A stretch of 64,000 nucleotides of DNA from Bryobacterales bacterium (GTDB lineage Bacteria > Acidobacteriota > Terriglobia > Bryobacterales > UBA6623): positions 1,927,622 through 1,991,621 of the forward strand of contig CAXXUI010000002.1 in assembly GCA_963662745.2 (NCBI GenBank), written 5' to 3'. Under the pieces are notes generated by a model. The model worked only from the letters and a program-made list of their open reading frames with translations, did no database searches and had not been told where the DNA came from. The position numbers were made by a program, and so were the translations under genes. Positions 1-64,000 of this stretch are shown here, piece by piece. Positions within the stretch are counted from its first letter, which is position 1, and every line of letters begins with the position of its first letter.

Positions 1-1
1 G

Positions 2-517
2 GGCGAGCGAACCGAGGTCGGCAATTTCAAGAACATCTACATCAAGGACATGATCCCGGTGGTTCTCGAACTGATCGATGCCCTCCTGCAGGAATTCCCG
101 ATCGACAGCTCGCGCATCTACGTGCTTGGCTCCTCAATGGGCGGCTCGGGCACCTGGAACTTCCTCAAGGCCCGTCCGACCTTCTTCGCGGCGGCCATCC
201 CCGTCTGCGCGGGGCGCCCCCCTGCAGAGGTCGAGGGATTGGAGCAGACTCCGGTCTGGGCGTTTCACGGAGCTGACGACCCGACGGCACCGGTCGAGAA
301 CTCCCGCATGATGTTCGAGAAGCTGAAGGACGCCGGCGGAGCGATCAAGTACACCGAGCTGCCGGGAGTCCGCCACAACTCCTGGATTCAGGCGTTCCAG
401 TACAAGGGGGACGAACCGGACCGCGGCTTCGTGACCCAAGTAAGCGGCCCGGATGTCGACCCGACCGACGACGTCTGGAAGTGGCTATTCCGGCAGCGGA
501 GGGCGGACCGCCGCTGA
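2..517 (+). CDS. alpha/beta-hydrolase fold esterase (dienelactone hydrolase / prolyl oligopeptidase-like), 5' end outside window
   Basis: The frame is open from nt 2, upstream of the listed Met at 50. It has a GSSMGGSG nucleophile elbow (G-x-S-x-G) and a later FHGADDPTAP...GVRHNSW segment typical of the Asp/His part of the catalytic triad. Confidence 0.7.
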   Translation, partial: GERTEVGNFKNIYIKDMIPVVLELIDALLQEFPIDSSRIYVLGSSMGGSGTWNFLKARPTFFAAAIPVCAGRPPAEVEGLEQTPVWAFHGADDPTAPVENSRMMFEKLKDAGGAIKYTELPGVRHNSWIQAFQYKGDEPDRGFVTQVSGPDVDPTDDVWKWLFRQRRADRR

Positions 518-610
518 GTCCGCCGTCCGGAGTCGTTGCCGAACGCGCGGCCAAGCCACGCAGCGGCATGCTCCCGACTCAGTCCCGAGAGTGGTCGTCA
601 GGCGTTCGGG

Positions 611-2059
<1,449 letters not shown>

Positions 2060-2066
2060 GTAGGCC

Positions 2067-2363
2067 TCAGCGCTCGATCACCCGGGGGACCTTGAAGTGG
2101 CCGGCGCCGGCCAACGGAGCGCAGCGGAGGGCTGTCTCCTGCTGGAAGCTCGGTCCCGGCGAGTCCTCGCGCAACGGGGTCTGGTTGCCCGCGTGAAGGA
2201 CTTGCGCCATGGGTTCCACGCCGGTCGTGTCGACCGTGTTCAACAGGGCGACGTACTTGAGGATCTCCTCCAGATCTCGCGTGTAGCGCGCGACATCGTC
2301 GTCGCTCAGTTCCAAGTTGGCTAGCCTCGCGATCTTGAGGACCTGCCGCTGTGTGATGCTCAT
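2067..2363 (-). CDS. gatC: Asp-tRNA(Asn)/Glu-tRNA(Gln) amidotransferase subunit C
   Basis: 98-aa product from the internal ATG (cat at 2361-2363): [24 protein letters not shown]...FKVPRVIER, a typical GatC. It sits 8 nt upstream of gatA. The longer listed ORF (to 2498) is probably an over-extension. Confidence 0.9.
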
Positions 2364-2689
2364 GTGCTGTCGGACCCCGACTCCTCGCCCTCTCCCTTCA
2401 CCACGCGGAACTGGATTCTGGGAATCTCCAGGTCCGGCAGATCTTGGCGCAAGATGCCCAGGATCTGCTTCGCCATCGGGCGAACCAGCTCGATCCACGG
2501 CGGGTCCAGCACCTCGACGACCAGCCCGCTGGGCCCTAGGTGGACGGGCCGTGTGCGCTTGGCGATCTTCTCGCCCACGGTCTCCTGCCAGAAGGCGGCG
2601 ACGAGGTCCAAGTCGTCCAGCAGCCTCTGGTGCTGGAACAGCCTTGGCAAGATGGACTTGACCTGCTCCATCGGTGACGGAACAGCCAT
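2360..2689 (-). CDS. DUF721 (DciA-like) domain protein
   Basis: 109 aa from the ATG at 2687-2689. The WQETVGEKIAKRTRPVHLGPSGLVVEVLDPPWIELVRPMAKQIL pattern matches my memory of DUF721. Its stop overlaps the gatC start by 4 nt (2360-2363). Confidence 0.65.
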   Translation of the reverse strand: MAVPSPMEQVKSILPRLFQHQRLLDDLDLVAAFWQETVGEKIAKRTRPVHLGPSGLVVEVLDPPWIELVRPMAKQILGILRQDLPDLEIPRIQFRVVKGEGEESGSDST

Positions 2690-2911
2690 TCTATCGCAGC
2701 GCCCGACGGGGCTGGCCTTGGCGGCCCAAGTTCGCCAGCCAGCGCGGGCATCCCAGACCCCGGCCCGAGGCGCGACGGCGCCTACCGCCCTCCCGGAGGC
2801 TCGCTCCGAGGTATGCCAGCGGCGGAAGGCTGACCGCCGATGCGCCGGGGGGATCGAATATAATGGATACTTCGGGGGGAAGCGCACCCGCGCCTCCCCG
2901 CCTCGTTGCCG

Positions 2912-3271
2912 ATGAAGCTGCACTCTTGGGACCAAGTCGAGCTCGAGGCGCTCAGCGAGACCGCCTCGCGGAGAGTCGTTCACAGTGAGCGCATGACCAC
3001 GGCCCGGATCCATCTCAGGAAGGGTGGTGTCGTGCCGTGGCACAGCCACGAGAATGAGCAGATCAGCCACGTGCTCGCCGGAGCGCTGCTGTTTCAGTTC
3101 GACGGGCGCGAGGTCACGGCCAGGCCCGGCGATCTGGTCGAGATCGCCTCCCACGAGCGACATCGTGTCGAGGCCTTGGAGGATTCGGTGGCGATGGATG
3201 TGTTCCAGCCTGTTCGGCAGGATTGGATGGACGGGGACGACGGCTATCTGCGGAACCCATCGGAATCTTGA
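2912..3271 (+). CDS. cupin domain protein
   Basis: GGVVPWHSHENEQISHVLAG...GDLVEIASHERHRVEA is the two-motif cupin_2 pattern. The ATG is at 2912, and the listed start at 2906 is a TTG. Confidence 0.75.
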   Translation: MKLHSWDQVELEALSETASRRVVHSERMTTARIHLRKGGVVPWHSHENEQISHVLAGALLFQFDGREVTARPGDLVEIASHERHRVEALEDSVAMDVFQPVRQDWMDGDDGYLRNPSES

Positions 3272-3361
3272 CCGCGTAACCGTTCAGGGACAGCCCGGGA
3301 ACCGCCGCCGCCTGCCGGTCCGCCCGAGGCCTGAGCAGGCACAAGCAGGCCTACAGAAGCG

Positions 3362-4150
3362 ATGGACCTAGGAATTCGAGACCGGGCTGCGGTCGTGGCG
3401 GCTTCGAGCCGCGGCATGGGCCGCGCCATAGCGGAGGCGCTTGCCGCTGAGGGCTGCAGGCTAGCCATCTGCTCCCGGGGCAGCGACGCCATTGAGCGCG
3501 CTGCGGACGAGATTCGCTGCACGCACGGTGTTCAGGTGTTCGCCGCCCCGGTTGACGTCAGCGACACCGAGGCGGTCGGGTCCTTTGTCGAGCGGGCTCG
3601 AGCCGCCGTGGGGCCGGTCAGCATCGCCGTCGCCAACGCGGGAGGGCCGCCCGCCGGCCGCTTTGCGGACTTCGGGGCGGACGACTGGACGGCAGCCTTC
3701 CGCTTGAACTTTCTCAGCTCGTGGGCCCTGATCCGGGCCGTCCTGCCTGACATGCGGGCTCAGCGCTGGGGGCGGGTCGTCACTCTGACCTCCACCTCCG
3801 TCCGTCAGCCGATCGATTCGCTGATCCTTTCTAACGGCGTGCGAGCCGCCGTGGTCGGGATGCTCAAGACGCTCGCCACAGAATACGGCCCGGACAACAT
3901 CCTGTTCAACAATGTCGGCCCCGGCCTGATCGGCACGGACCGCCTGCTCAGCATCGCCCAGCGGCGGGCGGACGCTGCCGGAGTTAGCCGCGACGAGATG
4001 ATCGACCAGCTCGCCAGCCAAGCCGCGTTGGGGCGGATCGGGCAGCCGGAGGAGTTCGCCTCAGTCGTGGCGTTCCTCTGCTCGGAGCGGGCGAGCTACG
4101 TGACGGGCTCTTCGTTGATGATCGACGGCGGCCTAGTGAAGAGTGTGTAG
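3362..4150 (+). CDS. SDR family oxidoreductase
   Basis: 262 aa with the N-terminal dinucleotide-binding motif AAVVAASSRGMGRAIAEAL, NAGG, and the typical SDR length and C-terminal IDGG. Confidence 0.9.
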   Translation: MDLGIRDRAAVVAASSRGMGRAIAEALAAEGCRLAICSRGSDAIERAADEIRCTHGVQVFAAPVDVSDTEAVGSFVERARAAVGPVSIAVANAGGPPAGRFADFGADDWTAAFRLNFLSSWALIRAVLPDMRAQRWGRVVTLTSTSVRQPIDSLILSNGVRAAVVGMLKTLATEYGPDNILFNNVGPGLIGTDRLLSIAQRRADAAGVSRDEMIDQLASQAALGRIGQPEEFASVVAFLCSERASYVTGSSLMIDGGLVKSV

Positions 4151-4161
4151 CGGAAGGCAAG

Positions 4162-7100
4162 ATGAGATTCGATCGCAGCAAGGCGCTCTCCGTGGCGGCG
4201 GTAGCCGCCTCGCTCCTGCTGGCGCAGGGCTGGGCCGAAGCCCAGAACGTGCCGGTGCCCATCAGCGCCGAGCCAGAGGAGGGGCCCGTTTGGGTCACCA
4301 ACCAAGGTGCCCGCTTGGTGATCGGGCAGGAGAGCTTCACGCGGCAGAACCCCGTGCCGAGCCGGGCCGTGCTGGGCGCTGCGCAGGGCGTGGCGTTCGC
4401 CGGCAACCGCCTCTTCGTGGCCGACGGGAACCGCATGGGGGCCACACCGGTCAGCAACCGAGTGCTGATCTACGACAACGTAGGCGGCTTCGTCCCCGCG
4501 CCCGAGGTAGTGCTGCCCCAGTCGAGCCGCTGCCCCGCTTGCGTCGGACGCCCGGACATCGTTCTCGGCCAGCCGGACTTCGATTCGACCGGCTCGTCGG
4601 ACCTGCCCGACGTTCCCGGCCTGAACAACCCCTCGGGAGTTCACAGCGACGGCCTGCGGCTGGCCGTGGCGGACACCAACAACAACCGAGTGCTGCTCTG
4701 GAGCGCGGTTCCGGTGATGAGCGGCGTCGAGCCGGACATCGTGCTGGGCCAGGAGGACTTCACCGGCAGCCTGCCGCAGACCACTCCGAGCGGCATGCGG
4801 GGCCCGCAGGGCGTGTGGATCGAAATGGGCCGGTTGTTCGTGGCCGACACGCAGAACAGCCGCATCCTGATCTGGAACTCGATCCCGACCTCCAACGGCC
4901 AGCCTCCCGACTTGGTGCTCGGCCAGCCAGACCTTAACACGCGGCACGCGGCCGATCTCAATGTCGGAGTCTACGAACCCGACAACCAGCACATGCTGGA
5001 TCCGGTCGGCGTGAGCGTGTCCGACGGACGACTGTTCGTGGCCGACCTCGGCTTCAACCGCGTCATGATCTTCAACTCCGTTCCCACTCAGAACTTCGCG
5101 GCGGCGGACGTGGTGGTCGGTCAGCCGGACTTCGCCTCGAGCACTCCCAACAACGTGGAGGCCCTGTGCGACCAGATAGGGCCGCTGGATGACGACGGCT
5201 CTCGGAGCGAGAACGAGACGCCACCGACGAATATCCCCTTAATCGTCCCTCTGCCGCCGCTGCGGGGGGAGATCGACGCGGATGAACCGCGCTATCCGAG
5301 GCGGTGCGCCGCCACTCTGAACTTCCCGCGCTTCGCGCTCGCGGCAGACGGCAAGCTGTTCATCGCCGACGCGGGCAACGACCGCATTCTCGTCTATCAC
5401 GAGGTTCCTACCGAGCACGGAGCCAGCGCGGACCTGGTCATCGGCCAGCCCAACTTCGTCCAGTTGACCGAGTCTGAGGGGCCCGGTAGCGTCCGGTCGC
5501 CATCCTCGATGGCCTATGACGGCCAGAACCTGTATGTGGCGGACCCGTTTTCCCGCCGGATCCTGCTCTTCACTCCGGGCGAGGACTGGATCGACCTGAA
5601 CGGCATCCGCAACGCCGCCGCGATCCGCATCCACAGCCGGGGGCACTTGGAGTTCGACCAGGAGCTGCCGGTGGACGTCTCCGACACCGAGATCGACGAG
5701 TCCCGGCTGTCGCCCGTCCTGCCGGGCGGCGAGGAGATCAAGATCACGGTGGACGGCGTGGAGCTGTTCTACACGACGACCGAAGGCGAGTCGGCCGAGG
5801 ACGTTAGGGACAAGGTCGTGGACCTGATCAACGCCGACGACACGCTGCCGGTCAGCGCTCACGCGGCCCTCGGCGTGGGCCGCCATGCCACGGGCACGAT
5901 CAAGTTCGGCGGCGAGGCCCGCGCGGGTGACCAAGTCAGCTTGGATATTAACGGCCGCAAGTACGAGTACGTCGTGCCGCCGGGGGATATCCCGGAGCGC
6001 TTTGTCGACCGCTTGAACTTCTTGGTGGACAGCGCCGACGATCCTGAGGTGCTGGTCGAGCGCAAGGTCGATGACATTGAAGCCTTGGAGATCGTGCATC
6101 GCGATGTCGGCCCGGTGGGCAACAGCCTGCCGTTCTCCATCACCATCTCGCCATCCGACACGCCTACTACGCTGGAGGTCTCGGCCGAAACGCTGACGCA
6201 GGGCAAAGTCACCTATCGAGCCAACCTCACGGCCAAGAGGGAGGGGCCGCAGGGCAACTGGACGCAACTCGAACTGCGGAACAGCGGCACGGAGCTGCAG
6301 GCAACGACCTCCAGCTCTCGCCTGACCGGAGGATCGGACGCTCGCGACCTGCCGCCGGGCACGATCGCGTCCATCTTCGGGAGGGGGTTGGCAGACGATT
6401 CGCAGAGCGTTCTCAATCTGACGGACCAAGCCTTCAGCGCGTTGGGCGGGGGTGGTCTGCCGAACGAGCTGGGGGGAGTGCAGGTGTTCGCCAACGGGCG
6501 GCTAGCGCCCGTCCTGATGGTGTCCGAGCAGCAGATCAACGCCCAGATCCCTTGGGAGCTGGAGGGCACGGGATACAGCATCTACGTCCGCAGGGTCATG
6601 CCGGACGGCAGCGTGAGAGTCTCCGCCGCCCGGGCGAACCAGTCGGTGCGCGCCGCGCCCGGACTGTTCACCCTGCCGTCGTCTCTCGGTTCGGCTGACG
6701 CGAGGCCCGCGTTGGCGGTCCATGCCACAGGAATCGCCGAGGGAACGGTGGCGATCAGCGTTCCGGAGCGCCCGCGGGATGACGATCCGAACAACGACGA
6801 CACCGAGAACCGCCAGCTGACGCAGGAAGGCGCTGACGGGCGGATCATCGTCGGTGACCGAGAGTACTATTACCGGTCTCCCGGGGACGAGACCGCTGAG
6901 CAGATTCGGGATCACTTCATCGCCCTGATCAACGCCGGCGACGGCGATCCAGCCGTGATTGCCGAGGCGGGAACGATTGGATTCTTCTCGGCCAGGGCTG
7001 ACTTCGACATTCTGGGCGCGCCCACGGCGGGCGACACGGTCACGATCACGATCCGGGATCGCAGCTACAGCTACACGCTCACCGAGCAGGATGTCGCCGA

Positions 7101-7899
7101 CGCCGAACAGGCGCGGCGCATCGTGCGCAACGTCCTGGTTCGCTCGATCAACGCGGGCGTAGGGGATCCCGAGGTCACTGCCCGGGTCCTTCAGGTAGTC
7201 GGTGCCGCGAGGATGCAGATCGTGGCCAGGTCCTTGGGGTCTGACGGCAACGAGATCCCGTACGGCTTCGAGGTCTCGGCCGGTGCTGGAATCGAGGTCG
7301 AGACCAATCGTGAGAACGGCTTCCTGGAGGATGGCAACACTCCTCCCGTGGTCGTGCTGAAGGCTAGACAGCCGGGCAAGTCCGGCAACGAGATCGTCTA
7401 CGCTGCCCAAGGCACGGACATACCGGACGACGATCCCGACACGCCGGACGTCAACGAGCGCACTGAGGCGGAGAACCTGCTGACGCTGTCGGCTCGCGGC
7501 ACGCATCTGTGCTGTGGCAACGAACCGTTCTCACTGATCACCCCCGACAACCCCTTGGTGCCGGGCGAGGAGATCATCGTGTTCGGGACAGGGCTGGGCC
7601 TGACCGACAACCAAGAAGCGCTGACCACCGGAATGCCGACTCCGATGGGCACGGTAGCTAACGTGCCGTTGGTTGCGGAAGACTTCGTCTCCTCGCAGTT
7701 CGGGGGCCGCACGGCGCAAGTGGAGTTCGTCGGACTGATGGAGGGAACAGTCGGCGTGTACCAAGTCAATCTGCGGACGAACACGGACCTGCCGGACAAT
7801 CCGTCTACTCCCTTGTGGATAGCGCAGGTGCTGTTCATCAGCAACTCGGTTACGCTGCCCGTTAAGAATCTCGTGCCGCGCCCGCCCGCGGACTTCTGA
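4162..7899 (+). CDS. secreted NHL-repeat beta-propeller protein with two repeated modules and two Ig-like (TIGR03437/Solibacter C-terminal-type) domains
   Basis: The ATG is preceded by GGAAGG, and there is a signal peptide (SVAAVAASLLLAQGWAEA). Six NHL-like blades are visible (NRVLIYDN, NNRVLLWS, SRILIWNS, NRVMIFNS, DRILVYHE, RRILLFTP). The C-terminal ...GVYQVNLRTNTDLP...SNSVTLPV resembles the Solibacter C-terminal domain. Confidence 0.85.
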   Translation: MRFDRSKALSVAAVAASLLLAQGWAEAQNVPVPISAEPEEGPVWVTNQGARLVIGQESFTRQNPVPSRAVLGAAQGVAFAGNRLFVADGNRMGATPVSNRVLIYDNVGGFVPAPEVVLPQSSRCPACVGRPDIVLGQPDFDSTGSSDLPDVPGLNNPSGVHSDGLRLAVADTNNNRVLLWSAVPVMSGVEPDIVLGQEDFTGSLPQTTPSGMRGPQGVWIEMGRLFVADTQNSRILIWNSIPTSNGQPPDLVLGQPDLNTRHAADLNVGVYEPDNQHMLDPVGVSVSDGRLFVADLGFNRVMIFNSVPTQNFAAADVVVGQPDFASSTPNNVEALCDQIGPLDDDGSRSENETPPTNIPLIVPLPPLRGEIDADEPRYPRRCAATLNFPRFALAADGKLFIADAGNDRILVYHEVPTEHGASADLVIGQPNFVQLTESEGPGSVRSPSSMAYDGQNLYVADPFSRRILLFTPGEDWIDLNGIRNAAAIRIHSRGHLEFDQELPVDVSDTEIDESRLSPVLPGGEEIKITVDGVELFYTTTEGESAEDVRDKVVDLINADDTLPVSAHAALGVGRHATGTIKFGGEARAGDQVSLDINGRKYEYVVPPGDIPERFVDRLNFLVDSADDPEVLVERKVDDIEALEIVHRDVGPVGNSLPFSITISPSDTPTTLEVSAETLTQGKVTYRANLTAKREGPQGNWTQLELRNSGTELQATTSSSRLTGGSDARDLPPGTIASIFGRGLADDSQSVLNLTDQAFSALGGGGLPNELGGVQVFANGRLAPVLMVSEQQINAQIPWELEGTGYSIYVRRVMPDGSVRVSAARANQSVRAAPGLFTLPSSLGSADARPALAVHATGIAEGTVAISVPERPRDDDPNNDDTENRQLTQEGADGRIIVGDREYYYRSPGDETAEQIRDHFIALINAGDGDPAVIAEAGTIGFFSARADFDILGAPTAGDTVTITIRDRSYSYTLTEQDVADAEQARRIVRNVLVRSINAGVGDPEVTARVLQVVGAARMQIVARSLGSDGNEIPYGFEVSAGAGIEVETNRENGFLEDGNTPPVVVLKARQPGKSGNEIVYAAQGTDIPDDDPDTPDVNERTEAENLLTLSARGTHLCCGNEPFSLITPDNPLVPGEEIIVFGTGLGLTDNQEALTTGMPTPMGTVANVPLVAEDFVSSQFGGRTAQVEFVGLMEGTVGVYQVNLRTNTDLPDNPSTPLWIAQVLFISNSVTLPVKNLVPRPPADF

Positions 7900-7932
7900 C
7901 GCCGTCTGATTCGGGCGCTTTTCTGCGGCGTC
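7898..7932 (+). terminator. possible stem-loop just after the NHL-protein stop codon
   Basis: GACGCCG (7898-7904) is complementary to CGGCGTC (7926-7932). The loop is 21 nt and there is no clear U-tract, so this is weak. Confidence 0.2.
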
Positions 7933-8712
7933 AAATCGAGGCTGCCACTGGACGGAGGAAGTCAGTGTCTTCCGCGACCGTTCCAGCCAGCGGTCGCGGG
8001 CTCCCCGGTCCATCCCGGCAGATGGCCGTTGGTCTGGTTGGCGATTCGCACCCTGCGTACCGCTGTGGGTTGCCCTCCTTCCGTGCCCGGATCTACCGGC
8101 CCGCGTAGACCTGTGCCAAGAACTCCAGCCGTCCACCAAGCAGTCCTGACCAGACGAGTTCGTCCTCCAGCAGGACCGCCTAGGTCGCGTGGGGCCGCTA
8201 GCGCGTCATCGGTGCTGCTGCATATCCCTCTCCCGCACAGCGGCCGGCGGCCCCGATGAGTGCAGCCACCGGCCTCGGCGCGGGTTCCGCTTGAGTCTCG
8301 ACGGAGACCGCCCGTTCATCCGGCTTGCGGGGATTGCCCCGCCAATGGAGAACGTGAACACCGCCCCTCGCGCGGGCCGCACGTTGCAGCACCGTTCAGC
8401 AGCGCGGCTTGGGATGAGGGCGTCCCGTCAGCGCATGTCTCGTGGGCCAGCCGAGGATGGGTCCGGTCCGCTGGTCGCTCCGTCCCCAAGGCTTAGATCG
8501 GCTGCCACCGCAGGAGTGCGCGCCGGCTGGTTGCGCTGGATGGCTGATGGCGCTATCCTGCCTAGGGTGGCGAGTAGGAATCGCAGGGCTCGCGTTCGGA
8601 CAATGGCTGGACCGCTCCAGCGCCGTTCCATCCGCCGCCGATTCGCCCGTGCGAGGAGCTGCCGCCTTGAAGGCGTCGCTCAGACGAGTGCGTGGCGAGC
8701 ATGGGGGAGTGC

Positions 8713-11700
8713 ATGAGGTTCCTGACAACGGTCGTGACCGCTGTGATCGTCGCCGGCGGTTCAGCCGGTGCAGCCGAGCGAATCGATTTCAACCGAGACA
8801 TCCGACCGATCCTCTCGGAGAACTGCTTCGCCTGCCACGGCCCAGACGGCAACGCCAGGCAGGCGGGCCTCCGGCTCGACAGGCGAGAGGATGCCTTGGC
8901 TCGCGGAGTCATCCTGCCCGGAGACTCTTCGGCGAGCCGCCTCGTGCAGCGCGTCCGGCAGCAGAACCAAGCCCTGATCATGCCGCCCGTGGCCACCGAC
9001 AAGCAGCTGACCGACCGCCAGAAGCAAGTGCTCACAGAGTGGGTGGACCAAGGGGCCGAGTATCAAGAGCACTGGGCCTACATCCCGCCTCGACGGCCGC
9101 AAGTGCCGGACGATCAACACGCGGTGGACTTCCTGCTCAACAGCGCTCTTGAGCGGCAGGGGCTCAACCCAGTCGGCGAAGCGAGCCGGCGCACGCTGGC
9201 TAGGCGGGTCAGCTTCGACCTGACGGGCCTGCCCCCGGATCCGGACATCGTCGATGCCTTCGCCGACGATTCTCGGACGGATGCCTACGAGCGACTGGTA
9301 GATCGATTCCTCAAATCGCCGCACTACGGCGAGCGCATGGCCGTCCACTGGCTGGACCTGGTGCGGTATGCCGACACGACCGGCTATCACGGCGACATCC
9401 CGGTCCGCGTCTACCCGTTTCGCGATTACATCGTCCGATCGTTCAACGAGAACAAACCGTTCGACGTGATGACCCGGGAACACCTTGCCGGCGACCTGCT
9501 GGAGGATCCATCCCCATGGCAGGTCGTGGCCAGCGGCTACAACCGACTCAGCCGCATGACGAACGAGGGCGGGGCGCAGGCCAAGGAGTACCTCGCCAAG
9601 TACGCCTCGGATCGCGTCCGCAACATCTCGCAGGTTTGGCTCGGCTCGACGCTGGGCTGCGCCGAATGCCACGATCACAAGTTCGACCCGTTCCTAGCCA
9701 AGGACTTCTACTCGATGGCGGCTTTCTTCGCTGACATTGAAGAGAAGGGCGTCTTCAGCGGCAACGCCGACTGGGGCTCCGAGATTCGCATCCTCGGACA
9801 GCAAGCTCAGGACGAGTTGGACGAGGTCGAGCGCCGAATCGAGGCCGCTCGTGCAGCGGGAGAAGCACAGTCCGGGGCTGAAGAGGGCCAGCTGGCGGAC
9901 TTTGCCTCCTATCTACGCGACTCCCTGCTGAGCTGGAAGGCCTTGGAGCCATCCAGGGCGTGGAGCGATTGCGGCCATCCAGACTTTGAGCAGTGCGACC
10001 GCTTCGAGCTGGAGCTGCAGCCGGACGCTGTGGTCCGGCTGGCGCTGACTGGCAAGACGAAGCCTCGCGAGTCGATCCACAGGGTCGAGATCCCGGCGGG
10101 CGATTCCATGCTGTCGGCGCTGGCGGTCGAGCTGTTCCCCACCGGTGACTTTGACTCCTTCTATCTCAGCGAATTCGAGGTGCGCCTGCTGGGGCGGCAC
10201 GAATGGCCGCTCAGGATCGGGCTCGGCCAGTTCCTGCCCGATCGCGAGGGTCACGGTTCGATGCTCCGGGATACTGACGATGACAACTATCACTCCGGAT
10301 GGGGGGACAAGTGGGGCGAGGATTCGTCTCGCACGGCAGTCTTCGTCTTCGAGTCACCGCTGCGAACCAAGGCGGGCGAGACGCTGGAGGTCTCGCTGAT
10401 CGCCCACCCCCGCTCAAGTCTCTCGCCACCGTCGAAGTTCCGCATCCTGGGAACGGATTCGGACTTCCCGGAGCTGCCTGTGACCGGCGCATTGCGGGAG
10501 GCGGTCCTCGCTGACGGCGGCCTGAGCGCACCGCAGTCCGAAGCGCTGCGGGTCGCGTTCGACCGCATCGCCGGAAACGAGAACTGGCGCGAGCTGCGGA
10601 GGCTGGAGCGCCACAGGAAAGTGATGCTAGACCGAGCCGACGTCTCCCTGGTGGCCAAGGCCGTGAGCGACCCGCGCGAGATCCGCATCCTTCCCCGGGG
10701 CAACTGGATGGACGACTCCGGCGAGGTCGTCGAGCCGCAGGTGCCGAGCTTCTTGGGCCGGCTGCCTGACAGCGGCAGTCGGCTGACTCGTCTGGACCTC
10801 GCGGATTGGGTGACGGACGCCGCCAACCCCCTCACTGCCCGCGTCTTCGTTAACCGGCTCTGGAAGATGTTCTTCGGCACCGGCCTCTCCAAGGTCTTGG
10901 ACGACATCGGGTCGCAAGGCGAGCCCCCTGTTCACCAGGAGCTGCTGGACTGGCTGGCCGTGGAGTTCGTGGAGAGCGGCTGGGACGTGCGCCACATCGT
11001 CAAGACCTTACTGCTGTCCGAGGCGTACCGCCGCTCCAGCGATCCATCCGACGAGCTGCTGGCCGCCGACCCTTACAACCGGCTGCACGGACGGCAGGCG
11101 ATGTGGCGCTTGGAGGCTGAGTTCATTCGGGACAGCACCCTCGCCGTCAGCGGACTCCTGAATCAGAAGATGGGCGGGCCAAGCGTCAAGCCCTACCAGC
11201 CGGCCGGCTACTACAAGGAGCTGAACTTTCCGAAGCGCGTCTATGAACCGGACCGGAATTCCAACCAGTTTCGGCGGGGGCTGTACACGCACTGGCAGCG
11301 CCAGTACCTGCATCCGGCTCTGATGGCCTTTGATGCTCCGGCCCGTGAGGAGTGCGCTGCCGAGCGCGAGGTGTCGAACACGCCCTTGCAGTCGTTGGTG
11401 CTGCTGAACGATCCCAGCTTCGTGGAAGCGGCCCGGGCGTTCGCGTCCCGCGCGCTTCAGGAGGCGGGCGGCAGCCGCCGCGCCAGGATTGACTTCGCCT
11501 TCCGCGAGGCCTTCTCAAGGCTGCCGCGGGCCGCGGAGCGGGCCGTCGTGGAGAAGCTGCTGGACAGCCACGAGCACGAGTTCACGAGCGACCCCGCGCT
11601 CGCCGAGCAGTTTCTCAGTGCGGGCATCAGCCCCTTGCCGCCGAACCGTGATCACGTCGAGATGGCGGCTTGGACCGGAGTGGCGCGAGCGCTGCTCAAT

Positions 11701-11727
11701 AAGCACGAATTCCTGATGAGGTATTGA
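8713..11727 (+). CDS. PSCyt1/DUF1549/DUF1553 (PSD1) domain protein with a c-type haem motif
   Basis: CFACHGPDGNARQAGLRLD is the Planctomycete-cytochrome-C-type CxxCH. It also has DUF1549-like (PHYGERMAVHWLDLVRYADT) and DUF1553-like (CAECHDHKFDP) motifs. I prefer the ATG at 8713 (MRFLTTVVTAVIVAGGSAGA signal) over the listed GTG at 8692. Confidence 0.9.
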   Translation: MRFLTTVVTAVIVAGGSAGAAERIDFNRDIRPILSENCFACHGPDGNARQAGLRLDRREDALARGVILPGDSSASRLVQRVRQQNQALIMPPVATDKQLTDRQKQVLTEWVDQGAEYQEHWAYIPPRRPQVPDDQHAVDFLLNSALERQGLNPVGEASRRTLARRVSFDLTGLPPDPDIVDAFADDSRTDAYERLVDRFLKSPHYGERMAVHWLDLVRYADTTGYHGDIPVRVYPFRDYIVRSFNENKPFDVMTREHLAGDLLEDPSPWQVVASGYNRLSRMTNEGGAQAKEYLAKYASDRVRNISQVWLGSTLGCAECHDHKFDPFLAKDFYSMAAFFADIEEKGVFSGNADWGSEIRILGQQAQDELDEVERRIEAARAAGEAQSGAEEGQLADFASYLRDSLLSWKALEPSRAWSDCGHPDFEQCDRFELELQPDAVVRLALTGKTKPRESIHRVEIPAGDSMLSALAVELFPTGDFDSFYLSEFEVRLLGRHEWPLRIGLGQFLPDREGHGSMLRDTDDDNYHSGWGDKWGEDSSRTAVFVFESPLRTKAGETLEVSLIAHPRSSLSPPSKFRILGTDSDFPELPVTGALREAVLADGGLSAPQSEALRVAFDRIAGNENWRELRRLERHRKVMLDRADVSLVAKAVSDPREIRILPRGNWMDDSGEVVEPQVPSFLGRLPDSGSRLTRLDLADWVTDAANPLTARVFVNRLWKMFFGTGLSKVLDDIGSQGEPPVHQELLDWLAVEFVESGWDVRHIVKTLLLSEAYRRSSDPSDELLAADPYNRLHGRQAMWRLEAEFIRDSTLAVSGLLNQKMGGPSVKPYQPAGYYKELNFPKRVYEPDRNSNQFRRGLYTHWQRQYLHPALMAFDAPAREECAAEREVSNTPLQSLVLLNDPSFVEAARAFASRALQEAGGSRRARIDFAFREAFSRLPRAAERAVVEKLLDSHEHEFTSDPALAEQFLSAGISPLPPNRDHVEMAAWTGVARALLNKHEFLMRY

Positions 11728-11736
11728 GGACAAGGC

Positions 11737-13158
11737 ATGACGCATTCGAGACCTGACCCGCTCTCCACCCGCAGGGCCTTCCTGGGGCGCGCTTCGATGG
11801 GCCTCGGCTCGGTGGCGCTGGCCTCACTGCTGAAGCCCGGCCTGCTGGCCACCCGGCCCGGCGCCCCCGGCTTCCCAGACGGGTCGCCCAAGGTCAAGCG
11901 CATCATCTTCCTGTGCATGGCTGGGGGGCCGGCGCACCTCGAGCTGCTGGACTACAAGCCCGAGCTCGCCAAGCGCGATGGCGAGCCGATGCCGGAATCC
12001 TTCACGAAGGGCCAGCAGATCGCCCAGCTGCAGGGCAAGGAGCTGCGGATCCTAGGGCCCCAGCATCCGTTTCGGCGCTACGGCGCCAGCGGGCAGCACA
12101 TGAGTTCTCTCCTGCCGAACATCGGCAGCATCGCCGACGACATCTGCATCGTGCGGTCGATGCAGACGGAGCAGATCAACCATGACACAGCCCACACGTT
12201 CATGAACACGGGCTTCCGCCTGGCGGGTCGTCCGAGCATGGGGTCCTGGCTGCTTTACGGCTTGGGCAGCGAGTCCGAGGACCTGCCGGGGTTCGTGGTG
12301 CTGACTTCCGAGGGCGGCTCGCAGAGCCAGCCCATCGCCGCGCGCCAGTGGAACAGCGGCTTCCTGCCCAGCGTCTATCAGGGCGTCAAGTTCCACTCCG
12401 GCGGGGATCCAGTGAACTACGTCAGGAATCCGAGCGGCGTCTCGCGGGAGATGCAGAAGGGGCTGATCGACGCGGTGAGCGAGCTGAACGGCCTACAGCA
12501 GGGCTGGACATCGGACCCTGAGATCTCCACCCGCATCGCCCAGTACGAGCTGGCCTTCCGCATGCAGATGAGCGTGCCCGACTTGGTGGACTTCTCGAAC
12601 GAACCCGCCCACGTATTGGAGATGTACGGAACCCGAGGCGGTGACGGGACCTTCAACGCTAACTGCCTGCTGGCCCGGCGGATGGCCGAGCGCGGCGTGC
12701 GCTTCATCCACCTCTACCACCGCGGATGGGATCACCATAACGAGATCCGGACCGGACTGCCGAAGAGCTGCGGCTATGTGGACCAAGGGACGGCTGCCTT
12801 GGTGAAGGATCTCAAGCAGCGGGGCATGTTCGAGGAGACTCTCATTGTGTGGTGCGGCGAGTTCGGGCGGACGCCCATGTCGCAGGGCTCCAACCCCGAC
12901 CTCCTGGGGCGGGACCATCACATCAAGGGCTTCTCCATGTGGATGGCTGGCGGCGGCGTGAAGGGCGGAACGAGCTACGGCGCCACGGATGAGTTGGGAT
13001 ACAACGCCGTCGAGAACGTCGTCCATGTGCACGACTTGCATGCGACGATCCTCCACTTGTTCGGCATCGATCACACCAAGCTGAACTATCGTTTCCAAGG
13101 CCGGGACTTCCGCCTGACGGACGTTCACGGCAACGTCGTCCACGACATCCTCGTCTGA
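11737..13158 (+). CDS. DUF1501 domain protein (sulfatase-fold), Tat signal
   Basis: The ATG follows a GAGGA. It has the twin-arginine motif TRRAFLGRASMGLGSVALA and the characteristic GEFGRTP and GRDHH motifs. It lies 9 nt downstream of the PSD gene. Confidence 0.9.
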   Translation: MTHSRPDPLSTRRAFLGRASMGLGSVALASLLKPGLLATRPGAPGFPDGSPKVKRIIFLCMAGGPAHLELLDYKPELAKRDGEPMPESFTKGQQIAQLQGKELRILGPQHPFRRYGASGQHMSSLLPNIGSIADDICIVRSMQTEQINHDTAHTFMNTGFRLAGRPSMGSWLLYGLGSESEDLPGFVVLTSEGGSQSQPIAARQWNSGFLPSVYQGVKFHSGGDPVNYVRNPSGVSREMQKGLIDAVSELNGLQQGWTSDPEISTRIAQYELAFRMQMSVPDLVDFSNEPAHVLEMYGTRGGDGTFNANCLLARRMAERGVRFIHLYHRGWDHHNEIRTGLPKSCGYVDQGTAALVKDLKQRGMFEETLIVWCGEFGRTPMSQGSNPDLLGRDHHIKGFSMWMAGGGVKGGTSYGATDELGYNAVENVVHVHDLHATILHLFGIDHTKLNYRFQGRDFRLTDVHGNVVHDILV

Positions 13159-14712
13159 GGTCCGTTCTCCCTGCTGCCGAAGGCCGTGCCTCTCGCACAG
13201 GCGGTCTGCTCGCGGCACGCTCCCGTGCCTGTGCATGCGGGCGGTGCGAACGCTTTGGAGACTGTGGCCCGAAAAGGCTCAAGGAAATCTCGTATTCGCG
13301 AATCAAGGCGACGTACTGCAACTCAAGGCACCTGCGCTAGAAAACGACGGTTCAACGGCTACCCTCCCGATGAGTGGGCAGGAGCACTGGCTGACGTTCC
13401 AATCAGAACGAAATCATGCGACCTTGCGTTTCAGGAAGAAGAATACGGCGCGGAGCATTGTAGCTGCAGAGCGCCAGACCGGCATGAGCGTGGAGTGGAT
13501 CCAAGAGGAGCCTCGCTCGCAAGCAACCAGCCAGCGCGCTGGGCGCCGCCGAACCCTCACGCGCCAAGCCGCAGCTGAGCGACGCTCACATAGCGTCAAG
13601 CGGCGAAGAGCCACTTCTCGGAACGGATCGCTTGGCTGCGGCGTCTTGCTTGGAGGTGGTGCGGATAGCGTCCCGTGCAGATTCTTCCTGCTTCGTTACA
13701 CCGAACCGCCGAGGACCAGACTGCGCCAACGGATCACCTGATTGGTGCGCTGAGCAGCAGGTTCCTGACTCCGCCGGCAGGGCGGGCGCCCCACCCTGCC
13801 GCCATTGCGGCGTGCTTGCTGGCGAGACCGTCCTGTCGTGCTCACGGGTGGGACCCGCAGTCGTAGCCGCTAGAGCATCCCTTGGTTGCGCCACTGCAGC
13901 CATGACGGCGCGTTGCCTCCGACTTGGCAAGCTCGGGCCCCATGACCTCGACCTCAAGCTGGCTGTGGGCGCGCGGTCCTATCGCTCGCTCCCAGCCTCG
14001 ATGCGACGCGCCGAGGCCCGGAGCGCAGGCATCCTAGGGCCGCAGGTGCGACGAATTCAGGGCCAACGGTCTGGGTCCGCCATGTCTCCTGATGCTGCGG
14101 GCGGATCGTGGTGTCGCGTCTCGGAGGAGAGTGGTTTGCTTGGAGCCGGACGGATCCGGGGCTCAGTGTTTGTCACAGTCGTTGGGTGAGGCCGTTGCCA
14201 ATCCCGGCGGCTGCAGGTTGATTGCGGATCCGGTGGCCGTCGGGCGAGGCGCGGAGCGGGCCAGGCGTGTACGCTCCGTCCTGCAGCGTTAAGTCTGGGC
14301 CTGTGGGGTGGGACGTCTCGGCACGATCCTTTGAGCGTCGGGGGCATGGTGCGGGCGCACCTGCTCCACGTATCTGGAAGCCATCACTTAGTCCCTAGGT
14401 TGAAACAGGGGCGGCACGACAGCAGCGAACGCTGCCGACGGCGGATTCGCTCACTCCTACGGCGAGAATCGCAAACCAGCGGCCAATCCCGTCACTGTGC
14501 CAAGGACTTGCGTCCGTCCTCAGCGCCTGACCTCCCGGACTGTCTCGCTGCTTGATTCCCGGAGCTGGCGGCCGCCAGACTCGTGCCCTCGCCCGCCTTC
14601 CGAACCGGTGAGCGAATGGTGGGCTGGGGCGCTACTGACTCAACCGGAGACTCGTCCCCGGCACGCTGATTAAGTCATCCGCGTTTGAAGCGATCTGTCA
14701 TGCGTGACGTTC

Positions 14713-14727
14713 AGAAGAATATCTTCT
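14713..14727. promoter_or_regulatory. inverted repeat AGAAGA-ATA-TCTTCT in the AT-rich leader upstream of hsp20
   Basis: A perfect 6-bp-arm palindrome seen directly. It sits about 33 nt upstream of the -35-like hexamer in the only AT-rich stretch of this intergenic region. Confidence 0.3.
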
Positions 14728-14759
14728 AGTACTACACTCAGAAAATATGTGTTATACAG

Positions 14760-14785
14760 TTGACATCCACTCCACAGGCTATAAT
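14760..14785 (+). promoter_or_regulatory. candidate hsp20-clpB promoter (TTGACA-N14-TATAAT)
   Basis: Perfect TTGACA (14760-14765) and TATAAT (14780-14785) hexamers lie 38 nt upstream of the hsp20 ATG. The 14-nt spacer is short for a housekeeping sigma factor. Confidence 0.4.
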
Positions 14786-14823
14786 GAGGTTGTGGCCCAC
14801 GGGCCCGTCGAAGGAAGACAGCG

Positions 14824-15222
14824 ATGAGACTGCAACAGCACAACAACTTCAGCCTTGGGGTCGCAGGCGACCCGCCTTGCGGTCCCCGCCTCGCGTCGCC
14901 CGCGTGGACGCCGAGGTTCGACATCGTCGAGAGCCGCGAGGCGTTCACGCTTACGGGAGACCTCCCTGGCCTGTCCCGGAAGGATGTCGAAGTCCGTCTG
15001 AATGACGGAGTGCTGACCCTACGGGGCGAGCGCGGCGAACCTGACGGCGCAGAGCGCTGGAGCCTCCGCGAGTGCCCGAGCGGGTGGTTCGAGCACCGGT
15101 TGCGGATCTCGGACGAAGTCGACTTCGCCGGAATCCGAGCCTCGTTCGCCGACGGCGTGCTGACGGTGACGCTGCCGAAGCGTGCGCCGGAGGAGGGGTC
15201 GCGGCTGATTCCAGTCGGCTGA
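14824..15222 (+). CDS. Hsp20/alpha-crystallin family small heat-shock protein
   Basis: Alpha-crystallin domain: WTPRFDIVESREAFTLTGDLPGLSRKDVEVRLNDGVLTLRGER...ASFADGVLTVTLPK. An AGGAAG lies upstream of the ATG. Confidence 0.9.
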   Translation: MRLQQHNNFSLGVAGDPPCGPRLASPAWTPRFDIVESREAFTLTGDLPGLSRKDVEVRLNDGVLTLRGERGEPDGAERWSLRECPSGWFEHRLRISDEVDFAGIRASFADGVLTVTLPKRAPEEGSRLIPVG

Positions 15223-15324
15223 AGGCGATGCAGCGCGGGCGGGTACTCAGGGCCGCAATCGTAGTGGTGCCCGCGAGCATTCGATGCGGCTGCCCTCCGA
15301 CGGAGCCACGGTTAGGAGAACAAC

Positions 15325-17979
15325 ATGATTCCGATTGAGAAGTTCACCCAGAAAGCGCAGGGGGCCGTGCAACGCACCCAGCTGCTCGCGGCGGAGGCTG
15401 GCCATCAAGCGTTGGCTCCCGCCCACCTGCTGGTGGCTCTGGCGGAAGAGGAGAATGGCATCGTCCCGGCAGTTCTCTCGAAGCTCGGCCTTGAGGCTAG
15501 TGCCATCGCGGCTCGGGCCAGGGGCCTCTTCCAAGCGATCCCCGTGGTTAGCGGCGCCGGAGCCGGCCAGCACCTTGACCCAGCTCTGTTGCGGGTCTTC
15601 GCGCAGGCCGAGAAGGAGGCCGGCCGGTTCAAGGACAAGTACGTCTCGACGGAGCACCTCCTCCTCGCCCTCAGCGCGGAGAGCAAGGATCCTGCGGGAC
15701 GCCTGCTCGTACAGGCCGGCGCTGCGAGGGAAGCCATCCTCAAGGCGCTCGTACAAGTCCGGGGCACGCAGCGCGTCACCGACCCCAATCCGGAGGACAA
15801 GTACCAAGCGCTGGAGCGCTTTGCCCAGGATCTCACCGAGCGGGCTCGGCGGGGCGACCTCGACCCCATCATTGGCCGCGACGAAGAGATCCGCCGCGTC
15901 GTCCAAGTCCTCTCTCGAAGGACCAAGAACAATCCCGTGCTGATCGGCGAGCCGGGCGTCGGCAAGACTGCCATCGTCGAGGGACTGGCGCAACGGATCG
16001 TGCGGGGTGACGTACCGGAGACTCTCAAGGGCAAACGCCTAGCGTCGCTGGACTTGCCTTCCATGGTGGCAGGCACCAAGTTCCGGGGCGAGTTCGAGGA
16101 GCGGCTCAAGGCCGTTCTGAAGGAAATCGAGGATTCCGACGGAGAGGTCGTCTGCTTCATCGATGAACTGCACACCTTGGTCGGCGCCGGCGCCAGCGAA
16201 GGCTCGATCGACGCCGCAAACATGCTCAAACCCGCTCTGGCCCGCGGCAAGTTGCGTTGCATAGGGGCCACGACGCTGGCCGAGTACCGCAAGCACGTGG
16301 AGAAGGATGCGGCGCTGGAGCGGCGCTTCCAGACCGTGCTGGTCGAGCAGCCGTCGGTCGAGGACACGGTCGCGATCCTGCGAGGCCTCAAGGAAACCTA
16401 CGAGATCCACCATTCGGTCCGCTATCGCGACGCGGCGCTTGTCGCTGCGGCGCAACTCTCGGACCGCTACATCACGGACCGATTCCTGCCGGACAAAGCC
16501 ATCGACTTGGTTGACGAGGCGGGTGCGACCCTCCGCATGCAGGTCGACTCCGTGCCGGTTGAGGTGGATCGCATGGAGCGCAAGGCGGTGCAGCTGGAGA
16601 TCGAGCGCAAGGCGCTCCAAAAGGAAGGTGACAGCGGGTCCGCCGAGCGCCTCGCGACCATCGAGAGCCGGCTGGAGGAGTTGCGCGGCGAGTCCGCAGC
16701 GCTGCGCGAGAAGTGGCAGCGCGAGAAGCGTGTCATCGACGACGTCAAGCGGCTCAAGGAGGAGATCGAACGCCTCAGGACTGAGCAGGAGTCGCTGGCG
16801 CGAGCGGGAGACTTGGCAGCGGCGGCCGAGGTCCGCTACGGACGGCTGGTGCGGGCGGAGCGGGAGCTGGAGCGCGCCAACGCCCGGCTGGAGGAGCAGC
16901 AGGGCGCCAGCCCCCTCTCTCGCGGAGAGGTCGTCGAGGAGGATATCGCGACCATCGTCGCGAAGTGGACTGGCATTCCGGTGGCCAAGATGCTCCAAGG
17001 TGAGATCGAGAAGCTGGTCGGCATGGAGGGGGCCTTGGCCGGGCAGGTCGTTGGCCAAGACAGCGCTCTCTCCTCCGTCGCCAACGCAATCCGGCGCAGC
17101 CGGGCTGGCCTGAGCGATCCCGACCGCCCGGTTGGGACGTTCCTGTTCCTCGGGCCCACCGGAGTGGGCAAGACAGAGCTGGCTCGCGCGCTCGCCGCAT
17201 TCTTGTTCGACTCGCCAAGAGCCATGGTGCGAATCGACATGTCCGAGTACATCGAGAAGCATGCCGTGTCCAGGATGATCGGAGCGCCTCCGGGCTATGT
17301 CGGACACGAGGAAGGCGGGCAGCTGACCGAGCATGTTCGACGGTCGCCCTACAGCGTCGTGCTGCTGGACGAGATCGAGAAGGCTCATCCGGACGTATAC
17401 AACGTGCTGCTCCAAGTGCTGGACGACGGCAGGTTGACCGACGGCAAGGGCCGAACCGTCAATTTCGCCAACTGCGTCATCGTGATGACATCCAATGTCG
17501 GTTCGCCAGAGATCTTGGGCAGCGAGGCGGTCGGTTTCTCGCTGAGTGGCGTGAGCAGCACTGATGAAGCAGGGATGCGGAGGCGCCTGCTGGACCGGCT
17601 CCGCCGGACCTTCCGTCCGGAGTTCCTGAACCGGGTCGACGACATCATCGTCTTCAACAACCTCCAGCGCCAGCATCTGCTGAAGATCGTCGACATTCAG
17701 CTGGACAGGGTCAGGCGCTTGCTTGAGGACCGCAAGATCTCTCTTGAGGTCAGCGACGAAGTCAAGGACTTGATCGTCACGCAGGGCTACGATCCCCAGT
17801 TCGGGGCGCGGCCTATGAAGCGGTCGATTCAGCGCCTGATTCAGGATCCGCTCGCGATGGCCGTCTTGGAAGGGCGCTTCGGCGAGGGGGATGTCGTTCG
17901 GGCCGAGCGGGAAGGAGACGCCGTTCGATTCGTTGCAGGGCGGCTACCCGCTCCAGCGCGAGAACGCAAAGCCGCGTGA
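15325..17979 (+). CDS. clpB: ATP-dependent chaperone ClpB
   Basis: 884 aa with an N-terminal Clp repeat, two AAA+ Walker A motifs ([13 protein letters not shown] and [14 protein letters not shown]) and a long coiled-coil middle domain. AGGAGA precedes the ATG. Confidence 0.97.
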
Positions 17980-18006
17980 CCGCGGGACGGGGGCGGGGCC
18001 GGCTGC

Positions 18007-19227
18007 TTGGCCCGGCCGTGCGCAAGCAGGTCTGATCATCGTTGCTACGATGGCTGTTTGCGGGACGCAATCTGGTCCCGGACCCTTCCCCAGCAGTCTC
18101 GCGACATCCTCCTCAGAACTGACGACCTGCCTCGAACTGCTGATGTCGCAGTTGTCGGAGCGGGGCTCGTAGGGCTGTGTACGGCGTTATCGCTGCGGCG
18201 GAGGGGCGTCCGGAAGATCGTCGTCGTCGACCGTGGCACCGTCTGCGGCGAGGCGACCGGGGCGAGCGCTGGCGGTCTGTGGCCGGCTCACGAGTGCCTG
18301 ACCTTGGCGTCGGCCGAGCTTGCGCGCCAGGCGTGGGCGAGCCAGTTGCGCCTGCTGGAGCAGTTTCCCTGCGACTTCGTCTCCAGCGGTCTGCTGTCCT
18401 TAGTGGACGAGGCCGGAGCGGACCGGCCGGCGGACCGAGTTGCCGAGACACTGGCTGCCGGCTTCGAAGCCCGGCTGCTCCAGCCCGCCGAGGTGCGAGA
18501 AGTCGAGCCGGCGCTCGGTCATCCGGGCCGGGCCATCCACTATCCCAGTGACGGGTCGATCCATCCTTTGAAGCTCGCCGCGGCAATTGTCTCGTGGCTG
18601 CGCAGGAAGGGCGTGGCGATCTGCACCGGACAGCGAGTGACGGCCGTCGATGCCGCCGGCTCGCTAGTTCTGGGTGCTGAAGGTCGCCTGCAGGCCGGCT
18701 CGGTGGTAATCTCCGCCGGGGCGTGGACGCCCTTGCTCACAGCTGTCTTGGACTGGGAGCCTCCGATCCGTCCCATCCGGGGCGTTCTGATCGCCTCCGA
18801 AAGGCAAGCCGAACGGACTCTGCGGACGGTGGTGGTGGCGAAGCCGTACTACTACTGGCAGCTAGGCTGCGGGCCGCTGGCCGGCGGCGGCTCCGAAGAG
18901 GATGTCGGCTTCCGGTCAGGCGTCAGCGAGAGAGTTGTTCAGGACATTCGTCGCGATTGGGCGCGCCTGTTTCCGTCCCTTGCCGGAACCGCGTTCCCCT
19001 GCTCGTGGTTCGGATTCCGCCCGTACTGCTCGGACATGCAGCCCGTGATCGGCCGCATTCCTGGAACGCGGAGCGTCTACGCCTCGGCCGGCCACTTTCG
19101 AAAAGGGATCCTGCTCTCGCCGCTTAGCGGGCAGCTGCTCGCCGCCGAGATCTTGGACGGCCGCCCTCCGGCCCTGTCCGAAGCGTTCCGCCCCGAGCGC
19201 TTCCCGCGCATCTCCCGGACAGGCTGA
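18007..19227 (+). CDS. FAD-dependent oxidoreductase (DAO / glycine-D-amino-acid oxidase family)
   Basis: VAVVGAGLVGLCTALSLRRRGVRKIVVVDR is an FAD-binding GxGxxG, and the length is DAO-like. The listed start is a TTG, so the true start is uncertain. Confidence 0.8.
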   Translation: MARPCASRSDHRCYDGCLRDAIWSRTLPQQSRDILLRTDDLPRTADVAVVGAGLVGLCTALSLRRRGVRKIVVVDRGTVCGEATGASAGGLWPAHECLTLASAELARQAWASQLRLLEQFPCDFVSSGLLSLVDEAGADRPADRVAETLAAGFEARLLQPAEVREVEPALGHPGRAIHYPSDGSIHPLKLAAAIVSWLRRKGVAICTGQRVTAVDAAGSLVLGAEGRLQAGSVVISAGAWTPLLTAVLDWEPPIRPIRGVLIASERQAERTLRTVVVAKPYYYWQLGCGPLAGGGSEEDVGFRSGVSERVVQDIRRDWARLFPSLAGTAFPCSWFGFRPYCSDMQPVIGRIPGTRSVYASAGHFRKGILLSPLSGQLLAAEILDGRPPALSEAFRPERFPRISRTG

Positions 19228-19265
19228 CGGCCGCCCCCCCTCAGAGGAAGCGGCCGATCGATCGC

Positions 19266-19862
<597 letters not shown>

Positions 19863-21688
19863 GGGTGTCTGCTCCTCGCAGATGGTCTGCCGAGAAGAGT
19901 ACCATCTTACCAAGATCTCGCATCGACGGGCGGGCAGCTCGAGTGCATCTGTGGAGGCTACTCCTGGGAGGTCTTGCAGATCAGCGTGACAGTGACGGCT
20001 GCCTAGACAATCCATGGTGTCGCAGATTCGTGTGCGCTGCTGGCGGCTGTTCGGGGGGCGGACGAGTCGCAAGTTGGCGCTTGTGATCCGGCCCGCTGCC
20101 GACGCCAGCGCTCGATACGGGAGGCGGTCAGTTTCGGCAGTTTCCTGTTAGCTTCCGATCGGGCTTGCAGCGCACTCTCGCCGGCTTTGATCGCTTCGTC
20201 GAGGTGAGGGCGCTGGCGTGAGCCGTGACCAGGCCCGTACAGCGGTTGGGGCATGTACTCGCTCTCGCTCTCGGCACCTCAGACGTCCTTACATCGAGCC
20301 GCCGAGGACACCTCTGAGCGGGCTGCGGACGCACATGGGAACGGATCAGCGCCAGACGGTGCCAGCACCACGGAGGGAGTAGCTGTCCCAAGCGGGCCCG
20401 CCCCGTACTGCTCGTCGGCCATGCCGTCTTTCCGCCCTCGCGACTTGGTCCGTCGAGCGGTGGCTACCGGTGCGGGAACTCGCTCTCGTCCCGCCCACGC
20501 CACAACTGTGCATGGCTTGTTGCCGGGTGCATCCTCGATCGGTAGCGTCGGGCTCCCGCCGGCCAGTAGGGCTCGCTCTCACGGCTGCCTGTCAGCGGAG
20601 AAATGGCGGTCTCCACAGACGGACGCGTCCAGCCAAGGCCGGAAGCCCATTCATCTTGGTGGCACACGTGTAGCGAAGTCTGTGTCGCGGCTCTCGGAAG
20701 GGGCGCGTCCACTGGACTGATTCAGAGCCAGAGGCACCGTAGAGTTGAGGGCGGTGCGACTCAGACAAGGGCGAGTTGTGCGCGCCTTCGAAGTCTCGCA
20801 GGCCGTCCTTGGCGAATGTGAGTTGCCTCTCGATGTGGGACTGGTGTATGTTCGCGCGGTAGACCTAGGCCCTGCTCACGCGCGGGCCTTCGTCCCAGCC
20901 GTGGCGCCGGAGACACCTTCAGGCCACAGTCCCTGAGGGGCCCAAACCTCGCCGGCACAACCTCCAGTACACGCCACATGTGTTGCCTCGTGGCGCGGCT
21001 GGACCCTCAAGGAAGCATCTCGGCTCGTGACCGACGCGCCCAAGCCGAGGTCGCCGTTGAAAATTGCGGTGCGGACGATGACGTGCTCGCGGTCGGCCAG
21101 CCCGTGCCGCCCGCTGACTCTTGCCGACGCTTACCAGCGATTGATTCGTGAACGCCGGTGGGCCCTAGCATCACGAGCCCCCGGTGGGGCGGTTCAGGCT
21201 ACCTTGACCGGTGGTCTTGGTCTCTCAGCTCGCAGGTGAAGAGCTGCCTGATCAGGTGATGCCAGCTCACTCAGCGACTAGGCATGCCAAAGAAGTCAGA
21301 CTTCGTTACAAGTGTGCCACCACGAAGACTGGGTCCTCCACCTCGGCGGGACGCCGGCTGCTCCCGGGACGGTCTCACCGAAGCCAAGATCGCCCGGCAG
21401 GACCGAATTGCCAGCGCTGGAGCGAGTCAGGACCCACCGGTCATCCGTGCGCCGGGCCATTCAGAACAATGGCATGGGGGGAAGTGCGTCCGCATCCGCT
21501 CTCGCAGCCACCGGTCCCAAGCCGAATATCAGAGAGTGGCACAACGGCCATCGCCAACGCCCACTCTCGGATGGGCTCGGTTGCGATGTCCAACCGATGC
21601 GCGGTGGCGGTACTGTCTCTTACAGCCCAGCAGGAGCATGCGTTAGTAGGCGGTCCAGCCCCGTTCTCGATCGCTAGGTGTAACAATT

Positions 21689-21728
21689 CCTGGACCCAGA
21701 CTCCCCATATGACTGCAGTCGGACCAGG
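21689..21728 (-). terminator. imperfect inverted repeat downstream of the 917-aa gene, possible terminator or island edge
   Basis: CCTGGACCCAGACT (21689-21702) faces AGTCGGACCAGG (21717-21728). On the minus-strand RNA the hairpin is followed by AAUUGUUA. It lies about 80 nt after the stop, at the GC transition. Confidence 0.3.
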
Positions 21729-21806
21729 AGCAGACCCCGGCATCTATAGGTGCGTACTAACTAAGCGTTCGAAGTCGCGACGATGGTTATTCCGAGACAC
21801 GTTCGT

Positions 21807-24560
21807 CTACTTGACTGGTCTGACTCCACCCCTCCTGCCCAGTCCATATCCGACCCGATACACATCGGGGATGTCAACACGTCCGTCCTTCATACGTCTG
21901 AACAAGTTGAGTTCTTCAAGATCTCTTCGAACACCGGACTCGGCGAGATTGAGGTGACGAGGAGGCAGCTTTGTGTGGCCCATATTCACTTCGTCCTGGA
22001 GTCTGCTAATGACGTCGTTCTTCCTCCATTTCTGTTCGATCTCACCGAACTCACATGGAACTACGAGTCCAGCCAGAGGAACTAGGAGCCGATTCACCCA
22101 AGGATAATCTTCACAAATCTCCAGAATTCGTATCTTGGACGCTTTCTGCACTCCCCGCTTAATGCTCTCGAAATGTAGGGCGTTATGGTGGTCAGGATAG
22201 CGACGAGAGGTGTCGACAGCAGCGATTTTCAATGCGGCAAGGAACGACCGTGGGCTCACTTCTTGTTGTGCATCTCCAAGGTGATTGGGGATCCATGTGT
22301 AAGGGAACCCATGTTTGGGACTAGCGCCCATCCATGGCCCGGTGAGGACATGAAATTGGTTCCGTCGAAAATCAGGGTCAGTCGCTGGGGTCAGAGGAAT
22401 TTGAGACACTTCGTCCCCTACTCTTCGTGGTGTTGACCACCGTACCCTCTGAAGCAACGAACGAACCTGATCTCCGTAGGATCCATTAGCGAGTGTGTGC
22501 CAAAGCAATCCGTACAAGTCTCGCCGTGGCCAAGATAACTCAACAGCCGACGAGAGGACTTTATAAGAATCGGGAAAATCAGCAACTTCTTCTTCAATAA
22601 CTTGGTCTGACCGAAGGAATACCTTCACTCTCAGTCGTCGATAGGAGCGAATATCGCGAGTATGCATTAGCAACCCACGAATGAATGAAAGGACATCTAT
22701 CCATTTGTTTGAGCATAGATCCAAAGCATCGAACAGTACGAGATGAAACTTTCCCTCTCTGTCTAACTGGATATCTCTATCGTATAGCAGCTTGTCAATT
22801 CGCTTAGGATTTTGCACTACGAACTCTACTCGTTCAGACCAAGAACTGAACTTCCTGAGTGGACCATCGGCAGTCGCCAAGTGCTGTGCGTGAACCGTTC
22901 GCCAGATTTGCCTCGGTTTCACACCGCCTCTCGCCAATGCTTGGAGCTCATCCGGTGCGGGATAGCAGTCAGGATCCGCGGTCTCACCGAATCCAGTACA
23001 TACTTCTGAATTCGCATCAAGCTGAAATCTTCTATCTAGCTGAATGATCAATGATCGGATTCCAGAATCTTGTAGGGCAGTCCACCAAAAAGTCTTTCCC
23101 GATCCGCGCATTCCCGTGACCAGTGTTGTGTTTGGGTGCAGTGCACGGCGATGGGATGGTGGTAGGTATACTCTGCTTGGCGTGAGTGTTTCCCCATGGC
23201 TAGTTTCTTCCGGAAGAGCGATCAATGCCTTTCGGAAAATCTTCGTCTGGTCAGCCTTGTTGGTGTCCTCTGATTCTGTGCTGCTCCGGATACGACGATC
23301 GAACCACTTCAGGAAGTGTGCATAAGCCTGAATAACAGGTCCGTGAGCAGTTTGGCCGAGAGTGCGCAAGAACTCATCTGTCGTGAGACCACGATTCCAG
23401 AAGATCACCGACGGATCGTGTGGTGCTTCTTCAGAATCCAGATTGTAAGACATAATACTTGATTCATCGTCAGTTGCCAGTATAGAATCGTAGAGTTCAT
23501 CGCGAAATAAATTCCATGAGTGCTCCCTAAATCTTTCCAGATAGCCCGGATTATCGGGACCAGGTGTAAGTGCAGAGACAATCGAGAGTCTATCCCTAAT
23601 ATGTCGTGCTAAGCCGTGATCTCTCCAATGGCTGAACAAGAGTTTATAGTCAATCCAAGTGCTCTGGGAATCAACTGCAAACAGCAACACATCTGCGTCT
23701 AAATCTGTCACAGCTGTAGCAGCGACATCATGGAGCCCGCTCCGACTCTCAATGATGACGAAATCTGGTTTCAACTTCTCCTCCAAGCTGTCCAGAAGGC
23801 GGCTCACTCGACTTCTCCAAGGATCTACTTGGGTATCCATATAAACACGCCCAAGCTTAGCCAGATACTTGCCTGTATTACGGCCATGTGCCGGAACCAC
23901 CTTCACATCTCCTTGCATCTCATGGGCCCACCTCGGCGAAGCAATCATATCCTCAATGACGTGGTGACCCTGTGCGACCAGCTCTTCAACAAACCAGTCG
24001 ACTATTCCCAATTCAGGATGCGACCTCTTGTCGAGAATTGCCGATCCAATGCCTGGCGACTCGAGGTCCAAATCAACGATCACAACATCATGTCCTCGCT
24101 GCGCAAGATACCATGCTAGGACGGCAGCCGTAGTACTTCGACCAACGCCTCCCTTGATAGAATAGAGGACATATCTCGCAGGTCCAGTGCTCTTTCGTTC
24201 GCTGTGAACCGTCGACCACTCTTCGCCAACAAGAAGGCAGTCAATCCAGTAGCAGTTAGAATTGATCTTGACTCTCGTATCTCGAAATTCTTCAAGCAAC
24301 TCGTCTTCGACCCACAGTACTGGCCCGTCATTCAAGCCACTGTGACGTCCTAGAGCCTCTTGTAGTGTGTTCGCCAAGTGCTCCACCGTCATGCATACTG
24401 ACTTGTCAGCTCGGAACCGCTCCGAAATCGAGATGCTGATTCGTCCAAAGAGATCGCAAACGAAGTGGATGTCGGGTGAATCTTCTCGCCAATCAGTATG
24501 ATGGATAGCATCCAACACACGATTGCGTGCATCGTCGAACAAGATCCGCTTGTTTGTCAT
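21807..24560 (-). CDS. 917-aa double P-loop NTPase: unknown N-domain + KGGVGR-variant ParA/MinD-like ATPase + second P-loop NTPase + C-terminal domain
   Basis: The ATG at 24558-24560 is preceded by GGAAGGAAG. Walker A no. 1 is SIKGGVGRST (nt 24132-24155), with DLDLESPG and DFVIIESRSG. Walker A no. 2 is GMRGSGKT (nt 23091-23114), with Walker-B-like HLVLFDALD (aa 606-614). Codon usage is AT-rich. Confidence 0.85.
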   Translation of the reverse strand: MTNKRILFDDARNRVLDAIHHTDWREDSPDIHFVCDLFGRISISISERFRADKSVCMTVEHLANTLQEALGRHSGLNDGPVLWVEDELLEEFRDTRVKINSNCYWIDCLLVGEEWSTVHSERKSTGPARYVLYSIKGGVGRSTTAAVLAWYLAQRGHDVVIVDLDLESPGIGSAILDKRSHPELGIVDWFVEELVAQGHHVIEDMIASPRWAHEMQGDVKVVPAHGRNTGKYLAKLGRVYMDTQVDPWRSRVSRLLDSLEEKLKPDFVIIESRSGLHDVAATAVTDLDADVLLFAVDSQSTWIDYKLLFSHWRDHGLARHIRDRLSIVSALTPGPDNPGYLERFREHSWNLFRDELYDSILATDDESSIMSYNLDSEEAPHDPSVIFWNRGLTTDEFLRTLGQTAHGPVIQAYAHFLKWFDRRIRSSTESEDTNKADQTKIFRKALIALPEETSHGETLTPSRVYLPPSHRRALHPNTTLVTGMRGSGKTFWWTALQDSGIRSLIIQLDRRFQLDANSEVCTGFGETADPDCYPAPDELQALARGGVKPRQIWRTVHAQHLATADGPLRKFSSWSERVEFVVQNPKRIDKLLYDRDIQLDREGKFHLVLFDALDLCSNKWIDVLSFIRGLLMHTRDIRSYRRLRVKVFLRSDQVIEEEVADFPDSYKVLSSAVELSWPRRDLYGLLWHTLANGSYGDQVRSLLQRVRWSTPRRVGDEVSQIPLTPATDPDFRRNQFHVLTGPWMGASPKHGFPYTWIPNHLGDAQQEVSPRSFLAALKIAAVDTSRRYPDHHNALHFESIKRGVQKASKIRILEICEDYPWVNRLLVPLAGLVVPCEFGEIEQKWRKNDVISRLQDEVNMGHTKLPPRHLNLAESGVRRDLEELNLFRRMKDGRVDIPDVYRVGYGLGRRGGVRPVK

Positions 24561-25228
24561 AGTCTTCCTTCCAGTTTTGCTTTGCGAATCATTCTTCGGA
24601 TACCTTGAGCTGCACTACGATGTTTCTTGACGATCTCCTCGGTAGTGCATCTACTATGCACGTACCGATCGTTCGTTGACCAATCTATGAATGGACTTCC
24701 CTTAGGAAGTCGACGCAGAAACCAACTTCTTCTTCGTCCATGCGACAACTTCTTAAACTCCTTCCAGAGTATATTTACATGCTCGCGAATGGGAGACTTA
24801 TTCAATCTTACTAATGCCAGTTTCAGCCCGCATTCGGCACTGAATCCATAGAGTTGGTCTGCATTACTCAAACGCTTGCAACTAAGCAACAACTCTGCAT
24901 CGTTCCAATGGCGCAGATGCGCGTCTTCGAAGTCATCAACTCTAGTCACGAAGTGCACTTCTCCTCTGTCGTGAATTGTGAGATTCTGCTCCTTCGCTGG
25001 ATAGTTCGAGCCCAAGTCAATGTTGTCACTAGGAGCACTGGACAACCTCACTAAACCGCTGTTGATACCAGGGATATTGGGCTGAACACACATAGGGATG
25101 TCCGATATGCACCGAAAGGCTTGGACGTACTCCTCCCCTGTCTTGCTGGAGGTTGATTCGGGGATCTTGCCAAGGTGCAGTTGCCCACCGCAGCCGAGGC
25201 CCTCTTTGATTGCCGTTCCGCGGCGCAA
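24557..25228 (-). CDS. hypothetical protein with a HEPN-like C-terminal helical domain (tentative)
   Basis: The stop overlaps the downstream start in ATGA (24557-24560). The C-terminal AELLLSCKRLSNADQLYGFSAECGLKLAL...DRYVHSRCTTEEIVKKHRSAAQGIRRMI resembles the PF05168-type HEPN pattern from memory. The listed start is a TTG at 25228. An ATG at 25091-25093 (MCVQPN..., 178 aa) is an alternative. Confidence 0.7.
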   Translation of the reverse strand: MRRGTAIKEGLGCGGQLHLGKIPESTSSKTGEEYVQAFRCISDIPMCVQPNIPGINSGLVRLSSAPSDNIDLGSNYPAKEQNLTIHDRGEVHFVTRVDDFEDAHLRHWNDAELLLSCKRLSNADQLYGFSAECGLKLALVRLNKSPIREHVNILWKEFKKLSHGRRRSWFLRRLPKGSPFIDWSTNDRYVHSRCTTEEIVKKHRSAAQGIRRMIRKAKLEGRL

Positions 25229-26347
25229 GAGGCAGATTGCAATGTATGTCTCGCAGTGGCAAGGTGCCGTGCGCTAGATCGACCAAGGCAAGATTTGCTG
25301 CTCCTCTCTCGCTTGAGGCGTGTCCTAGCGGCGGCAGCAGGCGGCCCTGTAGCAGTCGTGCCGAGCCGCTGTAGGTGCCGGGTGCAGCCGGTGCGACTTC
25401 GCTTGCTGACCTGAATAGTGCCCTATCACACCCTCGGCAGCACTCGCCGGGTTCTTGCGTTGCCCTCGTGCTTCTCACTGTGTTCAGCATATCGGAGTGG
25501 TTTCGGGGGACCCGATCAGGTCCTCATAGGATAGCGGTTCCAACTTAGCTGTATCGCTCATGCCTCGGGGCGGGAGGGCAGGGCAACTGAACGCCGGTCG
25601 CGGAGTGCCGGAGAGCCGCGAACGCCTCCCCGTACCGCATCCCAGGCCGGCGCTTGGACAAGGCTAGGTCCGCACTCAGAGACGGCGCGACCTGAGCCTA
25701 GCGGGTCCGGGTGGTCGGACATATCAGCGAACGACGTGTCGAGTGGACACGGTGTAGGCCGGAAACGCGCCCGCTGTCGTAGAGTCCTGAGACTCATGTC
25801 TGTGGGTCGTCGTAGCGTCTTGAACCCCGGAGGAGGCATATCCGCGTCTAGCGTGCCAGGCGGCCCGACGTATCTCTACGCTGAGGCGGTGAGCACTGTT
25901 CTGACCCGGCTGCGGGCGTACGTGACCGCTGGGCTGCGTGAGGCAGTGCCAGCACCAGCGATAGGGTCGACCTTGCAACCGAATCCGATCAGTTGTGCTC
26001 GCCTGCGATGCCGTCATATACACCTCGTGGCGTGGTCCCATGGAGCGGTGGCAGGTGGTGCAGGGATCGTCTCGTTGGAGCCTCGCCATAACTCTGTACG
26101 GCCCACCAGCTGGGCAGGGCCGCGCTCATGGTCGGGAACACATTCATCCGTGTGCCAAGAAACAGACAGCGAGGCATACGGGGCTCGCTACGCGCTACAC
26201 CGCAGGTAAGCGTCTGAGTTGCTCGGCCACGACAGATCCCTCACTGGCAGATCCACTACTCGCTTGGTACGCGTGCTGCGCCGCTAGTTCTCCCGTCAGC
26301 GACGCCGTCTGCCGTTCTCCGTCCGACCATCGGCAGCCGCCATCCAG

Positions 26348-28072
26348 TTGTGGGCATCACGAACCGCAAGCGAGCCAAGGACCGTTGAACGCAGCGTGTC
26401 TCGACCCGGACGGCGCAAGTACAATGCTGGTTTGGTAAGGCCTCTATCAGCGGCCCTCGTGCTGGCGTGGTGCGCGAGCGCTTGGGGGCAGGGCCCAGAG
26501 TTCCAGCTCCGTCTCGACTATGCCACGCAGCGAGCGGTCGACCGCGTTCTCGCCAAGGTGGATGCGGGGAGTGATGTCTGGACGGGTGAGCAGGACTTTG
26601 AGGAGATCGACGCTCGCCTGAAGAGCATCTCCGGAAGTCTGAAGCAGGATCCCGGCCATGTCGACGGGCTCCGCGAGATCACAGCGGACTTTGCCGGGCT
26701 CACGCTCGCGGAGTTCAAGATCGTCAACACGCGGCGCACCTTGGGCTCGCAGAATCGCGTCGATGTCGATGTTGAGTGGGAACTTGGGGGCAGGTCCGAA
26801 GACGGCCGGCTGCTCTCGCTCGCTGGTTCGGGTCTCATGACTTGGGATCGCTCCGCCGGCGGGTGGGAGCTGGTCGGGTTCAGTCCGTCCCGGGCGCGAC
26901 GTCTGCGAGGCGGCGAGCGGCACGGATTCGCGGAGGTCACCGACGCCGTCTTCGGGGGCGTGGACTCGTTCCGGACCCAGTTGGCCTTCGGCATCGATCA
27001 CTGGCGGGACTCGATGGACGCCGCGTTGGGCGTGAATGTCTATGGACACCAAGGGCTGGCGCTGGGCGACTATGACGGAGATGGACTCGACGACCTCTAC
27101 GTCAGCCAGCCCGGCGGCTTGCCGAACCGGCTCTATCGCAACAACGGAGACGGAACATTCTCGGATGCCACCCGCAGCGCTGGGCTCGGGATTCTCGACG
27201 ACACGTCGATGGCGCTGTTCGCGGATGTGGACAACGACTCGCGCCAGGACCTGATCCTGATTGGCTCGACACCGATGCTGTTCCGGCATGCCGGCGACGC
27301 CGGTTACGCCTACGATCCAGACTCGGGTCTGGATGTGGGTGACGACAGGGCAGCGATGTTTACCGGTGCCGCCATGGCTGACTACGACCGGGACGGCGAC
27401 TTGGACCTGTACGTGTGCGCCTACGATTTCTGGCAGTCCGGTTCCGACTACGACGCCCCGACTCCGTACTTTGACGCCACCAACGGCCCCGCCAACCTGC
27501 TGTTCCGCAACGACGGTGCCGGGCGCTTCGAGGAAGTGTCGGCGGGAGCCGGCCTGCAGCCGACCAACGACCGCTTCAGCTTCGCCGCCGCATGGGGCGA
27601 CTTCGACGACGACTCGGATCCTGACCTCTATGTCGCCAACGACTTCGGACGGAACAACCTCTATGTCAACAACGGCGACGGCACATTCTCCGACCGTGCT
27701 GCTGAGCTGGGCGTCGAAGACTTGGGCGCAGGCATGTCGGCGGCATGGGGCGACTACGACTCGGACGGAGATCTGGACCTGTACACGGCGAACATGTGGT
27801 CTTCGGCCGGGCTGCGGCTGACCGGCTCCGACCAATTCGCCGCCGTTGCTCCCGACGAGGGGCGGCGCGGCAGCTTCCGCCGTCAGGCCCAAGGGAACTC
27901 GTTGTTCCGCAACGACGGCGAGGCGGGTTTTGTTGATGTCAGCGTCGAGGCCGGAGTGCGCAAGGGGCGGTGGGCTTGGGCCTCTGACTTCGCCGACCTG
28001 GACGGGGACGGGCTGCTTGATCTCTTCGTGCAGAATGGCTACATCACTGGCGAGAGGCTCGACGACCTTTGA
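26348..28072 (+). CDS. FG-GAP/VCBS-repeat protein, N-terminal part of a CRTAC1/ASPIC-like protein (ends at an in-frame TGA)
   Basis: Repeated GDYDGDGLDDLYV / NRLYRNNGDGTFSD / GDFDDDSDPDLYVAND / NNLYVNNGDGTFSD motifs are present. The listed start is a TTG and uncertain. The same frame continues into 28094-30103 after one TGA. Confidence 0.85.
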   Translation: MWASRTASEPRTVERSVSRPGRRKYNAGLVRPLSAALVLAWCASAWGQGPEFQLRLDYATQRAVDRVLAKVDAGSDVWTGEQDFEEIDARLKSISGSLKQDPGHVDGLREITADFAGLTLAEFKIVNTRRTLGSQNRVDVDVEWELGGRSEDGRLLSLAGSGLMTWDRSAGGWELVGFSPSRARRLRGGERHGFAEVTDAVFGGVDSFRTQLAFGIDHWRDSMDAALGVNVYGHQGLALGDYDGDGLDDLYVSQPGGLPNRLYRNNGDGTFSDATRSAGLGILDDTSMALFADVDNDSRQDLILIGSTPMLFRHAGDAGYAYDPDSGLDVGDDRAAMFTGAAMADYDRDGDLDLYVCAYDFWQSGSDYDAPTPYFDATNGPANLLFRNDGAGRFEEVSAGAGLQPTNDRFSFAAAWGDFDDDSDPDLYVANDFGRNNLYVNNGDGTFSDRAAELGVEDLGAGMSAAWGDYDSDGDLDLYTANMWSSAGLRLTGSDQFAAVAPDEGRRGSFRRQAQGNSLFRNDGEAGFVDVSVEAGVRKGRWAWASDFADLDGDGLLDLFVQNGYITGERLDDL

Positions 28073-28093
28073 AGCTTCTTCTGGCGGCAGGTC

Positions 28094-30103
28094 GTGTCGC
28101 GCTCCCCCCTCCAGCCCGAAGGCTCCAAGACCTACGCTGACGCTTGGCGGGCCATCAACATCCTGATCCGCTCCGACGGCAGTTGGAGTGGCAGGGAGCG
28201 CAACCTCTGCTATCGCAATCGGGGTGACGGTACGTTTGAAGACGTGTCGTTCGTCACCGGCTTGGATCTCGCTGCCGACGGCCGGGCGTTTCTGCCGCTG
28301 GATTTCGACTCGGACGGCGATCTGGACCTCATCGTGAAGAATCGCAATGGCCGCCAGTTGCGGGCGTTGCGGAACGACCTCGACGCCCCGGCGGGGCGGC
28401 GCTTGGCGATTCGACTCAGTGGACGAGAGAGCAATCGGGATGGTGTCGGCGGCCGGATCTGGGTTGAGACGGACCGCCGGACACTCATGCGAGAGATCGT
28501 TTCCGGGAGCGGGTATCTTTCGCAGAGGTCTCGGCAGGCGTGGTTCGGGCTGGCTGGGGAGGAGCGCGTGCAGTCAGTGAGGGTTCGCTGGCCGCTGGGT
28601 GGGCTTCAGGAGATCGCTAATCCGCCCCAAGCGGGAGAGCTGACGCTGGTGGAGGGTGAGACCGCCTTTCGGCCCTCGCCGCAGTCTGCCGCTCCTTCCT
28701 CGCCCTCCGAGCCGGCCGGCGTCCTCTCTCGCGGAGTGACGGGCACGCCGCTGGCCCGACCGGTTCCGGCGCCTGACTTCGACCTGCCGCTGGTCGACGG
28801 AGTGGGACAGTCGCTGAAGCTGTCGTCTCTGCGCGGACGCTCGGTGCTGCTCAATTTCTGGGCGACCTGGTGCCCTCCCTGCCAGCGCGAGCTGGCGGAA
28901 CTCCAGCAGGGCTTGGCTGCTCTTAGCCGCCGAGGTGTGGATCTGGTCGCCGTTTCGGTGGACGAGCCCGGCCAGCTCCCCCAAGTGCGGGCGATGGCCG
29001 ACGAGTTGGGCCTGGAGTTCCCCGTAGTGCTCGCCGACACGCCCACGGCTGAGGCGTACAGCATCCTGAACGAACGCCTGTTCGACCGGCGCCGCGCCCT
29101 AGCGATCCCCACCAGCCTTCTGCTGGATGGCCAAGGCAGAATAGTGCGCGTGTTCCGTGGCGAAGTGAGTTCCTCAGAGGTGCTGCGCGCGGCCGCATCC
29201 GGCCCGGTCTCGCCCCTGCCGTTCGACGGCCAGTGGATCCAGTCGGCGCCGCGCCGTGACTTTGAGGAGCTGGGATCGGCACTGGCGGAGCGGGGGCTGT
29301 CCTCCGCTGCGCTGACCATGTTCGGGGAAGCGCTTGCTAGAGGGGGGCGGTCAGCTCGCTTGCTCAACAACATGGCCGGCGTGCTCGTAGCCAGCGGCGA
29401 CCCGGATAGGGCCGAAGGCCTCTTGCGGGAAGCCTTGGCGCTGGAACCTGCCATGGCCGACGCCAAGGTGAACCTCGCTTCCCTGCTGGCAGGCAGGGGG
29501 GACGGGGCAGAGGCCGAGCAGCTGCTGGAGCAGGCGCTGGCTTCGCAGCCGCGGGACGCACAGGCGCTCTCCGTTCTGGGAACACTTCATTTCTCGGCCG
29601 GGCGGCTTGAAGCTGCGGAGGGCCTCTTCCGGCGAGCCGTGGAGGCACGGCCTGATGACGCGCGGCTTCGGGAGAACCTCGGCGCCGCTTTGGCCTCGAT
29701 GGGTGCCTTCGCCGAAGCTGCGACCCACTACGAGAGCGCCCGGGACCTCGGAGCGGAGGGTGCCGCACTGTATACCAACCTAGGCGTCATTTACATGCAG
29801 ACTGGTCGAGTCAATGAGGCGCTGCCCGCCTTCCTCCAAGCGGCAGCAGAGGCCCCTGGAGAGGCCGGCCCCCAGATCAACCTCGCTCGCTTCCACATGC
29901 AGGCGGGAGACCTTGAACGGGCTGCGGCTGCGGTCCGTCGTGCCAAGAGTCTGGAGCCCCAGGACCTCGGAGTCCGGATGGCGGAGGCCCAGGTGCTGGT
30001 ACTGCAGGGTGCCGACACGGCTGCTCGAGAAGCGCTGGACCGGATCCTGCGAGAGCGTCCGGACCTGGCCGCAGCGCGGACTCTCCTTGAGAGCCTCGAC
30101 TAA
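28094..30103 (+). CDS. ASPIC/UnbV-like + TlpA/ResA-type thioredoxin + TPR-repeat protein (same frame as 26348-28072)
   Basis: It has YRNRGDGTFEDVS and NRDGVGGRIWVE...SGSGYLSQ (UnbV/ASPIC-like), FWATWCPPCQRELAEL (thioredoxin CxxC) and C-terminal TPR-like repeats. The listed GTG start lies 7 codons after the TGA. Confidence 0.85.
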   Translation: MSRSPLQPEGSKTYADAWRAINILIRSDGSWSGRERNLCYRNRGDGTFEDVSFVTGLDLAADGRAFLPLDFDSDGDLDLIVKNRNGRQLRALRNDLDAPAGRRLAIRLSGRESNRDGVGGRIWVETDRRTLMREIVSGSGYLSQRSRQAWFGLAGEERVQSVRVRWPLGGLQEIANPPQAGELTLVEGETAFRPSPQSAAPSSPSEPAGVLSRGVTGTPLARPVPAPDFDLPLVDGVGQSLKLSSLRGRSVLLNFWATWCPPCQRELAELQQGLAALSRRGVDLVAVSVDEPGQLPQVRAMADELGLEFPVVLADTPTAEAYSILNERLFDRRRALAIPTSLLLDGQGRIVRVFRGEVSSSEVLRAAASGPVSPLPFDGQWIQSAPRRDFEELGSALAERGLSSAALTMFGEALARGGRSARLLNNMAGVLVASGDPDRAEGLLREALALEPAMADAKVNLASLLAGRGDGAEAEQLLEQALASQPRDAQALSVLGTLHFSAGRLEAAEGLFRRAVEARPDDARLRENLGAALASMGAFAEAATHYESARDLGAEGAALYTNLGVIYMQTGRVNEALPAFLQAAAEAPGEAGPQINLARFHMQAGDLERAAAAVRRAKSLEPQDLGVRMAEAQVLVLQGADTAAREALDRILRERPDLAAARTLLESLD

Positions 30104-30345
30104 GGGGTGCGTATCGGCACTCCGCCACTGAGGGCCTCCGGACCGATGCAGCCGGTCGACTGGCCGTGCGTGGGGCGCCGTCGTTCTGCCGTCCAGTGCT
30201 CCTCGTCTGAGGAGGCGCCCCTATCGGCTAACATCGTTGTTGCAGCCCGGTGCCCGTGACGCCAAGCGGCCTTCGGCTTCGGGAAAGTGCGGGCCTGCTG
30301 GCTCGGAAGCGAGTCCAGTCTCAAGCAGGAAGGAAGGATGATTCT

Positions 30346-30891
30346 ATGGCGAATTCGGAGTCGAGCCAATCCTCCCAATTGGTTGGCAGCCCCTCAAGGT
30401 TGAGGGACGACAGTTGGGGCGTTCGCGTGCGCGGCGAGGCGCAGCCCGGCGACAAGGTCGAAGTCAAGACCCGGTCCGGCAAGTCTTGGCAGTCCACGGT
30501 CGAGTCGATCGTGTGGTCCGGCACGGACCGGGAGACGGGTGGGCCGATCACACTGTGCCGGATGGAAGGCGACAAGAAGGCCGCCTCGAGCGGGGGGCAG
30601 TCCACCGTGGCGCATCCTTTGGTCGCCGCGGGCAAGAAGGTCGCCCGGATGGCGAGCCGGATGTCCAACCAGCAGAGCGACAGGAATCGGCAGGGGCTGT
30701 TCGAGGCCATGCGCGCGCTTGGCAGCCACTTAGGGATTCAGGTCCAGATGTCCGGGGCGGGCAGTCCCGCTGTTCGGGACGCTTCGGGAGGGGCTGCCGC
30801 TGGTCCTGCTGACCGAGGAGCTGCGCCGGCGCCCAACGATTCCGACGATCCGGGCGAGTTCAACGGCGACCCCGACGACGTACCCTTCTAG
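30346..30891 (+). CDS. hypothetical protein: small beta-rich N-domain, low-complexity linker, acidic DDVPF C-terminus
   Basis: The ATG at 30346 is preceded by AGGAAGGAAGGA at good spacing, and third-position GC is high. No family was recognised. It ends ...EFNGDPDDVPF. Confidence 0.6.
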   Translation: MANSESSQSSQLVGSPSRLRDDSWGVRVRGEAQPGDKVEVKTRSGKSWQSTVESIVWSGTDRETGGPITLCRMEGDKKAASSGGQSTVAHPLVAAGKKVARMASRMSNQQSDRNRQGLFEAMRALGSHLGIQVQMSGAGSPAVRDASGGAAAGPADRGAAPAPNDSDDPGEFNGDPDDVPF

Positions 30892-31154
30892 GTTCTAGAG
30901 CGCCGCCGCCCGGAGTTCCCGGACGCCGAGCCTCAGCCCCTGTCGTTCTCGGGCTCGCCGCTCGGACGGGGGCAGCCTGCTGCGCGCGGGCCAGCCCAGG
31001 CTTGGGCCCCTCAACTTCGGAATCCGACAAGCGCTTCCATGTCGGTTCCTTGGCATAGTTGCGGGTGTAGCCGTGTCGGATTGCCTGGGAAGGGCGAGTA
31101 TACTGGGCCCGGCGCCGCCTATTGGCGGGCGGCGGTGTGACTGAAGGAGGAATC

Positions 31155-34100
31155 ATGTGTTTCTTGAAGCAGCTCGCCCAGGTGCTTGCAGTGATGGTGC
31201 TAGCGGTGCCACTGCTGCTCGCCCAGCAGTCTGGATTGACCGGTTCCGTGGCAGACACAACCGGAGCTGTCATCGTCTCGGCCGACGTGATCCTGACGAA
31301 CAGCGACACCGGCGTAGTGACCGCGACCCAGACCAACGAGTCCGGCGTGTTCAATTTCACTCTGGTGCAGCCGGGCAGCTACGAGCTGCGTTGTGAGTCC
31401 GTCGGCTTCAAGGCCTATCAGCAGTCCGGCCTCGTGATGGAGACCGGCCTCACCAAGACGGTCACGCTCCGGCTGGAGATTGGCGAAATCACCGAGACCA
31501 TCGAAGTGACGGGCTCGGTGCCCATATTGGAGACGGAGAACACCACCGTGGGGCAGTTCATCGAGCGCACCACTGTCGCGCAGATGCCCGTCGGCAGCCG
31601 CCAGGCCGGACAGCTCATCAAGCTGGCTGGCAACGTGACGTTCGCCAATTCCGGCGGCGGCCTGTACGACCTTCCGTTCTTCTCGATGGCGGGTGGGCGG
31701 TCAAGGAACCAGATGTGGCATCTTGACGGTGGTGTCGTTCAGAACATGGCTCTCGGCATCGCCCAGCTCAACCTGAATCCTCCAGTGGAATCCCTGCGGG
31801 AGTTCAAGGTCGAGTCCAACAACTATGCCGCTGAATTCGGCCGCACGGGCAACGGCCTCATCATCATGAGCACTCGGTCGGGGACCAACGAGCTGCACGG
31901 TGCCCTCTACCACAACTTCCGCAACGACAAGCTCGACGCCAGGACCTTCTTCGCGCCCCGCGTCGCGCCCCTCCGCTACAACATCTTCGGCGGCTCGCTG
32001 GGCGGGCCGATCCAGCGGGACAAGTCGTTCTTCTTCGTCAACTACGAAGGGCAGCGCCGCAGCGACGGCCTCACCATCGCCAACACCGATGTGCCGCACC
32101 CGATCGAAGTGACCGGAGATTTCTCGAACCGCAGCGGCTTCGGACTCAAGGACCCGCTCACCGGCGAGGCGTTCGCCAACAACCTGATCCCCGCCAGCCG
32201 GATCGACTCACTCGGCAGCGCCTTCGCGGCTCTGTACCCGGCCCCCAACGTCAGCAGCCCCTTGGCCTCGGCTCCCAGAGACAACTACGTCAAGAACGTG
32301 GCCAACAAGGGCGTGTCCGACTTCACGACGGTCAGGGTCGACCACAACTTCGGTCCCAGCGACCGCCTTTCGAGCCGTTTCAGCTACGTGTCCGCTCCGG
32401 CCGAGATCCAGCCGGTGTATCCCAACGAGTTCGCCGACTTCCGCGGAGCGAACCAGACGAGGTCCAATCTCGTGTCGACCTCGACATGGAGCCACAACTT
32501 CACCACGACGATGGTCAACGAGTTCCGCTACACGTTCGGGAACCGGACATTCACCACCCGGGGCCTTGGCAACGGCAGCGGCAAGAACGGCGAGCTTGGC
32601 GTGCCGAACGTCGACCCAGAGTTCTTCGCCACGGTGAACTTGGTGGGCTACACCCGCCTCGGAGCCGGCAACCAGGAGCGCATCCAGAAGCCTATCCGAA
32701 CGCACCAAGTGGTCAACAACACCTCGTGGTTCAAGGGCGCCCACAGCGTCAAGTGGGGAGTGGAGTACCGCTACTCGCGCAATCAGGACGACTTCAACCA
32801 GTTCGCCGGTGGCAGCTTCACCTTCAACAACCGGGCGACCGGGGACGCGCTGGCGCAGCTGCTGCTCGGCTGGACCACGCGTGGCCAGCTGGTGGACACC
32901 GACATCCTCAACACCCGCAGCGACTACTGGGGCTTCTATGTCCAGGACAGTTGGAAGGTCAACGACCGGCTCACGCTCAACTTGGGGCTGCGCTGGGACC
33001 TCGACACGCCGCGCTGGGAGCTCAACGACCACCAGAGCGGATTCGATCCGTACGGGACCAACCCGGCCTGCGACTGCCCGGGGGCGATGCTGTTCGCGGC
33101 CCGCAACGGCCGCAGCAGGTACGCCCACGACATGGACCTGAACAATTTCGGGCCCCGGATCGGGTTCGCCTACCGCGTCGGCTCATCCACTGTGATCCGG
33201 GCGGGCTACGGAGTGAACTACAACGGCGTGTACGCCCGGGCGGTACCGTTCACGCAGTTCTGGACCTTCTCCCGAACGCTCGACATCAACTCGCCGGACG
33301 GCGGCTTCACGCCGGCCTTTCCGCTCTCCAGCGGGCTTCCGGCCGTGGCGCCGTTCACCGAGGATGACCGCGTCGCCTCCTTCGGCGCGGTCACCGAGGG
33401 CCGCCGAACGGTCTCGCCGGACTTCTTTCAGCAGAACCAGGAGAACGGCCAGTCGCAGCAGTGGAACTTCACAGTCCAGAAGCAGTTGCCGGACAACATG
33501 CTGCTCGAGGCGCAGTACCAGGCCAACGTGGCTCACCGCCTCGGCGGGCCGGACTACAACCTGAACATGATCCCCTTGGCGGGCGGTCGCGGTCCGGAGT
33601 CGCAGAGCCAGGCCCTGCGCCCGTTCCCGCAGTACAACAACGTGCAGCTTGAGAGCCCTGACTGGGGCAACTCGACGTACCACTCGCTGAATCTCAAGGC
33701 GGAGAAGCGCTTCTCAAGCGGACTCAGCTTCCTGTTCAACTACACGTGGTCGAAGTTCATCGACGATGTCGAGTCGGCCAACGAGCTGGGCGGCGAGCAG
33801 AACAACGGCTACACCCACATCGCGCTGCGCCACTTGGACAAGGCGCTCTCAGGCAACGACATCCGCCATCGACTGGTGGCGAGCGGCGTCTACGAGCTTC
33901 CAGCCGGCAGCGGCAAGCCCTGGTCTCCCGACAACCCGGTGCTGCAAGGCGTGTTCGGGGGTTGGAGCCTCGGCGTAATCGCGGAGCTGCGTACCGGTTC
34001 GCCCTACGGGATCATCGAGCAGACCAATCGCAGCAATGCCTTCAGTCACGGTCAGCGTCCGAACCTGCTGGGGCCTCACCAGCTGTCCGGCGGCCGCTCC

Positions 34101-34409
34101 AAGGCGGAGCGGCTGGTCCGTTGGTTCGACACCTCGCAGTTCGAGGCGCCCGGTGTCGGTGTTTTCGGGAATTCTCCGCGCAATGTCTGCTGCGGCCCCG
34201 GATTCAGCGTTATCGACGTTTCGGTGCAGAAGAAGTTCCAAGTCACCGAGCGGGCACGCCTTGAGTTCCGCGCGGATTTCTTCAACTTGGCCAATCACGC
34301 CAACTTCAATATTCCTGAGCGGCGGCGTGGCAACGCCGGGTTCGGAAGGATTCGGGGCACGATCGGGACAGGCCGTCAGACGCAGCTCGGGTTGCGTCTA
34401 GAGTTCTAG
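31155..34409 (+). CDS. TonB-dependent receptor with N-terminal carboxypeptidase-regulatory-like domain
   Basis: The ATG at 31155 is preceded by GAAGGAGG, followed by a signal peptide. It has GSVADTTGAVIVSADVILTN...GSYELRCESVGF (CarboxypepD_reg-like), a plug region, and a C-terminal ...GRQTQLGLRLEF ending in Phe as in outer-membrane barrels. Confidence 0.9.
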   Translation: MCFLKQLAQVLAVMVLAVPLLLAQQSGLTGSVADTTGAVIVSADVILTNSDTGVVTATQTNESGVFNFTLVQPGSYELRCESVGFKAYQQSGLVMETGLTKTVTLRLEIGEITETIEVTGSVPILETENTTVGQFIERTTVAQMPVGSRQAGQLIKLAGNVTFANSGGGLYDLPFFSMAGGRSRNQMWHLDGGVVQNMALGIAQLNLNPPVESLREFKVESNNYAAEFGRTGNGLIIMSTRSGTNELHGALYHNFRNDKLDARTFFAPRVAPLRYNIFGGSLGGPIQRDKSFFFVNYEGQRRSDGLTIANTDVPHPIEVTGDFSNRSGFGLKDPLTGEAFANNLIPASRIDSLGSAFAALYPAPNVSSPLASAPRDNYVKNVANKGVSDFTTVRVDHNFGPSDRLSSRFSYVSAPAEIQPVYPNEFADFRGANQTRSNLVSTSTWSHNFTTTMVNEFRYTFGNRTFTTRGLGNGSGKNGELGVPNVDPEFFATVNLVGYTRLGAGNQERIQKPIRTHQVVNNTSWFKGAHSVKWGVEYRYSRNQDDFNQFAGGSFTFNNRATGDALAQLLLGWTTRGQLVDTDILNTRSDYWGFYVQDSWKVNDRLTLNLGLRWDLDTPRWELNDHQSGFDPYGTNPACDCPGAMLFAARNGRSRYAHDMDLNNFGPRIGFAYRVGSSTVIRAGYGVNYNGVYARAVPFTQFWTFSRTLDINSPDGGFTPAFPLSSGLPAVAPFTEDDRVASFGAVTEGRRTVSPDFFQQNQENGQSQQWNFTVQKQLPDNMLLEAQYQANVAHRLGGPDYNLNMIPLAGGRGPESQSQALRPFPQYNNVQLESPDWGNSTYHSLNLKAEKRFSSGLSFLFNYTWSKFIDDVESANELGGEQNNGYTHIALRHLDKALSGNDIRHRLVASGVYELPAGSGKPWSPDNPVLQGVFGGWSLGVIAELRTGSPYGIIEQTNRSNAFSHGQRPNLLGPHQLSGGRSKAERLVRWFDTSQFEAPGVGVFGNSPRNVCCGPGFSVIDVSVQKKFQVTERARLEFRADFFNLANHANFNIPERRRGNAGFGRIRGTIGTGRQTQLGLRLEF

Positions 34410-35512
34410 GGCCGTGGGGCCGCCGGGGCCGCGTAGGGCGCGGCTTTGGTGGCTTGGCGAGACGGGAGTCCCCGCTCTCGGGCCAAGGCTTGAAAGAAGC
34501 GTACGGCCTCCCGTTGCGCCCAGAATCTCTCGGGCCCCTTGGCGAGGAATGCGACATGCCCGCCGTGCCGCGGGCTTAGGAGCCGCAGGCTGTCGTTGCT
34601 GCGGAAGGCCGGCAGGTCGAACGCCTCGAAGGGCACGAAGGGGTCGTCCCGCGCCTGGATCACCAACGTCGGAATCCTTACCGCGTGGAGGAAGTGCGCC
34701 GCCGAGCAGTTCCGGTAGTAATCGGCGGCGTCACGGAACCCGAACGCCGGGGCGGTCACGGCCTCGTCGAACTCCCAGATCGACCTCACTTGCTCGGGAT
34801 TGGAACCGGGGATCGCTCCGGGCATCACGGAGCGCTTTCTGCGCACGGCGGCTCGCAGCTGTCGCAAGAAGCGCAGTTCATAGACGAGGTTGCGCGGCCG
34901 GCCGATGTTCTTGGAACACATTGCGAGCTGGACGGGCGGGGAGATGGCGCATACGCCGAGCACGTTATCCGGCGGCTTCGCACCCCACTCACCGGCCAGC
35001 TTGAGGGCTACGTTGCCGCCCATCGAGAAGCCCGTGAGGAACACTGGTCGAGGCGCGAGCTGCCGGGCTACGGCGTCTAGGTCGGAGGTCAGGCCCGAGT
35101 GGTAGAGCGTCGGGCAGAGGTGCTCGGTCCCGCCGCAGTTCCTCATGTTCATGCGGGCCGAATCGAATCCCCCGTCCAAGGCGGCGCGGGCCGTTGAGAG
35201 CATGTAGGGCGCGCGATCGCAGGCCGTCAATCCGTGCAGGGAAAGCAGGATCGGCCGCTCCGCTTCGCGCCGGCTTCCTAGCTGCTCGTTCCAGCGAACT
35301 AGGACGCTGGTGCCGGGTTCGGTGGCGACCAGCCTCTGCTGGCCCGGGTGAGTGGTCTCGTCCAAATCGCGCGGCCAGTAGCGACCCAGCACCGTCTGCA
35401 GGTCGCCGTTGCGGGTCAGGGGCCGGAATGGCGAGCGCCACGTGTCGCCGTGCAGGACGCTGCTTGCGCCGTGGCGGCAGAAGTGACCGGCAGCTGTTTC
35501 AGCGAGCGGCAC
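34406..35512 (-). CDS. alpha/beta hydrolase (YheT/ABHD1-3-like)
   Basis: GFSMGGNVALKLAGEWG is the nucleophile elbow, LSLHGLTA the oxyanion region, and IQARDDPFVP is also present. It has a GTG start. Its stop shares a CTAG with the convergent TonB-receptor stop. Confidence 0.8.
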   Translation of the reverse strand: MPLAETAAGHFCRHGASSVLHGDTWRSPFRPLTRNGDLQTVLGRYWPRDLDETTHPGQQRLVATEPGTSVLVRWNEQLGSRREAERPILLSLHGLTACDRAPYMLSTARAALDGGFDSARMNMRNCGGTEHLCPTLYHSGLTSDLDAVARQLAPRPVFLTGFSMGGNVALKLAGEWGAKPPDNVLGVCAISPPVQLAMCSKNIGRPRNLVYELRFLRQLRAAVRRKRSVMPGAIPGSNPEQVRSIWEFDEAVTAPAFGFRDAADYYRNCSAAHFLHAVRIPTLVIQARDDPFVPFEAFDLPAFRSNDSLRLLSPRHGGHVAFLAKGPERFWAQREAVRFFQALARERGLPSRQATKAAPYAAPAAPRP

Positions 35513-36077
35513 TGGCCGGTTCGGCGAGCAGCACCGCGAGTTCCTTGCGCAGGTTGTTGACTTGGTCGTTCCAGAACGCCTGATCCGTGCCGCGGTGCTC
35601 GTACCGGATGGTGCCCGACCGATCGATCAAGAGCATGTAGGGAACGTATGCCCGTGCCATCACCGACAGGTCGGCAAAGCGCATCCATTCGGACCGGTTG
35701 GACACACCGAGCGGGAACTCCACGCCGTGGTCGGATTGGAACTGACGGATGTTGCCGGGCGCCATGGGGTTGACGGCCAACGCAAGAATCTCCAATCCTT
35801 GGCCCCTGAGCTCCCGGTAGACGGGCCGAAGTTCCTCGCAAGTGTGCTGGCAGTGCGGGCAGTCCGTGGACATCCACAGCACGGCCACCACTTTCCCTCG
35901 GAGAGCGGACAGCGAGACGGTCTCCCCCGCCACAGTCTTGAACTCCAGTTCGGGGGCCTGTCGCGGTACGGTGCCCGCCTCGACCGTCATCCAGTACGGC
36001 GCGGCCACCGAGACGCACACCGCAGTCGCTGAGAGTGCGACAAGCAATCTGGCTAACCGAGTAGATCGAAGGTTCAT
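35499..36077 (-). CDS. TlpA-like thioredoxin-fold protein (redoxin), secreted or anchored
   Basis: It carries the WMSTDCPHCQHT CxxC motif in a redoxin-like context. The ATG at 36075-36077 gives the signal-like MNLRSTRLARLLVALSATAVCVSVAA. It overlaps the downstream hydrolase start by 14 nt. Confidence 0.8.
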   Translation of the reverse strand: MNLRSTRLARLLVALSATAVCVSVAAPYWMTVEAGTVPRQAPELEFKTVAGETVSLSALRGKVVAVLWMSTDCPHCQHTCEELRPVYRELRGQGLEILALAVNPMAPGNIRQFQSDHGVEFPLGVSNRSEWMRFADLSVMARAYVPYMLLIDRSGTIRYEHRGTDQAFWNDQVNNLRKELAVLLAEPASAAR

Positions 36078-36428
36078 GACTACCGTCCGCGGGACTTGCA
36101 GGCGAATATAGCTGCCCGTCTCGAACAGCCGTGCCAAGCCCCGTCAAGGCGAGTCTAGCACAGGCCGGCGCAGCTTGAACTCGCCCGACGCGTCCGTCCT
36201 AGGCCACGCTCAACGCAACGCAGAGGGTCACCGCGAAGCCGGAACCAGTCGGGCAGCAGCCAGGTCGTTCGCTTCAGTGCGGGCGGCGCCGGGGCGGGCC
36301 CTGTGCTGAAGTAACGCCGCTGCTTCCGTGAGCGCGGCCCAAACCCTCCTGAGCCGGCTGGTCGGTCAGCCGGGCTTCCCGGACGGCAGGGAGAAGGCCG
36401 CCCGGGCAAAGTTCCGGCGAGCGCGAAT

Positions 36429-38303
36429 CTAGCGCGACACGACCGACTCGGCGTAAAGCAGGTCGCCCGTCAGGCCGTCGTAGTACTGGAAGACTGCTTG
36501 AGGACTCTCGTACGCCACCCAGCGGTCCCCGGTCTCCAGCGGGTTGTTGAACACGTTGTTGACCTGAACCACGCAATAGATCGGGCGCCGTCGCCACTCG
36601 TTAGGCGTGTCATTGAGGATGAAGCTGGACCAGCGGATCTCCGTCTCGCGCCCGAACGAGTCATGCATCCCGGACTTGGGCCGGTTGCCTTCAGATCGCA
36701 ACGGGTGGTTCGTGGAGTTGTGCGGCCCGGAAGCGAACTCCCAGACCCGGTCCGAGACCTTGATGGCGAAGCTGTTGTGCAGGTCCCCGGTGAGGATGAG
36801 AACCGGCTTGCCCAAGCTGTCCCAGAACTCGATCATGTCCTCTCGCTCCCAGAGGAAGGCGGTCCAAGCGTCGTCCTTGTTCGATTCGGAGATGTTGGCC
36901 GTTCCGGTACCGCCGACATGCGCGATCGAGAAGTTCACCGAAGAGACTACGAAGAAGAAGTCGGCGTCGGAGGACCGCATCGTCTCTTTCACCCAAGCCT
37001 TTTGCCGCTCGCCCAGCATGGTGCGGCCTTCCCGGTCTCGGTCCCTGGTGTCATGCATCATGCGGTAGGACCGAGTGTCGAGGTAGACGAACTCGGCGTT
37101 GGAGACCCGAGTGCTGAAGTACGAGCGCCTCCCGATCGAGTACGTAGGCGTGCCGTCAGCGACCGCTGGAGGCCGGATCCGCAGGCGGTTCTCGTCCAGT
37201 ACCTCCACCACCTCATAGACTTTGGAATTCGCGTCCCCGCCCTCATCGTCCGCGTCGCTGCCGTCCGGATTGGGCGGGAGGAGCATCATGGCCCAGTCGG
37301 GCGTGCCCCAATGCACGTGCAGAGTGGATTCGGTGTCAAGGCCGGTGAAGTCCGCCTCTGGATCGGTCAGGATGTCGCTGCCGGCCTCCAGCTGGGCCGT
37401 GCCGTAGACAATCTCCGGCGTCTCCGGCATCGGGTTGCTCCACGCCAAGTAGTCGTACCAAGCCCGCGTGCCGACATCCCGGAATACCGCCCGCCGGTTC
37501 CGTCGCCCGACTTCGCCAGCTCCGTAGATGTCGTTGAGCAGCTCGTGGTCGTCGAAGGTGTAGTAGGACGGCACGTTGCGATGCCACGCCCTCAGGTTGG
37601 CACCATTGTTGTAGAAGTTCTTGTAGTTCTGCCAGACGCCGGCGATCGACGGCATCAGCGACACCACGCGGGGAGTGTCGTCCTCGCTGGTGGCGGTCTC
37701 GGCCTTCCATTGGTCCGCGGAATAGCCGCGCGAATCGTTCTCGTACAGCCAGTCCCCGTCGAGGATCGCGAAGTCGATGGAGCTCTTCTCCGCATCGCTC
37801 ACCAGCTCGCGAAGCATCGTCCCATGCGTCAGCAGCGCCGGCCCGATGGGGCTGCCGCTGGGGTTCTGATTGTTGCCGCAGGCGAACTCGAAGCGGAAGT
37901 TGAACAGGCCTTCCGGATTGTGCTCCGACCGCATGGCCTCGCCGTCGGGCAGCGTGTGGAACGTTCCGGATCGCTCCTCAAGCCCGCGCGGACTGTCGCC
38001 CACCGCGATTTCGTAGTAGTACTTCGTGCCGGGCTCAAGCCCTTCCAGCAGCACCCAGCCGGTGTTGTCATCCTCCAGCGCGGTGCTGCCGGTGGCTTGC
38101 TTGGCCAAGGCGGCGGGCTCTGTGCCTAGGAACACGTTGAAGTCGCCCGGCTGCGAGGTGCGGGCCCACACGCCCACATGCGTTGCACCCAGCCGGCCCA
38201 GCACCGGGCCGTGCGTGATGGAGTAGGGCGCGGAAGCGGTCTCGCCGCCGCAGCCCCACGCGATCATCCAGATTGCGGCGGGAAGAAGAAGTCGACGCAG
38301 CAT
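36429..38303 (-). CDS. PhoD-like phosphatase (alkaline phosphatase D family metallophosphatase)
   Basis: A PhoD_N-like HGPVLGRLGATHVGVWART is followed by the metallophosphatase motifs ILDGDWLYE, YTFDDHEL and LTGDLHNSF. I prefer the ATG at 38301-38303. The listed TTG at 38348 is an alternative. Confidence 0.85.
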   Translation of the reverse strand: MLRRLLLPAAIWMIAWGCGGETASAPYSITHGPVLGRLGATHVGVWARTSQPGDFNVFLGTEPAALAKQATGSTALEDDNTGWVLLEGLEPGTKYYYEIAVGDSPRGLEERSGTFHTLPDGEAMRSEHNPEGLFNFRFEFACGNNQNPSGSPIGPALLTHGTMLRELVSDAEKSSIDFAILDGDWLYENDSRGYSADQWKAETATSEDDTPRVVSLMPSIAGVWQNYKNFYNNGANLRAWHRNVPSYYTFDDHELLNDIYGAGEVGRRNRRAVFRDVGTRAWYDYLAWSNPMPETPEIVYGTAQLEAGSDILTDPEADFTGLDTESTLHVHWGTPDWAMMLLPPNPDGSDADDEGGDANSKVYEVVEVLDENRLRIRPPAVADGTPTYSIGRRSYFSTRVSNAEFVYLDTRSYRMMHDTRDRDREGRTMLGERQKAWVKETMRSSDADFFFVVSSVNFSIAHVGGTGTANISESNKDDAWTAFLWEREDMIEFWDSLGKPVLILTGDLHNSFAIKVSDRVWEFASGPHNSTNHPLRSEGNRPKSGMHDSFGRETEIRWSSFILNDTPNEWRRRPIYCVVQVNNVFNNPLETGDRWVAYESPQAVFQYYDGLTGDLLYAESVVSR

Positions 38304-38362
38304 ACGTATCGGAGAGGGTAGCAAACGCCCGGCCCGCCGGGCTCGCAACCGGCCGGCTGCCG

Positions 38363-38752
38363 TCAGATGCGTCCCTCCGTCAATTCGCGCACGATCCGCT
38401 CGTCACCCTCCAAGAAGTCCAGCTCCGCGAGCCCGTCTCGGGCCTCCCATCGAGACTCTGCGAACTGCGACGGGTCGATCCTCCCCGAATACCGCCCGAC
38501 GGCGAAGAAGACGAGCCGGATCGGCTGCTTGCCCGGGTAGGAGAAGTCGTATTGCAGGCACTCGCGCAGGTCCGCGGCTTCGACGGAGAGTTCCTCCCGC
38601 AATTCCCGGATCAGCGCCACGCTCGGACTCTCTCCTTGCTCCACCTTGCCGCCTGGGAACTCCCACTTGCCCGGATGGAGCTGGTCCGCCCGCCTCCTGC
38701 AGACGAAGATACGGCCGGAGCGCCGGATGAGGCCGGCCGCCACCACGGTCAT
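38363..38752 (-). CDS. NUDIX hydrolase (MutT-like 8-oxo-dGTP diphosphatase family)
   Basis: 129 aa from the ATG at 38750-38752. The Nudix box is GGKVEQGESPSVALIRELREELSV. It has a 4-nt overlap with the upstream glycosylase gene. Confidence 0.85.
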   Translation of the reverse strand: MTVVAAGLIRRSGRIFVCRRRADQLHPGKWEFPGGKVEQGESPSVALIRELREELSVEAADLRECLQYDFSYPGKQPIRLVFFAVGRYSGRIDPSQFAESRWEARDGLAELDFLEGDERIVRELTEGRI

Positions 38753-39384
38753 CGCTTGGCCCTGCCCGTCCGCTCGTCGACGCTTCGCCAGCAGTACCAG
38801 CTCGCGACGCTGGCGTAGGGCCGCCAAGGCTGAGCCAGCTCGAGCGACTCCCGCTTGCCGGGCGGTGCGTCCAAGCCGTGGAACCGCTGCAGTGCTTGCC
38901 TGACGCCCAGATCGCCCCACGGCAGCACGTCAGGACGCCCTAGGGAGAAGATCAGGAACATGTGGGCCGTCCACTCACCGATGCCGCGCACTTCAATGAG
39001 CGAGCGCGTCACCTCGTCGTCGGGCATGTCCGCGAGCGCATCCAGATCCGTCTCTCCTTCCAGAACACGCTGCGCCAGTCCGAGGACGTACGACGCCTTC
39101 CTGGCCGAATACCCGATCTGGAGCAGACGTTGCTGGCCCAAATCGCTGACGCTGCCGGGACAGATCGGCGCGGGGGCGAGCGCCGAGGCAAGCCGATTCA
39201 CGATGGCCCGCGAAGCGGCTGCCGAGATCTGCTGCGACGTGATCGATCGGACCAGCATCTCGAAGCCGTCGGGCCGGACGGTCAGCCCGCACGGCCCGCT
39301 CCGGCGGATGAGCCGCCGCATGTGCGGGCACGCGGACTCCAGGTGGCGTTCGGCAACTTGGAGCATCTCGCTGTGGTCTCTCAT
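38749..39384 (-). CDS. HhH-GPD family DNA glycosylase (3-methyladenine glycosylase II-like)
   Basis: It has LIEVRGIGEWTAHMFLIFSLGRPDVLPWGDLGVRQAL (helix-hairpin-helix plus catalytic Asp) and VRSITSQQIS. ATGA overlaps occur at both ends (39381-39384 and 38749-38752). Confidence 0.85.
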   Translation of the reverse strand: MRDHSEMLQVAERHLESACPHMRRLIRRSGPCGLTVRPDGFEMLVRSITSQQISAAASRAIVNRLASALAPAPICPGSVSDLGQQRLLQIGYSARKASYVLGLAQRVLEGETDLDALADMPDDEVTRSLIEVRGIGEWTAHMFLIFSLGRPDVLPWGDLGVRQALQRFHGLDAPPGKRESLELAQPWRPYASVASWYCWRSVDERTGRAKR

Positions 39385-40325
39385 GCCAGTTCGTGCAGGC
39401 TGACTGCCAAGCCTCCTAGAGCGTAGGCTCGCAGCAGGGCTCCGGCTGGGCCGTCCCAGAGCGGTGTGCCCAAGCTGAACTGCTCGGCTAGGATGCGGCG
39501 CTCGAACGCGGTGCGCAAGATGCAGCTTGAGAAGACGCCGCCAAGGGCGTATACCGGCAGCCGGACGCCGCGGGACGGAAGCGCCCGGGCCGCCCGCAAG
39601 GCCAGCACCGCCAAACGGTTTCCGGCTTGGCTCAGCACTTTCCGAGCGCTGGTGTCGCCGTGGTTGGAAGTTCGGTCCACCTCGGCAGCCAAGCCTGCGA
39701 CGCGGTCTCGCGGCCAGTCGGGACCGTAGAGAAGGTGCAGCGCTTCGTTCACTGAGCCGGCTCCAGTCGCAGCGCGGAACAGCTTGCTCAAAGCAGTTCT
39801 GCCGCCCCAGCCCTCTTCATCGGCGAGCGCCTTGCGCAGGGCTTGTCGGACGATGTCGAAGGCCGCGCCGTCGTCTCCGAACAGGTAGCCCCATCCGCCG
39901 CAGCGCGAGACGGCGGACCCGTCCTCCCTTGCCAGCGCGATGGAGCCCGTCCCTGCGATGACGGCGATTCCCGGCCCGCCTCCCGTGGCCCCCTCGAGGG
40001 CCACTTCGGCGTCGCTAACGACGTCAGCTGCCTCGCAGCGGGCAAGTCCGGCTGCGGCACTGACCGCTTCCGGGAACAGGCCGCTCAGGCCGAAGCATGC
40101 CGCTCGAAAGCGGGTGTTGGCCGGCAGGCCAGCCGACCCTGCGGCCGTGGCGATCAAGTGTCGCAGCGTGCTCTCCAAGTCGGCCTTGGCCGGAGCGGAC
40201 ACGGGATGCACGCAGGGCCCCCCGCTGGAGCGTCCCACGATGCGGCCGCAGGCGTCGCCGACGGCCGCCTTGGTGGAAGACTGCCCCCCGTCGACGCCCA
40301 AGAAGTAGGGCCCCACCGCGTACAC
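39381..40325 (-). CDS. BadF/BadG/BcrA/BcrD-type ATPase (N-acetylglucosamine kinase-like)
   Basis: It has the N-terminal FLGVDGGQSSTKAAVGD phosphate-binding motif, IAGTGSIA, and a typical length of about 310 aa. It has a GTG start. Confidence 0.75.
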   Translation of the reverse strand: MYAVGPYFLGVDGGQSSTKAAVGDACGRIVGRSSGGPCVHPVSAPAKADLESTLRHLIATAAGSAGLPANTRFRAACFGLSGLFPEAVSAAAGLARCEAADVVSDAEVALEGATGGGPGIAVIAGTGSIALAREDGSAVSRCGGWGYLFGDDGAAFDIVRQALRKALADEEGWGGRTALSKLFRAATGAGSVNEALHLLYGPDWPRDRVAGLAAEVDRTSNHGDTSARKVLSQAGNRLAVLALRAARALPSRGVRLPVYALGGVFSSCILRTAFERRILAEQFSLGTPLWDGPAGALLRAYALGGLAVSLHELA

Positions 40326-40328
40326 TCG

Positions 40329-40892
40329 CTAGCGTCCTACCGCCTTGCGGTAGCAATGCTCCATCAAGAGGCGCCATTCCAGCATCTGCCGGTCCAGCAC
40401 GGTGTCCTGCGGCCCTCGGCCCAACGATGCGGCTTGGCATCGATCGACAAACGCCATCGGATCCCACGGTCCTCCGAGACATTGCTCGAGGGCTTCGAAG
40501 ACTGGGTGGCCACCCGTCCGCCGGAACCAGTACTTGGCGTTGCTCCAGTCACCCTCCTGCCGATGCATGATCCCATGCCAGAAGCTTCCGGACTGCGTTC
40601 CGACGCCTTGCGAAATGGTATGGGATTCGTCCAAGGCGGAGAAGTAGAGGTACAGGCCCGACTGTACGCATTTCGCGTCGTCAGAAGAGCGGATCGCGGT
40701 TCTTGGGAACAGGTCGGCGACGGCCAGCCTCCGCAGGGTGTGCAGCTGCGGGCAGGCCCTAGGACCGGAAGGGACGAGCGGCATCACGCGGAGCCGCCCG
40801 TCGTCGTTCGCGAGCAGGTCCGGCACGACGGGCCCGAGATCGAGAGCGCTCGGATCCACCATCGCTACCAACTTAGCGAGTTCGCGGCGCAC
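40329..40892 (-). CDS. conserved hypothetical protein
   Basis: It is the first gene of the overlapping minus-strand operon. The sequence is protein-like (WHGIMHRQEGDWSNAKYWFRRTGGHPVF). No family was recognised, and the start is ambiguous (GTG at 40892 or ATG at 40862). Confidence 0.55.
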   Translation of the reverse strand: MRRELAKLVAMVDPSALDLGPVVPDLLANDDGRLRVMPLVPSGPRACPQLHTLRRLAVADLFPRTAIRSSDDAKCVQSGLYLYFSALDESHTISQGVGTQSGSFWHGIMHRQEGDWSNAKYWFRRTGGHPVFEALEQCLGGPWDPMAFVDRCQAASLGRGPQDTVLDRQMLEWRLLMEHCYRKAVGR

Positions 40893-41107
40893 CGGTCAAC
40901 CGCGTGCGGGCCTGTGCGGCGCAGTCCCGCGACGGCTAGGCGCTCGCGAGGTGCTGTTTCGTCGTGATACATCAGTCGATTGGACTATAATGCGAATAAA
41001 ATGGGCAGTCACAGCAACAACAAGCGCTTGCCCCAAGGTCTCGCCACGCTGTGCGCCGTTCGCGTCGTTCGCGGCCCGACTGCGCAGCTACGCGAGGGGA
41101 GGACAGC

Positions 41108-42406
41108 GTGACGGCGGAACTCGCCATCTCGCTGGCGGCGGCGGCTCTTGGCAGCTGGCTGCTCACCTACTTGGTCTCGGTGAGGCCGGCCAAGCGCCGG
41201 GCGTCTTCCCTGCAGGAGAGGCTCACGGAGGCCGAAAGCGAAAGGAGGACTGCGGACCAGCTGCTCAAGACGCAGCAGGAGAGCTTCCAGTCCCTGCGAT
41301 CGGACTTCGAGGCGCAAATCGGCGAGAAGTTCGCCGCGGCGGCGTCCGACGCTTTGGAGCGGAATTCCAAGAGCTTCCTCGATCGGGTCACCGAGAGGTT
41401 CGACCGACATCGGGGCGAGGCCGAGGGAGACCTAGAGCGGCGTCAGAAGGAGATCGAGAGCTTGGTCCGGCCCATCGGAGAGGAGCTGGGCCGGTTCGAG
41501 AAGGCGGTGGGGGAGATCGAGAAGGCCCGCGAGAAGGCCTACGGTGCGATCACCGAGCAAGTGAAATCGCTCAGCGAAGGGCAGCGGGGGCTGCTCTCGG
41601 AGACCGGTAGGCTCGCAAAGGCGCTGAGTAGTCCTGCAGCGCGGGGCCGGTGGGGCGAGATCCAGCTGCAGCGTGTGCTGGAGATGGCCGGCCTGAGCGA
41701 GCACGTCGACTTCCGGAAGCAGCCGTCGGTGCAGAGCGACGGTGGGACGCTGCGGCCGGACGTGGTCGTGCAGCTGCCGGGAGGGAGGCGGGCCGTCATC
41801 GACGCCAAGGCTCCGCTGGACGGCTACCTGCAATCCTTCGAGGCCTCGGAATCCCAGGCCCGGGACGCCGCGCTGCAGGACCACGCCCGCCAGTTCCGGA
41901 ATCATGTCACCGCTTTGTCGTCAAAGCGATACTGGGCTCAGTTCCCCGATAGCCCGGAGTTCGTGGTCATGTTCGTGCCCGGCGAGGCCTTGTTCGACGC
42001 GGCGGCGCGGTCGGACCCGGAGGTGTTCGATCTGGCCGTCCGGAGCCGGGTCCTGATTGCGACGCCTACGACTCTGATCGCCCTCCTCAAGGCCGTCGCT
42101 TTCGGATGGCGGCAGGAGGGCTTGGCCCGGAACGCTCGCGCCGTGGCGGAGGACGCCAAGACGCTCTATGGGCGGATCAGCGTCTTCGGAAAACACATGG
42201 CGGAGCTGGGGACAGCGCTGGGGCGGGCGGTCAATCGCTACAACCGCAGCGTCGGCTCCCTTGAGTCCCGCGTGCTCCCGGCCGCCCGGAAGCTTGAGAG
42301 TGTCGCCGCACCGGTCGGCGAAGGCGGCCTGGCCGCGCCGGATCCTGTCGATGTGGGTCCGCGCACGCTCCGAGCGCCGGAGCTGAAGGCGGACGCTCCC
42401 GACTAG
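41108..42406 (+). CDS. rmuC: DNA recombination protein RmuC
   Basis: It has an N-terminal TM segment, a long coiled coil, then RGRWGEIQLQRVLEMAGL...VIDAKAPL...YWAQFP..EFVVMFVPGEA, a typical RmuC core. I prefer the GTG at 41108 preceded by GGGGAGGA. The listed GTG at 41051 is an alternative. Confidence 0.85.
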   Translation: MTAELAISLAAAALGSWLLTYLVSVRPAKRRASSLQERLTEAESERRTADQLLKTQQESFQSLRSDFEAQIGEKFAAAASDALERNSKSFLDRVTERFDRHRGEAEGDLERRQKEIESLVRPIGEELGRFEKAVGEIEKAREKAYGAITEQVKSLSEGQRGLLSETGRLAKALSSPAARGRWGEIQLQRVLEMAGLSEHVDFRKQPSVQSDGGTLRPDVVVQLPGGRRAVIDAKAPLDGYLQSFEASESQARDAALQDHARQFRNHVTALSSKRYWAQFPDSPEFVVMFVPGEALFDAAARSDPEVFDLAVRSRVLIATPTTLIALLKAVAFGWRQEGLARNARAVAEDAKTLYGRISVFGKHMAELGTALGRAVNRYNRSVGSLESRVLPAARKLESVAAPVGEGGLAAPDPVDVGPRTLRAPELKADAPD

Positions 42407-42481
42407 CGGTGAGCGGTCTTGGGACAGTCGGCTCGCTGCCCCTGCTGGCGCTATCGGGCGCCCGGCTGATTGGCCGCCCCG

Positions 42482-43747
42482 TCACGGCACGCTCGGTATG
42501 CCGGCGTCCGGCGCGGACGGCAGGATCGTGAACGCGACCAACGCCGCCGACAGCACGATCATGAGGACTACGGAGACCCACGCGATGAGGTTGTAGAGCG
42601 GGCCGTTCGTCCAGCCGTGCATTAGGTCACGGCGATTGACGAGGCGGAGCACGAAGATCATCACCACCGGCAGCAGGATTCCGTTCAGCACTTGGGACAG
42701 CAGGATCATTGGCACGATCGGGAAGGCGGGCACCAGCACTACTCCGGCTCCCACCACGATCAGTGCTGTGTACATCCCGTAGAACGTGGGAGCCTCGTCG
42801 AAGTCGTGATCCACGCCCGACTCGAGGCCCAGTCCCTCGCAGACGGTGTAGGCGGTCGAGAGCGGGAGGATGCTGGCCGCGAACATTGAGGAAGCCAGCA
42901 GCCCGCCGGCGAACAGCGCGTAGGCGTACGGCCCCAGCGGGCGCAGGGCCTCGGCGGCCTCGGCCGCGCTCTCGATCGGGCGTGGGCCGCCCTCCCAGAT
43001 CGCGCCCGCGCAGGCGACGATGATGAAGAACGCGACCACCGACATGAGGACGCATCCGAGCACCACCTCGAGCCGGGTGTCCTGGTACCGCGTGCTGTCA
43101 ATGCCCTTCTCCACGATCGCGGCTTGGAGGTAGAACTGCATCCACGGCGCCACGGAGGTGCCCACCATGCCCACCATCACGGCCATGTAGCTGCGGTCCG
43201 CCACCAGTGCGGGGCGGACGGCGCTGCGGAGCGCCAAGTCCCAATCCGGCTCGACCAGCACGGCCGAGACGATGTAGGCGACATAGAAGCCGCTCGCGGC
43301 TAGGAAGACCTTCTCGACGCTCTGGTAGGTGCCCTTGACCACCAGCAGCCATACAACTAAGGCTCCGAGAGGCACCGAGACGTAGCGGCTGACGGGCAGC
43401 AGCTCCATGGCGCCAGCGATCCCGGCAAAGTTGGCGGCGATGTTCGTGAAGTTGACCGCCAGCAGCAGCAGCATGACCAGCACCGTGGTCCGCAGCCCAA
43501 ACTCCTCGCGGATGAGGTCCGACAGACCCTTCCCGGTCACCGCTCCCATGCGCGAGCACATCTCTTGGTTGACGATCAGCAGCACAGTGATCGGGATCAA
43601 AGTCCAGAGCGGCACATAGCCCCAACGGGCTCCGGCTTCCGAGTAGGTGAAGATGCCGCCGGCGTCGTTGTCAACCATGGCAGTGATGAAACCCGGGCCG
43701 AGGACTCCTAGGAAGGTCAGGATCCGGCCCCGGACGCGCCGCAGCAT
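42482..43747 (-). CDS. Nramp-family transporter with NRMT-like (non-Mn/Fe) metal-site substitutions
   Basis: The Nramp fold is indicated by GPGFITAMVDNDAGGIFTYS. DAGG replaces the canonical DPGN, and GTSVAPW replaces the canonical GA.VMPH. The ATG lies 6 nt after the upstream gene's stop. Confidence 0.85.
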   Translation of the reverse strand: MLRRVRGRILTFLGVLGPGFITAMVDNDAGGIFTYSEAGARWGYVPLWTLIPITVLLIVNQEMCSRMGAVTGKGLSDLIREEFGLRTTVLVMLLLLAVNFTNIAANFAGIAGAMELLPVSRYVSVPLGALVVWLLVVKGTYQSVEKVFLAASGFYVAYIVSAVLVEPDWDLALRSAVRPALVADRSYMAVMVGMVGTSVAPWMQFYLQAAIVEKGIDSTRYQDTRLEVVLGCVLMSVVAFFIIVACAGAIWEGGPRPIESAAEAAEALRPLGPYAYALFAGGLLASSMFAASILPLSTAYTVCEGLGLESGVDHDFDEAPTFYGMYTALIVVGAGVVLVPAFPIVPMILLSQVLNGILLPVVMIFVLRLVNRRDLMHGWTNGPLYNLIAWVSVVLMIVLSAALVAFTILPSAPDAGIPSVP

Positions 43748-43753
43748 GGGAGC

Positions 43754-45031
43754 CTAGAGACCCCTCTCGATGGCGGGCTTGAGGTAGGTGATCACGTCAT
43801 CGGCGGTGATCACGCCGTGGATGCGGTCGTCGCCGTCCACCACTGGCAGAGCGTACAGGTTGTACTTGTCGAACAGATCGATGACATCGTCGGCGGGCTC
43901 ATTGATGGGCACGCTGTGCGTCTTGCGGTAGGTCAGCCGCCGCAGCGGGGTGTCCCGGCCGGCGATGGCCAGCCGGCCCAGCGGCAGGGCCCCTGAGAGA
44001 CGCGACGAGCCGTCCACCAAGAATCCGTGCGTAGAGCGCTTCACCAGCGCGTCTTCGTCGCCCAGCCGCTCGACCGCCCGCTCGACAGTCCAGTCTTCGG
44101 GAAACGAGAAGAAGCGGGTGCCCATCATCCCTCCGGCCGTGTTGTCGCGGAGCCCGAGCAGCTGCGAGACCTCGCCCGCCGGTTCGCGCTCCATGTCCCG
44201 CACGATGTCCTCGCGAGCGTGCCGCTGGAGGCTGGCCAGCGCATCGGCGGCCTCCCCCGGATCCATCTCCTCCAAGATGTCGGCGGCGCGGTCCGGGTCC
44301 AGCGAGTGCAGGATCGAGGCTTTGAAAGTGGGCTTGACCTCCTCCAGCGTGTCCGCCGCGACTCCTTCGTCCAAGGTTTCGAACAGCGCCTCCCGCTCGT
44401 CGCTGCCGAGCTCTTCCACGATGTCCGCCAGATCGGCTGGATGGATGCTCTCCAGGCGCTCGTGCGAGATGCGCAGCCGCAGGCGCCGCTGCGGGTCCGG
44501 TTCGACGATGTTGCAAGCCCGCCACGGAATTGAGTTCGGCGGGATCTTCTGCTGGATCTGGCGGATCACGCGGTTGGGCAGCAGGCCTTCGGCCAGCCTC
44601 CGGAACGCACCCTGCAGCCCGACTCCGACCTCGTCGACCCACAACTGCTCGTTGCCGTTGGATCGAACGCGCAGCGCCAAGTCGTTCACGCGGACCACCT
44701 TGCGGCCGTTCACGTCGATGATCTGCTGGTCCAGCAGGTCTTTGGTGAGCAGCAGGTGGTAGTCGTTGTCGTAGTAGGGCGAGAAGATCTCGTCGGAGAG
44801 CTGAATGCCGTCGTCGGAGAAGGCGAGTACCTGATCCCAGCGGACGGCGAACCTCGTGTGGCCGGTACCGAACAGGAAGCGCGCTACGCGCCGGGCGTGC
44901 TCCCTAGGGACGACGGCGGCCTCGCGCACCCGCCCGATGCGCGCTCCGTTGGGGCCGATCAGCCGCATGCCCGTCAGCTCTGTCAAGTAGACGAGCTTCG
45001 CCGAGTCTGTCTGTGCCCTCTCCATGGCCAT
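43754..45031 (-). CDS. soluble MgtE-N-domain + CBS-pair protein (PRC-barrel-like N-terminus), no membrane domain
   Basis: It has an MgtE_N-like acidic helical repeat (PADLADIVEELGSDEREALFETLD...AADILEEMDPGEAADALASL) followed by two CBS-like motifs (...ALPVVDGDDRIHGVITADDV). I prefer the ATG at 45029-45031. The listed TTG at 45115 is an alternative. Confidence 0.8.
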   Translation of the reverse strand: MAMERAQTDSAKLVYLTELTGMRLIGPNGARIGRVREAAVVPREHARRVARFLFGTGHTRFAVRWDQVLAFSDDGIQLSDEIFSPYYDNDYHLLLTKDLLDQQIIDVNGRKVVRVNDLALRVRSNGNEQLWVDEVGVGLQGAFRRLAEGLLPNRVIRQIQQKIPPNSIPWRACNIVEPDPQRRLRLRISHERLESIHPADLADIVEELGSDEREALFETLDEGVAADTLEEVKPTFKASILHSLDPDRAADILEEMDPGEAADALASLQRHAREDIVRDMEREPAGEVSQLLGLRDNTAGGMMGTRFFSFPEDWTVERAVERLGDEDALVKRSTHGFLVDGSSRLSGALPLGRLAIAGRDTPLRRLTYRKTHSVPINEPADDVIDLFDKYNLYALPVVDGDDRIHGVITADDVITYLKPAIERGL

Positions 45032-45141
45032 CCAGCCGCCCGGGCGCTCTTGTCCGTGGTCCGGCCAAGCTCCAAGGCGGTCTCGCTCTGCCGCAGCGAC
45101 TTCCAGGGTCGTCAAGCATCGTTGACGAGGGGTCTCCCTCT

Positions 45142-46431
45142 CTATCCATGATGCCCCAGACGGCGGACGGGCGCAAGCGGCGCCGGGCCCGGCCGCGAGG
45201 CCTCGATGCGCAGCAGGCGGTTGTATTTCGCCAGTCTTTCGGAGCGGGTGACGGAGCCGACCTTGATGTGACCCGCGCCGCTTGCCACGGTCAAGTCGGC
45301 GAGAAAGGAGTCTTCGGTTTCCCCCGACCGCGCCGACACCACGCTGGCGAAGCCTGCCGACTCGGCCTCGTCCACCACCTGCAGCGTCTCCGTGAGCGTG
45401 CCGATCTGATTCATCTTGACCAGCACGGCGTTGGCGGCGCGCCGCCGGATCGCCCGCCTCAGCCGGCGTGGGTTGGTGCAGAGCAGGTCGTCGCCGACTA
45501 GGGCGACGCGCTCCCCGAGGGCGGCGCAGGCCGTTCGCCAGCCCTCCCAGTCGTCCTCCGCCAAGGGGTCCTCAATCGAGACGATCGGGTAGTCCCGCAC
45601 CCATCGGTCGTAGAGGGAGACCATGGCGTCCGAGTCGAGCGAGCGCCCTTCGCTGCGCAGCCGGTAGGCCCCATCGAGGAAGAAGTGCGTCGCTGCCGCG
45701 TCGATCGCGATCGAGACTTGGGTGCCTGGGCGGAAGCCGGCGGCCTCGATGGCTTGGACCATGTACTCGAGGGCGCTCTCGTTGGACGGCAGGCGCGGGC
45801 CCCAACCGCCTTCATCCGCCACTCCGTCAGGAGCGACGCCGTCGTGTTGAAGGATGTCCAGCATGCGGCGGTGGACGGTTGCCGCCGCCTCAAGCGCGGC
45901 GGCGAACGTGGCGAATCCGTGCGGCACGGCCAGGAAGTCCTGAAACTCGATCTGCCGCCCGGCGTGCAGGCCGCCGGACAGGATGTTCACCATCGGGAGT
46001 GGGATCTTGGCCCGTCTGCCGCCGCACAGCGCCTGCCAGAGCGGGAGGCCCGCCTGCTTGGCCCGGGCGCGAGCGATGGCGCAGGAAAGGCCCAGAATCG
46101 CGTTGGCGCCCAGCCTCGACTTGTCGGGAGTGCCGTCCAGCTCGATCATGAGGTTGTCAGCAAGCTGCTGGTCGGTGGCCGGAACGCCCCGCAGCGCGGC
46201 GGCCAAGGGCCCGTTCACGTTGGCCACGGCCCGGCTGACAGCTGTGCCGTCGTAGCCGCCGCCGGCCCCGTCGCGCAGTTCCTTGGCCTCGTGCCGTCCG
46301 GTCGACGCACCGGAGGGCACTTGAGCCGTGGCGGAAGTGCCGTCAGCCAGCGCCACGCCAGCCTCCAGTGTCGGATTCCCGCGGGAATCGAGGATCTGCA
46401 TCGCCCAAGCTCGCTGGATGGCGACGCTCAC
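45142..46431 (-). CDS. eno: enolase (phosphopyruvate hydratase)
   Basis: It has ILDSRGNPTLEAGVALADGTSATAQVPSGASTGRHEAKELRDG and a later SGETEDSFLADLTVA motif. It has a GTG start. Confidence 0.93.
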   Translation of the reverse strand: MSVAIQRAWAMQILDSRGNPTLEAGVALADGTSATAQVPSGASTGRHEAKELRDGAGGGYDGTAVSRAVANVNGPLAAALRGVPATDQQLADNLMIELDGTPDKSRLGANAILGLSCAIARARAKQAGLPLWQALCGGRRAKIPLPMVNILSGGLHAGRQIEFQDFLAVPHGFATFAAALEAAATVHRRMLDILQHDGVAPDGVADEGGWGPRLPSNESALEYMVQAIEAAGFRPGTQVSIAIDAAATHFFLDGAYRLRSEGRSLDSDAMVSLYDRWVRDYPIVSIEDPLAEDDWEGWRTACAALGERVALVGDDLLCTNPRRLRRAIRRRAANAVLVKMNQIGTLTETLQVVDEAESAGFASVVSARSGETEDSFLADLTVASGAGHIKVGSVTRSERLAKYNRLLRIEASRPGPAPLAPVRRLGHHG

Positions 46432-46474
46432 GGACCCAGCCTAGCAGCCGCCGGGCGTTTGGAGTCTGGGCCGG

Positions 46475-46647
46475 CTAGCGCTAGATCGTAGTTAACTCAT
46501 TCCTGTAGCTGCGAGTTGAACTTGGCCTAGCCGAATCTGTGAGAGGCCCCGGGGCTCTGGACCAAGTCTGGAAAATGACCGCAGCGGTGCGGACGGGTTA
46601 GTGGCCAGCGGCGTCTTAGGCGTGCTCTAGCCCGCCGTCTGCGGGGG
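46475..46647. repeat. left terminal inverted repeat of the IS
   Basis: My manual alignment with the reverse complement of 49348-49520 gives 10 mismatches in the first 156 nt, no indels, and 2 mismatches in the next 17 nt. Confidence 0.9.
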
Positions 46648-46700
46648 CTAGCGCTGACTCGCACTTGACACCGGGGGGTTGGATCGTATAGAAGAGTGGT

Positions 46701-49130
46701 GTGCGGGTTGGGCTGCGCATGCTGAAGCCGGCCACGGTGGAGTGGTTGCGCCGGGCACTGTCGAAGGGCACGTTGACGCGTGCCCAGGTGGCACGGGGAC
46801 TGTGTCGGCAAGACGGCTGGCGGAACGCCCGCGGGAGGCTGTGTGCGGCTTCGGCGCGCAAGGGCCTGCCAGCGCTGGCGGCGGAGCTGGGGCTGCCCAT
46901 GCCGCCGGTGCTGCGCCGGACGGGGGGCTGCCGGCGGCGCTCGCGGCGCCGGGCGCGGCGCAGCGTCCCGCCGCTGCGGCTGCAGTGCTCGCTGCCGGAG
47001 CTGGGAGAGGTCAGCCTGCGCCTGGCCGACACGGCCCAGCTGCGGCGGCAGTACGGGGATCTGCTGACGGCGGAACATCCGCTGGGGCGCGGGCGGGCAC
47101 CGGGCTGCCGGCTGGTGTACGGCATCCGGGCCGGGGGCCGGGAGCTGGGAGTGGTCAGCTTCGTGGCCGCGCCGATGCGCTTGGGTCCGCGCGACCAGCA
47201 TCTGGGCTGGGACGAGCGCACCCGCCGCCGGAACCTGCCCCGGCTGGTCTCCAACGACCGTTTCCTGGTGCGGCCCGGCGTGGTGGTCCACAACCTCGCC
47301 AGCCACGTGCTGGGCCTGGCGCTGCGGCGCTTGAGCAGCGACTGGGAGCGGCTGCACGGCAGCGCCCCGGTGGCGGTGGAGACCTGCGTCGAGCAGCGGC
47401 GACGGGCAACTTGCTACCAGGCGGCGGGCTTTGAGCGCCTGGGGGAGACGGAGGGCCTGCCGTGGGGCGCCCAGCAGCCCACGCGGGCGCAGCGCGCGCA
47501 GCCGGACTTCCGCGAGCCGGAGCGCCATCCCAAGCAGGTCTGGGTCAAGCCGCTGGTGCCCGATTGGGAGCGTGTGCTGCGGGAGAAGGCGCGGCTGGTG
47601 CTGGGTAGCTTCCCGCGGCTGGACTTCGACAGCGAGGAGGCGCACTGGTCGGCGCGCGAGTTCGAGCGCTCGGACCTGCCGGACCGGCGCCTGCGGGAGC
47701 GGCTCAAGGCCATGGGCGGGGCCTGGGAGCAGCGCCCGGGCGAGTGCCTGCCGGCCATCTTCCCGCGCGGCAAGGACCAGCAGGCCGCCTACCGCTTCCT
47801 GCGCAATGAGAGGGTTTCCATGCAGCACATTCTGGCGCCGCACCGGGAGGCCATGGTGGACCGCTGCCAGCTGCTGGCGGGCACCGTGCTGCTGGTGCAG
47901 GACACGACCACGCTGAACTACACCGGGCTGGGCGAGTGCACCAGCGGCCTGGGGCCGCTCAAGAAGCGCAGCGAGAGTGCGCGCGGGCTGCACGTGCATG
48001 CCTCGGTGGCCTACACGGAGGGCCGCCGGCCGCTGGGGGTGAGCGACTTGGAAGTCTGGGCCCGGCCGCTGGAGGAGCCGCCGGACGAGTGCGAGCGGGA
48101 GAGCCAGCGCTGGTTGCGGGGGCTGCGGCAGGGTTTCGAGCTGAGCCGGGCCTGCCCGGGCCAGCGCATCGTGGTGGCGGGCGACCGCGAGAGCGACATC
48201 TACGCGCTGTTCCGGGAGCGGGAGCAGCGCGAGCAGGCCGGCGAAGAGGACGTGGAGCTGCTGGTGCGCGTGCACCTGGGCCGGCAGCGCAAGGTCAAGG
48301 TGTGGGACCCGAGCCTGCGGTCGCTGATGCTGCGCTCGATCCCCATGCAGGCCGACTTCCAGCAGCGGGTGCGCTTCCGGCGCACCTTCCGGCTGAGCTC
48401 GCAGGGTGGGCAGCGGGCCCGCCAGCGGCGCAAGGTGAAGACCCAGGTGAGCATCGGGCCGGTCGAGCTGCAGCCGCCGGAGGCGTGCCGTCAGCGGGGC
48501 GAAGCGGGTGTGGAGGCCTGGCTGGTGCATGTCGAGCAGATCGATACGCGGCCGGGGGAGGATCCGCTGGAGTGGTTCCTGCTGAGCACGGCGGGCGGGT
48601 TGAGCAAGCGCTGGGCGAAGCGCATCGTGGGCTGGTATGAAGCCAGGTGGTCGATAGAAGAGCTGTTCAAAGTTTTGAAAAGTGGTGCGCGCATCCAGGA
48701 CCGCCGCCTGCGCACGGTCGCTGCGCTGGGCAAGTGCCTGGCGTTCGACGCCGTCACGGCCTGGCAGGTCTGCTCGCTGGCGCGCTACGCGCGCGACGCG
48801 CCGCAGACGCCGGTGGACGCCGTGTTGACCTGGGCCGAGATCACGGCGTTGTGGATCCACGTGCAGGCACAGGAGCTGTGGCGGCCGAGCGAGCGGGGGC
48901 GCGCGCCACCGCGCGACATCCGGACTTGGGTGGTGTGGCTGGCGATGACGTCCGGCTTCCGGCCCTCGAAGCGCCGGCCCCTGCCGGGCAACGCCGTGCT
49001 CTGGCGGGCCTGCGTCGTGTTGGGGCACTGGGTGCAGCACCAGCAGGCCCAGCCGGGGCTCATGCCGAGCCAGCCCGTCTTCGCGGAGCCGCCGCACGCA
49101 GCCGGGCCGCAGGCCAGCGAGTCTCCGTAG
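46701..49130 (+). CDS. IS4-family DDE transposase (Tn5-like) with DUF4338-like N-terminal domain
   Basis: The C-terminal two-thirds has VLLVQDTTTLNY (D), IVVAGDRESDIY (D) and WYEARWSIEELFKVLKSG (the Y-(2)-R-(3)-E-(6)-K-type IS4 signature). The N-terminal ~330 aa contains LGPRDQHLGWDERTRRRNLPRLVSNDRFLV...NLASHVLGLALRRLSSDWERLHG...VETCVE...ATCYQAAGFERLGETEG, which I recall as DUF4338-like. It starts at GTG 46701 or ATG 46719. Confidence 0.9.
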   Translation: MRVGLRMLKPATVEWLRRALSKGTLTRAQVARGLCRQDGWRNARGRLCAASARKGLPALAAELGLPMPPVLRRTGGCRRRSRRRARRSVPPLRLQCSLPELGEVSLRLADTAQLRRQYGDLLTAEHPLGRGRAPGCRLVYGIRAGGRELGVVSFVAAPMRLGPRDQHLGWDERTRRRNLPRLVSNDRFLVRPGVVVHNLASHVLGLALRRLSSDWERLHGSAPVAVETCVEQRRRATCYQAAGFERLGETEGLPWGAQQPTRAQRAQPDFREPERHPKQVWVKPLVPDWERVLREKARLVLGSFPRLDFDSEEAHWSAREFERSDLPDRRLRERLKAMGGAWEQRPGECLPAIFPRGKDQQAAYRFLRNERVSMQHILAPHREAMVDRCQLLAGTVLLVQDTTTLNYTGLGECTSGLGPLKKRSESARGLHVHASVAYTEGRRPLGVSDLEVWARPLEEPPDECERESQRWLRGLRQGFELSRACPGQRIVVAGDRESDIYALFREREQREQAGEEDVELLVRVHLGRQRKVKVWDPSLRSLMLRSIPMQADFQQRVRFRRTFRLSSQGGQRARQRRKVKTQVSIGPVELQPPEACRQRGEAGVEAWLVHVEQIDTRPGEDPLEWFLLSTAGGLSKRWAKRIVGWYEARWSIEELFKVLKSGARIQDRRLRTVAALGKCLAFDAVTAWQVCSLARYARDAPQTPVDAVLTWAEITALWIHVQAQELWRPSERGRAPPRDIRTWVVWLAMTSGFRPSKRRPLPGNAVLWRACVVLGHWVQHQQAQPGLMPSQPVFAEPPHAAGPQASESP

Positions 49131-49347
49131 CGCCCCGCCGGAGAGCTCGGGCCCGGCGCGACAGCTCGCGGCTCACCACTGGGCCCCTCAGCGGGGGGCC
49201 CAGCCCGGAGCCCGTGCGTCTGCAGCCGCTGCGGGGTGGGCCAGTCTGCTGGCTGAACCCCGCACCGCCCCTTGGCGGGGGGGCAGTCGCCGGCCAGGGG
49301 AGGCGCTGGCGCCCCAGCGACAGCGGCCGCCCACTTTCCCGTCCCAT

Positions 49348-49520
49348 CCCCCGCACACGGCGGCCTAGAGCACGCCTAAGACGCCGCTGGCCACTAACCA
49401 GTCCGCACCACTGCGGCCATCCTCCAGACTTGGCCCAGCGCCCCGAGGCCTCTCACAGATTCGGCTAGACCAAGTTCAACTCGCAGCTGCAGGAATGAGT
49501 TAACTACGATCTAGCGCTAG
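49348..49520. repeat. right terminal inverted repeat of the IS
   Basis: This is the reverse-complement partner of 46475-46647 (see the left IR). Confidence 0.9.
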
Positions 49521-49540
49521 CTGGGCCGGTATGCACTACT

Positions 49541-50794
49541 ATGAGACAAGATATGTCGAATCAGGGAAGCTTGAGCCGCCGGACCCTTCTGATGGCGGGC
49601 GCTGTGGCGGGTGCCGCGCGCTCGCGGCTCACAGCCAAGAGCGCGGCCCGCGTGGTTGGGGCGAATGAGCGCCTGCATGTCGGGGTGATCGGGGCCGGCG
49701 GAAACGCCAACGGCCACATGAGGGCGCTGCAGAGGCTGGCCGACGACGACAACGTCGAGATCACAGCTGTTTGCGACCTGTACGACCCGAGGCGGGAGGC
49801 CGCTGCCGAATTCACGGGCGGGAAGCCTTTCCGGGACTACCGCCGCCTGCTTGAGCATGAGGGCCTCGACTACGTCACGATCTCGGTTCCCGAGCACTGG
49901 CACGCCCCCATCACCTTGGACGCGGCCGACTCCGGTTTGCACATCTATGTTGAGAAGCCCCTGACCTACTCGATCAGCGAGGGCCTTGAGGTCGTGCGCA
50001 AGGTCCAGAACACGGGCGTGCTGCTGCAGTGCGGCATCCAGGGCATGTCCGACGACTCCTACGAAGCTGCGGCGCGGGTGATCGACGATGGCGGAATCGG
50101 CAAGGTCGTCATGGCCCACATCGACTACTCGCGCAATCACCAGGACGACTTCTGGCTGCGTGAGCCTGACCCGGAAGCCAAGCCCGGTGTGAATCTCGAC
50201 TGGAAGATGTTCCTCGGAAAGGCCAGGAAGCGCTCTTGGGATCCGAACCGGTTCTTCTCGTGGCGTCGCTACTGGGATTACTCGGGCGGCATTGCCACGG
50301 ACTTGTTTGTCCACCGGCTGGCGCGCATCGTCAAGGCCTGCGGGCTGACGCTGCCCTCGCGGGTCGTGTCCACCGGCGGCCATTACTACTTCAATGGCGG
50401 CGCCGAGGTCCCTGACACGTTCAACGCGCTGCTGGAGTATCCGGAAGGCGTCAACGTCCTGCTGGTCTCGACGATGGCAAATCAGGCGCAGATGCGCCAC
50501 GTGATTCGCGGCAACAAGGCGACCTTGGAATTCACCCGCGAGGGCTTCACGATCGAGCCAGAGCGTCTGTACCGCGAAGAGGTGCAGCCGCGGCAGCACA
50601 AGAAGTCGGGCGGCGAGGACATGGCCCTGCATCATCACAACCTCCACAACGCCATCCGCAAGGGTGAAGCCCTGAAGTGCGATGTGGAACTGGGCTTCAA
50701 CGTGTCGACCGCCTGCCATATGACGGTCGAGTCGTACCGGCGCAAGAAGTCCCTAGCGTGGGATGCGCGCAAGCGCCGGGTAGTGAGGACCTGA
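49541..50794 (+). CDS. Gfo/Idh/MocA family oxidoreductase with Tat signal
   Basis: It has the twin-arginine signal LSRRTLLMAGAVAGAA, a Rossmann motif VGVIGAGGNANGHM and EKPL. The ATG is 20 nt from the IS right end. Confidence 0.85.
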   Translation: MRQDMSNQGSLSRRTLLMAGAVAGAARSRLTAKSAARVVGANERLHVGVIGAGGNANGHMRALQRLADDDNVEITAVCDLYDPRREAAAEFTGGKPFRDYRRLLEHEGLDYVTISVPEHWHAPITLDAADSGLHIYVEKPLTYSISEGLEVVRKVQNTGVLLQCGIQGMSDDSYEAAARVIDDGGIGKVVMAHIDYSRNHQDDFWLREPDPEAKPGVNLDWKMFLGKARKRSWDPNRFFSWRRYWDYSGGIATDLFVHRLARIVKACGLTLPSRVVSTGGHYYFNGGAEVPDTFNALLEYPEGVNVLLVSTMANQAQMRHVIRGNKATLEFTREGFTIEPERLYREEVQPRQHKKSGGEDMALHHHNLHNAIRKGEALKCDVELGFNVSTACHMTVESYRRKKSLAWDARKRRVVRT

Positions 50795-50840
50795 TACAAG
50801 CGGTGCCGACCCGGCCCGCCCTCTATGCTAGGATCGGGCT

Positions 50841-51191
50841 ATGAACGGCGATCGCGCAAATCGCAGTGACCAAGAGGCTAGGTCCTTCGTCGGCGAGAGT
50901 CTCGCCCTGAACGGCACGATCGTCTCCAGCGGATCGATGACCATTTCCGGGCGGCTCAAGGGTCGGATCGAAGCTCCCTCCCAGAAGCTGGTGGTGTCCG
51001 AGAGCGCTCACGTCGAGGCCAACATCACAGCCGGCGAAGTGATGATCGAAGGCCGGGTGCGCGGCGATGTCAAGGGGAGCCGGCGGGCTACTTTGGTCTC
51101 TACCGCCAACTTGGCCGGCAAGCTGGAGACGCGGGAACTCAAGGTAGAGGAAGGCGCAGTCTTCCGCGGCCAAGTCGACATCATCACCTAG
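50841..51191 (+). CDS. bactofilin family cytoskeletal protein
   Basis: 116 aa with repetitive beta-helix windings (ISGRLKGRIEAPSQKLVVSESAHVEANITAGEVMIEGRVRGDV...), typical of DUF583/bactofilin. Confidence 0.8.
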   Translation: MNGDRANRSDQEARSFVGESLALNGTIVSSGSMTISGRLKGRIEAPSQKLVVSESAHVEANITAGEVMIEGRVRGDVKGSRRATLVSTANLAGKLETRELKVEEGAVFRGQVDIIT

Positions 51192-51342
51192 CTGCTGATC
51201 GTCACCGTCACTTTTTCGGCGGCATCGCTGGACAACTGCTCTGCCAGTTTGAGCCGCTCCGGCCTTCTTGGCGGTCAGCGGCGCCTCCGCCCGAGCCCAG
51301 TCAGCGGGGAACTGTCCCGCAGGCGTCGGCACGGAGGCGCAG

Positions 51343-51954
51343 TCAGCCCGCGGGTTTGCGCGCCTCGATGCTCTTGAGAACGTCTAGGAAGTGCCTCCGG
51401 ACCTGCTGGATGTCGAAGCCCGCCCGCATCACGTTTCGGACGGTGGGCCTGTTCATGGAGGGCCCGTAACGGCTCGCTAAGGGCGTGCATGCGTGAAGCA
51501 GCGCGTTGAAGGGGAACCAACGGCTGACAGTGTGCTCGAACATGCTGAGCGTTCCTCCCGGGCGCAGCACGCGCTTGATCTGGCGGAGACCTGAGACAGG
51601 ATCCGACACGGAGCAGAACGTGCAGGAGGTGTAGGCCTGGTCGAAGGAGCAGTCCGCGAAGGCCAGGCTGCGCACATCCATTTGCTGGAGTTCAACGCTG
51701 GCGCGGCACTGCTTGGCACGGGCGGCGGCCCGCTGCAGCATGCGCCCGCTCACATCAATCGCTACGACTTCCTGGGCGGGAGGGAAGAACTGGAAGTCTA
51801 AGCCTGTCCCTGCCGCTAGGAAGAGCACTCTGCCGCTCATTCCGGAGAACAGCTCGCGCTTGAACGCGCCCCAGCGCTGCTCGGCTGCCTTGGACGCCAG
51901 TCCCCCGTAGTGCGGCGCAGCCCGGTCCCACTTCCGGCGGTCGTCGTCAGGCAT
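51343..51954 (-). CDS. class I SAM-dependent methyltransferase
   Basis: It has motif I VLFLAAGTGLD, a post-I VAIDVS and VLRPGGTLSMFEH, in a Methyltransf_11-like layout. Confidence 0.8.
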   Translation of the reverse strand: MPDDDRRKWDRAAPHYGGLASKAAEQRWGAFKRELFSGMSGRVLFLAAGTGLDFQFFPPAQEVVAIDVSGRMLQRAAARAKQCRASVELQQMDVRSLAFADCSFDQAYTSCTFCSVSDPVSGLRQIKRVLRPGGTLSMFEHTVSRWFPFNALLHACTPLASRYGPSMNRPTVRNVMRAGFDIQQVRRHFLDVLKSIEARKPAG

Positions 51955-52336
51955 CCGGCGCCTTCCTCTGCAATGCCCAGTTACAGGTTGCCACGAAGGC
52001 CGACGACGCTGTCCCGCAGATGGCCCCCATGGCCGAGAGGGTCGCGGGACCGGAATCGGCGCAGCCTGCTGAGAGCATGGGCGCCGCCATGCCGGCCGCC
52101 ATCCCGCCCAGCATGATATGGATCATCGGCTCGATGGCGCCGAGAACCGGCGCTGCCACTGCCCAGAACGGGAGCGAAGCCACCATGCCGAGGGTCATGC
52201 CGAGCGGCATGGTCACCGCCATCGGCCACTCGCAGGGCAGGGCGGCGGCCGCAAGCGGGAGGATGCAGGCGCATGCGAGGGCCGTTGCGGCCCAGTCCCC
52301 CAGCAGGTACTTCGTCCGGAGCTGGAGGCTGCGCAT
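51947..52336 (-). CDS. small integral membrane protein (unknown family)
   Basis: 129 aa from the ATG at 52334-52336. It has 3-4 hydrophobic, Gly/Ala/Met-rich segments. Its stop overlaps the methyltransferase start by 8 nt. Confidence 0.5.
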   Translation of the reverse strand: MRSLQLRTKYLLGDWAATALACACILPLAAAALPCEWPMAVTMPLGMTLGMVASLPFWAVAAPVLGAIEPMIHIMLGGMAAGMAAPMLSAGCADSGPATLSAMGAICGTASSAFVATCNWALQRKAPDA

Positions 52337-52346
52337 CGGGAAGCTC

Positions 52347-52994
52347 TCAGTTCCGGCGCAGGCTTTCCAAGTAGCGCGAGACCTTGCGAGCGTCCTTGAC
52401 GCCTGGTCGCCGCTCGAGGAGCGAACTGGCGTCGACACCCCACGGACGGACCGAGCGGACGGCGTCGGCGACATTGCTGCCGTCGAGTCCCCCGGCGAGC
52501 ACGACTCTCCCGAAACGCTTGGCATTGATCGCTAGATGCCAAGGGAAGGTCTCGCCCGTGCCGCCGTAGGCGCCCCGCTTGGACGTGTCGAGCAGGTACC
52601 CGTCGACGGGGAAGTCCGCCAAGCTGGCCCCGTCGAATCCCTCTCCGACGCGCGTGGCCTTCCAGAGCTCTGGACCCGCTCCGATCGCCCGGCGTACAGC
52701 ACGGCACTGCTCGGGCGTCTCGTCGCCGTGCAGCTGGACGACATCGGCTCCCGTGTACCGCAGCGTCCCGGCAATTCGCTCAGGTTGCTCGTTAACGAAC
52801 ACGGCCACCCGGCGCACGCCATCCGGGATGTGCGCGACGACCAGCCGCGCTTGCCCAAGGGAGACGGCTCTGGGGCTGCCATGGTAGAAGACCATGCCGA
52901 TGGCGTTAGCCCCGGCGCGGACGGCGAAGTCTGCATCGGCGGGTCGGGTGACGCCACAGACTTTGCGGACGGCCACTGTCCAGAGCTGTGCCAC
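52347..52994 (-). CDS. trpF: phosphoribosylanthranilate isomerase
   Basis: It has VKVCGVTRPADADFAVRAGANAIGMVF, VQLHGDETPE, LLDTS..GGTGETFPW and LAGGL. The start is uncertain (GTG at 52994 or GTG at 52976). Confidence 0.88.
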   Translation of the reverse strand: MAQLWTVAVRKVCGVTRPADADFAVRAGANAIGMVFYHGSPRAVSLGQARLVVAHIPDGVRRVAVFVNEQPERIAGTLRYTGADVVQLHGDETPEQCRAVRRAIGAGPELWKATRVGEGFDGASLADFPVDGYLLDTSKRGAYGGTGETFPWHLAINAKRFGRVVLAGGLDGSNVADAVRSVRPWGVDASSLLERRPGVKDARKVSRYLESLRRN

Positions 52995-53258
52995 AGGATC
53001 CAGCCTACCAACGATTCAGGCGGATCGGGACTCGCCGAGTGCAGGCCCGAGATCGGACGGTCTGGGCGAGCAGCCCCATGTGCCGAAGCTCGCCTTGAGG
53101 CATCCTCCTCCCTGCAGGCTGGCTGGTAGGATCCGTGTCTCCGCGTGTTTCTTCGGCACGAGGTTGAGGTTGGAGTTGGAGGCGGCGAGTGAGCACGGGC
53201 TGAAGCCCCAGATTGCGGGGCGTCGGAGCCGGCCAGGAGCATCGGCTAGGCTTGATCC

Positions 53259-54674
53259 ATGCTGATCGGTCTCATGCTCGCCTGCGGTCTCTTGGCATCA
53301 ACCCTTTCAGCGGATTCGGGCTGGATGCGATTTCGTGGGCCGAACGGCGCTGGAGTGGCGGAGGACGGAGGGCTGCCTGTCTCGTTCGGGCCGGACACCA
53401 ACGTGGTGTGGAAAACCGCCCTGCCGCGTGGCAAGTCCTCGCCGGTCCTGGCTGACGGCAAGGTCTTTCTGACGGCTCACGAGGGCGGTCAGCTGCTAAC
53501 CATCGCGCTCGACCAGTTCACCGGTCGCGAGCTGTGGCGTCGGGCCGCCCCCTCGCGAAGAAGTGAGCGCATGCACCGCCTGAATGACGAGGCGGCCCCC
53601 ACGCCCGTGACGGATGGCAGCAACGTGTACGCGTTCTTCGGCGGCTACGGCCTCGTGTCGTATGACCGTGACGGGGTCGAGCGATGGACCCTGCCGCTCG
53701 GCCCGTTCACCAACTACCACGGGATGGGCGCTTCCCCCATCCTCGTCGACGGCAAGTTGATCTTGGTTTGCGACCAAGACTTGGAGTCCTACCTGCTGGC
53801 GGTGGACCCGTCCGACGGCGAGATCCTCTGGAAGCGTCAGCGCCCTGACTTTGTCCACAGCTTCTCGACTCCCGTCGTCCACCGGACGGAGGACGACGGC
53901 CCTGTCATCGTGGTGCCGGGTTCGTACCGGATGACGGGATATTCCCCCGCCGGAGTCGAAGTGTGGCGGCTGGACGGCCTGACGTATCAGGTCAAGTCCG
54001 GCCCGGTAGTGGACGGTGACCGGCTGTTCTTCAGCGGCTGGGCCGTGGGCAGCGAGCCCGTCTCGCGGCTGGAGCTTCCGGCATGGGACGAGATCCGGGA
54101 GCGCTTCGACAGCAACGGGGACGATGAGCTGGACCGGTCGGAGTTGCGGGAGGACTGGCATCCGCGCAGCTGGGAGATGCACGACCGCAACAAGAACGGC
54201 ACGCTAGACGCCCGTGATTGGTCCCACTACCGTGCGAGGCGCATCTCGGAGAATTCCTGCATCGCCGTTCGCCTTGGGGGCCGTGGAGACGTGACGAAGT
54301 CTCACCTCCTCTGGCGCTACCAGAAGTCCCTGCCCGAAGTCGCCTCGCCCTTGTTGTACCGGGGAGTGCTCTACCTCGTGCGCAACGGGGGGATCGTGAC
54401 GGCCTTGGATCCGCGCACCGGCACGGTGCTCAAGCAAGGGCGGCTTCGCGATGCGCTCGATGGATTCTATGCCTCACCCGTAGCCGGTGACGGCAAGGTC
54501 TATATGGCTAGCGACGCCGGCCGGATCGCAGTGGTGGAGGCCGGCAGCGACTGGAGGGTGCTCTCAACCAATGACCTTGGGGAAGACGTCTATGCCACTC
54601 CTGCCATCGCCAGCGGGAGGCTGTTCATCCGCACCGCGACGCGGCTGTACTGCTTTGGCGAGCCCGGTAGGTGA
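53259..54674 (+). CDS. PQQ-like beta-propeller repeat protein with an inserted EF-hand pair
   Basis: It has a signal peptide and repeated propeller motifs (SSPVLADGKVFL, ASPILVDGKLILV, SGPVVDGDRLFF, ASPLLYRGVLYL, ASPVAGDGKVYM, ATPAIASGRLFI). The EF-hand loops are DSNGDDELDRSE and DRNKNGTLDARD. Confidence 0.85.
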   Translation: MLIGLMLACGLLASTLSADSGWMRFRGPNGAGVAEDGGLPVSFGPDTNVVWKTALPRGKSSPVLADGKVFLTAHEGGQLLTIALDQFTGRELWRRAAPSRRSERMHRLNDEAAPTPVTDGSNVYAFFGGYGLVSYDRDGVERWTLPLGPFTNYHGMGASPILVDGKLILVCDQDLESYLLAVDPSDGEILWKRQRPDFVHSFSTPVVHRTEDDGPVIVVPGSYRMTGYSPAGVEVWRLDGLTYQVKSGPVVDGDRLFFSGWAVGSEPVSRLELPAWDEIRERFDSNGDDELDRSELREDWHPRSWEMHDRNKNGTLDARDWSHYRARRISENSCIAVRLGGRGDVTKSHLLWRYQKSLPEVASPLLYRGVLYLVRNGGIVTALDPRTGTVLKQGRLRDALDGFYASPVAGDGKVYMASDAGRIAVVEAGSDWRVLSTNDLGEDVYATPAIASGRLFIRTATRLYCFGEPGR

Positions 54675-54927
54675 GGCGCAGGAGCCTTCGCCTCCCACAG
54701 ACCGGAGACAGGACATCCCGCCTTCAGGCCGGCGAGTCGCCAGGCCCGCGGCGGGAACGTCCCTCCGCTGAATCCCGTCACGAGCGGGCTAGCACGCATT
54801 CCGACCGTCTGGGCGGGAAAATCTTCGGGACAGTCTACTTGCAGCGTCGAGTTTGTTCACAGGCGGCCGGGCAGCGCCCTGTGCGGACCCGGCTTGACGG
54901 GCGTCATGCAGACCGCGCTGTGGCGAC

Positions 54928-56514
54928 CTAGTCGCTGCCGTCCGGAGCGTGGATTGCGAGCTGGCGGACGCGATCCGGCAGCGATTGGATGCGGCCGATG
55001 TCCTCCAGCCGCTCGAGGTGCGCGACGACCTGCCAGATGGCGAACTGCTTGGCGGGCCTAGGCAGGTCCTTGTACTCTTCCCTCACCATCCGCTCTGGAT
55101 CTTGCATCCCGGCGCGCCAGAGCGCGAGGATGCGTTCCTCGCGCTGGAGCCGGTGTCGCCGGATGTCGGAAAGGGCCTTGGACGCATCCCGGTACATGGT
55201 CCCGTGACTTGGCAGCAGGACTGTCGGGTTCCAAGCCAGCAGCGCGTGGATTGATTCCAAGTACTGCGTCATGCTGCCGTCGGGTGGGCTGATCACGACG
55301 GTCCCGAATCCCGAGACCATGTCCCCGGCCAATAGAGCTCGCGTGCGCTCCTCTAGGAAGCAGAGGTGCCCGCTTGCATGGCCTGGCGTGTGGATCGCCC
55401 TCATCCTGAGCCGCGGTCGCCCGTCGAGTTCGACCACCTCGCCGTCGCGGATGTATCCGTCGGCCTCGATTCCCCGGCTGGCCAGCATGCGTGCCGTGGA
55501 TGGATGGCAGCGCAGCGGAGCCGAGTAGCGGCGACGCGCCTCTTCGGCTCCGGCCACATGGTCGTCGTGATGGTGCGACAGCCAGATTTCACGAAGCGAC
55601 CCGCCAGTTCGCTGCGACTCGGAGTCGATGACTGCGAACAGGTCCTGCAGCTCGCTGGGCCACGGTGTGCCGGGATCGATCAGGACCATGTCCTTGCCCC
55701 CGATCAGTATCGCGTTGGTGTGCGTGGCGGGTGGTAGCGTCCGGGTCGCGACCGGAATCACGCGGATCAGCGGGAGGAATTCGATGGCATGAGCTTGGTC
55801 GGGCTTGAGTGCTTGGGACTTCCAGAGCCGATCGGCTCCCTCGGGCCCCTCGTGAGCCAGCGTGCGGATCGTCTCGAGCGTGGGCTGAGCGAGCCGGGCC
55901 TTCCCGGCGCGCCACTGTGCGAGGGCGTCAGATGCGGCGATCCACTCCCCGCTGGCCAGCTCCCCGGGAATGACGGACGGCTGGCCATGGGGGCTGTCTG
56001 GCCATTCCAGCAGGAAGAATGTAGCGTCGAAGCGGATCTTCGACAGCGGTGGCGTGACCCATCGGCCGGCGTAGCAGAGACCGGAGGCGTCCAAGGCTAC
56101 ACCGTGGCGGCGGAGCCAAGCTCCGAAGTCGAGCCGACCGGCAAGTAGCTCCTCCCGGGCCTGATCGATCTCGGCTGCTGGCGGACAGGCGCCTGCCAAG
56201 GGCAGGATGCCGGTCTCTTCGAACAGTTCGCGCAACGCGCAGGCCATGTGGGCGGCGGGCGGTCCGGAGGCGCGATAGGAGTCCGCACCCCGAATCTCCC
56301 CAGTCAGCGGCAGGGACTGGTCGCTGCCAGACATGCCTCCGCCGGGAAACGCGTTCCAGCCGCCCATGAAGCGCAGGGACTCGGACCGCAGTACCCAGAA
56401 AATCTCGCACCGCCCCGCGCCGCGGCGGCGGTACGGCACCACCCCTGCGGACAGTCGCAAGCGGGGAGCCTCACGGTCTTGGCTCCGGTTCGGCGATGTT
56501 TCCGGAGCCGCCAA
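54928..56514 (-). CDS. NUDIX-like domain fused to MBL-fold metallo-hydrolase
   Basis: The N-terminal part is Nudix-like (GGWNAFPGGG...CALRELFEETGILP). The C-terminal part has the metallo-beta-lactamase motif LSHHHDDHVAG plus HTPGHASGH. The listed start is a TTG. Confidence 0.75.
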   Translation of the reverse strand: MAAPETSPNRSQDREAPRLRLSAGVVPYRRRGAGRCEIFWVLRSESLRFMGGWNAFPGGGMSGSDQSLPLTGEIRGADSYRASGPPAAHMACALRELFEETGILPLAGACPPAAEIDQAREELLAGRLDFGAWLRRHGVALDASGLCYAGRWVTPPLSKIRFDATFFLLEWPDSPHGQPSVIPGELASGEWIAASDALAQWRAGKARLAQPTLETIRTLAHEGPEGADRLWKSQALKPDQAHAIEFLPLIRVIPVATRTLPPATHTNAILIGGKDMVLIDPGTPWPSELQDLFAVIDSESQRTGGSLREIWLSHHHDDHVAGAEEARRRYSAPLRCHPSTARMLASRGIEADGYIRDGEVVELDGRPRLRMRAIHTPGHASGHLCFLEERTRALLAGDMVSGFGTVVISPPDGSMTQYLESIHALLAWNPTVLLPSHGTMYRDASKALSDIRRHRLQREERILALWRAGMQDPERMVREEYKDLPRPAKQFAIWQVVAHLERLEDIGRIQSLPDRVRQLAIHAPDGSD

Positions 56515-56551
56515 GCGATCTACCGTAGCACGGGCTCGGACCGAACCGGCC

Positions 56552-57967
56552 TCAAGCCAGAGCTTCGCTGATCAGCCTTCCGCCGTTGATCGTCGGACGC
56601 TCCGACCGCCCGTTGTGGAGGTAGGTGAGGCTCAGATGGTCCAAGCCCATCAGGTGCAGGATCGTGGCGTGGATGTCGTGGACATGATACGGCGATTCGG
56701 CCGCGCGCAGCCCTAACTCGTCCGTCGTGCCGATCGTCTGGCCGCCTTGCACTCCGCCGCCGGCCATCCAGATGCTGAAGCCCCAAGGGTTGTGATCCCG
56801 TCCGTCGCCCTTCTCGTTGAACGGCGTGCGTCCGAACTCGCCGCCCCAGATGACCAGCGTGTCGTCAAGCATCCCTCTCGACTTGAGGTCCGCGAGCAGG
56901 CCGGCGATGGGCTTGTCCGAGACGCCGCACCATTTGGTGTGATTCTCTTCGATCTTCGTGTGAGCGTCCCATCCGCCACAGTACGCTTGGACGAACCGCA
57001 CGCCCCGCTCCACTAGGCGCCGCGCCAGCAGTAGGTTCCTCCCGTATACGGCGGTCTGTTCCTCGTCCATGCCGTACAGCTGCTGGGTCGACTCGGACTC
57101 AGTGGAAAGGTCGACCGCTTCGGGCGCATGCGCCTGCATGCGGTAGGCGAGCTCGTAGGACTGCAGTCGGGCGTCCAACTCGGTCTCGTGGCGGTGCTTG
57201 GAGGAGTGATGGCGGTTCAGCGCCGCCAGCAGGTCCAGCTTGCCGCGCTGCTGCCTGGGGCCGACGCCGTCCGGCGTCTCCAGGTTCAGGATCGGGGCCC
57301 CTTCCTGCTTGAAGAGCGTCCCTTGGTAGGTGGCTGGCAGGAAGCCCGCACTCCAGTTCTTCGAGCCACCGTTGATGCGCACCTCGTCATTGAGGATGAC
57401 GAAGGTCGGCAGGTTGCGATTGGCGGAGCCGAGGCCGTAAGTCACCCACGATCCCAGCGACGGCCGCCCCGCGAGGATCGAGCCGGTGTTCATCTGGCAC
57501 ACCGAGCCGACATGGTTCAGCCCATCCGCGTGGCAGGAGCGGATCACGGCGAGGTCATCGGCGTGCTGGGCGACATGCGGGTACCAGTCCGAGACCCAGA
57601 GACCGCTCTGCCCATGCCGGCTCCACTCGCGACGGGACGGCATGAGCGTGTTGTGCGATGTGCCGGGCATCGCGGTGAGCGGCCGTCCGAAGGATGGTGG
57701 CAGGGGCTGCCCCGCGAACTCCTCCAAGGCCGGCTTGGGGTCGAAGGTGTCGACGTGGCTCGGGCCGCCCTCCATGAAGCACCAGATCACCGACTTCGCC
57801 TTGGGCGCGTGGTGCGGCTCTTGGGCCGCCAAGGGATCCCGAACGGCCGCCAGTCCGGTGTCTGCGTCCAGAGCGGCCAGCGCCAACGCGCCGAGGCCGC
57901 CGCTGGCCTGCGTGAGGAAGGCCCGGCGGCTGGCCGCCGCCGGCGCGTCTTGAAGGTGCTTGCGCAT
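56552..57967 (-). CDS. DUF1501 domain protein, Tat signal (second copy)
   Basis: It has the Tat motif SRRAFLTQASGGLGALALA, plus GEFGRTP and GRDHN. I prefer the ATG at 57965-57967 preceded by GAGAGG. The listed TTG at 58000 is an alternative. Confidence 0.9.
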   Translation of the reverse strand: MRKHLQDAPAAASRRAFLTQASGGLGALALAALDADTGLAAVRDPLAAQEPHHAPKAKSVIWCFMEGGPSHVDTFDPKPALEEFAGQPLPPSFGRPLTAMPGTSHNTLMPSRREWSRHGQSGLWVSDWYPHVAQHADDLAVIRSCHADGLNHVGSVCQMNTGSILAGRPSLGSWVTYGLGSANRNLPTFVILNDEVRINGGSKNWSAGFLPATYQGTLFKQEGAPILNLETPDGVGPRQQRGKLDLLAALNRHHSSKHRHETELDARLQSYELAYRMQAHAPEAVDLSTESESTQQLYGMDEEQTAVYGRNLLLARRLVERGVRFVQAYCGGWDAHTKIEENHTKWCGVSDKPIAGLLADLKSRGMLDDTLVIWGGEFGRTPFNEKGDGRDHNPWGFSIWMAGGGVQGGQTIGTTDELGLRAAESPYHVHDIHATILHLMGLDHLSLTYLHNGRSERPTINGGRLISEALA

Positions 57968-57996
57968 CGAGGTGCCTCTCTTGCAGCCGGGCCGCG

Positions 57997-60252
57997 TCAA
58001 TTCCGGTAGACGAATTCGTTGGAGTTCAGAAGCATGTGGCAGAAGTCGACCACCGCGGCCGCCTCCACCTCAGACATCAATTCAGGGTAGAAGTCCGGCA
58101 GCAGCAGTCCTTGGCCCGCCGCGGCCCGCTCGGCCACGATTTCGCGCTGCGTGTCCAGGAAGGTCAAGACGGTGTCCTTCTCCCACGAGTCGGGAGTGCG
58201 GGCGTAGGCCAGCCGGAACCCGGCCTCGACCTGGCGGCCGCGGTCGGCTCCGGCTCGCTCCAGCACACGGCCCGCCATGCCCTGCGCCCACCCGAGCGTG
58301 TGCTCGCTGTTGAGTAGGGCCAGCGCCTGGGGCGCGGTCGTGGTGGTGGACCGCCGTGAGCAGGACTCATGCGTGTCCGGCATGTCGAACGACTCGAGCA
58401 TGGGGTAGCGGGAATTGCGCCTCACGAACACGTACACGCTGCGCCGGTCTTGGGCGTGCCGGGCCTCCGGTACGTCCCATCCGCCCCGGGGAGCCGCAGC
58501 TCCATGCGGCAGGGCCGGGTAGGCGCTCGGCCCGCCGACCTCGGTGTTCAGCCGTCCCGCGACGGCCAGCATCGAGTCGCGGATGACTTCTCCTTCCAGT
58601 CGTTGGGGCGGGAAGCGCCACAGCAGCTTGTTGAACGGATCCCGCTCGGCGGCCTCCTCCCGGTGGTCGGAGTCTCTCCGGTAGGTGGCGGAGGTCATCA
58701 TCAGGCGGTGCATGTGCTTGAGGCTCCAGCCGCCACGCACGAATTCGGCGGCCAGCCAGTCCAGCAGTTCGGGGTGCGTGGGGCGCTCGCCCATCAGACC
58801 CAGATCGCTGGGCGTGCGGACGATTCCCTCACCGAAGTGGTAATGCCACAAGCGGTTGGCCATCACGCGCGCCGGAAGCGGATTCTCGGGATCGGTCAGC
58901 CACCGGGCCAAGGCGGTGCGGCGGCCCGAGGAGCGTCCGTCCCGGGCGGGGGCGTAGGACGCGGGGCCGGGCGCCAGCAGCGTCAAGAAACCCGGCTCGA
59001 CCTCATCCTTCGGGGCGGCGTAGTTGGCGAAGGACAGAATGTGCGTCTTGGGGGCGTCGGCCCCGAGTTCCTTGATGCCCATCCCAATCGGCAGCTCAGG
59101 TGGCTTGAGGTGGTCGAACCCGGCGAGTTCGGCCTGGAGGGCCAGATAGCGCTCCCTAACCTCGCCCTTCAGGGAGTTGGCCAGTCGCTCGTCGTTGTGA
59201 TAGCGCATCTGCCACATGTGCTGCTGGAAGAGAAGCCGCTCGTACATGCTGCGCTCGAAGTCCGGCTTGGCGAAGGCCGCCTGCGTCTCCGGCGCCCTGC
59301 GGTTGACCTGTGTCTCGAAGACGTCTTTGCGCTTCTGGTCGAGTATCTCGTCCATCTGCGACCGAATCTCGCGAGTTGCCTCCTGCCACTCCGCCAAGCG
59401 CCGGCTGTGCGCGGCCCGCTCCTCCTCGCTGAGCAGATGGACCTCGTCGTCCGGCGTGATGTTGGTGAAGAAGGCTTGCAGCCGGTAGTAGTCGGCTTGG
59501 AGGATCGGGTCGAACTTGTGGTCGTGGCACTTCGCGCAGCCGTAGGTCAGGCCCAGGAACACCGATCCCACTGTGTCTGTGATGTCGAGCAGGATCTCCT
59601 GCCGCCGCTGCACGAGGATGGCGGCGTTGGTCTCGTCGGGGTAGTGGCGGTTGAAGCCCGTGGCGATGCGTGCCGCCGGACTCTCGGGCCACAGCTCGTC
59701 CCCGGCGATCTGCTCTTGGACGAATCGGTCGTAGGGCTTGTCGTTGTTCAGCGACTCGATGACGTAGTCCCGGTACCGCCAGGCGTTCGGACGGGTCTCG
59801 TCGGCCTTGAAGCCCTCGCTCTCGGCGAAGCGGGCGAGGTCCAGCCAGTGCCGAGCCCACCGCTCGCCGTAGCGGGGCGAGGCCAGCAGGCGGTCGACCA
59901 GCTTGGCGAACGCGTCAGGGGAGTCGTCCGCCAGGAATTCGCTCACTGCCTGAGAGGTGGGGGGCAGGCCGTGCAGGTCAAATGTCGCCCGGCGAATGAG
60001 CGTGACTTTGTCCGCCTCGGGTCCGGGCCGGATTCCGTTCGCCGCCAGCTCGCTCGCAACGAAGGCGTCGATCGGGTTGGCGTGCCCGGTGCCGGGAACG
60101 GCCGGTTCGGCCACGGGCAGGAACGCCCAGTGTGACTGCTGGTGATCTGTGAAGGGCAGCTCCGCCGGTGCCTTGGCGGGCGCGGCTGCCTTGGCGGGCG
60201 CGAGAGCCGCGGCTGCGGCGACAAGGACTAGCGAGCGGATCAGTTTCGGCAT
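57997..60252 (-). CDS. DUF1549/DUF1553 (PSCyt2/PSD1) domain protein, no CxxCH domain (second copy)
   Basis: It has a signal peptide, PRYGERWARHWLDLARFAES (DUF1549-like) and CAKCHDHKFDP (DUF1553-like). It is paralogous in layout to 8713-11727 but lacks the N-terminal CxxCH module. Confidence 0.9.
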   Translation of the reverse strand: MPKLIRSLVLVAAAAALAPAKAAAPAKAPAELPFTDHQQSHWAFLPVAEPAVPGTGHANPIDAFVASELAANGIRPGPEADKVTLIRRATFDLHGLPPTSQAVSEFLADDSPDAFAKLVDRLLASPRYGERWARHWLDLARFAESEGFKADETRPNAWRYRDYVIESLNNDKPYDRFVQEQIAGDELWPESPAARIATGFNRHYPDETNAAILVQRRQEILLDITDTVGSVFLGLTYGCAKCHDHKFDPILQADYYRLQAFFTNITPDDEVHLLSEEERAAHSRRLAEWQEATREIRSQMDEILDQKRKDVFETQVNRRAPETQAAFAKPDFERSMYERLLFQQHMWQMRYHNDERLANSLKGEVRERYLALQAELAGFDHLKPPELPIGMGIKELGADAPKTHILSFANYAAPKDEVEPGFLTLLAPGPASYAPARDGRSSGRRTALARWLTDPENPLPARVMANRLWHYHFGEGIVRTPSDLGLMGERPTHPELLDWLAAEFVRGGWSLKHMHRLMMTSATYRRDSDHREEAAERDPFNKLLWRFPPQRLEGEVIRDSMLAVAGRLNTEVGGPSAYPALPHGAAAPRGGWDVPEARHAQDRRSVYVFVRRNSRYPMLESFDMPDTHESCSRRSTTTTAPQALALLNSEHTLGWAQGMAGRVLERAGADRGRQVEAGFRLAYARTPDSWEKDTVLTFLDTQREIVAERAAAGQGLLLPDFYPELMSEVEAAAVVDFCHMLLNSNEFVYRN

Positions 60253-60366
60253 GGGCTATAGCGTGCGCTTGGCAGGCAGACACTACCAAGTGCCTACACT
60301 ATGCGTCAACGGATGCCCGCTTGTCAACCTCTCAGGAGGCGGGATGCAGTCGAGTGGGTCGCGGGT

Positions 60367-62262
60367 TTAGACCTCTCGGGTCCTCTTGGCGGCCAGGCTG
60401 AAGCGCTGGTGCCACTCGGAATCCGCCCCGCCGCCGTAGCGGGCGGTCTCGACATCCACGACGTAAGGCCGCCCCTCCCGCGTCGCGTCGATGCCTCGCC
60501 TCAGAGCCGCTTCCAGTTCAGAGGACTCGTTGACCTTTTCTCCGGCCACCCCTTGGCTCTTGGCAAGCTCGGCGAAGCTGATGTCCGGATCCCCAAGGTA
60601 CATGCCCGTGTAGCGGTTCTCGTCGGCCATCCGGCCCGCGTAGCGGTGGTAGGCCCGGCGAACCGTCTGGTAGTTGCGGTTGTTGGAGACCACCGTCAGG
60701 ACGGGGATCTCGTAGCGGGCGAGCGTCCAGAAGCCCGCGGCGCTGTACATCACCGAGCCGTCCCCGATCGAGCAGATGACTTGTCGGTCGGGGAGAGCGA
60801 GCTTGGCCCCGGCCGCCGCTCCGATCCCCCATCCGAGTCCGTTGCCGGTGTTGGCCACGCGCATCATCTCGCCGTCCCGGTGGCCGAACGGGAACGCCCC
60901 GAACTTGGCGGTCAGGTTCTCGGGAACGATGACAGCGTCACGGTCGGCGACCTTGGCAAGAGTCATTCCGAGTTCGTCCGGATGGACCGGTCCTTGCCCG
61001 AAGTTGGCCAGCGCCGCCTTCTCCGCCGCCTCCCGCTGCTGGCGCGTGAAGGCCGCGAGGGCCTCGATGCGCGGCTTGGCCAATGCTTCGCGGCGGCTCG
61101 TCGAGGTGGCCGAATCGACGGCCAGATTGAGGTCGCGCAGACCTGCGCGGGACGTGCCGGCCAGCAGCAGGTCCGTCGGGTAGTTGCGGCTGACCGTGTC
61201 GGCGTTGGCTGTGAGCCGCACGAACTTGGCGCTGAGCGGGGCCTCCGGCCCTTTGGGCACGACCCGGCCGCCGAAGTCGGGTGCCCCGACGCTGAAGATC
61301 ACGTCTGCTCCGGCGACCAGCTCGTGGTGCTGGTTGAAGCGTCCGAGGTTCTGGGGGTGGTGGGCCGGGAAGTTCTCGAACCCTTGGCCGACATTGGTCA
61401 CGGGCAGGCCCAGCTTCTCGGCCAGCGTGAGCAGCTCGTCGCAGCCGTGCGTTCTCCACACCTCGTCGCCCACGACGACTACCGGTCGGCGGGCCTTGAC
61501 CAGCAGCTCGGCGGCCCGTTGCGCGGAGTCGATCGAGGGACGCATGGCGGCGGGGGGCATGAACCGCTCCCCGGGGAGGATGAACGCGCTGACGTCCCGC
61601 TCCTCCAAGGCGTGATGCGCCATGGCGAGGTAGGCCGGCCCGCCTGCCGGGGCGGTGGCCACCTTGAAGGCGCGCCGCAGCATCAGTGCCAGACTGCGGG
61701 CGTCCCGCGCCTCCCAGGAGATCTTGGTGAACTGGCGGTTGACCTCCTTCTGGTCGAAGCCCGGCCGCGGCGCCAGTCCGGCGTCATCGCTCCACAGCTC
61801 GTTGTCGTTCAGGCCGGCCGTGACGACCAAGGCGGAGCCGTCCTTGGAGGCGTTGTACATCTGCCCGGCGGCCTGGGCTGTGCCAGCGATGACGTGGAGG
61901 TTGACGAAGCCCGGCTTGCCGCTGGCGCGGTGGTAGCCGTCAGCCAGCGAGATGACGATGCCCTCATGCAGGCCCATGATGAGCTGAGTGCGGTCCTGGT
62001 CGAGGAAGGCGTCGAAGAAGCCGACCTCGAATGAGCCGGGGTTGGTGAACAGGTACTCGACTCCGGCCGCCTGCATCTGGGCGACGACGAGTTCGCCCCC
62101 GGTGCCGGTCAGCCTTGTCGCTCCGGCCTCGCTTTCCGAGGCGTCCAGCGTCTTGACGAGGGACTGCGCGGCGGCGGCAGTGAAGCCGAGATGGGCCAAG
62201 GTTTCGAACAGCCCTCGGCGGGAGATGTTGTTGCTCAGGTAGCTGGCGATGAGATGGCGCAC
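60367..62262 (-). CDS. thiamine-pyrophosphate-dependent enzyme (acetolactate-synthase-like fold) with a twin-arginine signal
   Basis: The TPP-binding motif is IGDGSVMYSAAGFWTLARYEIPVLTVVSNNRNY, and the N-terminal TPP_N is like GVEYLFTNPGS. I prefer the GTG at 62260-62262, which gives (M)RHLIASYLSNNISRRGLFETLAHLGFTAAAAQS. The listed 824-aa ORF likely over-extends. Confidence 0.8.
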   Translation of the reverse strand: MRHLIASYLSNNISRRGLFETLAHLGFTAAAAQSLVKTLDASESEAGATRLTGTGGELVVAQMQAAGVEYLFTNPGSFEVGFFDAFLDQDRTQLIMGLHEGIVISLADGYHRASGKPGFVNLHVIAGTAQAAGQMYNASKDGSALVVTAGLNDNELWSDDAGLAPRPGFDQKEVNRQFTKISWEARDARSLALMLRRAFKVATAPAGGPAYLAMAHHALEERDVSAFILPGERFMPPAAMRPSIDSAQRAAELLVKARRPVVVVGDEVWRTHGCDELLTLAEKLGLPVTNVGQGFENFPAHHPQNLGRFNQHHELVAGADVIFSVGAPDFGGRVVPKGPEAPLSAKFVRLTANADTVSRNYPTDLLLAGTSRAGLRDLNLAVDSATSTSRREALAKPRIEALAAFTRQQREAAEKAALANFGQGPVHPDELGMTLAKVADRDAVIVPENLTAKFGAFPFGHRDGEMMRVANTGNGLGWGIGAAAGAKLALPDRQVICSIGDGSVMYSAAGFWTLARYEIPVLTVVSNNRNYQTVRRAYHRYAGRMADENRYTGMYLGDPDISFAELAKSQGVAGEKVNESSELEAALRRGIDATREGRPYVVDVETARYGGGADSEWHQRFSLAAKRTREV

Positions 62263-62688
62263 TGGATTCTCCGGGGCGGTAAGCCACCTAGATGGTATGC
62301 GATCCGGAGGCGCTGGTGAGTCGTCGACGACCGTGTGCAGGAAGCAGGCGGCGGCCGTACACGCCCTCAGAAGCGCTCCGGCAGCGGGTCTGGCCGGCCC
62401 GTGTTCGGCGCGCTCGACTGACGTCAGCTCGAAGGGGATGCCGTAGCTGCGGAACTGCTCGGCCATTAGGGAAGACTGGATGCAGTTCGACTTTGCTAGC
62501 CACCATGCATCTCGCTTCCCAATCGATGCCTGTCGTCCCGGACACCGAGACCGTGACGGGCCGCACTCGGCGGGCAATGCCTCCCGCCAGCGGATCTGCC
62601 CGTTACCGGAAGCCCAGGGGCGGGGACGGCCCGTCCCCACGCCACCTCCCCGCGACGGCGCATCGCGACGGTCTAGTATGAGGTTGCC

Positions 62689-63298
62689 ATGGCAGGCTTT
62701 CTCTTGCACCGGCCCGAATTGGCAGCGGGGGCCAGTCCGTTCCAGCCTGGCTCCGGGAAGCTTCCGCCCTATCTGGCGGGCCGGGAGTCGGAGCAAGGGT
62801 TGATCCGGGGATGCCTTGGGGCCTAGCCCAGCGAACCGCACCTGCCAGCGACATCATCCTGTATGAGCCGAGGGGGAACGGCAAGACCGTGCTCATCGAA
62901 TGGGCTCGGCGCGAGGCGGAAGCGCTCAAGATCCCGGTGGCCAACTTGAATGGGGGTGCCATCCGGTCCGACGAGCACCTCGCCACCGCACTGTCTGTCG
63001 ACAGCCGCTGGCTCGCGGCACTGCGCGGCTTCACCTTGGGCCCCATCGGCGTCCGGCTGCCAAGCCTGCCCCCCGGTCCGGTCTCGTCCACTTTGGCCCG
63101 TAGGGTCCGCACGGGGTCCATCCTTGGCTTGCTCGACGAGGCGCACGTGCTCGGCGTCGAGCCCGGCTCGACATCGGTGATGTGCTGGCCAGCTGCGACA
63201 AGCTCAACCGCCGCTTGGGGTTCGGCCGGGAAGTCTGGACCCAAATGGCCGCCGCCTCGATGCGCGGTGGCGACGCCGGGCTCGACGAGCTGCCGTGA
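62689..63298 (+). pseudogene. frameshifted AAA/P-loop ATPase (AAA_16-like)
   Basis: The ATG at 62689 gives MAGFLLHRPELAAGASPFQPGSGKLPPYLAGRESEQGLIRGCLGA and stops at 62824-62826. The P-loop continuation (ILYEPRGNGKTVLIEW...ILGLLDEAHVL) is in a different frame (62811 onward). The sequence becomes unprotein-like after about 63160, where a third frame looks better. Confidence 0.45.
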
Positions 63299-63374
63299 CA
63301 CTGCGCGGCGCGATGGCAACGCGTCCGCGTCATTCGTGTCCGCGCCAGTCGCCCCGCTCCCGGGTCGCCGCGCC

Positions 63375-63593
63375 TCACACCCGCCTGACGGTCCACAGCA
63401 CCTTGCCGACGACGTGCACATCCCCGGCCGGGGCGGTGTAGTCGGCGTACTCCGCGTTGGCCGACTTCAGCCGCAGCCCCGGGCTACCTTCCCCGTCGGC
63501 GACGCGCTCCACGCGCTTGACCACCAACCCGTTGCCGTCCCACAGCACGAACATCTCGCCCGTGTCGGGCGCCCGCCGCGACGTGTCTATCAT
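63375..63593 (-). CDS. S24 (LexA/phage-repressor) peptidase C-terminal fragment
   Basis: GEMFVLWDGNGLVVKRVERV...LRLKSANAEYADYTAPAGDVHVVGKVLWTVRR matches the C-terminal half of S24 peptidases (the VKR Lys region). The Ser-containing N-terminal half and the DNA-binding domain are absent. Confidence 0.45.
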   Translation of the reverse strand: MIDTSRRAPDTGEMFVLWDGNGLVVKRVERVADGEGSPGLRLKSANAEYADYTAPAGDVHVVGKVLWTVRRV

Positions 63594-64000
63594 CGGCTTC
63601 CTTCAGTTCCAATTCGCGCTGGAGATACTCGCCCTCGGTCTCGCGCACCTCGCCGCCGCCCGAATCGCCCGGCGCCTTGTCCTGTTTCCGCTCGTAGACC
63701 TTGATACAGTTGGCGGGCGATTCCGCAAGTCGTCCGTCATGGGCTTGAAGTGCCCGCAGCACCCGCCCGCCCGTCCTGTAACCGTCGGTGCCCCGTTGGA
63801 GCGCGTCCGCGACATCGCGGCCAGGCTCGACTACAACGGGAATGATGATGTAGCCGAAACGCTTGCCCTCCGCCTTCCTCATGACGCGTTCCACAGCCTG
63901 GACGACATCCACCTGACTGTCCCGCGGGTCGAGGAAGGCAACGGCGTCGAGCGACGGCATGTCCACGCCCTCCGTGAACAGCTTGACGCTGCAGACCAGC
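63484..64000 (-). CDS. superfamily-2 helicase C-terminal region (type III restriction res-subunit/DEAD-like), 5' end outside window, possibly a remnant
   Basis: The frame is open to the window edge: ...LVCSVKLFTEGVDMPSLDAVAFLDPRDSQVDVVQAVERVMRKAEGKRFGYIIIPVVV, which is like helicase motifs V-VI with Glu in place of the usual Gly of Q..GR. The last ~40 codons overlap the S24 fragment and look non-coding. Confidence 0.5.
   Translation of the reverse strand, partial: LVCSVKLFTEGVDMPSLDAVAFLDPRDSQVDVVQAVERVMRKAEGKRFGYIIIPVVVEPGRDVADALQRGTDGYRTGGRVLRALQAHDGRLAESPANCIKVYERKQDKAPGDSGGGEVRETEGEYLQRELELKEADDRHVAAGARHGRDVRAVGRQRVGGQARGARRRRGR

Follow-up and report, generated by a model that had tools for sequence, protein, structure and literature searches.

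Here we describe a horizontally acquired two-gene cassette in the genome of a Bryobacterales bacterium (assembly GCA_963662745.2, contig CAXXUI010000002.1), which is almost certainly a variant of the catalogued system PDC-M28 with its genes B and C fused into one. The cassette lies in a stretch of 64,000 nucleotides that was analysed as a whole (hereafter the window) and consists of gene A, encoding a small protein with a predicted HEPN fold, and gene BC, encoding a double ATPase. PDC-M28 is a 'phage defence candidate' of PADLOC-DB v2 that Payne et al. (bioRxiv 10.1101/2024.01.29.577857) derived from genes lying inside BREX, DISARM or type I RM systems; PDC systems are explicitly described as unvalidated candidates. 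Our best explanation, to which we give about an even chance, is an intact, horizontally acquired copy of the fused PDC-M28 that works as a HEPN/double-ATPase defence module.

All three protein families were matched by PADLOC models. PDC-M28A (PDLC04558) matched gene A with an E-value of 4.6e-37 (model positions 3-137 of 138), PDC-M28B (PDLC04559) matched aa 6-427 of BC with 3.3e-127 (positions 3-435 of 438), and PDC-M28C (PDLC04561) matched aa 438-916 with 2.5e-160 (positions 5-479 of 480); membership was judged per protein model (A, B, C). The catalogued cassette has three genes (FAM_01482>>FAM_02546>>FAM_01036). The window keeps the A>>B>>C order and strand, but B and C form a single ORF instead of two, and the cassette is therefore filed as a fusion variant. 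The original prediction of a candidate conflict module, made from the letters of the window, was right that the module is real and foreign and wrong that it is undescribed and matches no named system: the profile searches proposed with it recovered PDC-M28A, B and C as well as NCBIfam NF047398, and the fused protein already carries the NCBI name 'KGGVGR-motif variant AAA ATPase'. In the literature, none of the paper texts found mentions PDC-M28, and no experimental report on its anti-phage activity was found.

Foreign origin and gene layout

The segment at 21.8-25.2 kb is a 3.4-kb low-GC insert with 49% G+C, compared with 66.7% elsewhere in the window. The G+C content in 300-nt windows was 0.42-0.53 between about 21.7 and 25.2 kb and 0.62-0.72 outside. 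The cassette itself (21807-24949) had a G+C content of 0.494, corresponding to a z of -10.6 against 212 other 3-kb windows (mean 0.667, sd 0.016, minimum 0.638). GC3 was 0.49 in the large and 0.45 in the small gene, versus 0.77-0.87 in six neighbouring genes. Relatives of the cassette span many phyla at a flat 46-57% identity and have varying insertion sites (in Serratia, for example, between dedD and cvpA). The cassette is also carried by 24 plasmids, nine of which are conjugative or mobilizable, and at the two plasmid loci inspected it adjoins integrase, toxin-antitoxin and IS genes; no copy of the family was found in phages. Because of the contrast in G+C and GC3, the flat identity over many phyla and the plasmid copies, the cassette is horizontally acquired. 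Both the sharp drop in composition and the horizontal acquisition had been proposed at the outset, and the windowed G+C profile suggested as a check agrees with them. The unameliorated G+C points to recent arrival and against long decay.

The two ORFs of the segment (21807..24560, 917 aa, and 24557..25228) lie on one strand, as originally described, namely the minus strand. The ATG of BC (24560-24558) overlaps the TGA of gene A (24559-24557) as ATGA, and direct reading confirmed both this ATGA at 24557-24560 and the purine-rich GGAAGGAAG at 24572-24564. Since the ATGA overlap is found here and a 4-nt A/B overlap is common to most related loci, A and BC can be taken as translationally coupled and, as had been predicted, co-expressed. 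A 223-aa version of gene A starting at TTG 25228 was rejected as over-extended because the homologues (130-141 aa) align solely to 24949-24560; the A gene of the closest relative is 130 aa, equal to the length from GTG 24949. The leader upstream of gene A is presumed to be a promoter or 5' region that was transferred with the cassette; no sigma-70 consensus site was found in 24950..25200, so a promoter role can only be presumed. Searches of the flanks (20073-21806 and 24950-26347) returned zero Pfam, Rfam or tRNA matches, in line with their earlier description as gene-poor. The window genes around the cassette are housekeeping genes, SOD and FG-GAP genes among them. All features are listed in Table 1.

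Table 1. Features of the fused PDC-M28 cassette, in positions of the window
Feature	Position	Strand	Basis
Gene BC, 917-aa fusion of PDC-M28B and PDC-M28C	21807..24560	-	PADLOC models; >60 full-length homologue clusters; family-invariant residues all kept
N-terminal alpha/beta domain of BC, aa 1-115	24216..24560	-	Within PDC-M28B model; AF2 pLDDT about 67-87
ParA/MinD-like (SIMIBI) ATPase module, aa 127-430, deviant P-loop KGGVGRS	23271..24182	-	NF047398; Pfam; Foldseek
P-loop of ParA-like module, K136-G-G-V-G-R141-S142	24135..24155	-	Arg in place of canonical P-loop Lys
Walker-B-like strand of ParA-like module, VIIESRSG, aa 268-275	23736..23759	-	Acidic residue Glu271; E271 and G275 invariant; conserved in fused and split forms
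ORC/Cdc6/BrxC-like AAA+ (STAND-like) ATPase module and helical C-terminal region, aa 438-916	21813..23249	-	PDC-M28C model; Foldseek
Walker A of C module, GMRGSGKT, aa 483-490	23091..23114	-	G483, R485, G486, G488, K489, T490 invariant
Walker B of C module, LVLFDALD, aa 607-614	22719..22742	-	D611, L613, D614 invariant
Translational-coupling junction	24557..24572	-	Purine-rich GGAAGGAAG, then ATGA (BC start and A stop); direct sequence reading
Gene A, small HEPN-fold protein, ~130 aa (PDC-M28A family)	24557..24949	-	PADLOC PDC-M28A; probable GTG start 24949, alternative GTG 24958
Low-GC leader upstream of gene A	24950..25200	-	G+C about 0.48-0.60 in 100-nt profile; presumed promoter/5' region moved with cassette

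The HEPN-fold protein and the double ATPase

The AF2 model of protein A (pLDDT 88) has the four-helix up-down arrangement of a HEPN fold. Its top nine PDB matches in Foldseek were all HEPN domains (probability 0.75-0.99, TM 0.5-0.6, E-values 0.2-2), and weak matches to Pfam HEPN_AbiV (PF18728) were obtained for 19 of 42 homologues, the best at 25.4 bits, under the gathering threshold of 27.1; the window protein gave no match to this family. The earlier description of the small protein as HEPN-like is thereby sustained, including by the AlphaFold and Foldseek analysis that had been suggested for it. The family has a mean column identity of 51% and keeps 20 residues invariant, many of which are charged or polar; its conserved Arg and His residues are R16-H17, R29, H60, R98 and H113. 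A conserved canonical Rx4-6H motif is absent from the 42-sequence alignment. RNase activity is not assured, because this motif is not recognisable and the HEPN_AbiV scores lie below gathering.

BC contains two different P-loop modules, as the original prediction had stated: KGGVGRS (aa 136-142) belongs to a MinD/Soj-like half and GMRGSGKT (aa 483-490) to a Cdc6/ORC/BrxC-like half. The N-terminal domain (aa 1-115) had no match in Pfam or NCBIfam; in the AF2 model, aa 109-124 form a disordered linker behind it. The ParA-like module matched ParA, CbiA and AAA_31 in Pfam and MinD, Soj, ParA, FlhG and NifH in Foldseek (TM 0.5-0.7 per target), and BC scored 169.1 bits on NF047398 (cut-off 90). Across 39 sequences, the P-loop shows no variation at K136, G137, G138, G140 and S142 and at least 90% conservation of R141; the change from Lys to Arg could mean altered or absent hydrolysis in this module. 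For the C module, Foldseek retrieved Cdc6 (1fnn), ORC2 (1w5s/1w5t) and the BREX ATPase BrxC (9zdx_C) with E-values of 4e-5 to 7e-4; the multidomain query keeps the global TM of these matches low. Walker A, Walker B and the structural similarity to ORC/Cdc6 together identify it as an ORC/Cdc6/BrxC-like AAA+ module. It is related to the Sll1717-family P-loop ATPases (NF047389) and is not a member, scoring 49.4 bits where the cut-off is 75 and matching over aa 576-819 only.

Relatives and function of the cassette

Most relatives carry A, B and C as separate genes. The fused BC loci are monophyletic (14/14), and a second B-C fusion, found at 35% identity, is probably independent of this clade; the two together argue for B and C being physical partners. 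KGGVGR ParA-like and C-like modules were also seen fused to NACHT, TPR and phosphoesterase domains. Gene A is adjacent to B or BC in about 88% of 80 loci, and the co-conservation of the pair, suggested at the outset as a check, thus holds; B and C are present without A, and with no obvious substitute, in 7/80. The two-gene form recurs in the closest relative, which is 65% identical. Disruption is visible in some relatives, as a frameshift-like split (L095) or as IS insertions (L033, L065, L066). A gene pair for a transmembrane protein (X) and a ThsB-type TIR protein lies 3' of BC, in the same operon, in 10 of the 14 fused loci. An A+B+C core without TIR is the majority state across the family, and profile searches of both window flanks in six frames found neither X nor TIR genes or remnants of them.

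A neighbour census placed the cassette mostly as a solo insertion amid housekeeping genes and not as a resident of defence islands. Upstream neighbours of relatives were almost all housekeeping genes, only about a tenth of the downstream neighbours belonged to RM or defence-type families (a raw share without background control). Some relatives do lie in clear islands of defence genes. Only A and C are conserved as partners from locus to locus. Both ORFs in the window are intact over 3.1 kb and retain every family-invariant residue and the Walker motifs, and the cassette is probably functional. Because PDC systems are unvalidated candidates, its real anti-invader function is something that we infer, with the balance slightly in favour. 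For such a function speak the origin of the candidate among BREX, DISARM and RM genes, the relatives in defence islands, the TIR pair coupled to most fused loci, the fusions to NACHT, TPR and phosphoesterase domains and the HEPN-DUF499 fusions of BREX-related systems; against it speak the housekeeping neighbours, the mostly solo insertions, the missing Rx4-6H motif, the loci without A and the altered P-loop. The AAA+ module would be the nucleotide-dependent sensor or switch and would respond to a DNA or protein cue from an invader, a role proposed for BrxC and DUF499-type ATPases, and the ParA-like module may add ATP-dependent dimerisation and/or non-specific DNA binding. Activation would license the HEPN protein, probably a dimeric RNase, and lead to arrest of the infected cell (abortive infection). 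The transmembrane and ThsB-type TIR proteins would be further effectors in most fused relatives, the window copy representing the PDC-M28 core only. The specific order of events from sensor to HEPN protein is tentative and, on balance, doubtful.

The roles might also be reversed, with the ORC-like AAA+ module sensing, the ParA/MinD-like module acting as effector (for example by an ATP-dependent nucleoid or membrane assembly that blocks division, segregation or phage DNA) and the HEPN protein being a non-catalytic regulator or adaptor. KGGVGR ParA-like domains occupy the N-terminal end of NACHT or TPR proteins, which is the usual effector position, MinD/ParA-like domains are listed as predicted effectors of NTP-dependent conflict systems (PMC7159879), the HEPN protein is without Rx4-6H, and B and C persist without A at some loci. 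We nevertheless consider this arrangement improbable, since the very strong conservation of A is as expected of an enzyme or specific binder, A is translationally coupled 5' of B in most loci, and the HEPN proteins of defence systems typically act as RNase effectors, as AbiV does (10.1101/2024.05.05.592566). A toxin-antitoxin-like addiction or stabilisation module, in which the ATPases restrain a HEPN toxin and the gain is mainly that of the mobile element and not of a host facing phages, seems no more probable. Two large ATPases (about 900 aa together) far exceed the needs of an antitoxin, and most copies are chromosomal without adjacent mobility genes and none is known from phages, although plasmid copies, partly on conjugative or mobilizable plasmids, adjoin tyrosine recombinases, GNAT/DUF1778 and RelE/XRE toxin-antitoxin pairs and IS elements, and in many chromosomes the cassette stands alone as an insertion. 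Toxin-antitoxin and abortive-infection systems are not sharply separated, so that addiction is partly compatible with the preferred defence module.

It is quite unlikely that the window copy is an inert, non-functional relic of an earlier transfer which has lost the transmembrane and TIR effectors that its clade typically carries. The missing downstream pair, the gene-poor flanks, which are rearranged relative to related contigs, and the existence of disrupted relatives would fit such a relic, but the ORFs and invariant residues are intact, a core without TIR is normal for the family, the closest relative is also a two-gene form and the G+C points to recent arrival. Least of all do we expect a ParA-type system with a housekeeping role in DNA partition, positioning or cofactor delivery, which is very unlikely: the Pfam and NCBIfam matches to ParA, CbiA, MinD, Mrp, BcsQ and ArsA span little beyond the P-loop, and the structural similarity to Soj and MinD has to be set against the Arg in place of the canonical Lys, an invariable partnership with an ORC-like ATPase and a HEPN protein instead of with ParB, a centromere or MinE, a patchy distribution with unrelated insertion sites and foreign G+C, and carrier plasmids that have their own replication genes elsewhere.

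Comparison with known systems

The ThsB-type TIR and small transmembrane protein (PDC-M50/ThsB) that follow BC in fused relatives, sometimes with a 4-nt overlap, are rare beside split A-B-C loci and absent from the window; a TIR-domain protein at the locus, as in Thoeris, is thus a feature of relatives only. Gene A resembles AbiV, a Lactococcus HEPN RNase of a type III TA-like abortive infection system (10.1101/2024.05.05.592566), in its small size, helical HEPN fold and Foldseek matches, which include AbiV structures. It differs in having no Rx4-6H of the RNHKSKH type, a motif reported to vary among AbiV-family members (10.1101/2024.05.05.592566), in its length (130 versus 201 aa) and in its partners, which are two ATPases and not an antitoxin RNA.

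In structure, the C half is similar to Cdc6/ORC and BrxC, and the pairing of HEPN with an ORC-like ATPase is shared with BREX-related systems, for which fusions of HEPN with ORC-like DUF499 ATPases have been described as a theme (PMC12839542). BC had no sequence-level match to the BrxC or DUF499/HmaC families, and the window cassette has an extra ParA-like module and no methyltransferase, PglZ or helicase partner. With ParA, MinD and Soj, BC shares the fold, the signature first lysine of KGGxG and conserved Switch-I-like DLD and Walker-B-like strands. It departs from their KGGxGK[ST] P-loop by the Arg, and has Glu as acidic Walker B residue and an additional 115-aa N-terminal domain; no cognate ParB/centromere or MinE/MinC was found among the neighbours. 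A ParA/MinD-type module within an NTPase-centred conflict architecture is also known from vWA-MoxR/VMAP and STAND systems, where such domains, in ternary systems, are predicted inactive effectors and not switches (Kaur et al. 2020, PMC7159879); by domain content, no vWA, MoxR or VMAP component is present at the locus.

The closest likeness is to PDC-M28 itself, with near end-to-end matches of all three families and the same A-B-C order, strand and overlapping stops and starts. The catalogue entry, a computational candidate only, has three genes, whereas B and C of the window form a single 917-aa polypeptide.

Identity and layout of the cassette

The two coupled minus-strand genes in the low-G+C segment of the window are almost certainly a fusion variant of PDC-M28, a PADLOC-DB phage defence candidate with three genes in the order A>>B>>C, whose cassette is catalogued under CAS_00115 (count 121; Payne et al., bioRxiv 10.1101/2024.01.29.577857). 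The small protein matches the PDC-M28A model nearly end to end (E 4.6e-37). The 917-aa protein is a fusion of B and C (BC), because the PDC-M28B model (aa 6-427, E 3.3e-127) and the PDC-M28C model (aa 438-916, E 2.5e-160) each match it over nearly their full length. The original prediction of an undescribed system thus did not stand, given matches to the A, B and C models.

The predicted sharp drop in composition was confirmed and is large. In 300-nt windows, the G+C content is 0.42-0.53 at ~21.7-25.2 kb versus 0.62-0.72 outside, and the cassette (21807-24949) has a G+C content of 0.494, with z = -10.6 against 212 other 3-kb windows (mean 0.667, sd 0.016, minimum 0.638). Third-position G+C is 0.49 in the large gene, 0.45 in the small gene and 0.77-0.87 in six neighbouring genes. 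Across the family, the G+C content of the cassette is typically below that of its flanks (median difference -0.05), the range reaching down to -0.17, as in the window. The cassette is real and foreign.

As predicted, the segment is filled by two ORFs on the same (minus) strand, and the ATGA overlap and the GGAAGGAAG preceding it were found as stated (Table). The 223-aa reading of the small gene is over-extended and was rejected in favour of ~130 aa, because A homologues comprise 130-141 aa and their alignment is confined to 24949-24560; the A gene of the closest relative encodes 130 aa, exactly the length read from GTG 24949. A scan for sigma-70 promoters and intrinsic terminators yielded nothing above shuffled expectation.

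Features of the cassette, of the BC protein and of related loci (L numbers); other positions refer to the window or, where marked aa, to BC
Feature	Position	Strand	Detail
Large ORF (BC)	21807..24560	-	917 aa
Small ORF, longest reading	24557..25228	-	223 aa
Probable A start codon	GTG 24949; alternative GTG 24958	-	from homologue lengths
ATGA overlap, BC/A	24560-24557	-	GGAAGGAAG ahead at 24572-24564
P-loop, B module	aa 136-142		KGGVGRS
B-module motif			VIIESRSG; acidic residue Glu271
Walker A, C module	aa 483-490		GMRGSGKT
C-module motif	aa 607-614		LVLFDALD
Further BC motifs			DLDLES; C-terminal GFPYTWIPNHLGD and SPRSF
Imperfect inverted repeat	20625-20682 and 21297-21354		58 nt
Diverged direct repeat	20313-20516 and 25900-26102		~205 nt
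TM + TIR pair after BC	L007 12772-13721
TM + TIR pair after BC	L008 12742-13658
TM + TIR pair after BC	L001 10837-11777
TM + TIR pair after BC	L002 4763-5688

BC exceeds the cut-off of NCBIfam model NF047398 'KGGVGR-motif variant AAA ATPase' (aa 127-313, 169 bits, cut-off 90) and only grazes the Sll1717-family model (49 bits, below the cut-off of 75). Pfam assigns ParA/CbiA/AAA_31 to the P-loop region only, and a sequence search of the PDB returned ParA matches at the P-loop level only. In the AF2 model (pLDDT 79), an alpha/beta domain makes up the first 115 aa, the first ATPase matches MinD, Soj, ParA, FlhG and NifH, and the second ATPase has its matches in Cdc6, ORC2 and BrxC, the ATPase of BREX, which bears out the expectation of two different P-loop modules.

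The HEPN-like nature ascribed to the small protein is supported by its AF2 model, a helical bundle (pLDDT 88, pTM 0.84) for which HEPN domains take all of the top nine places among the PDB matches (probability 0.75-0.99, TM 0.5-0.6); a sequence search of the PDB with A gave no match. Weak Pfam HEPN_AbiV matches were obtained for 19 of 42 A homologues (best 25.4 bits, under the threshold of 27.1 bits), the window copy having none. The A family has 20 invariant residues, among them R16, H17, W18, D20, R29, N32, D34, E42, C43, K46 and H60, and R98 and H113 are near-invariant; the canonical HEPN motif Rx4-6H is absent. AbiV is a proven HEPN RNase, and its relatives are likewise variable in Rx4-6H (10.1101/2024.05.05.592566).

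Relatives, fusion and operon partners

A profile-free exhaustive search recovered 4085 representatives at E <=1e-3 (594 at E <=1e-30), most of them separate B-like (~430 aa) or C-like (~480 aa) proteins. The fused architecture occurs in >60 clusters at 47-65% identity, named 'KGGVGR-motif variant AAA ATPase' or 'P-loop NTPase' by NCBI. Scanning a single genome per species gave 204 loci. The 80 that were retrieved come from Longimicrobiales/Gemmatimonadota, Vicinamibacterales, Rhodothermales, Spirochaetia, Alpha- and Gammaproteobacteria, Chloroflexota, Binatia, Entotheonella and Bacillota, with identity flat at 46-57% whatever the phylum. Several labels of metagenome-assembled genomes among loci L006-L085 (Entotheonella, Ca. 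Palauibacter, and the isolate tags RHO, COS and PNG) hint at a possible origin from marine sponges.

In the locus census, which used HMMs built in this analysis, the majority of loci had the canonical three-gene form, with split B and C genes whose stop and start overlap. A sits immediately upstream of B, mostly with a 4-nt overlap; it is adjacent in ~88% of loci and interrupted in two, and in seven it was not found in the 10 kb to either side. The neighbours in loci lacking A (sulfatase, peroxidase, TauD, IS66, SNF2 helicase) include no consistent substitute. At one locus, A lies downstream of C rather than upstream of B (L037, 12751-13212). Disrupted cassettes were also encountered: A split by a 2-kb insertion (L066), an insertion separating the start of the cassette from the remainder (L033), an IS66 transposase in the expected place of A (L065), and a fused gene called as 297 + 602 aa (L095). 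They suggest turnover and decay of the cassette.

All 14 fused loci fall into one clade of the neighbour-joining tree, with no split locus within, which indicates a single fusion event. A far more distant fusion of B and C (P0128, 35% identity) is probably a second, independent one; from the two fusions we infer that B and C act as one physical unit. The KGGVGR ParA-like module is also fused to NACHT (P0073) and to TPR (P0074), and a C-like module is joined to a calcineurin-like metallophosphoesterase and NACHT (P0166).

In ten of the 14 fused loci, two more genes follow BC in the same operon. One encodes a 141-aa transmembrane (TM) protein, which has three hydrophobic helices and is called PDC-M50A by PADLOC; the other encodes a TIR protein of the ThsB type (PDC-M50B/ThsB in PADLOC). 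The genes overlap by 4 nt or are separated by 17-18 nt, and thus form a four-gene operon in these relatives. In L004, the place of the pair is taken by one TIR protein of 278 aa that is extended at its C-terminus. The window contains neither a TM nor a TIR gene, nor a remnant of either. The closest relative of the window copy (65% identity) has A and BC on a short contig, with no TM protein or TIR gene directly downstream of BC on that contig. A candidate TIR pseudogene at 20539-20255 (tblastn E 0.027) was rejected as a chance match, because profile HMMs of the TIR and TM proteins (15 and 11 sequences), run on six-frame translations of both flanks, score only ~1 bit.

Genomic context and insertion site

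Certain relatives reside in clear defence islands, together with Septu-like PtuA fragments, a PIN toxin-antitoxin pair, a DISARM-like helicase+MZB+PLD set, or an MmeI-type methyltransferase with an SNF2 helicase and transposases; others are solo insertions. In Serratia marcescens (L086, 9001-12138), dedD (SPOR) and cvpA-purF flank a full split A-B-C cassette that has no mobility genes near it. Its A homologue, named 'SAM-dependent methyltransferase' by NCBI, looks like a misannotated HEPN-fold protein. In a Pfam census of the two ORFs closest to the cassette in either direction at ~55 loci, made without a background control, the commonest downstream families (AAA_21/AAA_15, ThsB_TIR, Eco57I/N6_Mtase/MmeI, helicases) each accounted for 2-4 of 110 ORFs, and upstream ORFs were nearly all diverse housekeeping genes. 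With no additional universal partner, A, B and C form a self-contained unit.

In the window, the cassette is bordered by housekeeping genes, with PSCyt/PSD1, DUF1501, ClpB, a DAO oxidoreductase and Fe/Mn-SOD on one side and FG-GAP/ASPIC, TPR-AhpC, an outer-membrane barrel and a hydrolase on the other. The original prediction of gene-poor flanks was correct: at 20073-21806 and 24950-26347 there is no tRNA, Rfam or Pfam match, and the ten ORFs there have no Pfam match. These stretches of ~1.7 kb and ~1.4 kb contain no convincing gene and have a G+C content of 0.62-0.64, slightly under the genome level. Such gene-poor stretches are unusual for a compact bacterial genome. No tRNA, tmRNA or Rfam integration target was detected in the window, or at E up to 1 within 19.9-26.5 kb, and DNA or translated similarity of the flanks to related loci was at noise level only. 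Pseudogenes in the flanks were rejected on this result and on the lack of Pfam matches in the ten ORFs.

No contig with an exact match to the BC or SOD protein of the window was found for an empty-site comparison, and a metagenome scan with the FG-GAP protein returned relatives at <=67% identity only, too distant to map boundaries. All 13 related metagenome contigs (L097-L109) share the gene order OMP barrel, FG-GAP, TPR-AhpC. In the window (26348-34409), the OMP gene (31122-34409) is instead found downstream of TPR-AhpC, and the slot upstream of FG-GAP is taken by the gene-poor flank and the island. The insertion site is locally rearranged relative to these contigs, and the cassette is a foreign segment that was inserted there recently.

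Two repeats were observed in the flanks. The inverted repeat (78-81% complementary) encloses 614 nt downstream of the cassette, has no further copy in the window and no Pfam match inside, and may derive from the termini of a small mobile element that has decayed. The copies of the direct repeat flank the cassette ~5.6 kb apart (66% identity, blastn E 4e-6) and are probably non-coding, because their indels are not multiples of three; they could reflect a duplication or delimit a larger block that was inserted or rearranged.

Proposed function and parallels

The best-supported reading is that the cassette encodes an NTPase-gated abortive-infection module. The ORC-like AAA+ part would sense an invader cue, the ParA-like part would contribute ATP-dependent dimerisation or DNA binding, and the HEPN protein A would serve as effector, with a TM+TIR output often added in the fused clade. 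We lean slightly towards a true anti-invader role; the specific order of events is doubtful.

Several rival explanations are each considered less probable. The effector might be the ParA-like module itself. The cassette might instead be an addiction module; 24 plasmids carry it, and at the two inspected plasmid loci it adjoins tyrosine recombinase, toxin-antitoxin and IS genes. The lack of any copy in phage records speaks against this reading. It might also be an inert relic; all BC motifs in the Table are intact in the window copy and common to fused and split relatives, and the cassette is probably functional. Lastly, and least probably, it might be a housekeeping ParA.

If PDC-M28 is a real defence system, the ParA/MinD ATPase class, otherwise known for the positioning of DNA and division proteins, would join the known immune switches, along with a HEPN protein that lacks the classical catalytic motif. 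The fusion of B and C argues for two ATPases working as one machine, and the operon tie of the fused clade to the TM+TIR pair suggests an effector route. Taken together, PDC-M28 is conceivably, though we think improbably, an immune system of novel mechanism, in which an Arg-P-loop ParA/MinD-type ATPase is the obligate partner of an ORC/BrxC-like AAA+ sensor (a partnership suggested by the two probably independent fusions), both jointly controlling a non-canonical HEPN protein without Rx4-6H, and in which the fused-clade core also captured a TM + ThsB-TIR operon module. If true, an NTPase sensor would thereby be coupled directly to signalling of the Thoeris type. Culturable Serratia and an Enterobacter IncF plasmid carry homologues.

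The cassette reveals no unknown class of system; since the family is already catalogued, its main value is as a pointer to the candidate PDC-M28. No experimental report on PDC-M28 was found in the literature, nor any mention of 'PDC-M28', 'KGGVGR' or 'Sll1717' in this sense in paper texts, and one other group left PDCs out of its analysis as unvalidated. New here are the B-C fusion clade of single origin, its operon tie to the TM+TIR pair (absent from the window copy), the assignment of A as an AbiV-like HEPN protein, sub-threshold and without Rx4-6H, and the mostly solo genomic context. Two conceptual parallels exist among known systems: BrxC/DUF499 proteins are ORC-like ATPases whose HEPN-DUF499 fusions have been read as backup suicide effectors (PMC12839542), and NTP-dependent conflict systems contain MinD/ParA-like domains (PMC7159879).

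Follow-up and report, generated by a model that had tools for sequence, protein, structure and literature searches.

The closest described counterpart of the locus studied here is PDC-M28, a phage defence candidate of PADLOC-DB (supplementary table 8, cassette CAS_00115; Payne et al. 2024, bioRxiv 10.1101/2024.01.29.577857). It was predicted by 'guilt by embedding', which selects genes lying inside BREX, DISARM or type I RM systems (10.1101/2024.01.29.577857). A cold-seep study validated some of the PDC candidates, but M28 was not in its test set. In our literature searches no main-text mention of PDC-M28, KGGVGR or Sll1717 was found, and a search for 'ParA-like ATPase' together with HEPN and anti-phage returned nothing relevant. 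These three families have names in databases, and we found no study of them.

The separate parts of such a system have described relatives. [quoted passage not shown] 2024, bioRxiv 10.1101/2024.05.05.592566). In the AbiV and AF0298 families of HEPN proteins the Arg is kept and an alternative His lies upstream (PMC3710099). [quoted passage not shown] 2013, PMC3710099), and MinD/ParA-like domains attached to STAND ATPases were noted in 2020 (Kaur et al., PMC7159879).

The window, by which we mean the whole 64-kb stretch of DNA that was analysed, contains a single 917-aa open reading frame at 21807–24560 on the minus strand (gene BC; all further gene coordinates are on this strand), preceded by a small gene at 24557–24949 (gene A). 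Judged by profile matches, the two are a two-gene version of the candidate anti-phage system PDC-M28. All three families are present in the order and orientation A, B, C, and each profile is covered over its full length: PDC-M28B matches aa 6–427 of BC (E 3.3e-127, profile positions 3–435 of 438), PDC-M28C matches aa 438–916 (E 2.5e-160, positions 5–479 of 480), and PDC-M28A matches the upstream frame (E 4.6e-37, over aa 98–222 of its longest ORF). The difference lies in gene number. The PADLOC models, with 438 and 480 positions, and most relatives have B and C as separate genes, whereas here the order A, B, C is kept with B and C in one ORF.

Two P-loop NTPase domains in gene BC

An earlier note on this DNA had described one polypeptide carrying a ParA/MinD-type P-loop and a second, independent P-loop NTPase, and this description was confirmed by profiles, folds and motifs. 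The motifs it quoted were all found where it had placed them; the range it gave, 22491–24179, spans only aa 128–690 of the 917-aa ORF. The deviant Walker A motif KGGVGRST lies at aa 136–143 (24132–24155), with the signature Lys K136 at 24153–24155 and R141, which replaces the P-loop Lys, at 24138–24140. It is followed by DLDLESPG (aa 163–170) and by DFVIIESRSG (aa 266–275, 23736–23765), the Walker B or switch II strand. The canonical Walker A motif GMRGSGKT (aa 483–490, 23091–23114; K489 at 23094–23096) is separated from the first P-loop by 347 residues. Beyond it are the Walker B motif HLVLFDALD (aa 606–614, 22719–22745; family consensus LVLFDGLDR) and the segment LSWPRRDLYGLLWHTL (aa 675–690, 22491–22538).

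In an alignment of 32 homologues the residues K136, G137, G138, G140, S142, T143, D163 and E271 were invariant in the B part, as were G483, G486, G488, K489, T490, D611 and D614 in the C half, while R141 was conserved in at least 90%. G275 was also invariant among homologues. The predicted nucleotide-site residues of both P-loops are invariant across homologues. The two halves have no detectable similarity to each other (best BLASTP E = 2.9), so the second P-loop is not a degenerate repeat of the first, and the idea that the two regions are repeats of one another was ruled out, in agreement with the independence claimed for them earlier. A PDB sequence search with BC gave a match limited to a short ParA P-loop segment.

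The B part consists of an N-terminal alpha/beta domain (about aa 6–110, 24231–24545), seen in the secondary structure of the AF2 model and lying inside the PDC-M28B profile, and the KGGVGR-variant ParA/MinD-fold ATPase domain (aa 127–313, 23622–24182). The latter passed the curated cut-off (90 bits) of NCBIfam NF047398, 'KGGVGR-motif variant AAA ATPase', with 169.1 bits (E 1.3e-49) and full-length coverage (profile positions 2–190 of 190), and RefSeq gives this name to the fused homologue WP_420463148.1; the model itself spans aa 127–313 only, without the N-terminal domain or the C half. Pfam CbiA, ParA and AAA_31 exceeded their gathering scores in the B part. When the AF2 model of BC (pLDDT 79) was searched with Foldseek, FlhG, MinD, Soj, FleN and ParA were matched with E from 1e-5 to 5e-4 and TM of 0.66–0.73 relative to the target. 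The first motif, as had been supposed, therefore sits in a genuine ParA/MinD fold.

With the deviant Walker A ATPases of the SIMIBI class (ParA, MinD, Soj, FlhG) the domain shares the fold, the signature Lys, the P-loop Ser/Thr and the Asp-rich switch I strand. It differs from them in having Arg at the P-loop Lys position, Glu at that of the Walker B Asp and an additional N-terminal domain, and the module has no ParB, MinE or MinC partner; no ParB- or MinE-like gene was found among the window ORFs using the ORF list and PADLOC profiles. Partition and MinD equivalog models all scored far under their cut-offs (ParA_partition, for example, 28 bits versus 180). The Arg is not peculiar to this protein. 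KGGxGR[ST], never with Lys, was found in 98 of the 98 B-containing homologues with a detectable Walker A motif (nine further homologues gave no motif match), and these include fused and split forms at 35–65% identity. Instead of the two lysines of KGGxGK[ST], the window protein has K136 followed by R141. Similarly, the invariant E271 (23748–23750), which is Asp in MinD and ParA, lies at the end of the AF2 strand 267–273; we take it to be the Walker B position by inspection, from its place after a beta strand and the MinD DxxG pattern. The three features that had been read from this sequence, namely the kept signature Lys and the Arg and Glu substitutions, were all borne out, and both substitutions are fixed family-wide.

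The C part (aa 438–916, 21813–23249) is predicted to be an Sll1717-related, Orc1/Cdc6-like P-loop NTPase with a conserved helical C-terminal region. The earlier note had put forward two family names. Both exist, and the KGGVGR model was passed, but the score against NF047389, 'P-loop ATPase, Sll1717 family', was 49.4 bits, under the cut-off of 75, over profile positions 163–361 of 454. With hhalign the C-family profile aligned to a bona fide Sll1717 member (P0072, which passes NF047389 at 89 bits) over 439 columns, with probability 100% and E 4.7e-44, which makes the C half a homologue of that P-loop ATPase along its entire length. Foldseek with the C half matched Orc1/Cdc6 (E about 1e-4) with TM of only 0.33–0.45. 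Walker A of the form GxxxxGK[ST] and Walker B of the form hhhhDxxD are present as GMRGSGKT and LVLFDALD, both invariant. The Foldseek and hhalign results fit the view of the second half as a P-loop NTPase in its own right, STAND/Orc-Cdc6-like and with relatives in the Sll1717 family. No Pfam domain was detected in the C half. A NACHT assignment was rejected, since hhalign against a NACHT protein aligned the P-loop alone (probability 18%).

The HEPN-like gene and the low-GC island

Gene A (PDC-M28A; 24557–24949) is predicted by PADLOC, AF2 and Foldseek to encode a 130-aa all-helical protein. Its mechanical ORF reaches a TTG at 25228, but homology starts only at the GTG at 24949–24947, which lies 11 nt after GAGGAG and is the likely start; homologues begin M..PADFxDAH. 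The TGA stop of gene A and the ATG of gene BC overlap by 4 nt (ATGA), with AAGGAAG upstream of BC. When the AF2 model of A (pLDDT 82) was searched with Foldseek, the top eight matches were all HEPN domains, with probabilities of 0.66–0.99, TM of 0.42–0.61 and weak E values (0.16–0.84). Pfam HEPN_AbiV (PF18728) did not match the window's own A protein and gave sub-threshold matches in 15 of 33 A homologues, the best being 24.1 bits against a gathering score of 27.1. A PDB sequence search with A gave one chance match only, a cyclophilin.

In the A protein the invariant R95 (24665–24667) takes the place of the Arg in the HEPN Rx4-6H motif. At +6 from R95, the canonical His position, the window's A protein has Cys, and no more than 17 of 33 homologues have His. 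H57 (24779–24781), which opens helix 3 just behind the helix 2–helix 3 loop, is invariant and is a candidate for an alternative catalytic His. This combination agrees with the description of AbiV and AF0298 in PMC3710099. Like lactococcal AbiV, A is small and helical, its modelled fold gives weak matches to the structural neighbours reported for AbiV (2HSB, 1UFB, 3O10), and some of its homologues have weak Pfam HEPN_AbiV matches, all under threshold. In contrast to A, where the His is not conserved, AbiV has 91-RNHKSKH-97, and an RNA antitoxin, rather than ATPases, keeps it under control. The product of gene A is probably an AbiV-like HEPN protein, an assignment that is sub-threshold by profile.

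The two genes and their upstream region alone make up a low-GC island of 3.5 kb (21780–25250), with about 0.50 GC versus about 0.66 in the flanks by a composition profile and by GC in 250-nt steps; the GC of the genome is 66%. The module is 16 points under its flanks in the window, and in most related loci gene GC is likewise lower than flank GC. Recent acquisition is the best explanation of the island, within an overall reading (see below) that we hold to be an even call. There was no tRNA in the 64-kb window and no convincing direct repeat at the island edges. The ORFs flanking the island had no recognised Pfam domain, an Rfam search gave no match, and promoter and terminator consensus searches found nothing above shuffled expectation. 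No neighbouring defence or mobility genes were found in the window; the module stands alone. The join of PDC-M28 B and C, the HEPN-like gene immediately upstream and the low-GC island are context that the earlier reading of the sequence had missed.

Fused and split forms among relatives

The arrangement of B and C was compared in 79 species-level related genome loci, resolved by frame tracing. B and C were fused in 21 of these and split in 57, and a homologue of gene A lay directly upstream in 71. Split gene calls were of the form A (140–143 aa), B (431–435 aa) and C (483 aa), with a 4-nt overlap between the B stop and the C start in the majority of the 57 split loci. Split A-B-C was also found on conjugative plasmids of Burkholderia glumae and Enterobacter bugandensis. 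Full-length fused proteins of 909–946 aa formed at least 60 clusters at 90% identity. The fused forms clustered on the C-half tree, with a Fitch minimum of two state changes, and the window's closest relatives (65% and 56–57% identity) were all fused.

At the junction in the window protein (aa 428–437, 23250–23279) the end of B runs straight into the start of C with no extra domain, and the model is of low confidence there (pLDDT below 50 at aa 428–433). A B-only homologue stops near query aa 434, and a C-only homologue begins near query aa 433.

B and C are thus usually separate genes, which we read as coupled in translation; their fusion is common, and the components are already catalogued. 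The suggestion that the fusion is an unusual sensor architecture was not supported, given the number of fused clusters and loci and the existence of similar fusions elsewhere. In distant proteins the KGGVGR domain is also fused to NACHT (P0073), to TIR, NB-ARC and TPR (P0079) and, in a 903-aa protein (P0075), to a bona fide Sll1717 ATPase. The MinD/ParA-STAND (AP-ATPase/NACHT) fusions of Kaur et al. 2020 (PMC7159879) are comparable, in that KGGVGR lies N-terminal to NACHT in P0073 and to TIR, NB-ARC and TPR in P0079, a protein of an FxSxx-COOH system; they differ from the window protein, whose partner is an Sll1717-type NTPase without repeat sensors.

The neighbourhoods of the related loci were also surveyed. 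For 13 of 79 loci DISARM genes were found no more than 8 kb away, and in L003, L068, L074 and L079 the module lies between DISARM genes. Nine of the 21 fused loci are immediately followed by ThsB-like TIR genes. Clustering of flanking ORFs gave no fourth conserved component common to most loci, and no homologues were found in phage genomes.

Possible functions of the module

Our preferred reading is that A and the fused BC of PDC-M28 form an NTP-gated abortive-infection RNase system, a mechanism that we infer and to which we give about the same weight for as against. The small AbiV-like HEPN protein would be the presumed RNase effector. The C module may sense an infection cue and change its nucleotide or oligomeric state in response. 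The B module keeps the signature Lys, Ser/Thr, switch I Asp and an acidic Walker B residue, with Arg for the P-loop Lys, and could serve as a nucleotide-dependent, slowly hydrolysing dimerisation latch. Together, B and C would hold or assemble HEPN dimers and so keep RNA cleavage and growth arrest in check until infection. Changing one base in the B/C ATGA overlap would suffice to produce the fusion, which would fix a 1:1 stoichiometry. A bolder version, which we consider rather unlikely, is that a dedicated, slowly hydrolysing KGGVGR latch recurring with STAND-type NTPases (Sll1717-type here, NACHT and NB-ARC elsewhere) gates, jointly with the Sll1717-type NTPase, a non-canonical AbiV-like HEPN RNase with an alternative His, and that this is a mechanistically new class of abortive infection. 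If so, a cytoskeletal or partition-type ATPase fold would have been recruited as an immune switch, and the fused and split forms would be a natural experiment on stoichiometry.

In a different reading of the B part, the KGGVGR domain is a pseudo-ATPase without catalysis that does no more than link the STAND-like NTPase to the effector, as a scaffold or adaptor, with Arg and Glu as marks of lost function and not of altered chemistry. Lys-to-Arg mutants of P-loops, such as RecA K72R, lose most hydrolysis activity, and in this domain neither the P-loop Lys nor the Walker B Asp is retained. The MinD/ParA-like domains of VMAP and AP-ATPase conflict proteins have also been predicted to be inactive (Kaur et al. 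2020, PMC7159879). Drift would be expected at a dead site, yet none is seen at K136, G137, G138, G140, S142, T143, D163, E271 or G275, and no Walker A motif found, in fused or split forms at 35–65% identity, lacks the Arg. This argues that the KGGVGR site is still under selection, at least for nucleotide binding, and we regard a dead domain as somewhat unlikely. A partition or positioning role of the ParA type would suit the ParA/MinD fold, the signature Lys and the occurrence of the module on plasmids. It is nevertheless hardly credible, because the partner is HEPN-like and not ParB-like, the copy in the window lies on the chromosome, alone in its low-GC island, related copies lie inside DISARM, and the partition and MinD models score so far below their cut-offs.

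The tight coupling of the two genes by a 4-nt overlap, the plasmid copies and the role of lactococcal AbiV as a type III toxin are all consistent with a toxin-antitoxin or addiction module. Toxicity would then lie with the HEPN protein, which the ParA-like ATPase, together with C, would neutralise as a protein antitoxin through nucleotide-dependent conformational change or phosphorylation, as has been proposed for the MAE_18760-family dyads (Anantharaman et al. 2013, PMC3710099). Those dyads likewise pair a HEPN gene with a ParA/Soj-like ATPase gene, but they involve another HEPN family and have no third, STAND-like NTPase. An antitoxin of 900 aa with two ATPases is far beyond what neutralisation would need, and DISARM embedding and TIR adjacency favour defence, making an addiction module unlikely in our estimation. 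The toxin-antitoxin and defence readings are compatible, as many toxin-antitoxin modules work as abortive-infection systems. Finally, the single ORF could itself be an assembly or sequencing frameshift joining two adjacent genes: the 4-nt overlap in most split loci means that a one-base error would fuse B and C, and many related loci come from long-read MAGs. Such an artefact is extremely improbable, since the fused clusters, at least 60 of them, are independent and full-length, the 21 fused loci group on the C-half tree rather than being scattered, and the nearest relatives are fused.

If the module is indeed a defence system, a ParA/MinD-fold ATPase would join the set of immune switches and would provide a natural Lys-to-Arg and Asp-to-Glu P-loop variant that is open to back-mutation. 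Since each fused protein can be credited to one profile only, the fused form may be under-counted by rules that look for three separate genes, as the PADLOC models seem to do. The split version, on conjugative plasmids of cultured Enterobacter and Burkholderia, makes the system directly testable.

Two ATPase domains in one reading frame

The earlier note had described two P-loops in one polypeptide. All of its coordinates fall within a single minus-strand ORF (21807–24560, 917 aa), here termed BC, and each motif was found at the position reported: KGGVGRST (aa 136–143, nt 24132–24155), DLDLESPG (aa 163–170), DFVIIESRSG (aa 266–275), GMRGSGKT (aa 483–490, nt 23091–23114), HLVLFDALD (aa 606–614) and LSWPRRDLYGLLWHTL (aa 675–690, nt 22491–22538), all on the minus strand. 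In an alignment of 32 homologues (43–65% identity), K136, G137, G138, G140, S142, T143, D163, E271 and G275 of the first P-loop region and G483, G486, G488, K489, T490, D611 and D614 of the second were invariant, and R141 was conserved at 90% or more. The motifs are not due to chance. KGGxGR[ST] was present in all 98 B-type homologues with a detectable motif (nine further sequences gave no motif match), indicating that the Arg is a family trait rather than a peculiarity of the fusion. A C-terminal block, GFPYTWIPNHLxDA...VSPRSF (window 22248–22283, aa 760–771), was also highly conserved, with W756, P758, H760, D763, R771, S772 and F773 invariant in the alignment of fused homologues; it loosely resembles the winged-helix His or MHD sensor motifs of STAND NTPases.

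The assignment of the first motif to a ParA/MinD fold was borne out. BC scored 169 bits against NCBIfam NF047398 ('KGGVGR-motif variant AAA ATPase', cut-off 90) over aa 127–313, and Pfam CbiA, ParA and AAA_31 all exceeded their gathering scores. When an AlphaFold2 model of BC, built from a 32-sequence alignment (mean pLDDT 79), was searched against the PDB, the first nucleotide-binding domain matched MinD, FlhG, Soj, FleN, ParA and NifH (TM 0.66–0.73 relative to the target). The C half aligned with archaeal Orc1/Cdc6 (1w5t, 1fnn, 2qby, 1w5s) over 450–508 columns with E ~1e-4, at TM scores of only 0.33–0.45. BLASTP of one half against the other detected no similarity (best E = 2.9), which rules out the second P-loop region as a degenerate repeat of the first.

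Against the NCBIfam 'P-loop ATPase, Sll1717 family' model the C half of the window's protein scored 49 bits, below the cut-off of 75. When 34 C-type proteins were combined into a profile, however, it aligned end to end with the homologous protein P0072 (probability 100%, E 4.7e-44, 439 columns), which itself passes that model (89 bits), so the C half is a divergent relative of the Sll1717-type P-loop ATPases. A NACHT assignment was rejected, as the alignment with a NACHT protein was confined to the P-loop. The family names given in the earlier note were therefore essentially right, KGGVGR by direct score and Sll1717 by homology to P0072 rather than by the protein's own score, and its reading of the domains was largely correct.

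A PDC-M28 module with a probable HEPN gene

In PADLOC-DB, aa 6–427 of BC matched PDC-M28B (E 3e-127), aa 438–916 matched PDC-M28C (E 2.5e-160), and the ORF directly upstream matched PDC-M28A (E 5e-37). Since the B and C profiles both fall on one ORF, the polypeptide is a fusion of two of the three PDC-M28 genes, B and C, and these profile matches identify the region as a fused-BC form of this catalogued candidate defence system. The earlier note had missed this context and, with it, the probable HEPN effector encoded by gene A.

A and BC together make up an island with a GC content of 0.50, against ~0.66 for the genome. No tRNA, mobility gene, flanking repeat or recognisable neighbouring gene was found around the island in the window. 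Its high-GC flanks (20100–21780, 1.7 kb; 25250–26350, 1.1 kb) contained no Pfam-recognisable ORF and no Rfam match, and an imperfect 58-nt inverted repeat lies in them (20625–20682 and 21297–21354, 78% complementary). Elsewhere in the window, GC rises to 0.70–0.72 at 46001–50000 against the usual ~0.66.

The mechanically called ORF for A (24557–25228) is too long. Homology to it begins at about residue 98 in 71 of the 79 related loci, A homologues start M..PADFxDAH, and a GTG at 24949 lies 11 nt after GAGGAG; gene A is thus 24557–24949, encoding 130 aa. Its stop TGA and the BC start ATG overlap as ATGA. The A model is all-helical (pLDDT 82), and its eight best PDB matches were all HEPN domains (1wol, 2q00, 1o3u, 4nqf, 1ufb, 2hsb), with probabilities of 0.66–0.99 but E values of only 0.16–0.84. 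Pfam HEPN_AbiV gave sub-threshold matches in 15 of 33 A homologues (best 24.1 bits, threshold 27.1) and none to the window's own A. In the AbiV and AF0298 HEPN families the Arg of Rx4-6H is retained but the His is often absent, with a conserved His farther upstream, near the helix 2–helix 3 connection, as the alternative (Anantharaman et al. 2013, PMC3710099). The residues of A fit this description: R95 is invariant, 17 of 33 homologues have His at +6 (Cys in the window), and H57, at the start of helix 3, is invariant. Lactococcal AbiV, itself a dimeric HEPN RNase, breaks down rRNA in vitro (10.1101/2024.05.05.592566), and its reported structural neighbours 2HSB, 1UFB and 3O10 were also matched by A. 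A is probably, although not proven to be, an AbiV-like HEPN protein. In a Candidatus Palauibacter locus (L064, NZ_OZ244149.1) the 140-aa A homologue WP_420463149.1, encoded upstream of the fused homologue and also small, all-helical and HEPN-like, carries the RefSeq name 'SAM-dependent methyltransferase', probably a misannotation.

Fused and split forms

The earlier note had called the architecture unusual; the fusion itself is in fact common. In a protein search biased toward close relatives, at least 60 of the clusters (90% identity) were full-length fusions (909–946 aa). In an exhaustive search of 50%-identity representatives, the best 150 matches included 110 C-only proteins, 25 B-only proteins and two clear fusions, with one more fusion (P0086) just below the coverage cut-off. 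When reading frames were traced in the 79 best species-level genome loci, 21 were fused, 57 split and one was without B. The B stop overlaps the C start by 4 nt in most split loci, and a B-only protein ends and a C-only protein starts at query residues ~433–434, so that the fusion is a direct join obtainable by a one-base change. A neighbour-joining tree of C halves needed only two changes between the fused and split states, which indicates that the fusion is heritable and old rather than a set of scattered assembly errors. Among the groups with fused forms are Gemmatimonadota, Acidobacteriota, Rhodothermales, Chloroflexota, Bacillota, Myxococcales and Thauera, and one fused homologue already carries the RefSeq name 'KGGVGR-motif variant AAA ATPase'.

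The KGGVGR domain is also found N-terminal to NACHT (P0073), to TIR+NB-ARC+TPR in an FxSxx-COOH-system protein (P0079), to CATASP (P0076) and to a bona fide Sll1717 domain (P0075, 903 aa, 22% identical), and MinD/ParA-like domains predicted to be inactive have been described attached to AP-ATPases in conflict systems (Kaur et al. 2020, PMC7159879). A further conflict-system architecture for the C module was seen in P0124 (1328 aa), where an Sll1717-like C-type domain is fused to a NACHT domain and a calcineurin-like phosphoesterase resembling NCBIfam 'DS9_1 anti-phage phosphoesterase'.

Genomic neighbourhoods and possible mechanism

PDC-M28 was defined, as cassette CAS_00115, among genes that lie within BREX, DISARM or type I RM systems (Payne et al. 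2024, 10.1101/2024.01.29.577857). This association was independently reproduced: DISARM genes (DrmD, DrmMI, DrmA) lay within 8 kb in 13 of the 79 loci, and the A-B-C module lay between them in L003, L068, L074 and L079, with DrmD and DrmMI upstream and DrmA downstream (span 46–17422 in L003). A ThsB-like TIR gene (PADLOC ThsB/PDC-M50B) lies directly downstream of BC in 9 of the 21 fused loci (L002, L003, L004, L006, L007, L008, L013, L041 and L064, at ~10,750–11,750 in each), usually preceded by a PDC-M50A-like gene (146 aa) starting at the BC stop. This arrangement was seen in only 1 of 57 split loci and is absent from the window; it might either travel along as a separate system or extend the function of the fused clade. 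In most loci the genes had a lower GC than their flanks (median difference 5 points). Burkholderia glumae and Enterobacter bugandensis carry split modules on conjugative plasmids (p85s3p in the former; pSurvcare220, NZ_CP039454.1, 137389–140719, in the latter), and no homologue turned up in the phage genome collection. A defence or abortive-infection role seems somewhat likelier than not.

Long-read MAGs are the source of many related loci, from taxa such as Candidatus Palauibacter, Entotheonella, Vicinamibacterales, Binatia and Latescibacterota, which are typical symbionts of marine sponges. Horizontal spread within such communities, at 50–57% identity across phyla, may be under way.

The computation gives the parts, their order, coupling and conservation, and beyond these we infer a mechanism. 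The Sll1717-type NTPase would act as sensor or oligomeriser and the KGGVGR domain as a nucleotide-dependent dimerisation latch. Strict selection on the latter's signature Lys, Ser/Thr, switch I Asp and acidic Walker B residue argues for nucleotide binding, and replacement of the P-loop Lys by Arg classically keeps binding and cripples hydrolysis, as in RecA K72R. HEPN RNases act as dimers with a composite site; a dimerising ATPase could assemble or restrain the A dimer, whose RNA cleavage and growth arrest would be freed on infection. In these specifics the proposal is tentative and rather doubtful. The family is biochemically intriguing, and cultured hosts allow experiments.

The KGGVGR domain might instead be a dead scaffold. 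That the single BC frame is an assembly artefact is poorly supported, given its inheritance on the tree, and so is the reading of the module as a partition system. A rival to the gated A dimer is a toxin–antitoxin module with the ATPase as antitoxin, as proposed in 2013 for other HEPN-ParA dyads (PMC3710099).
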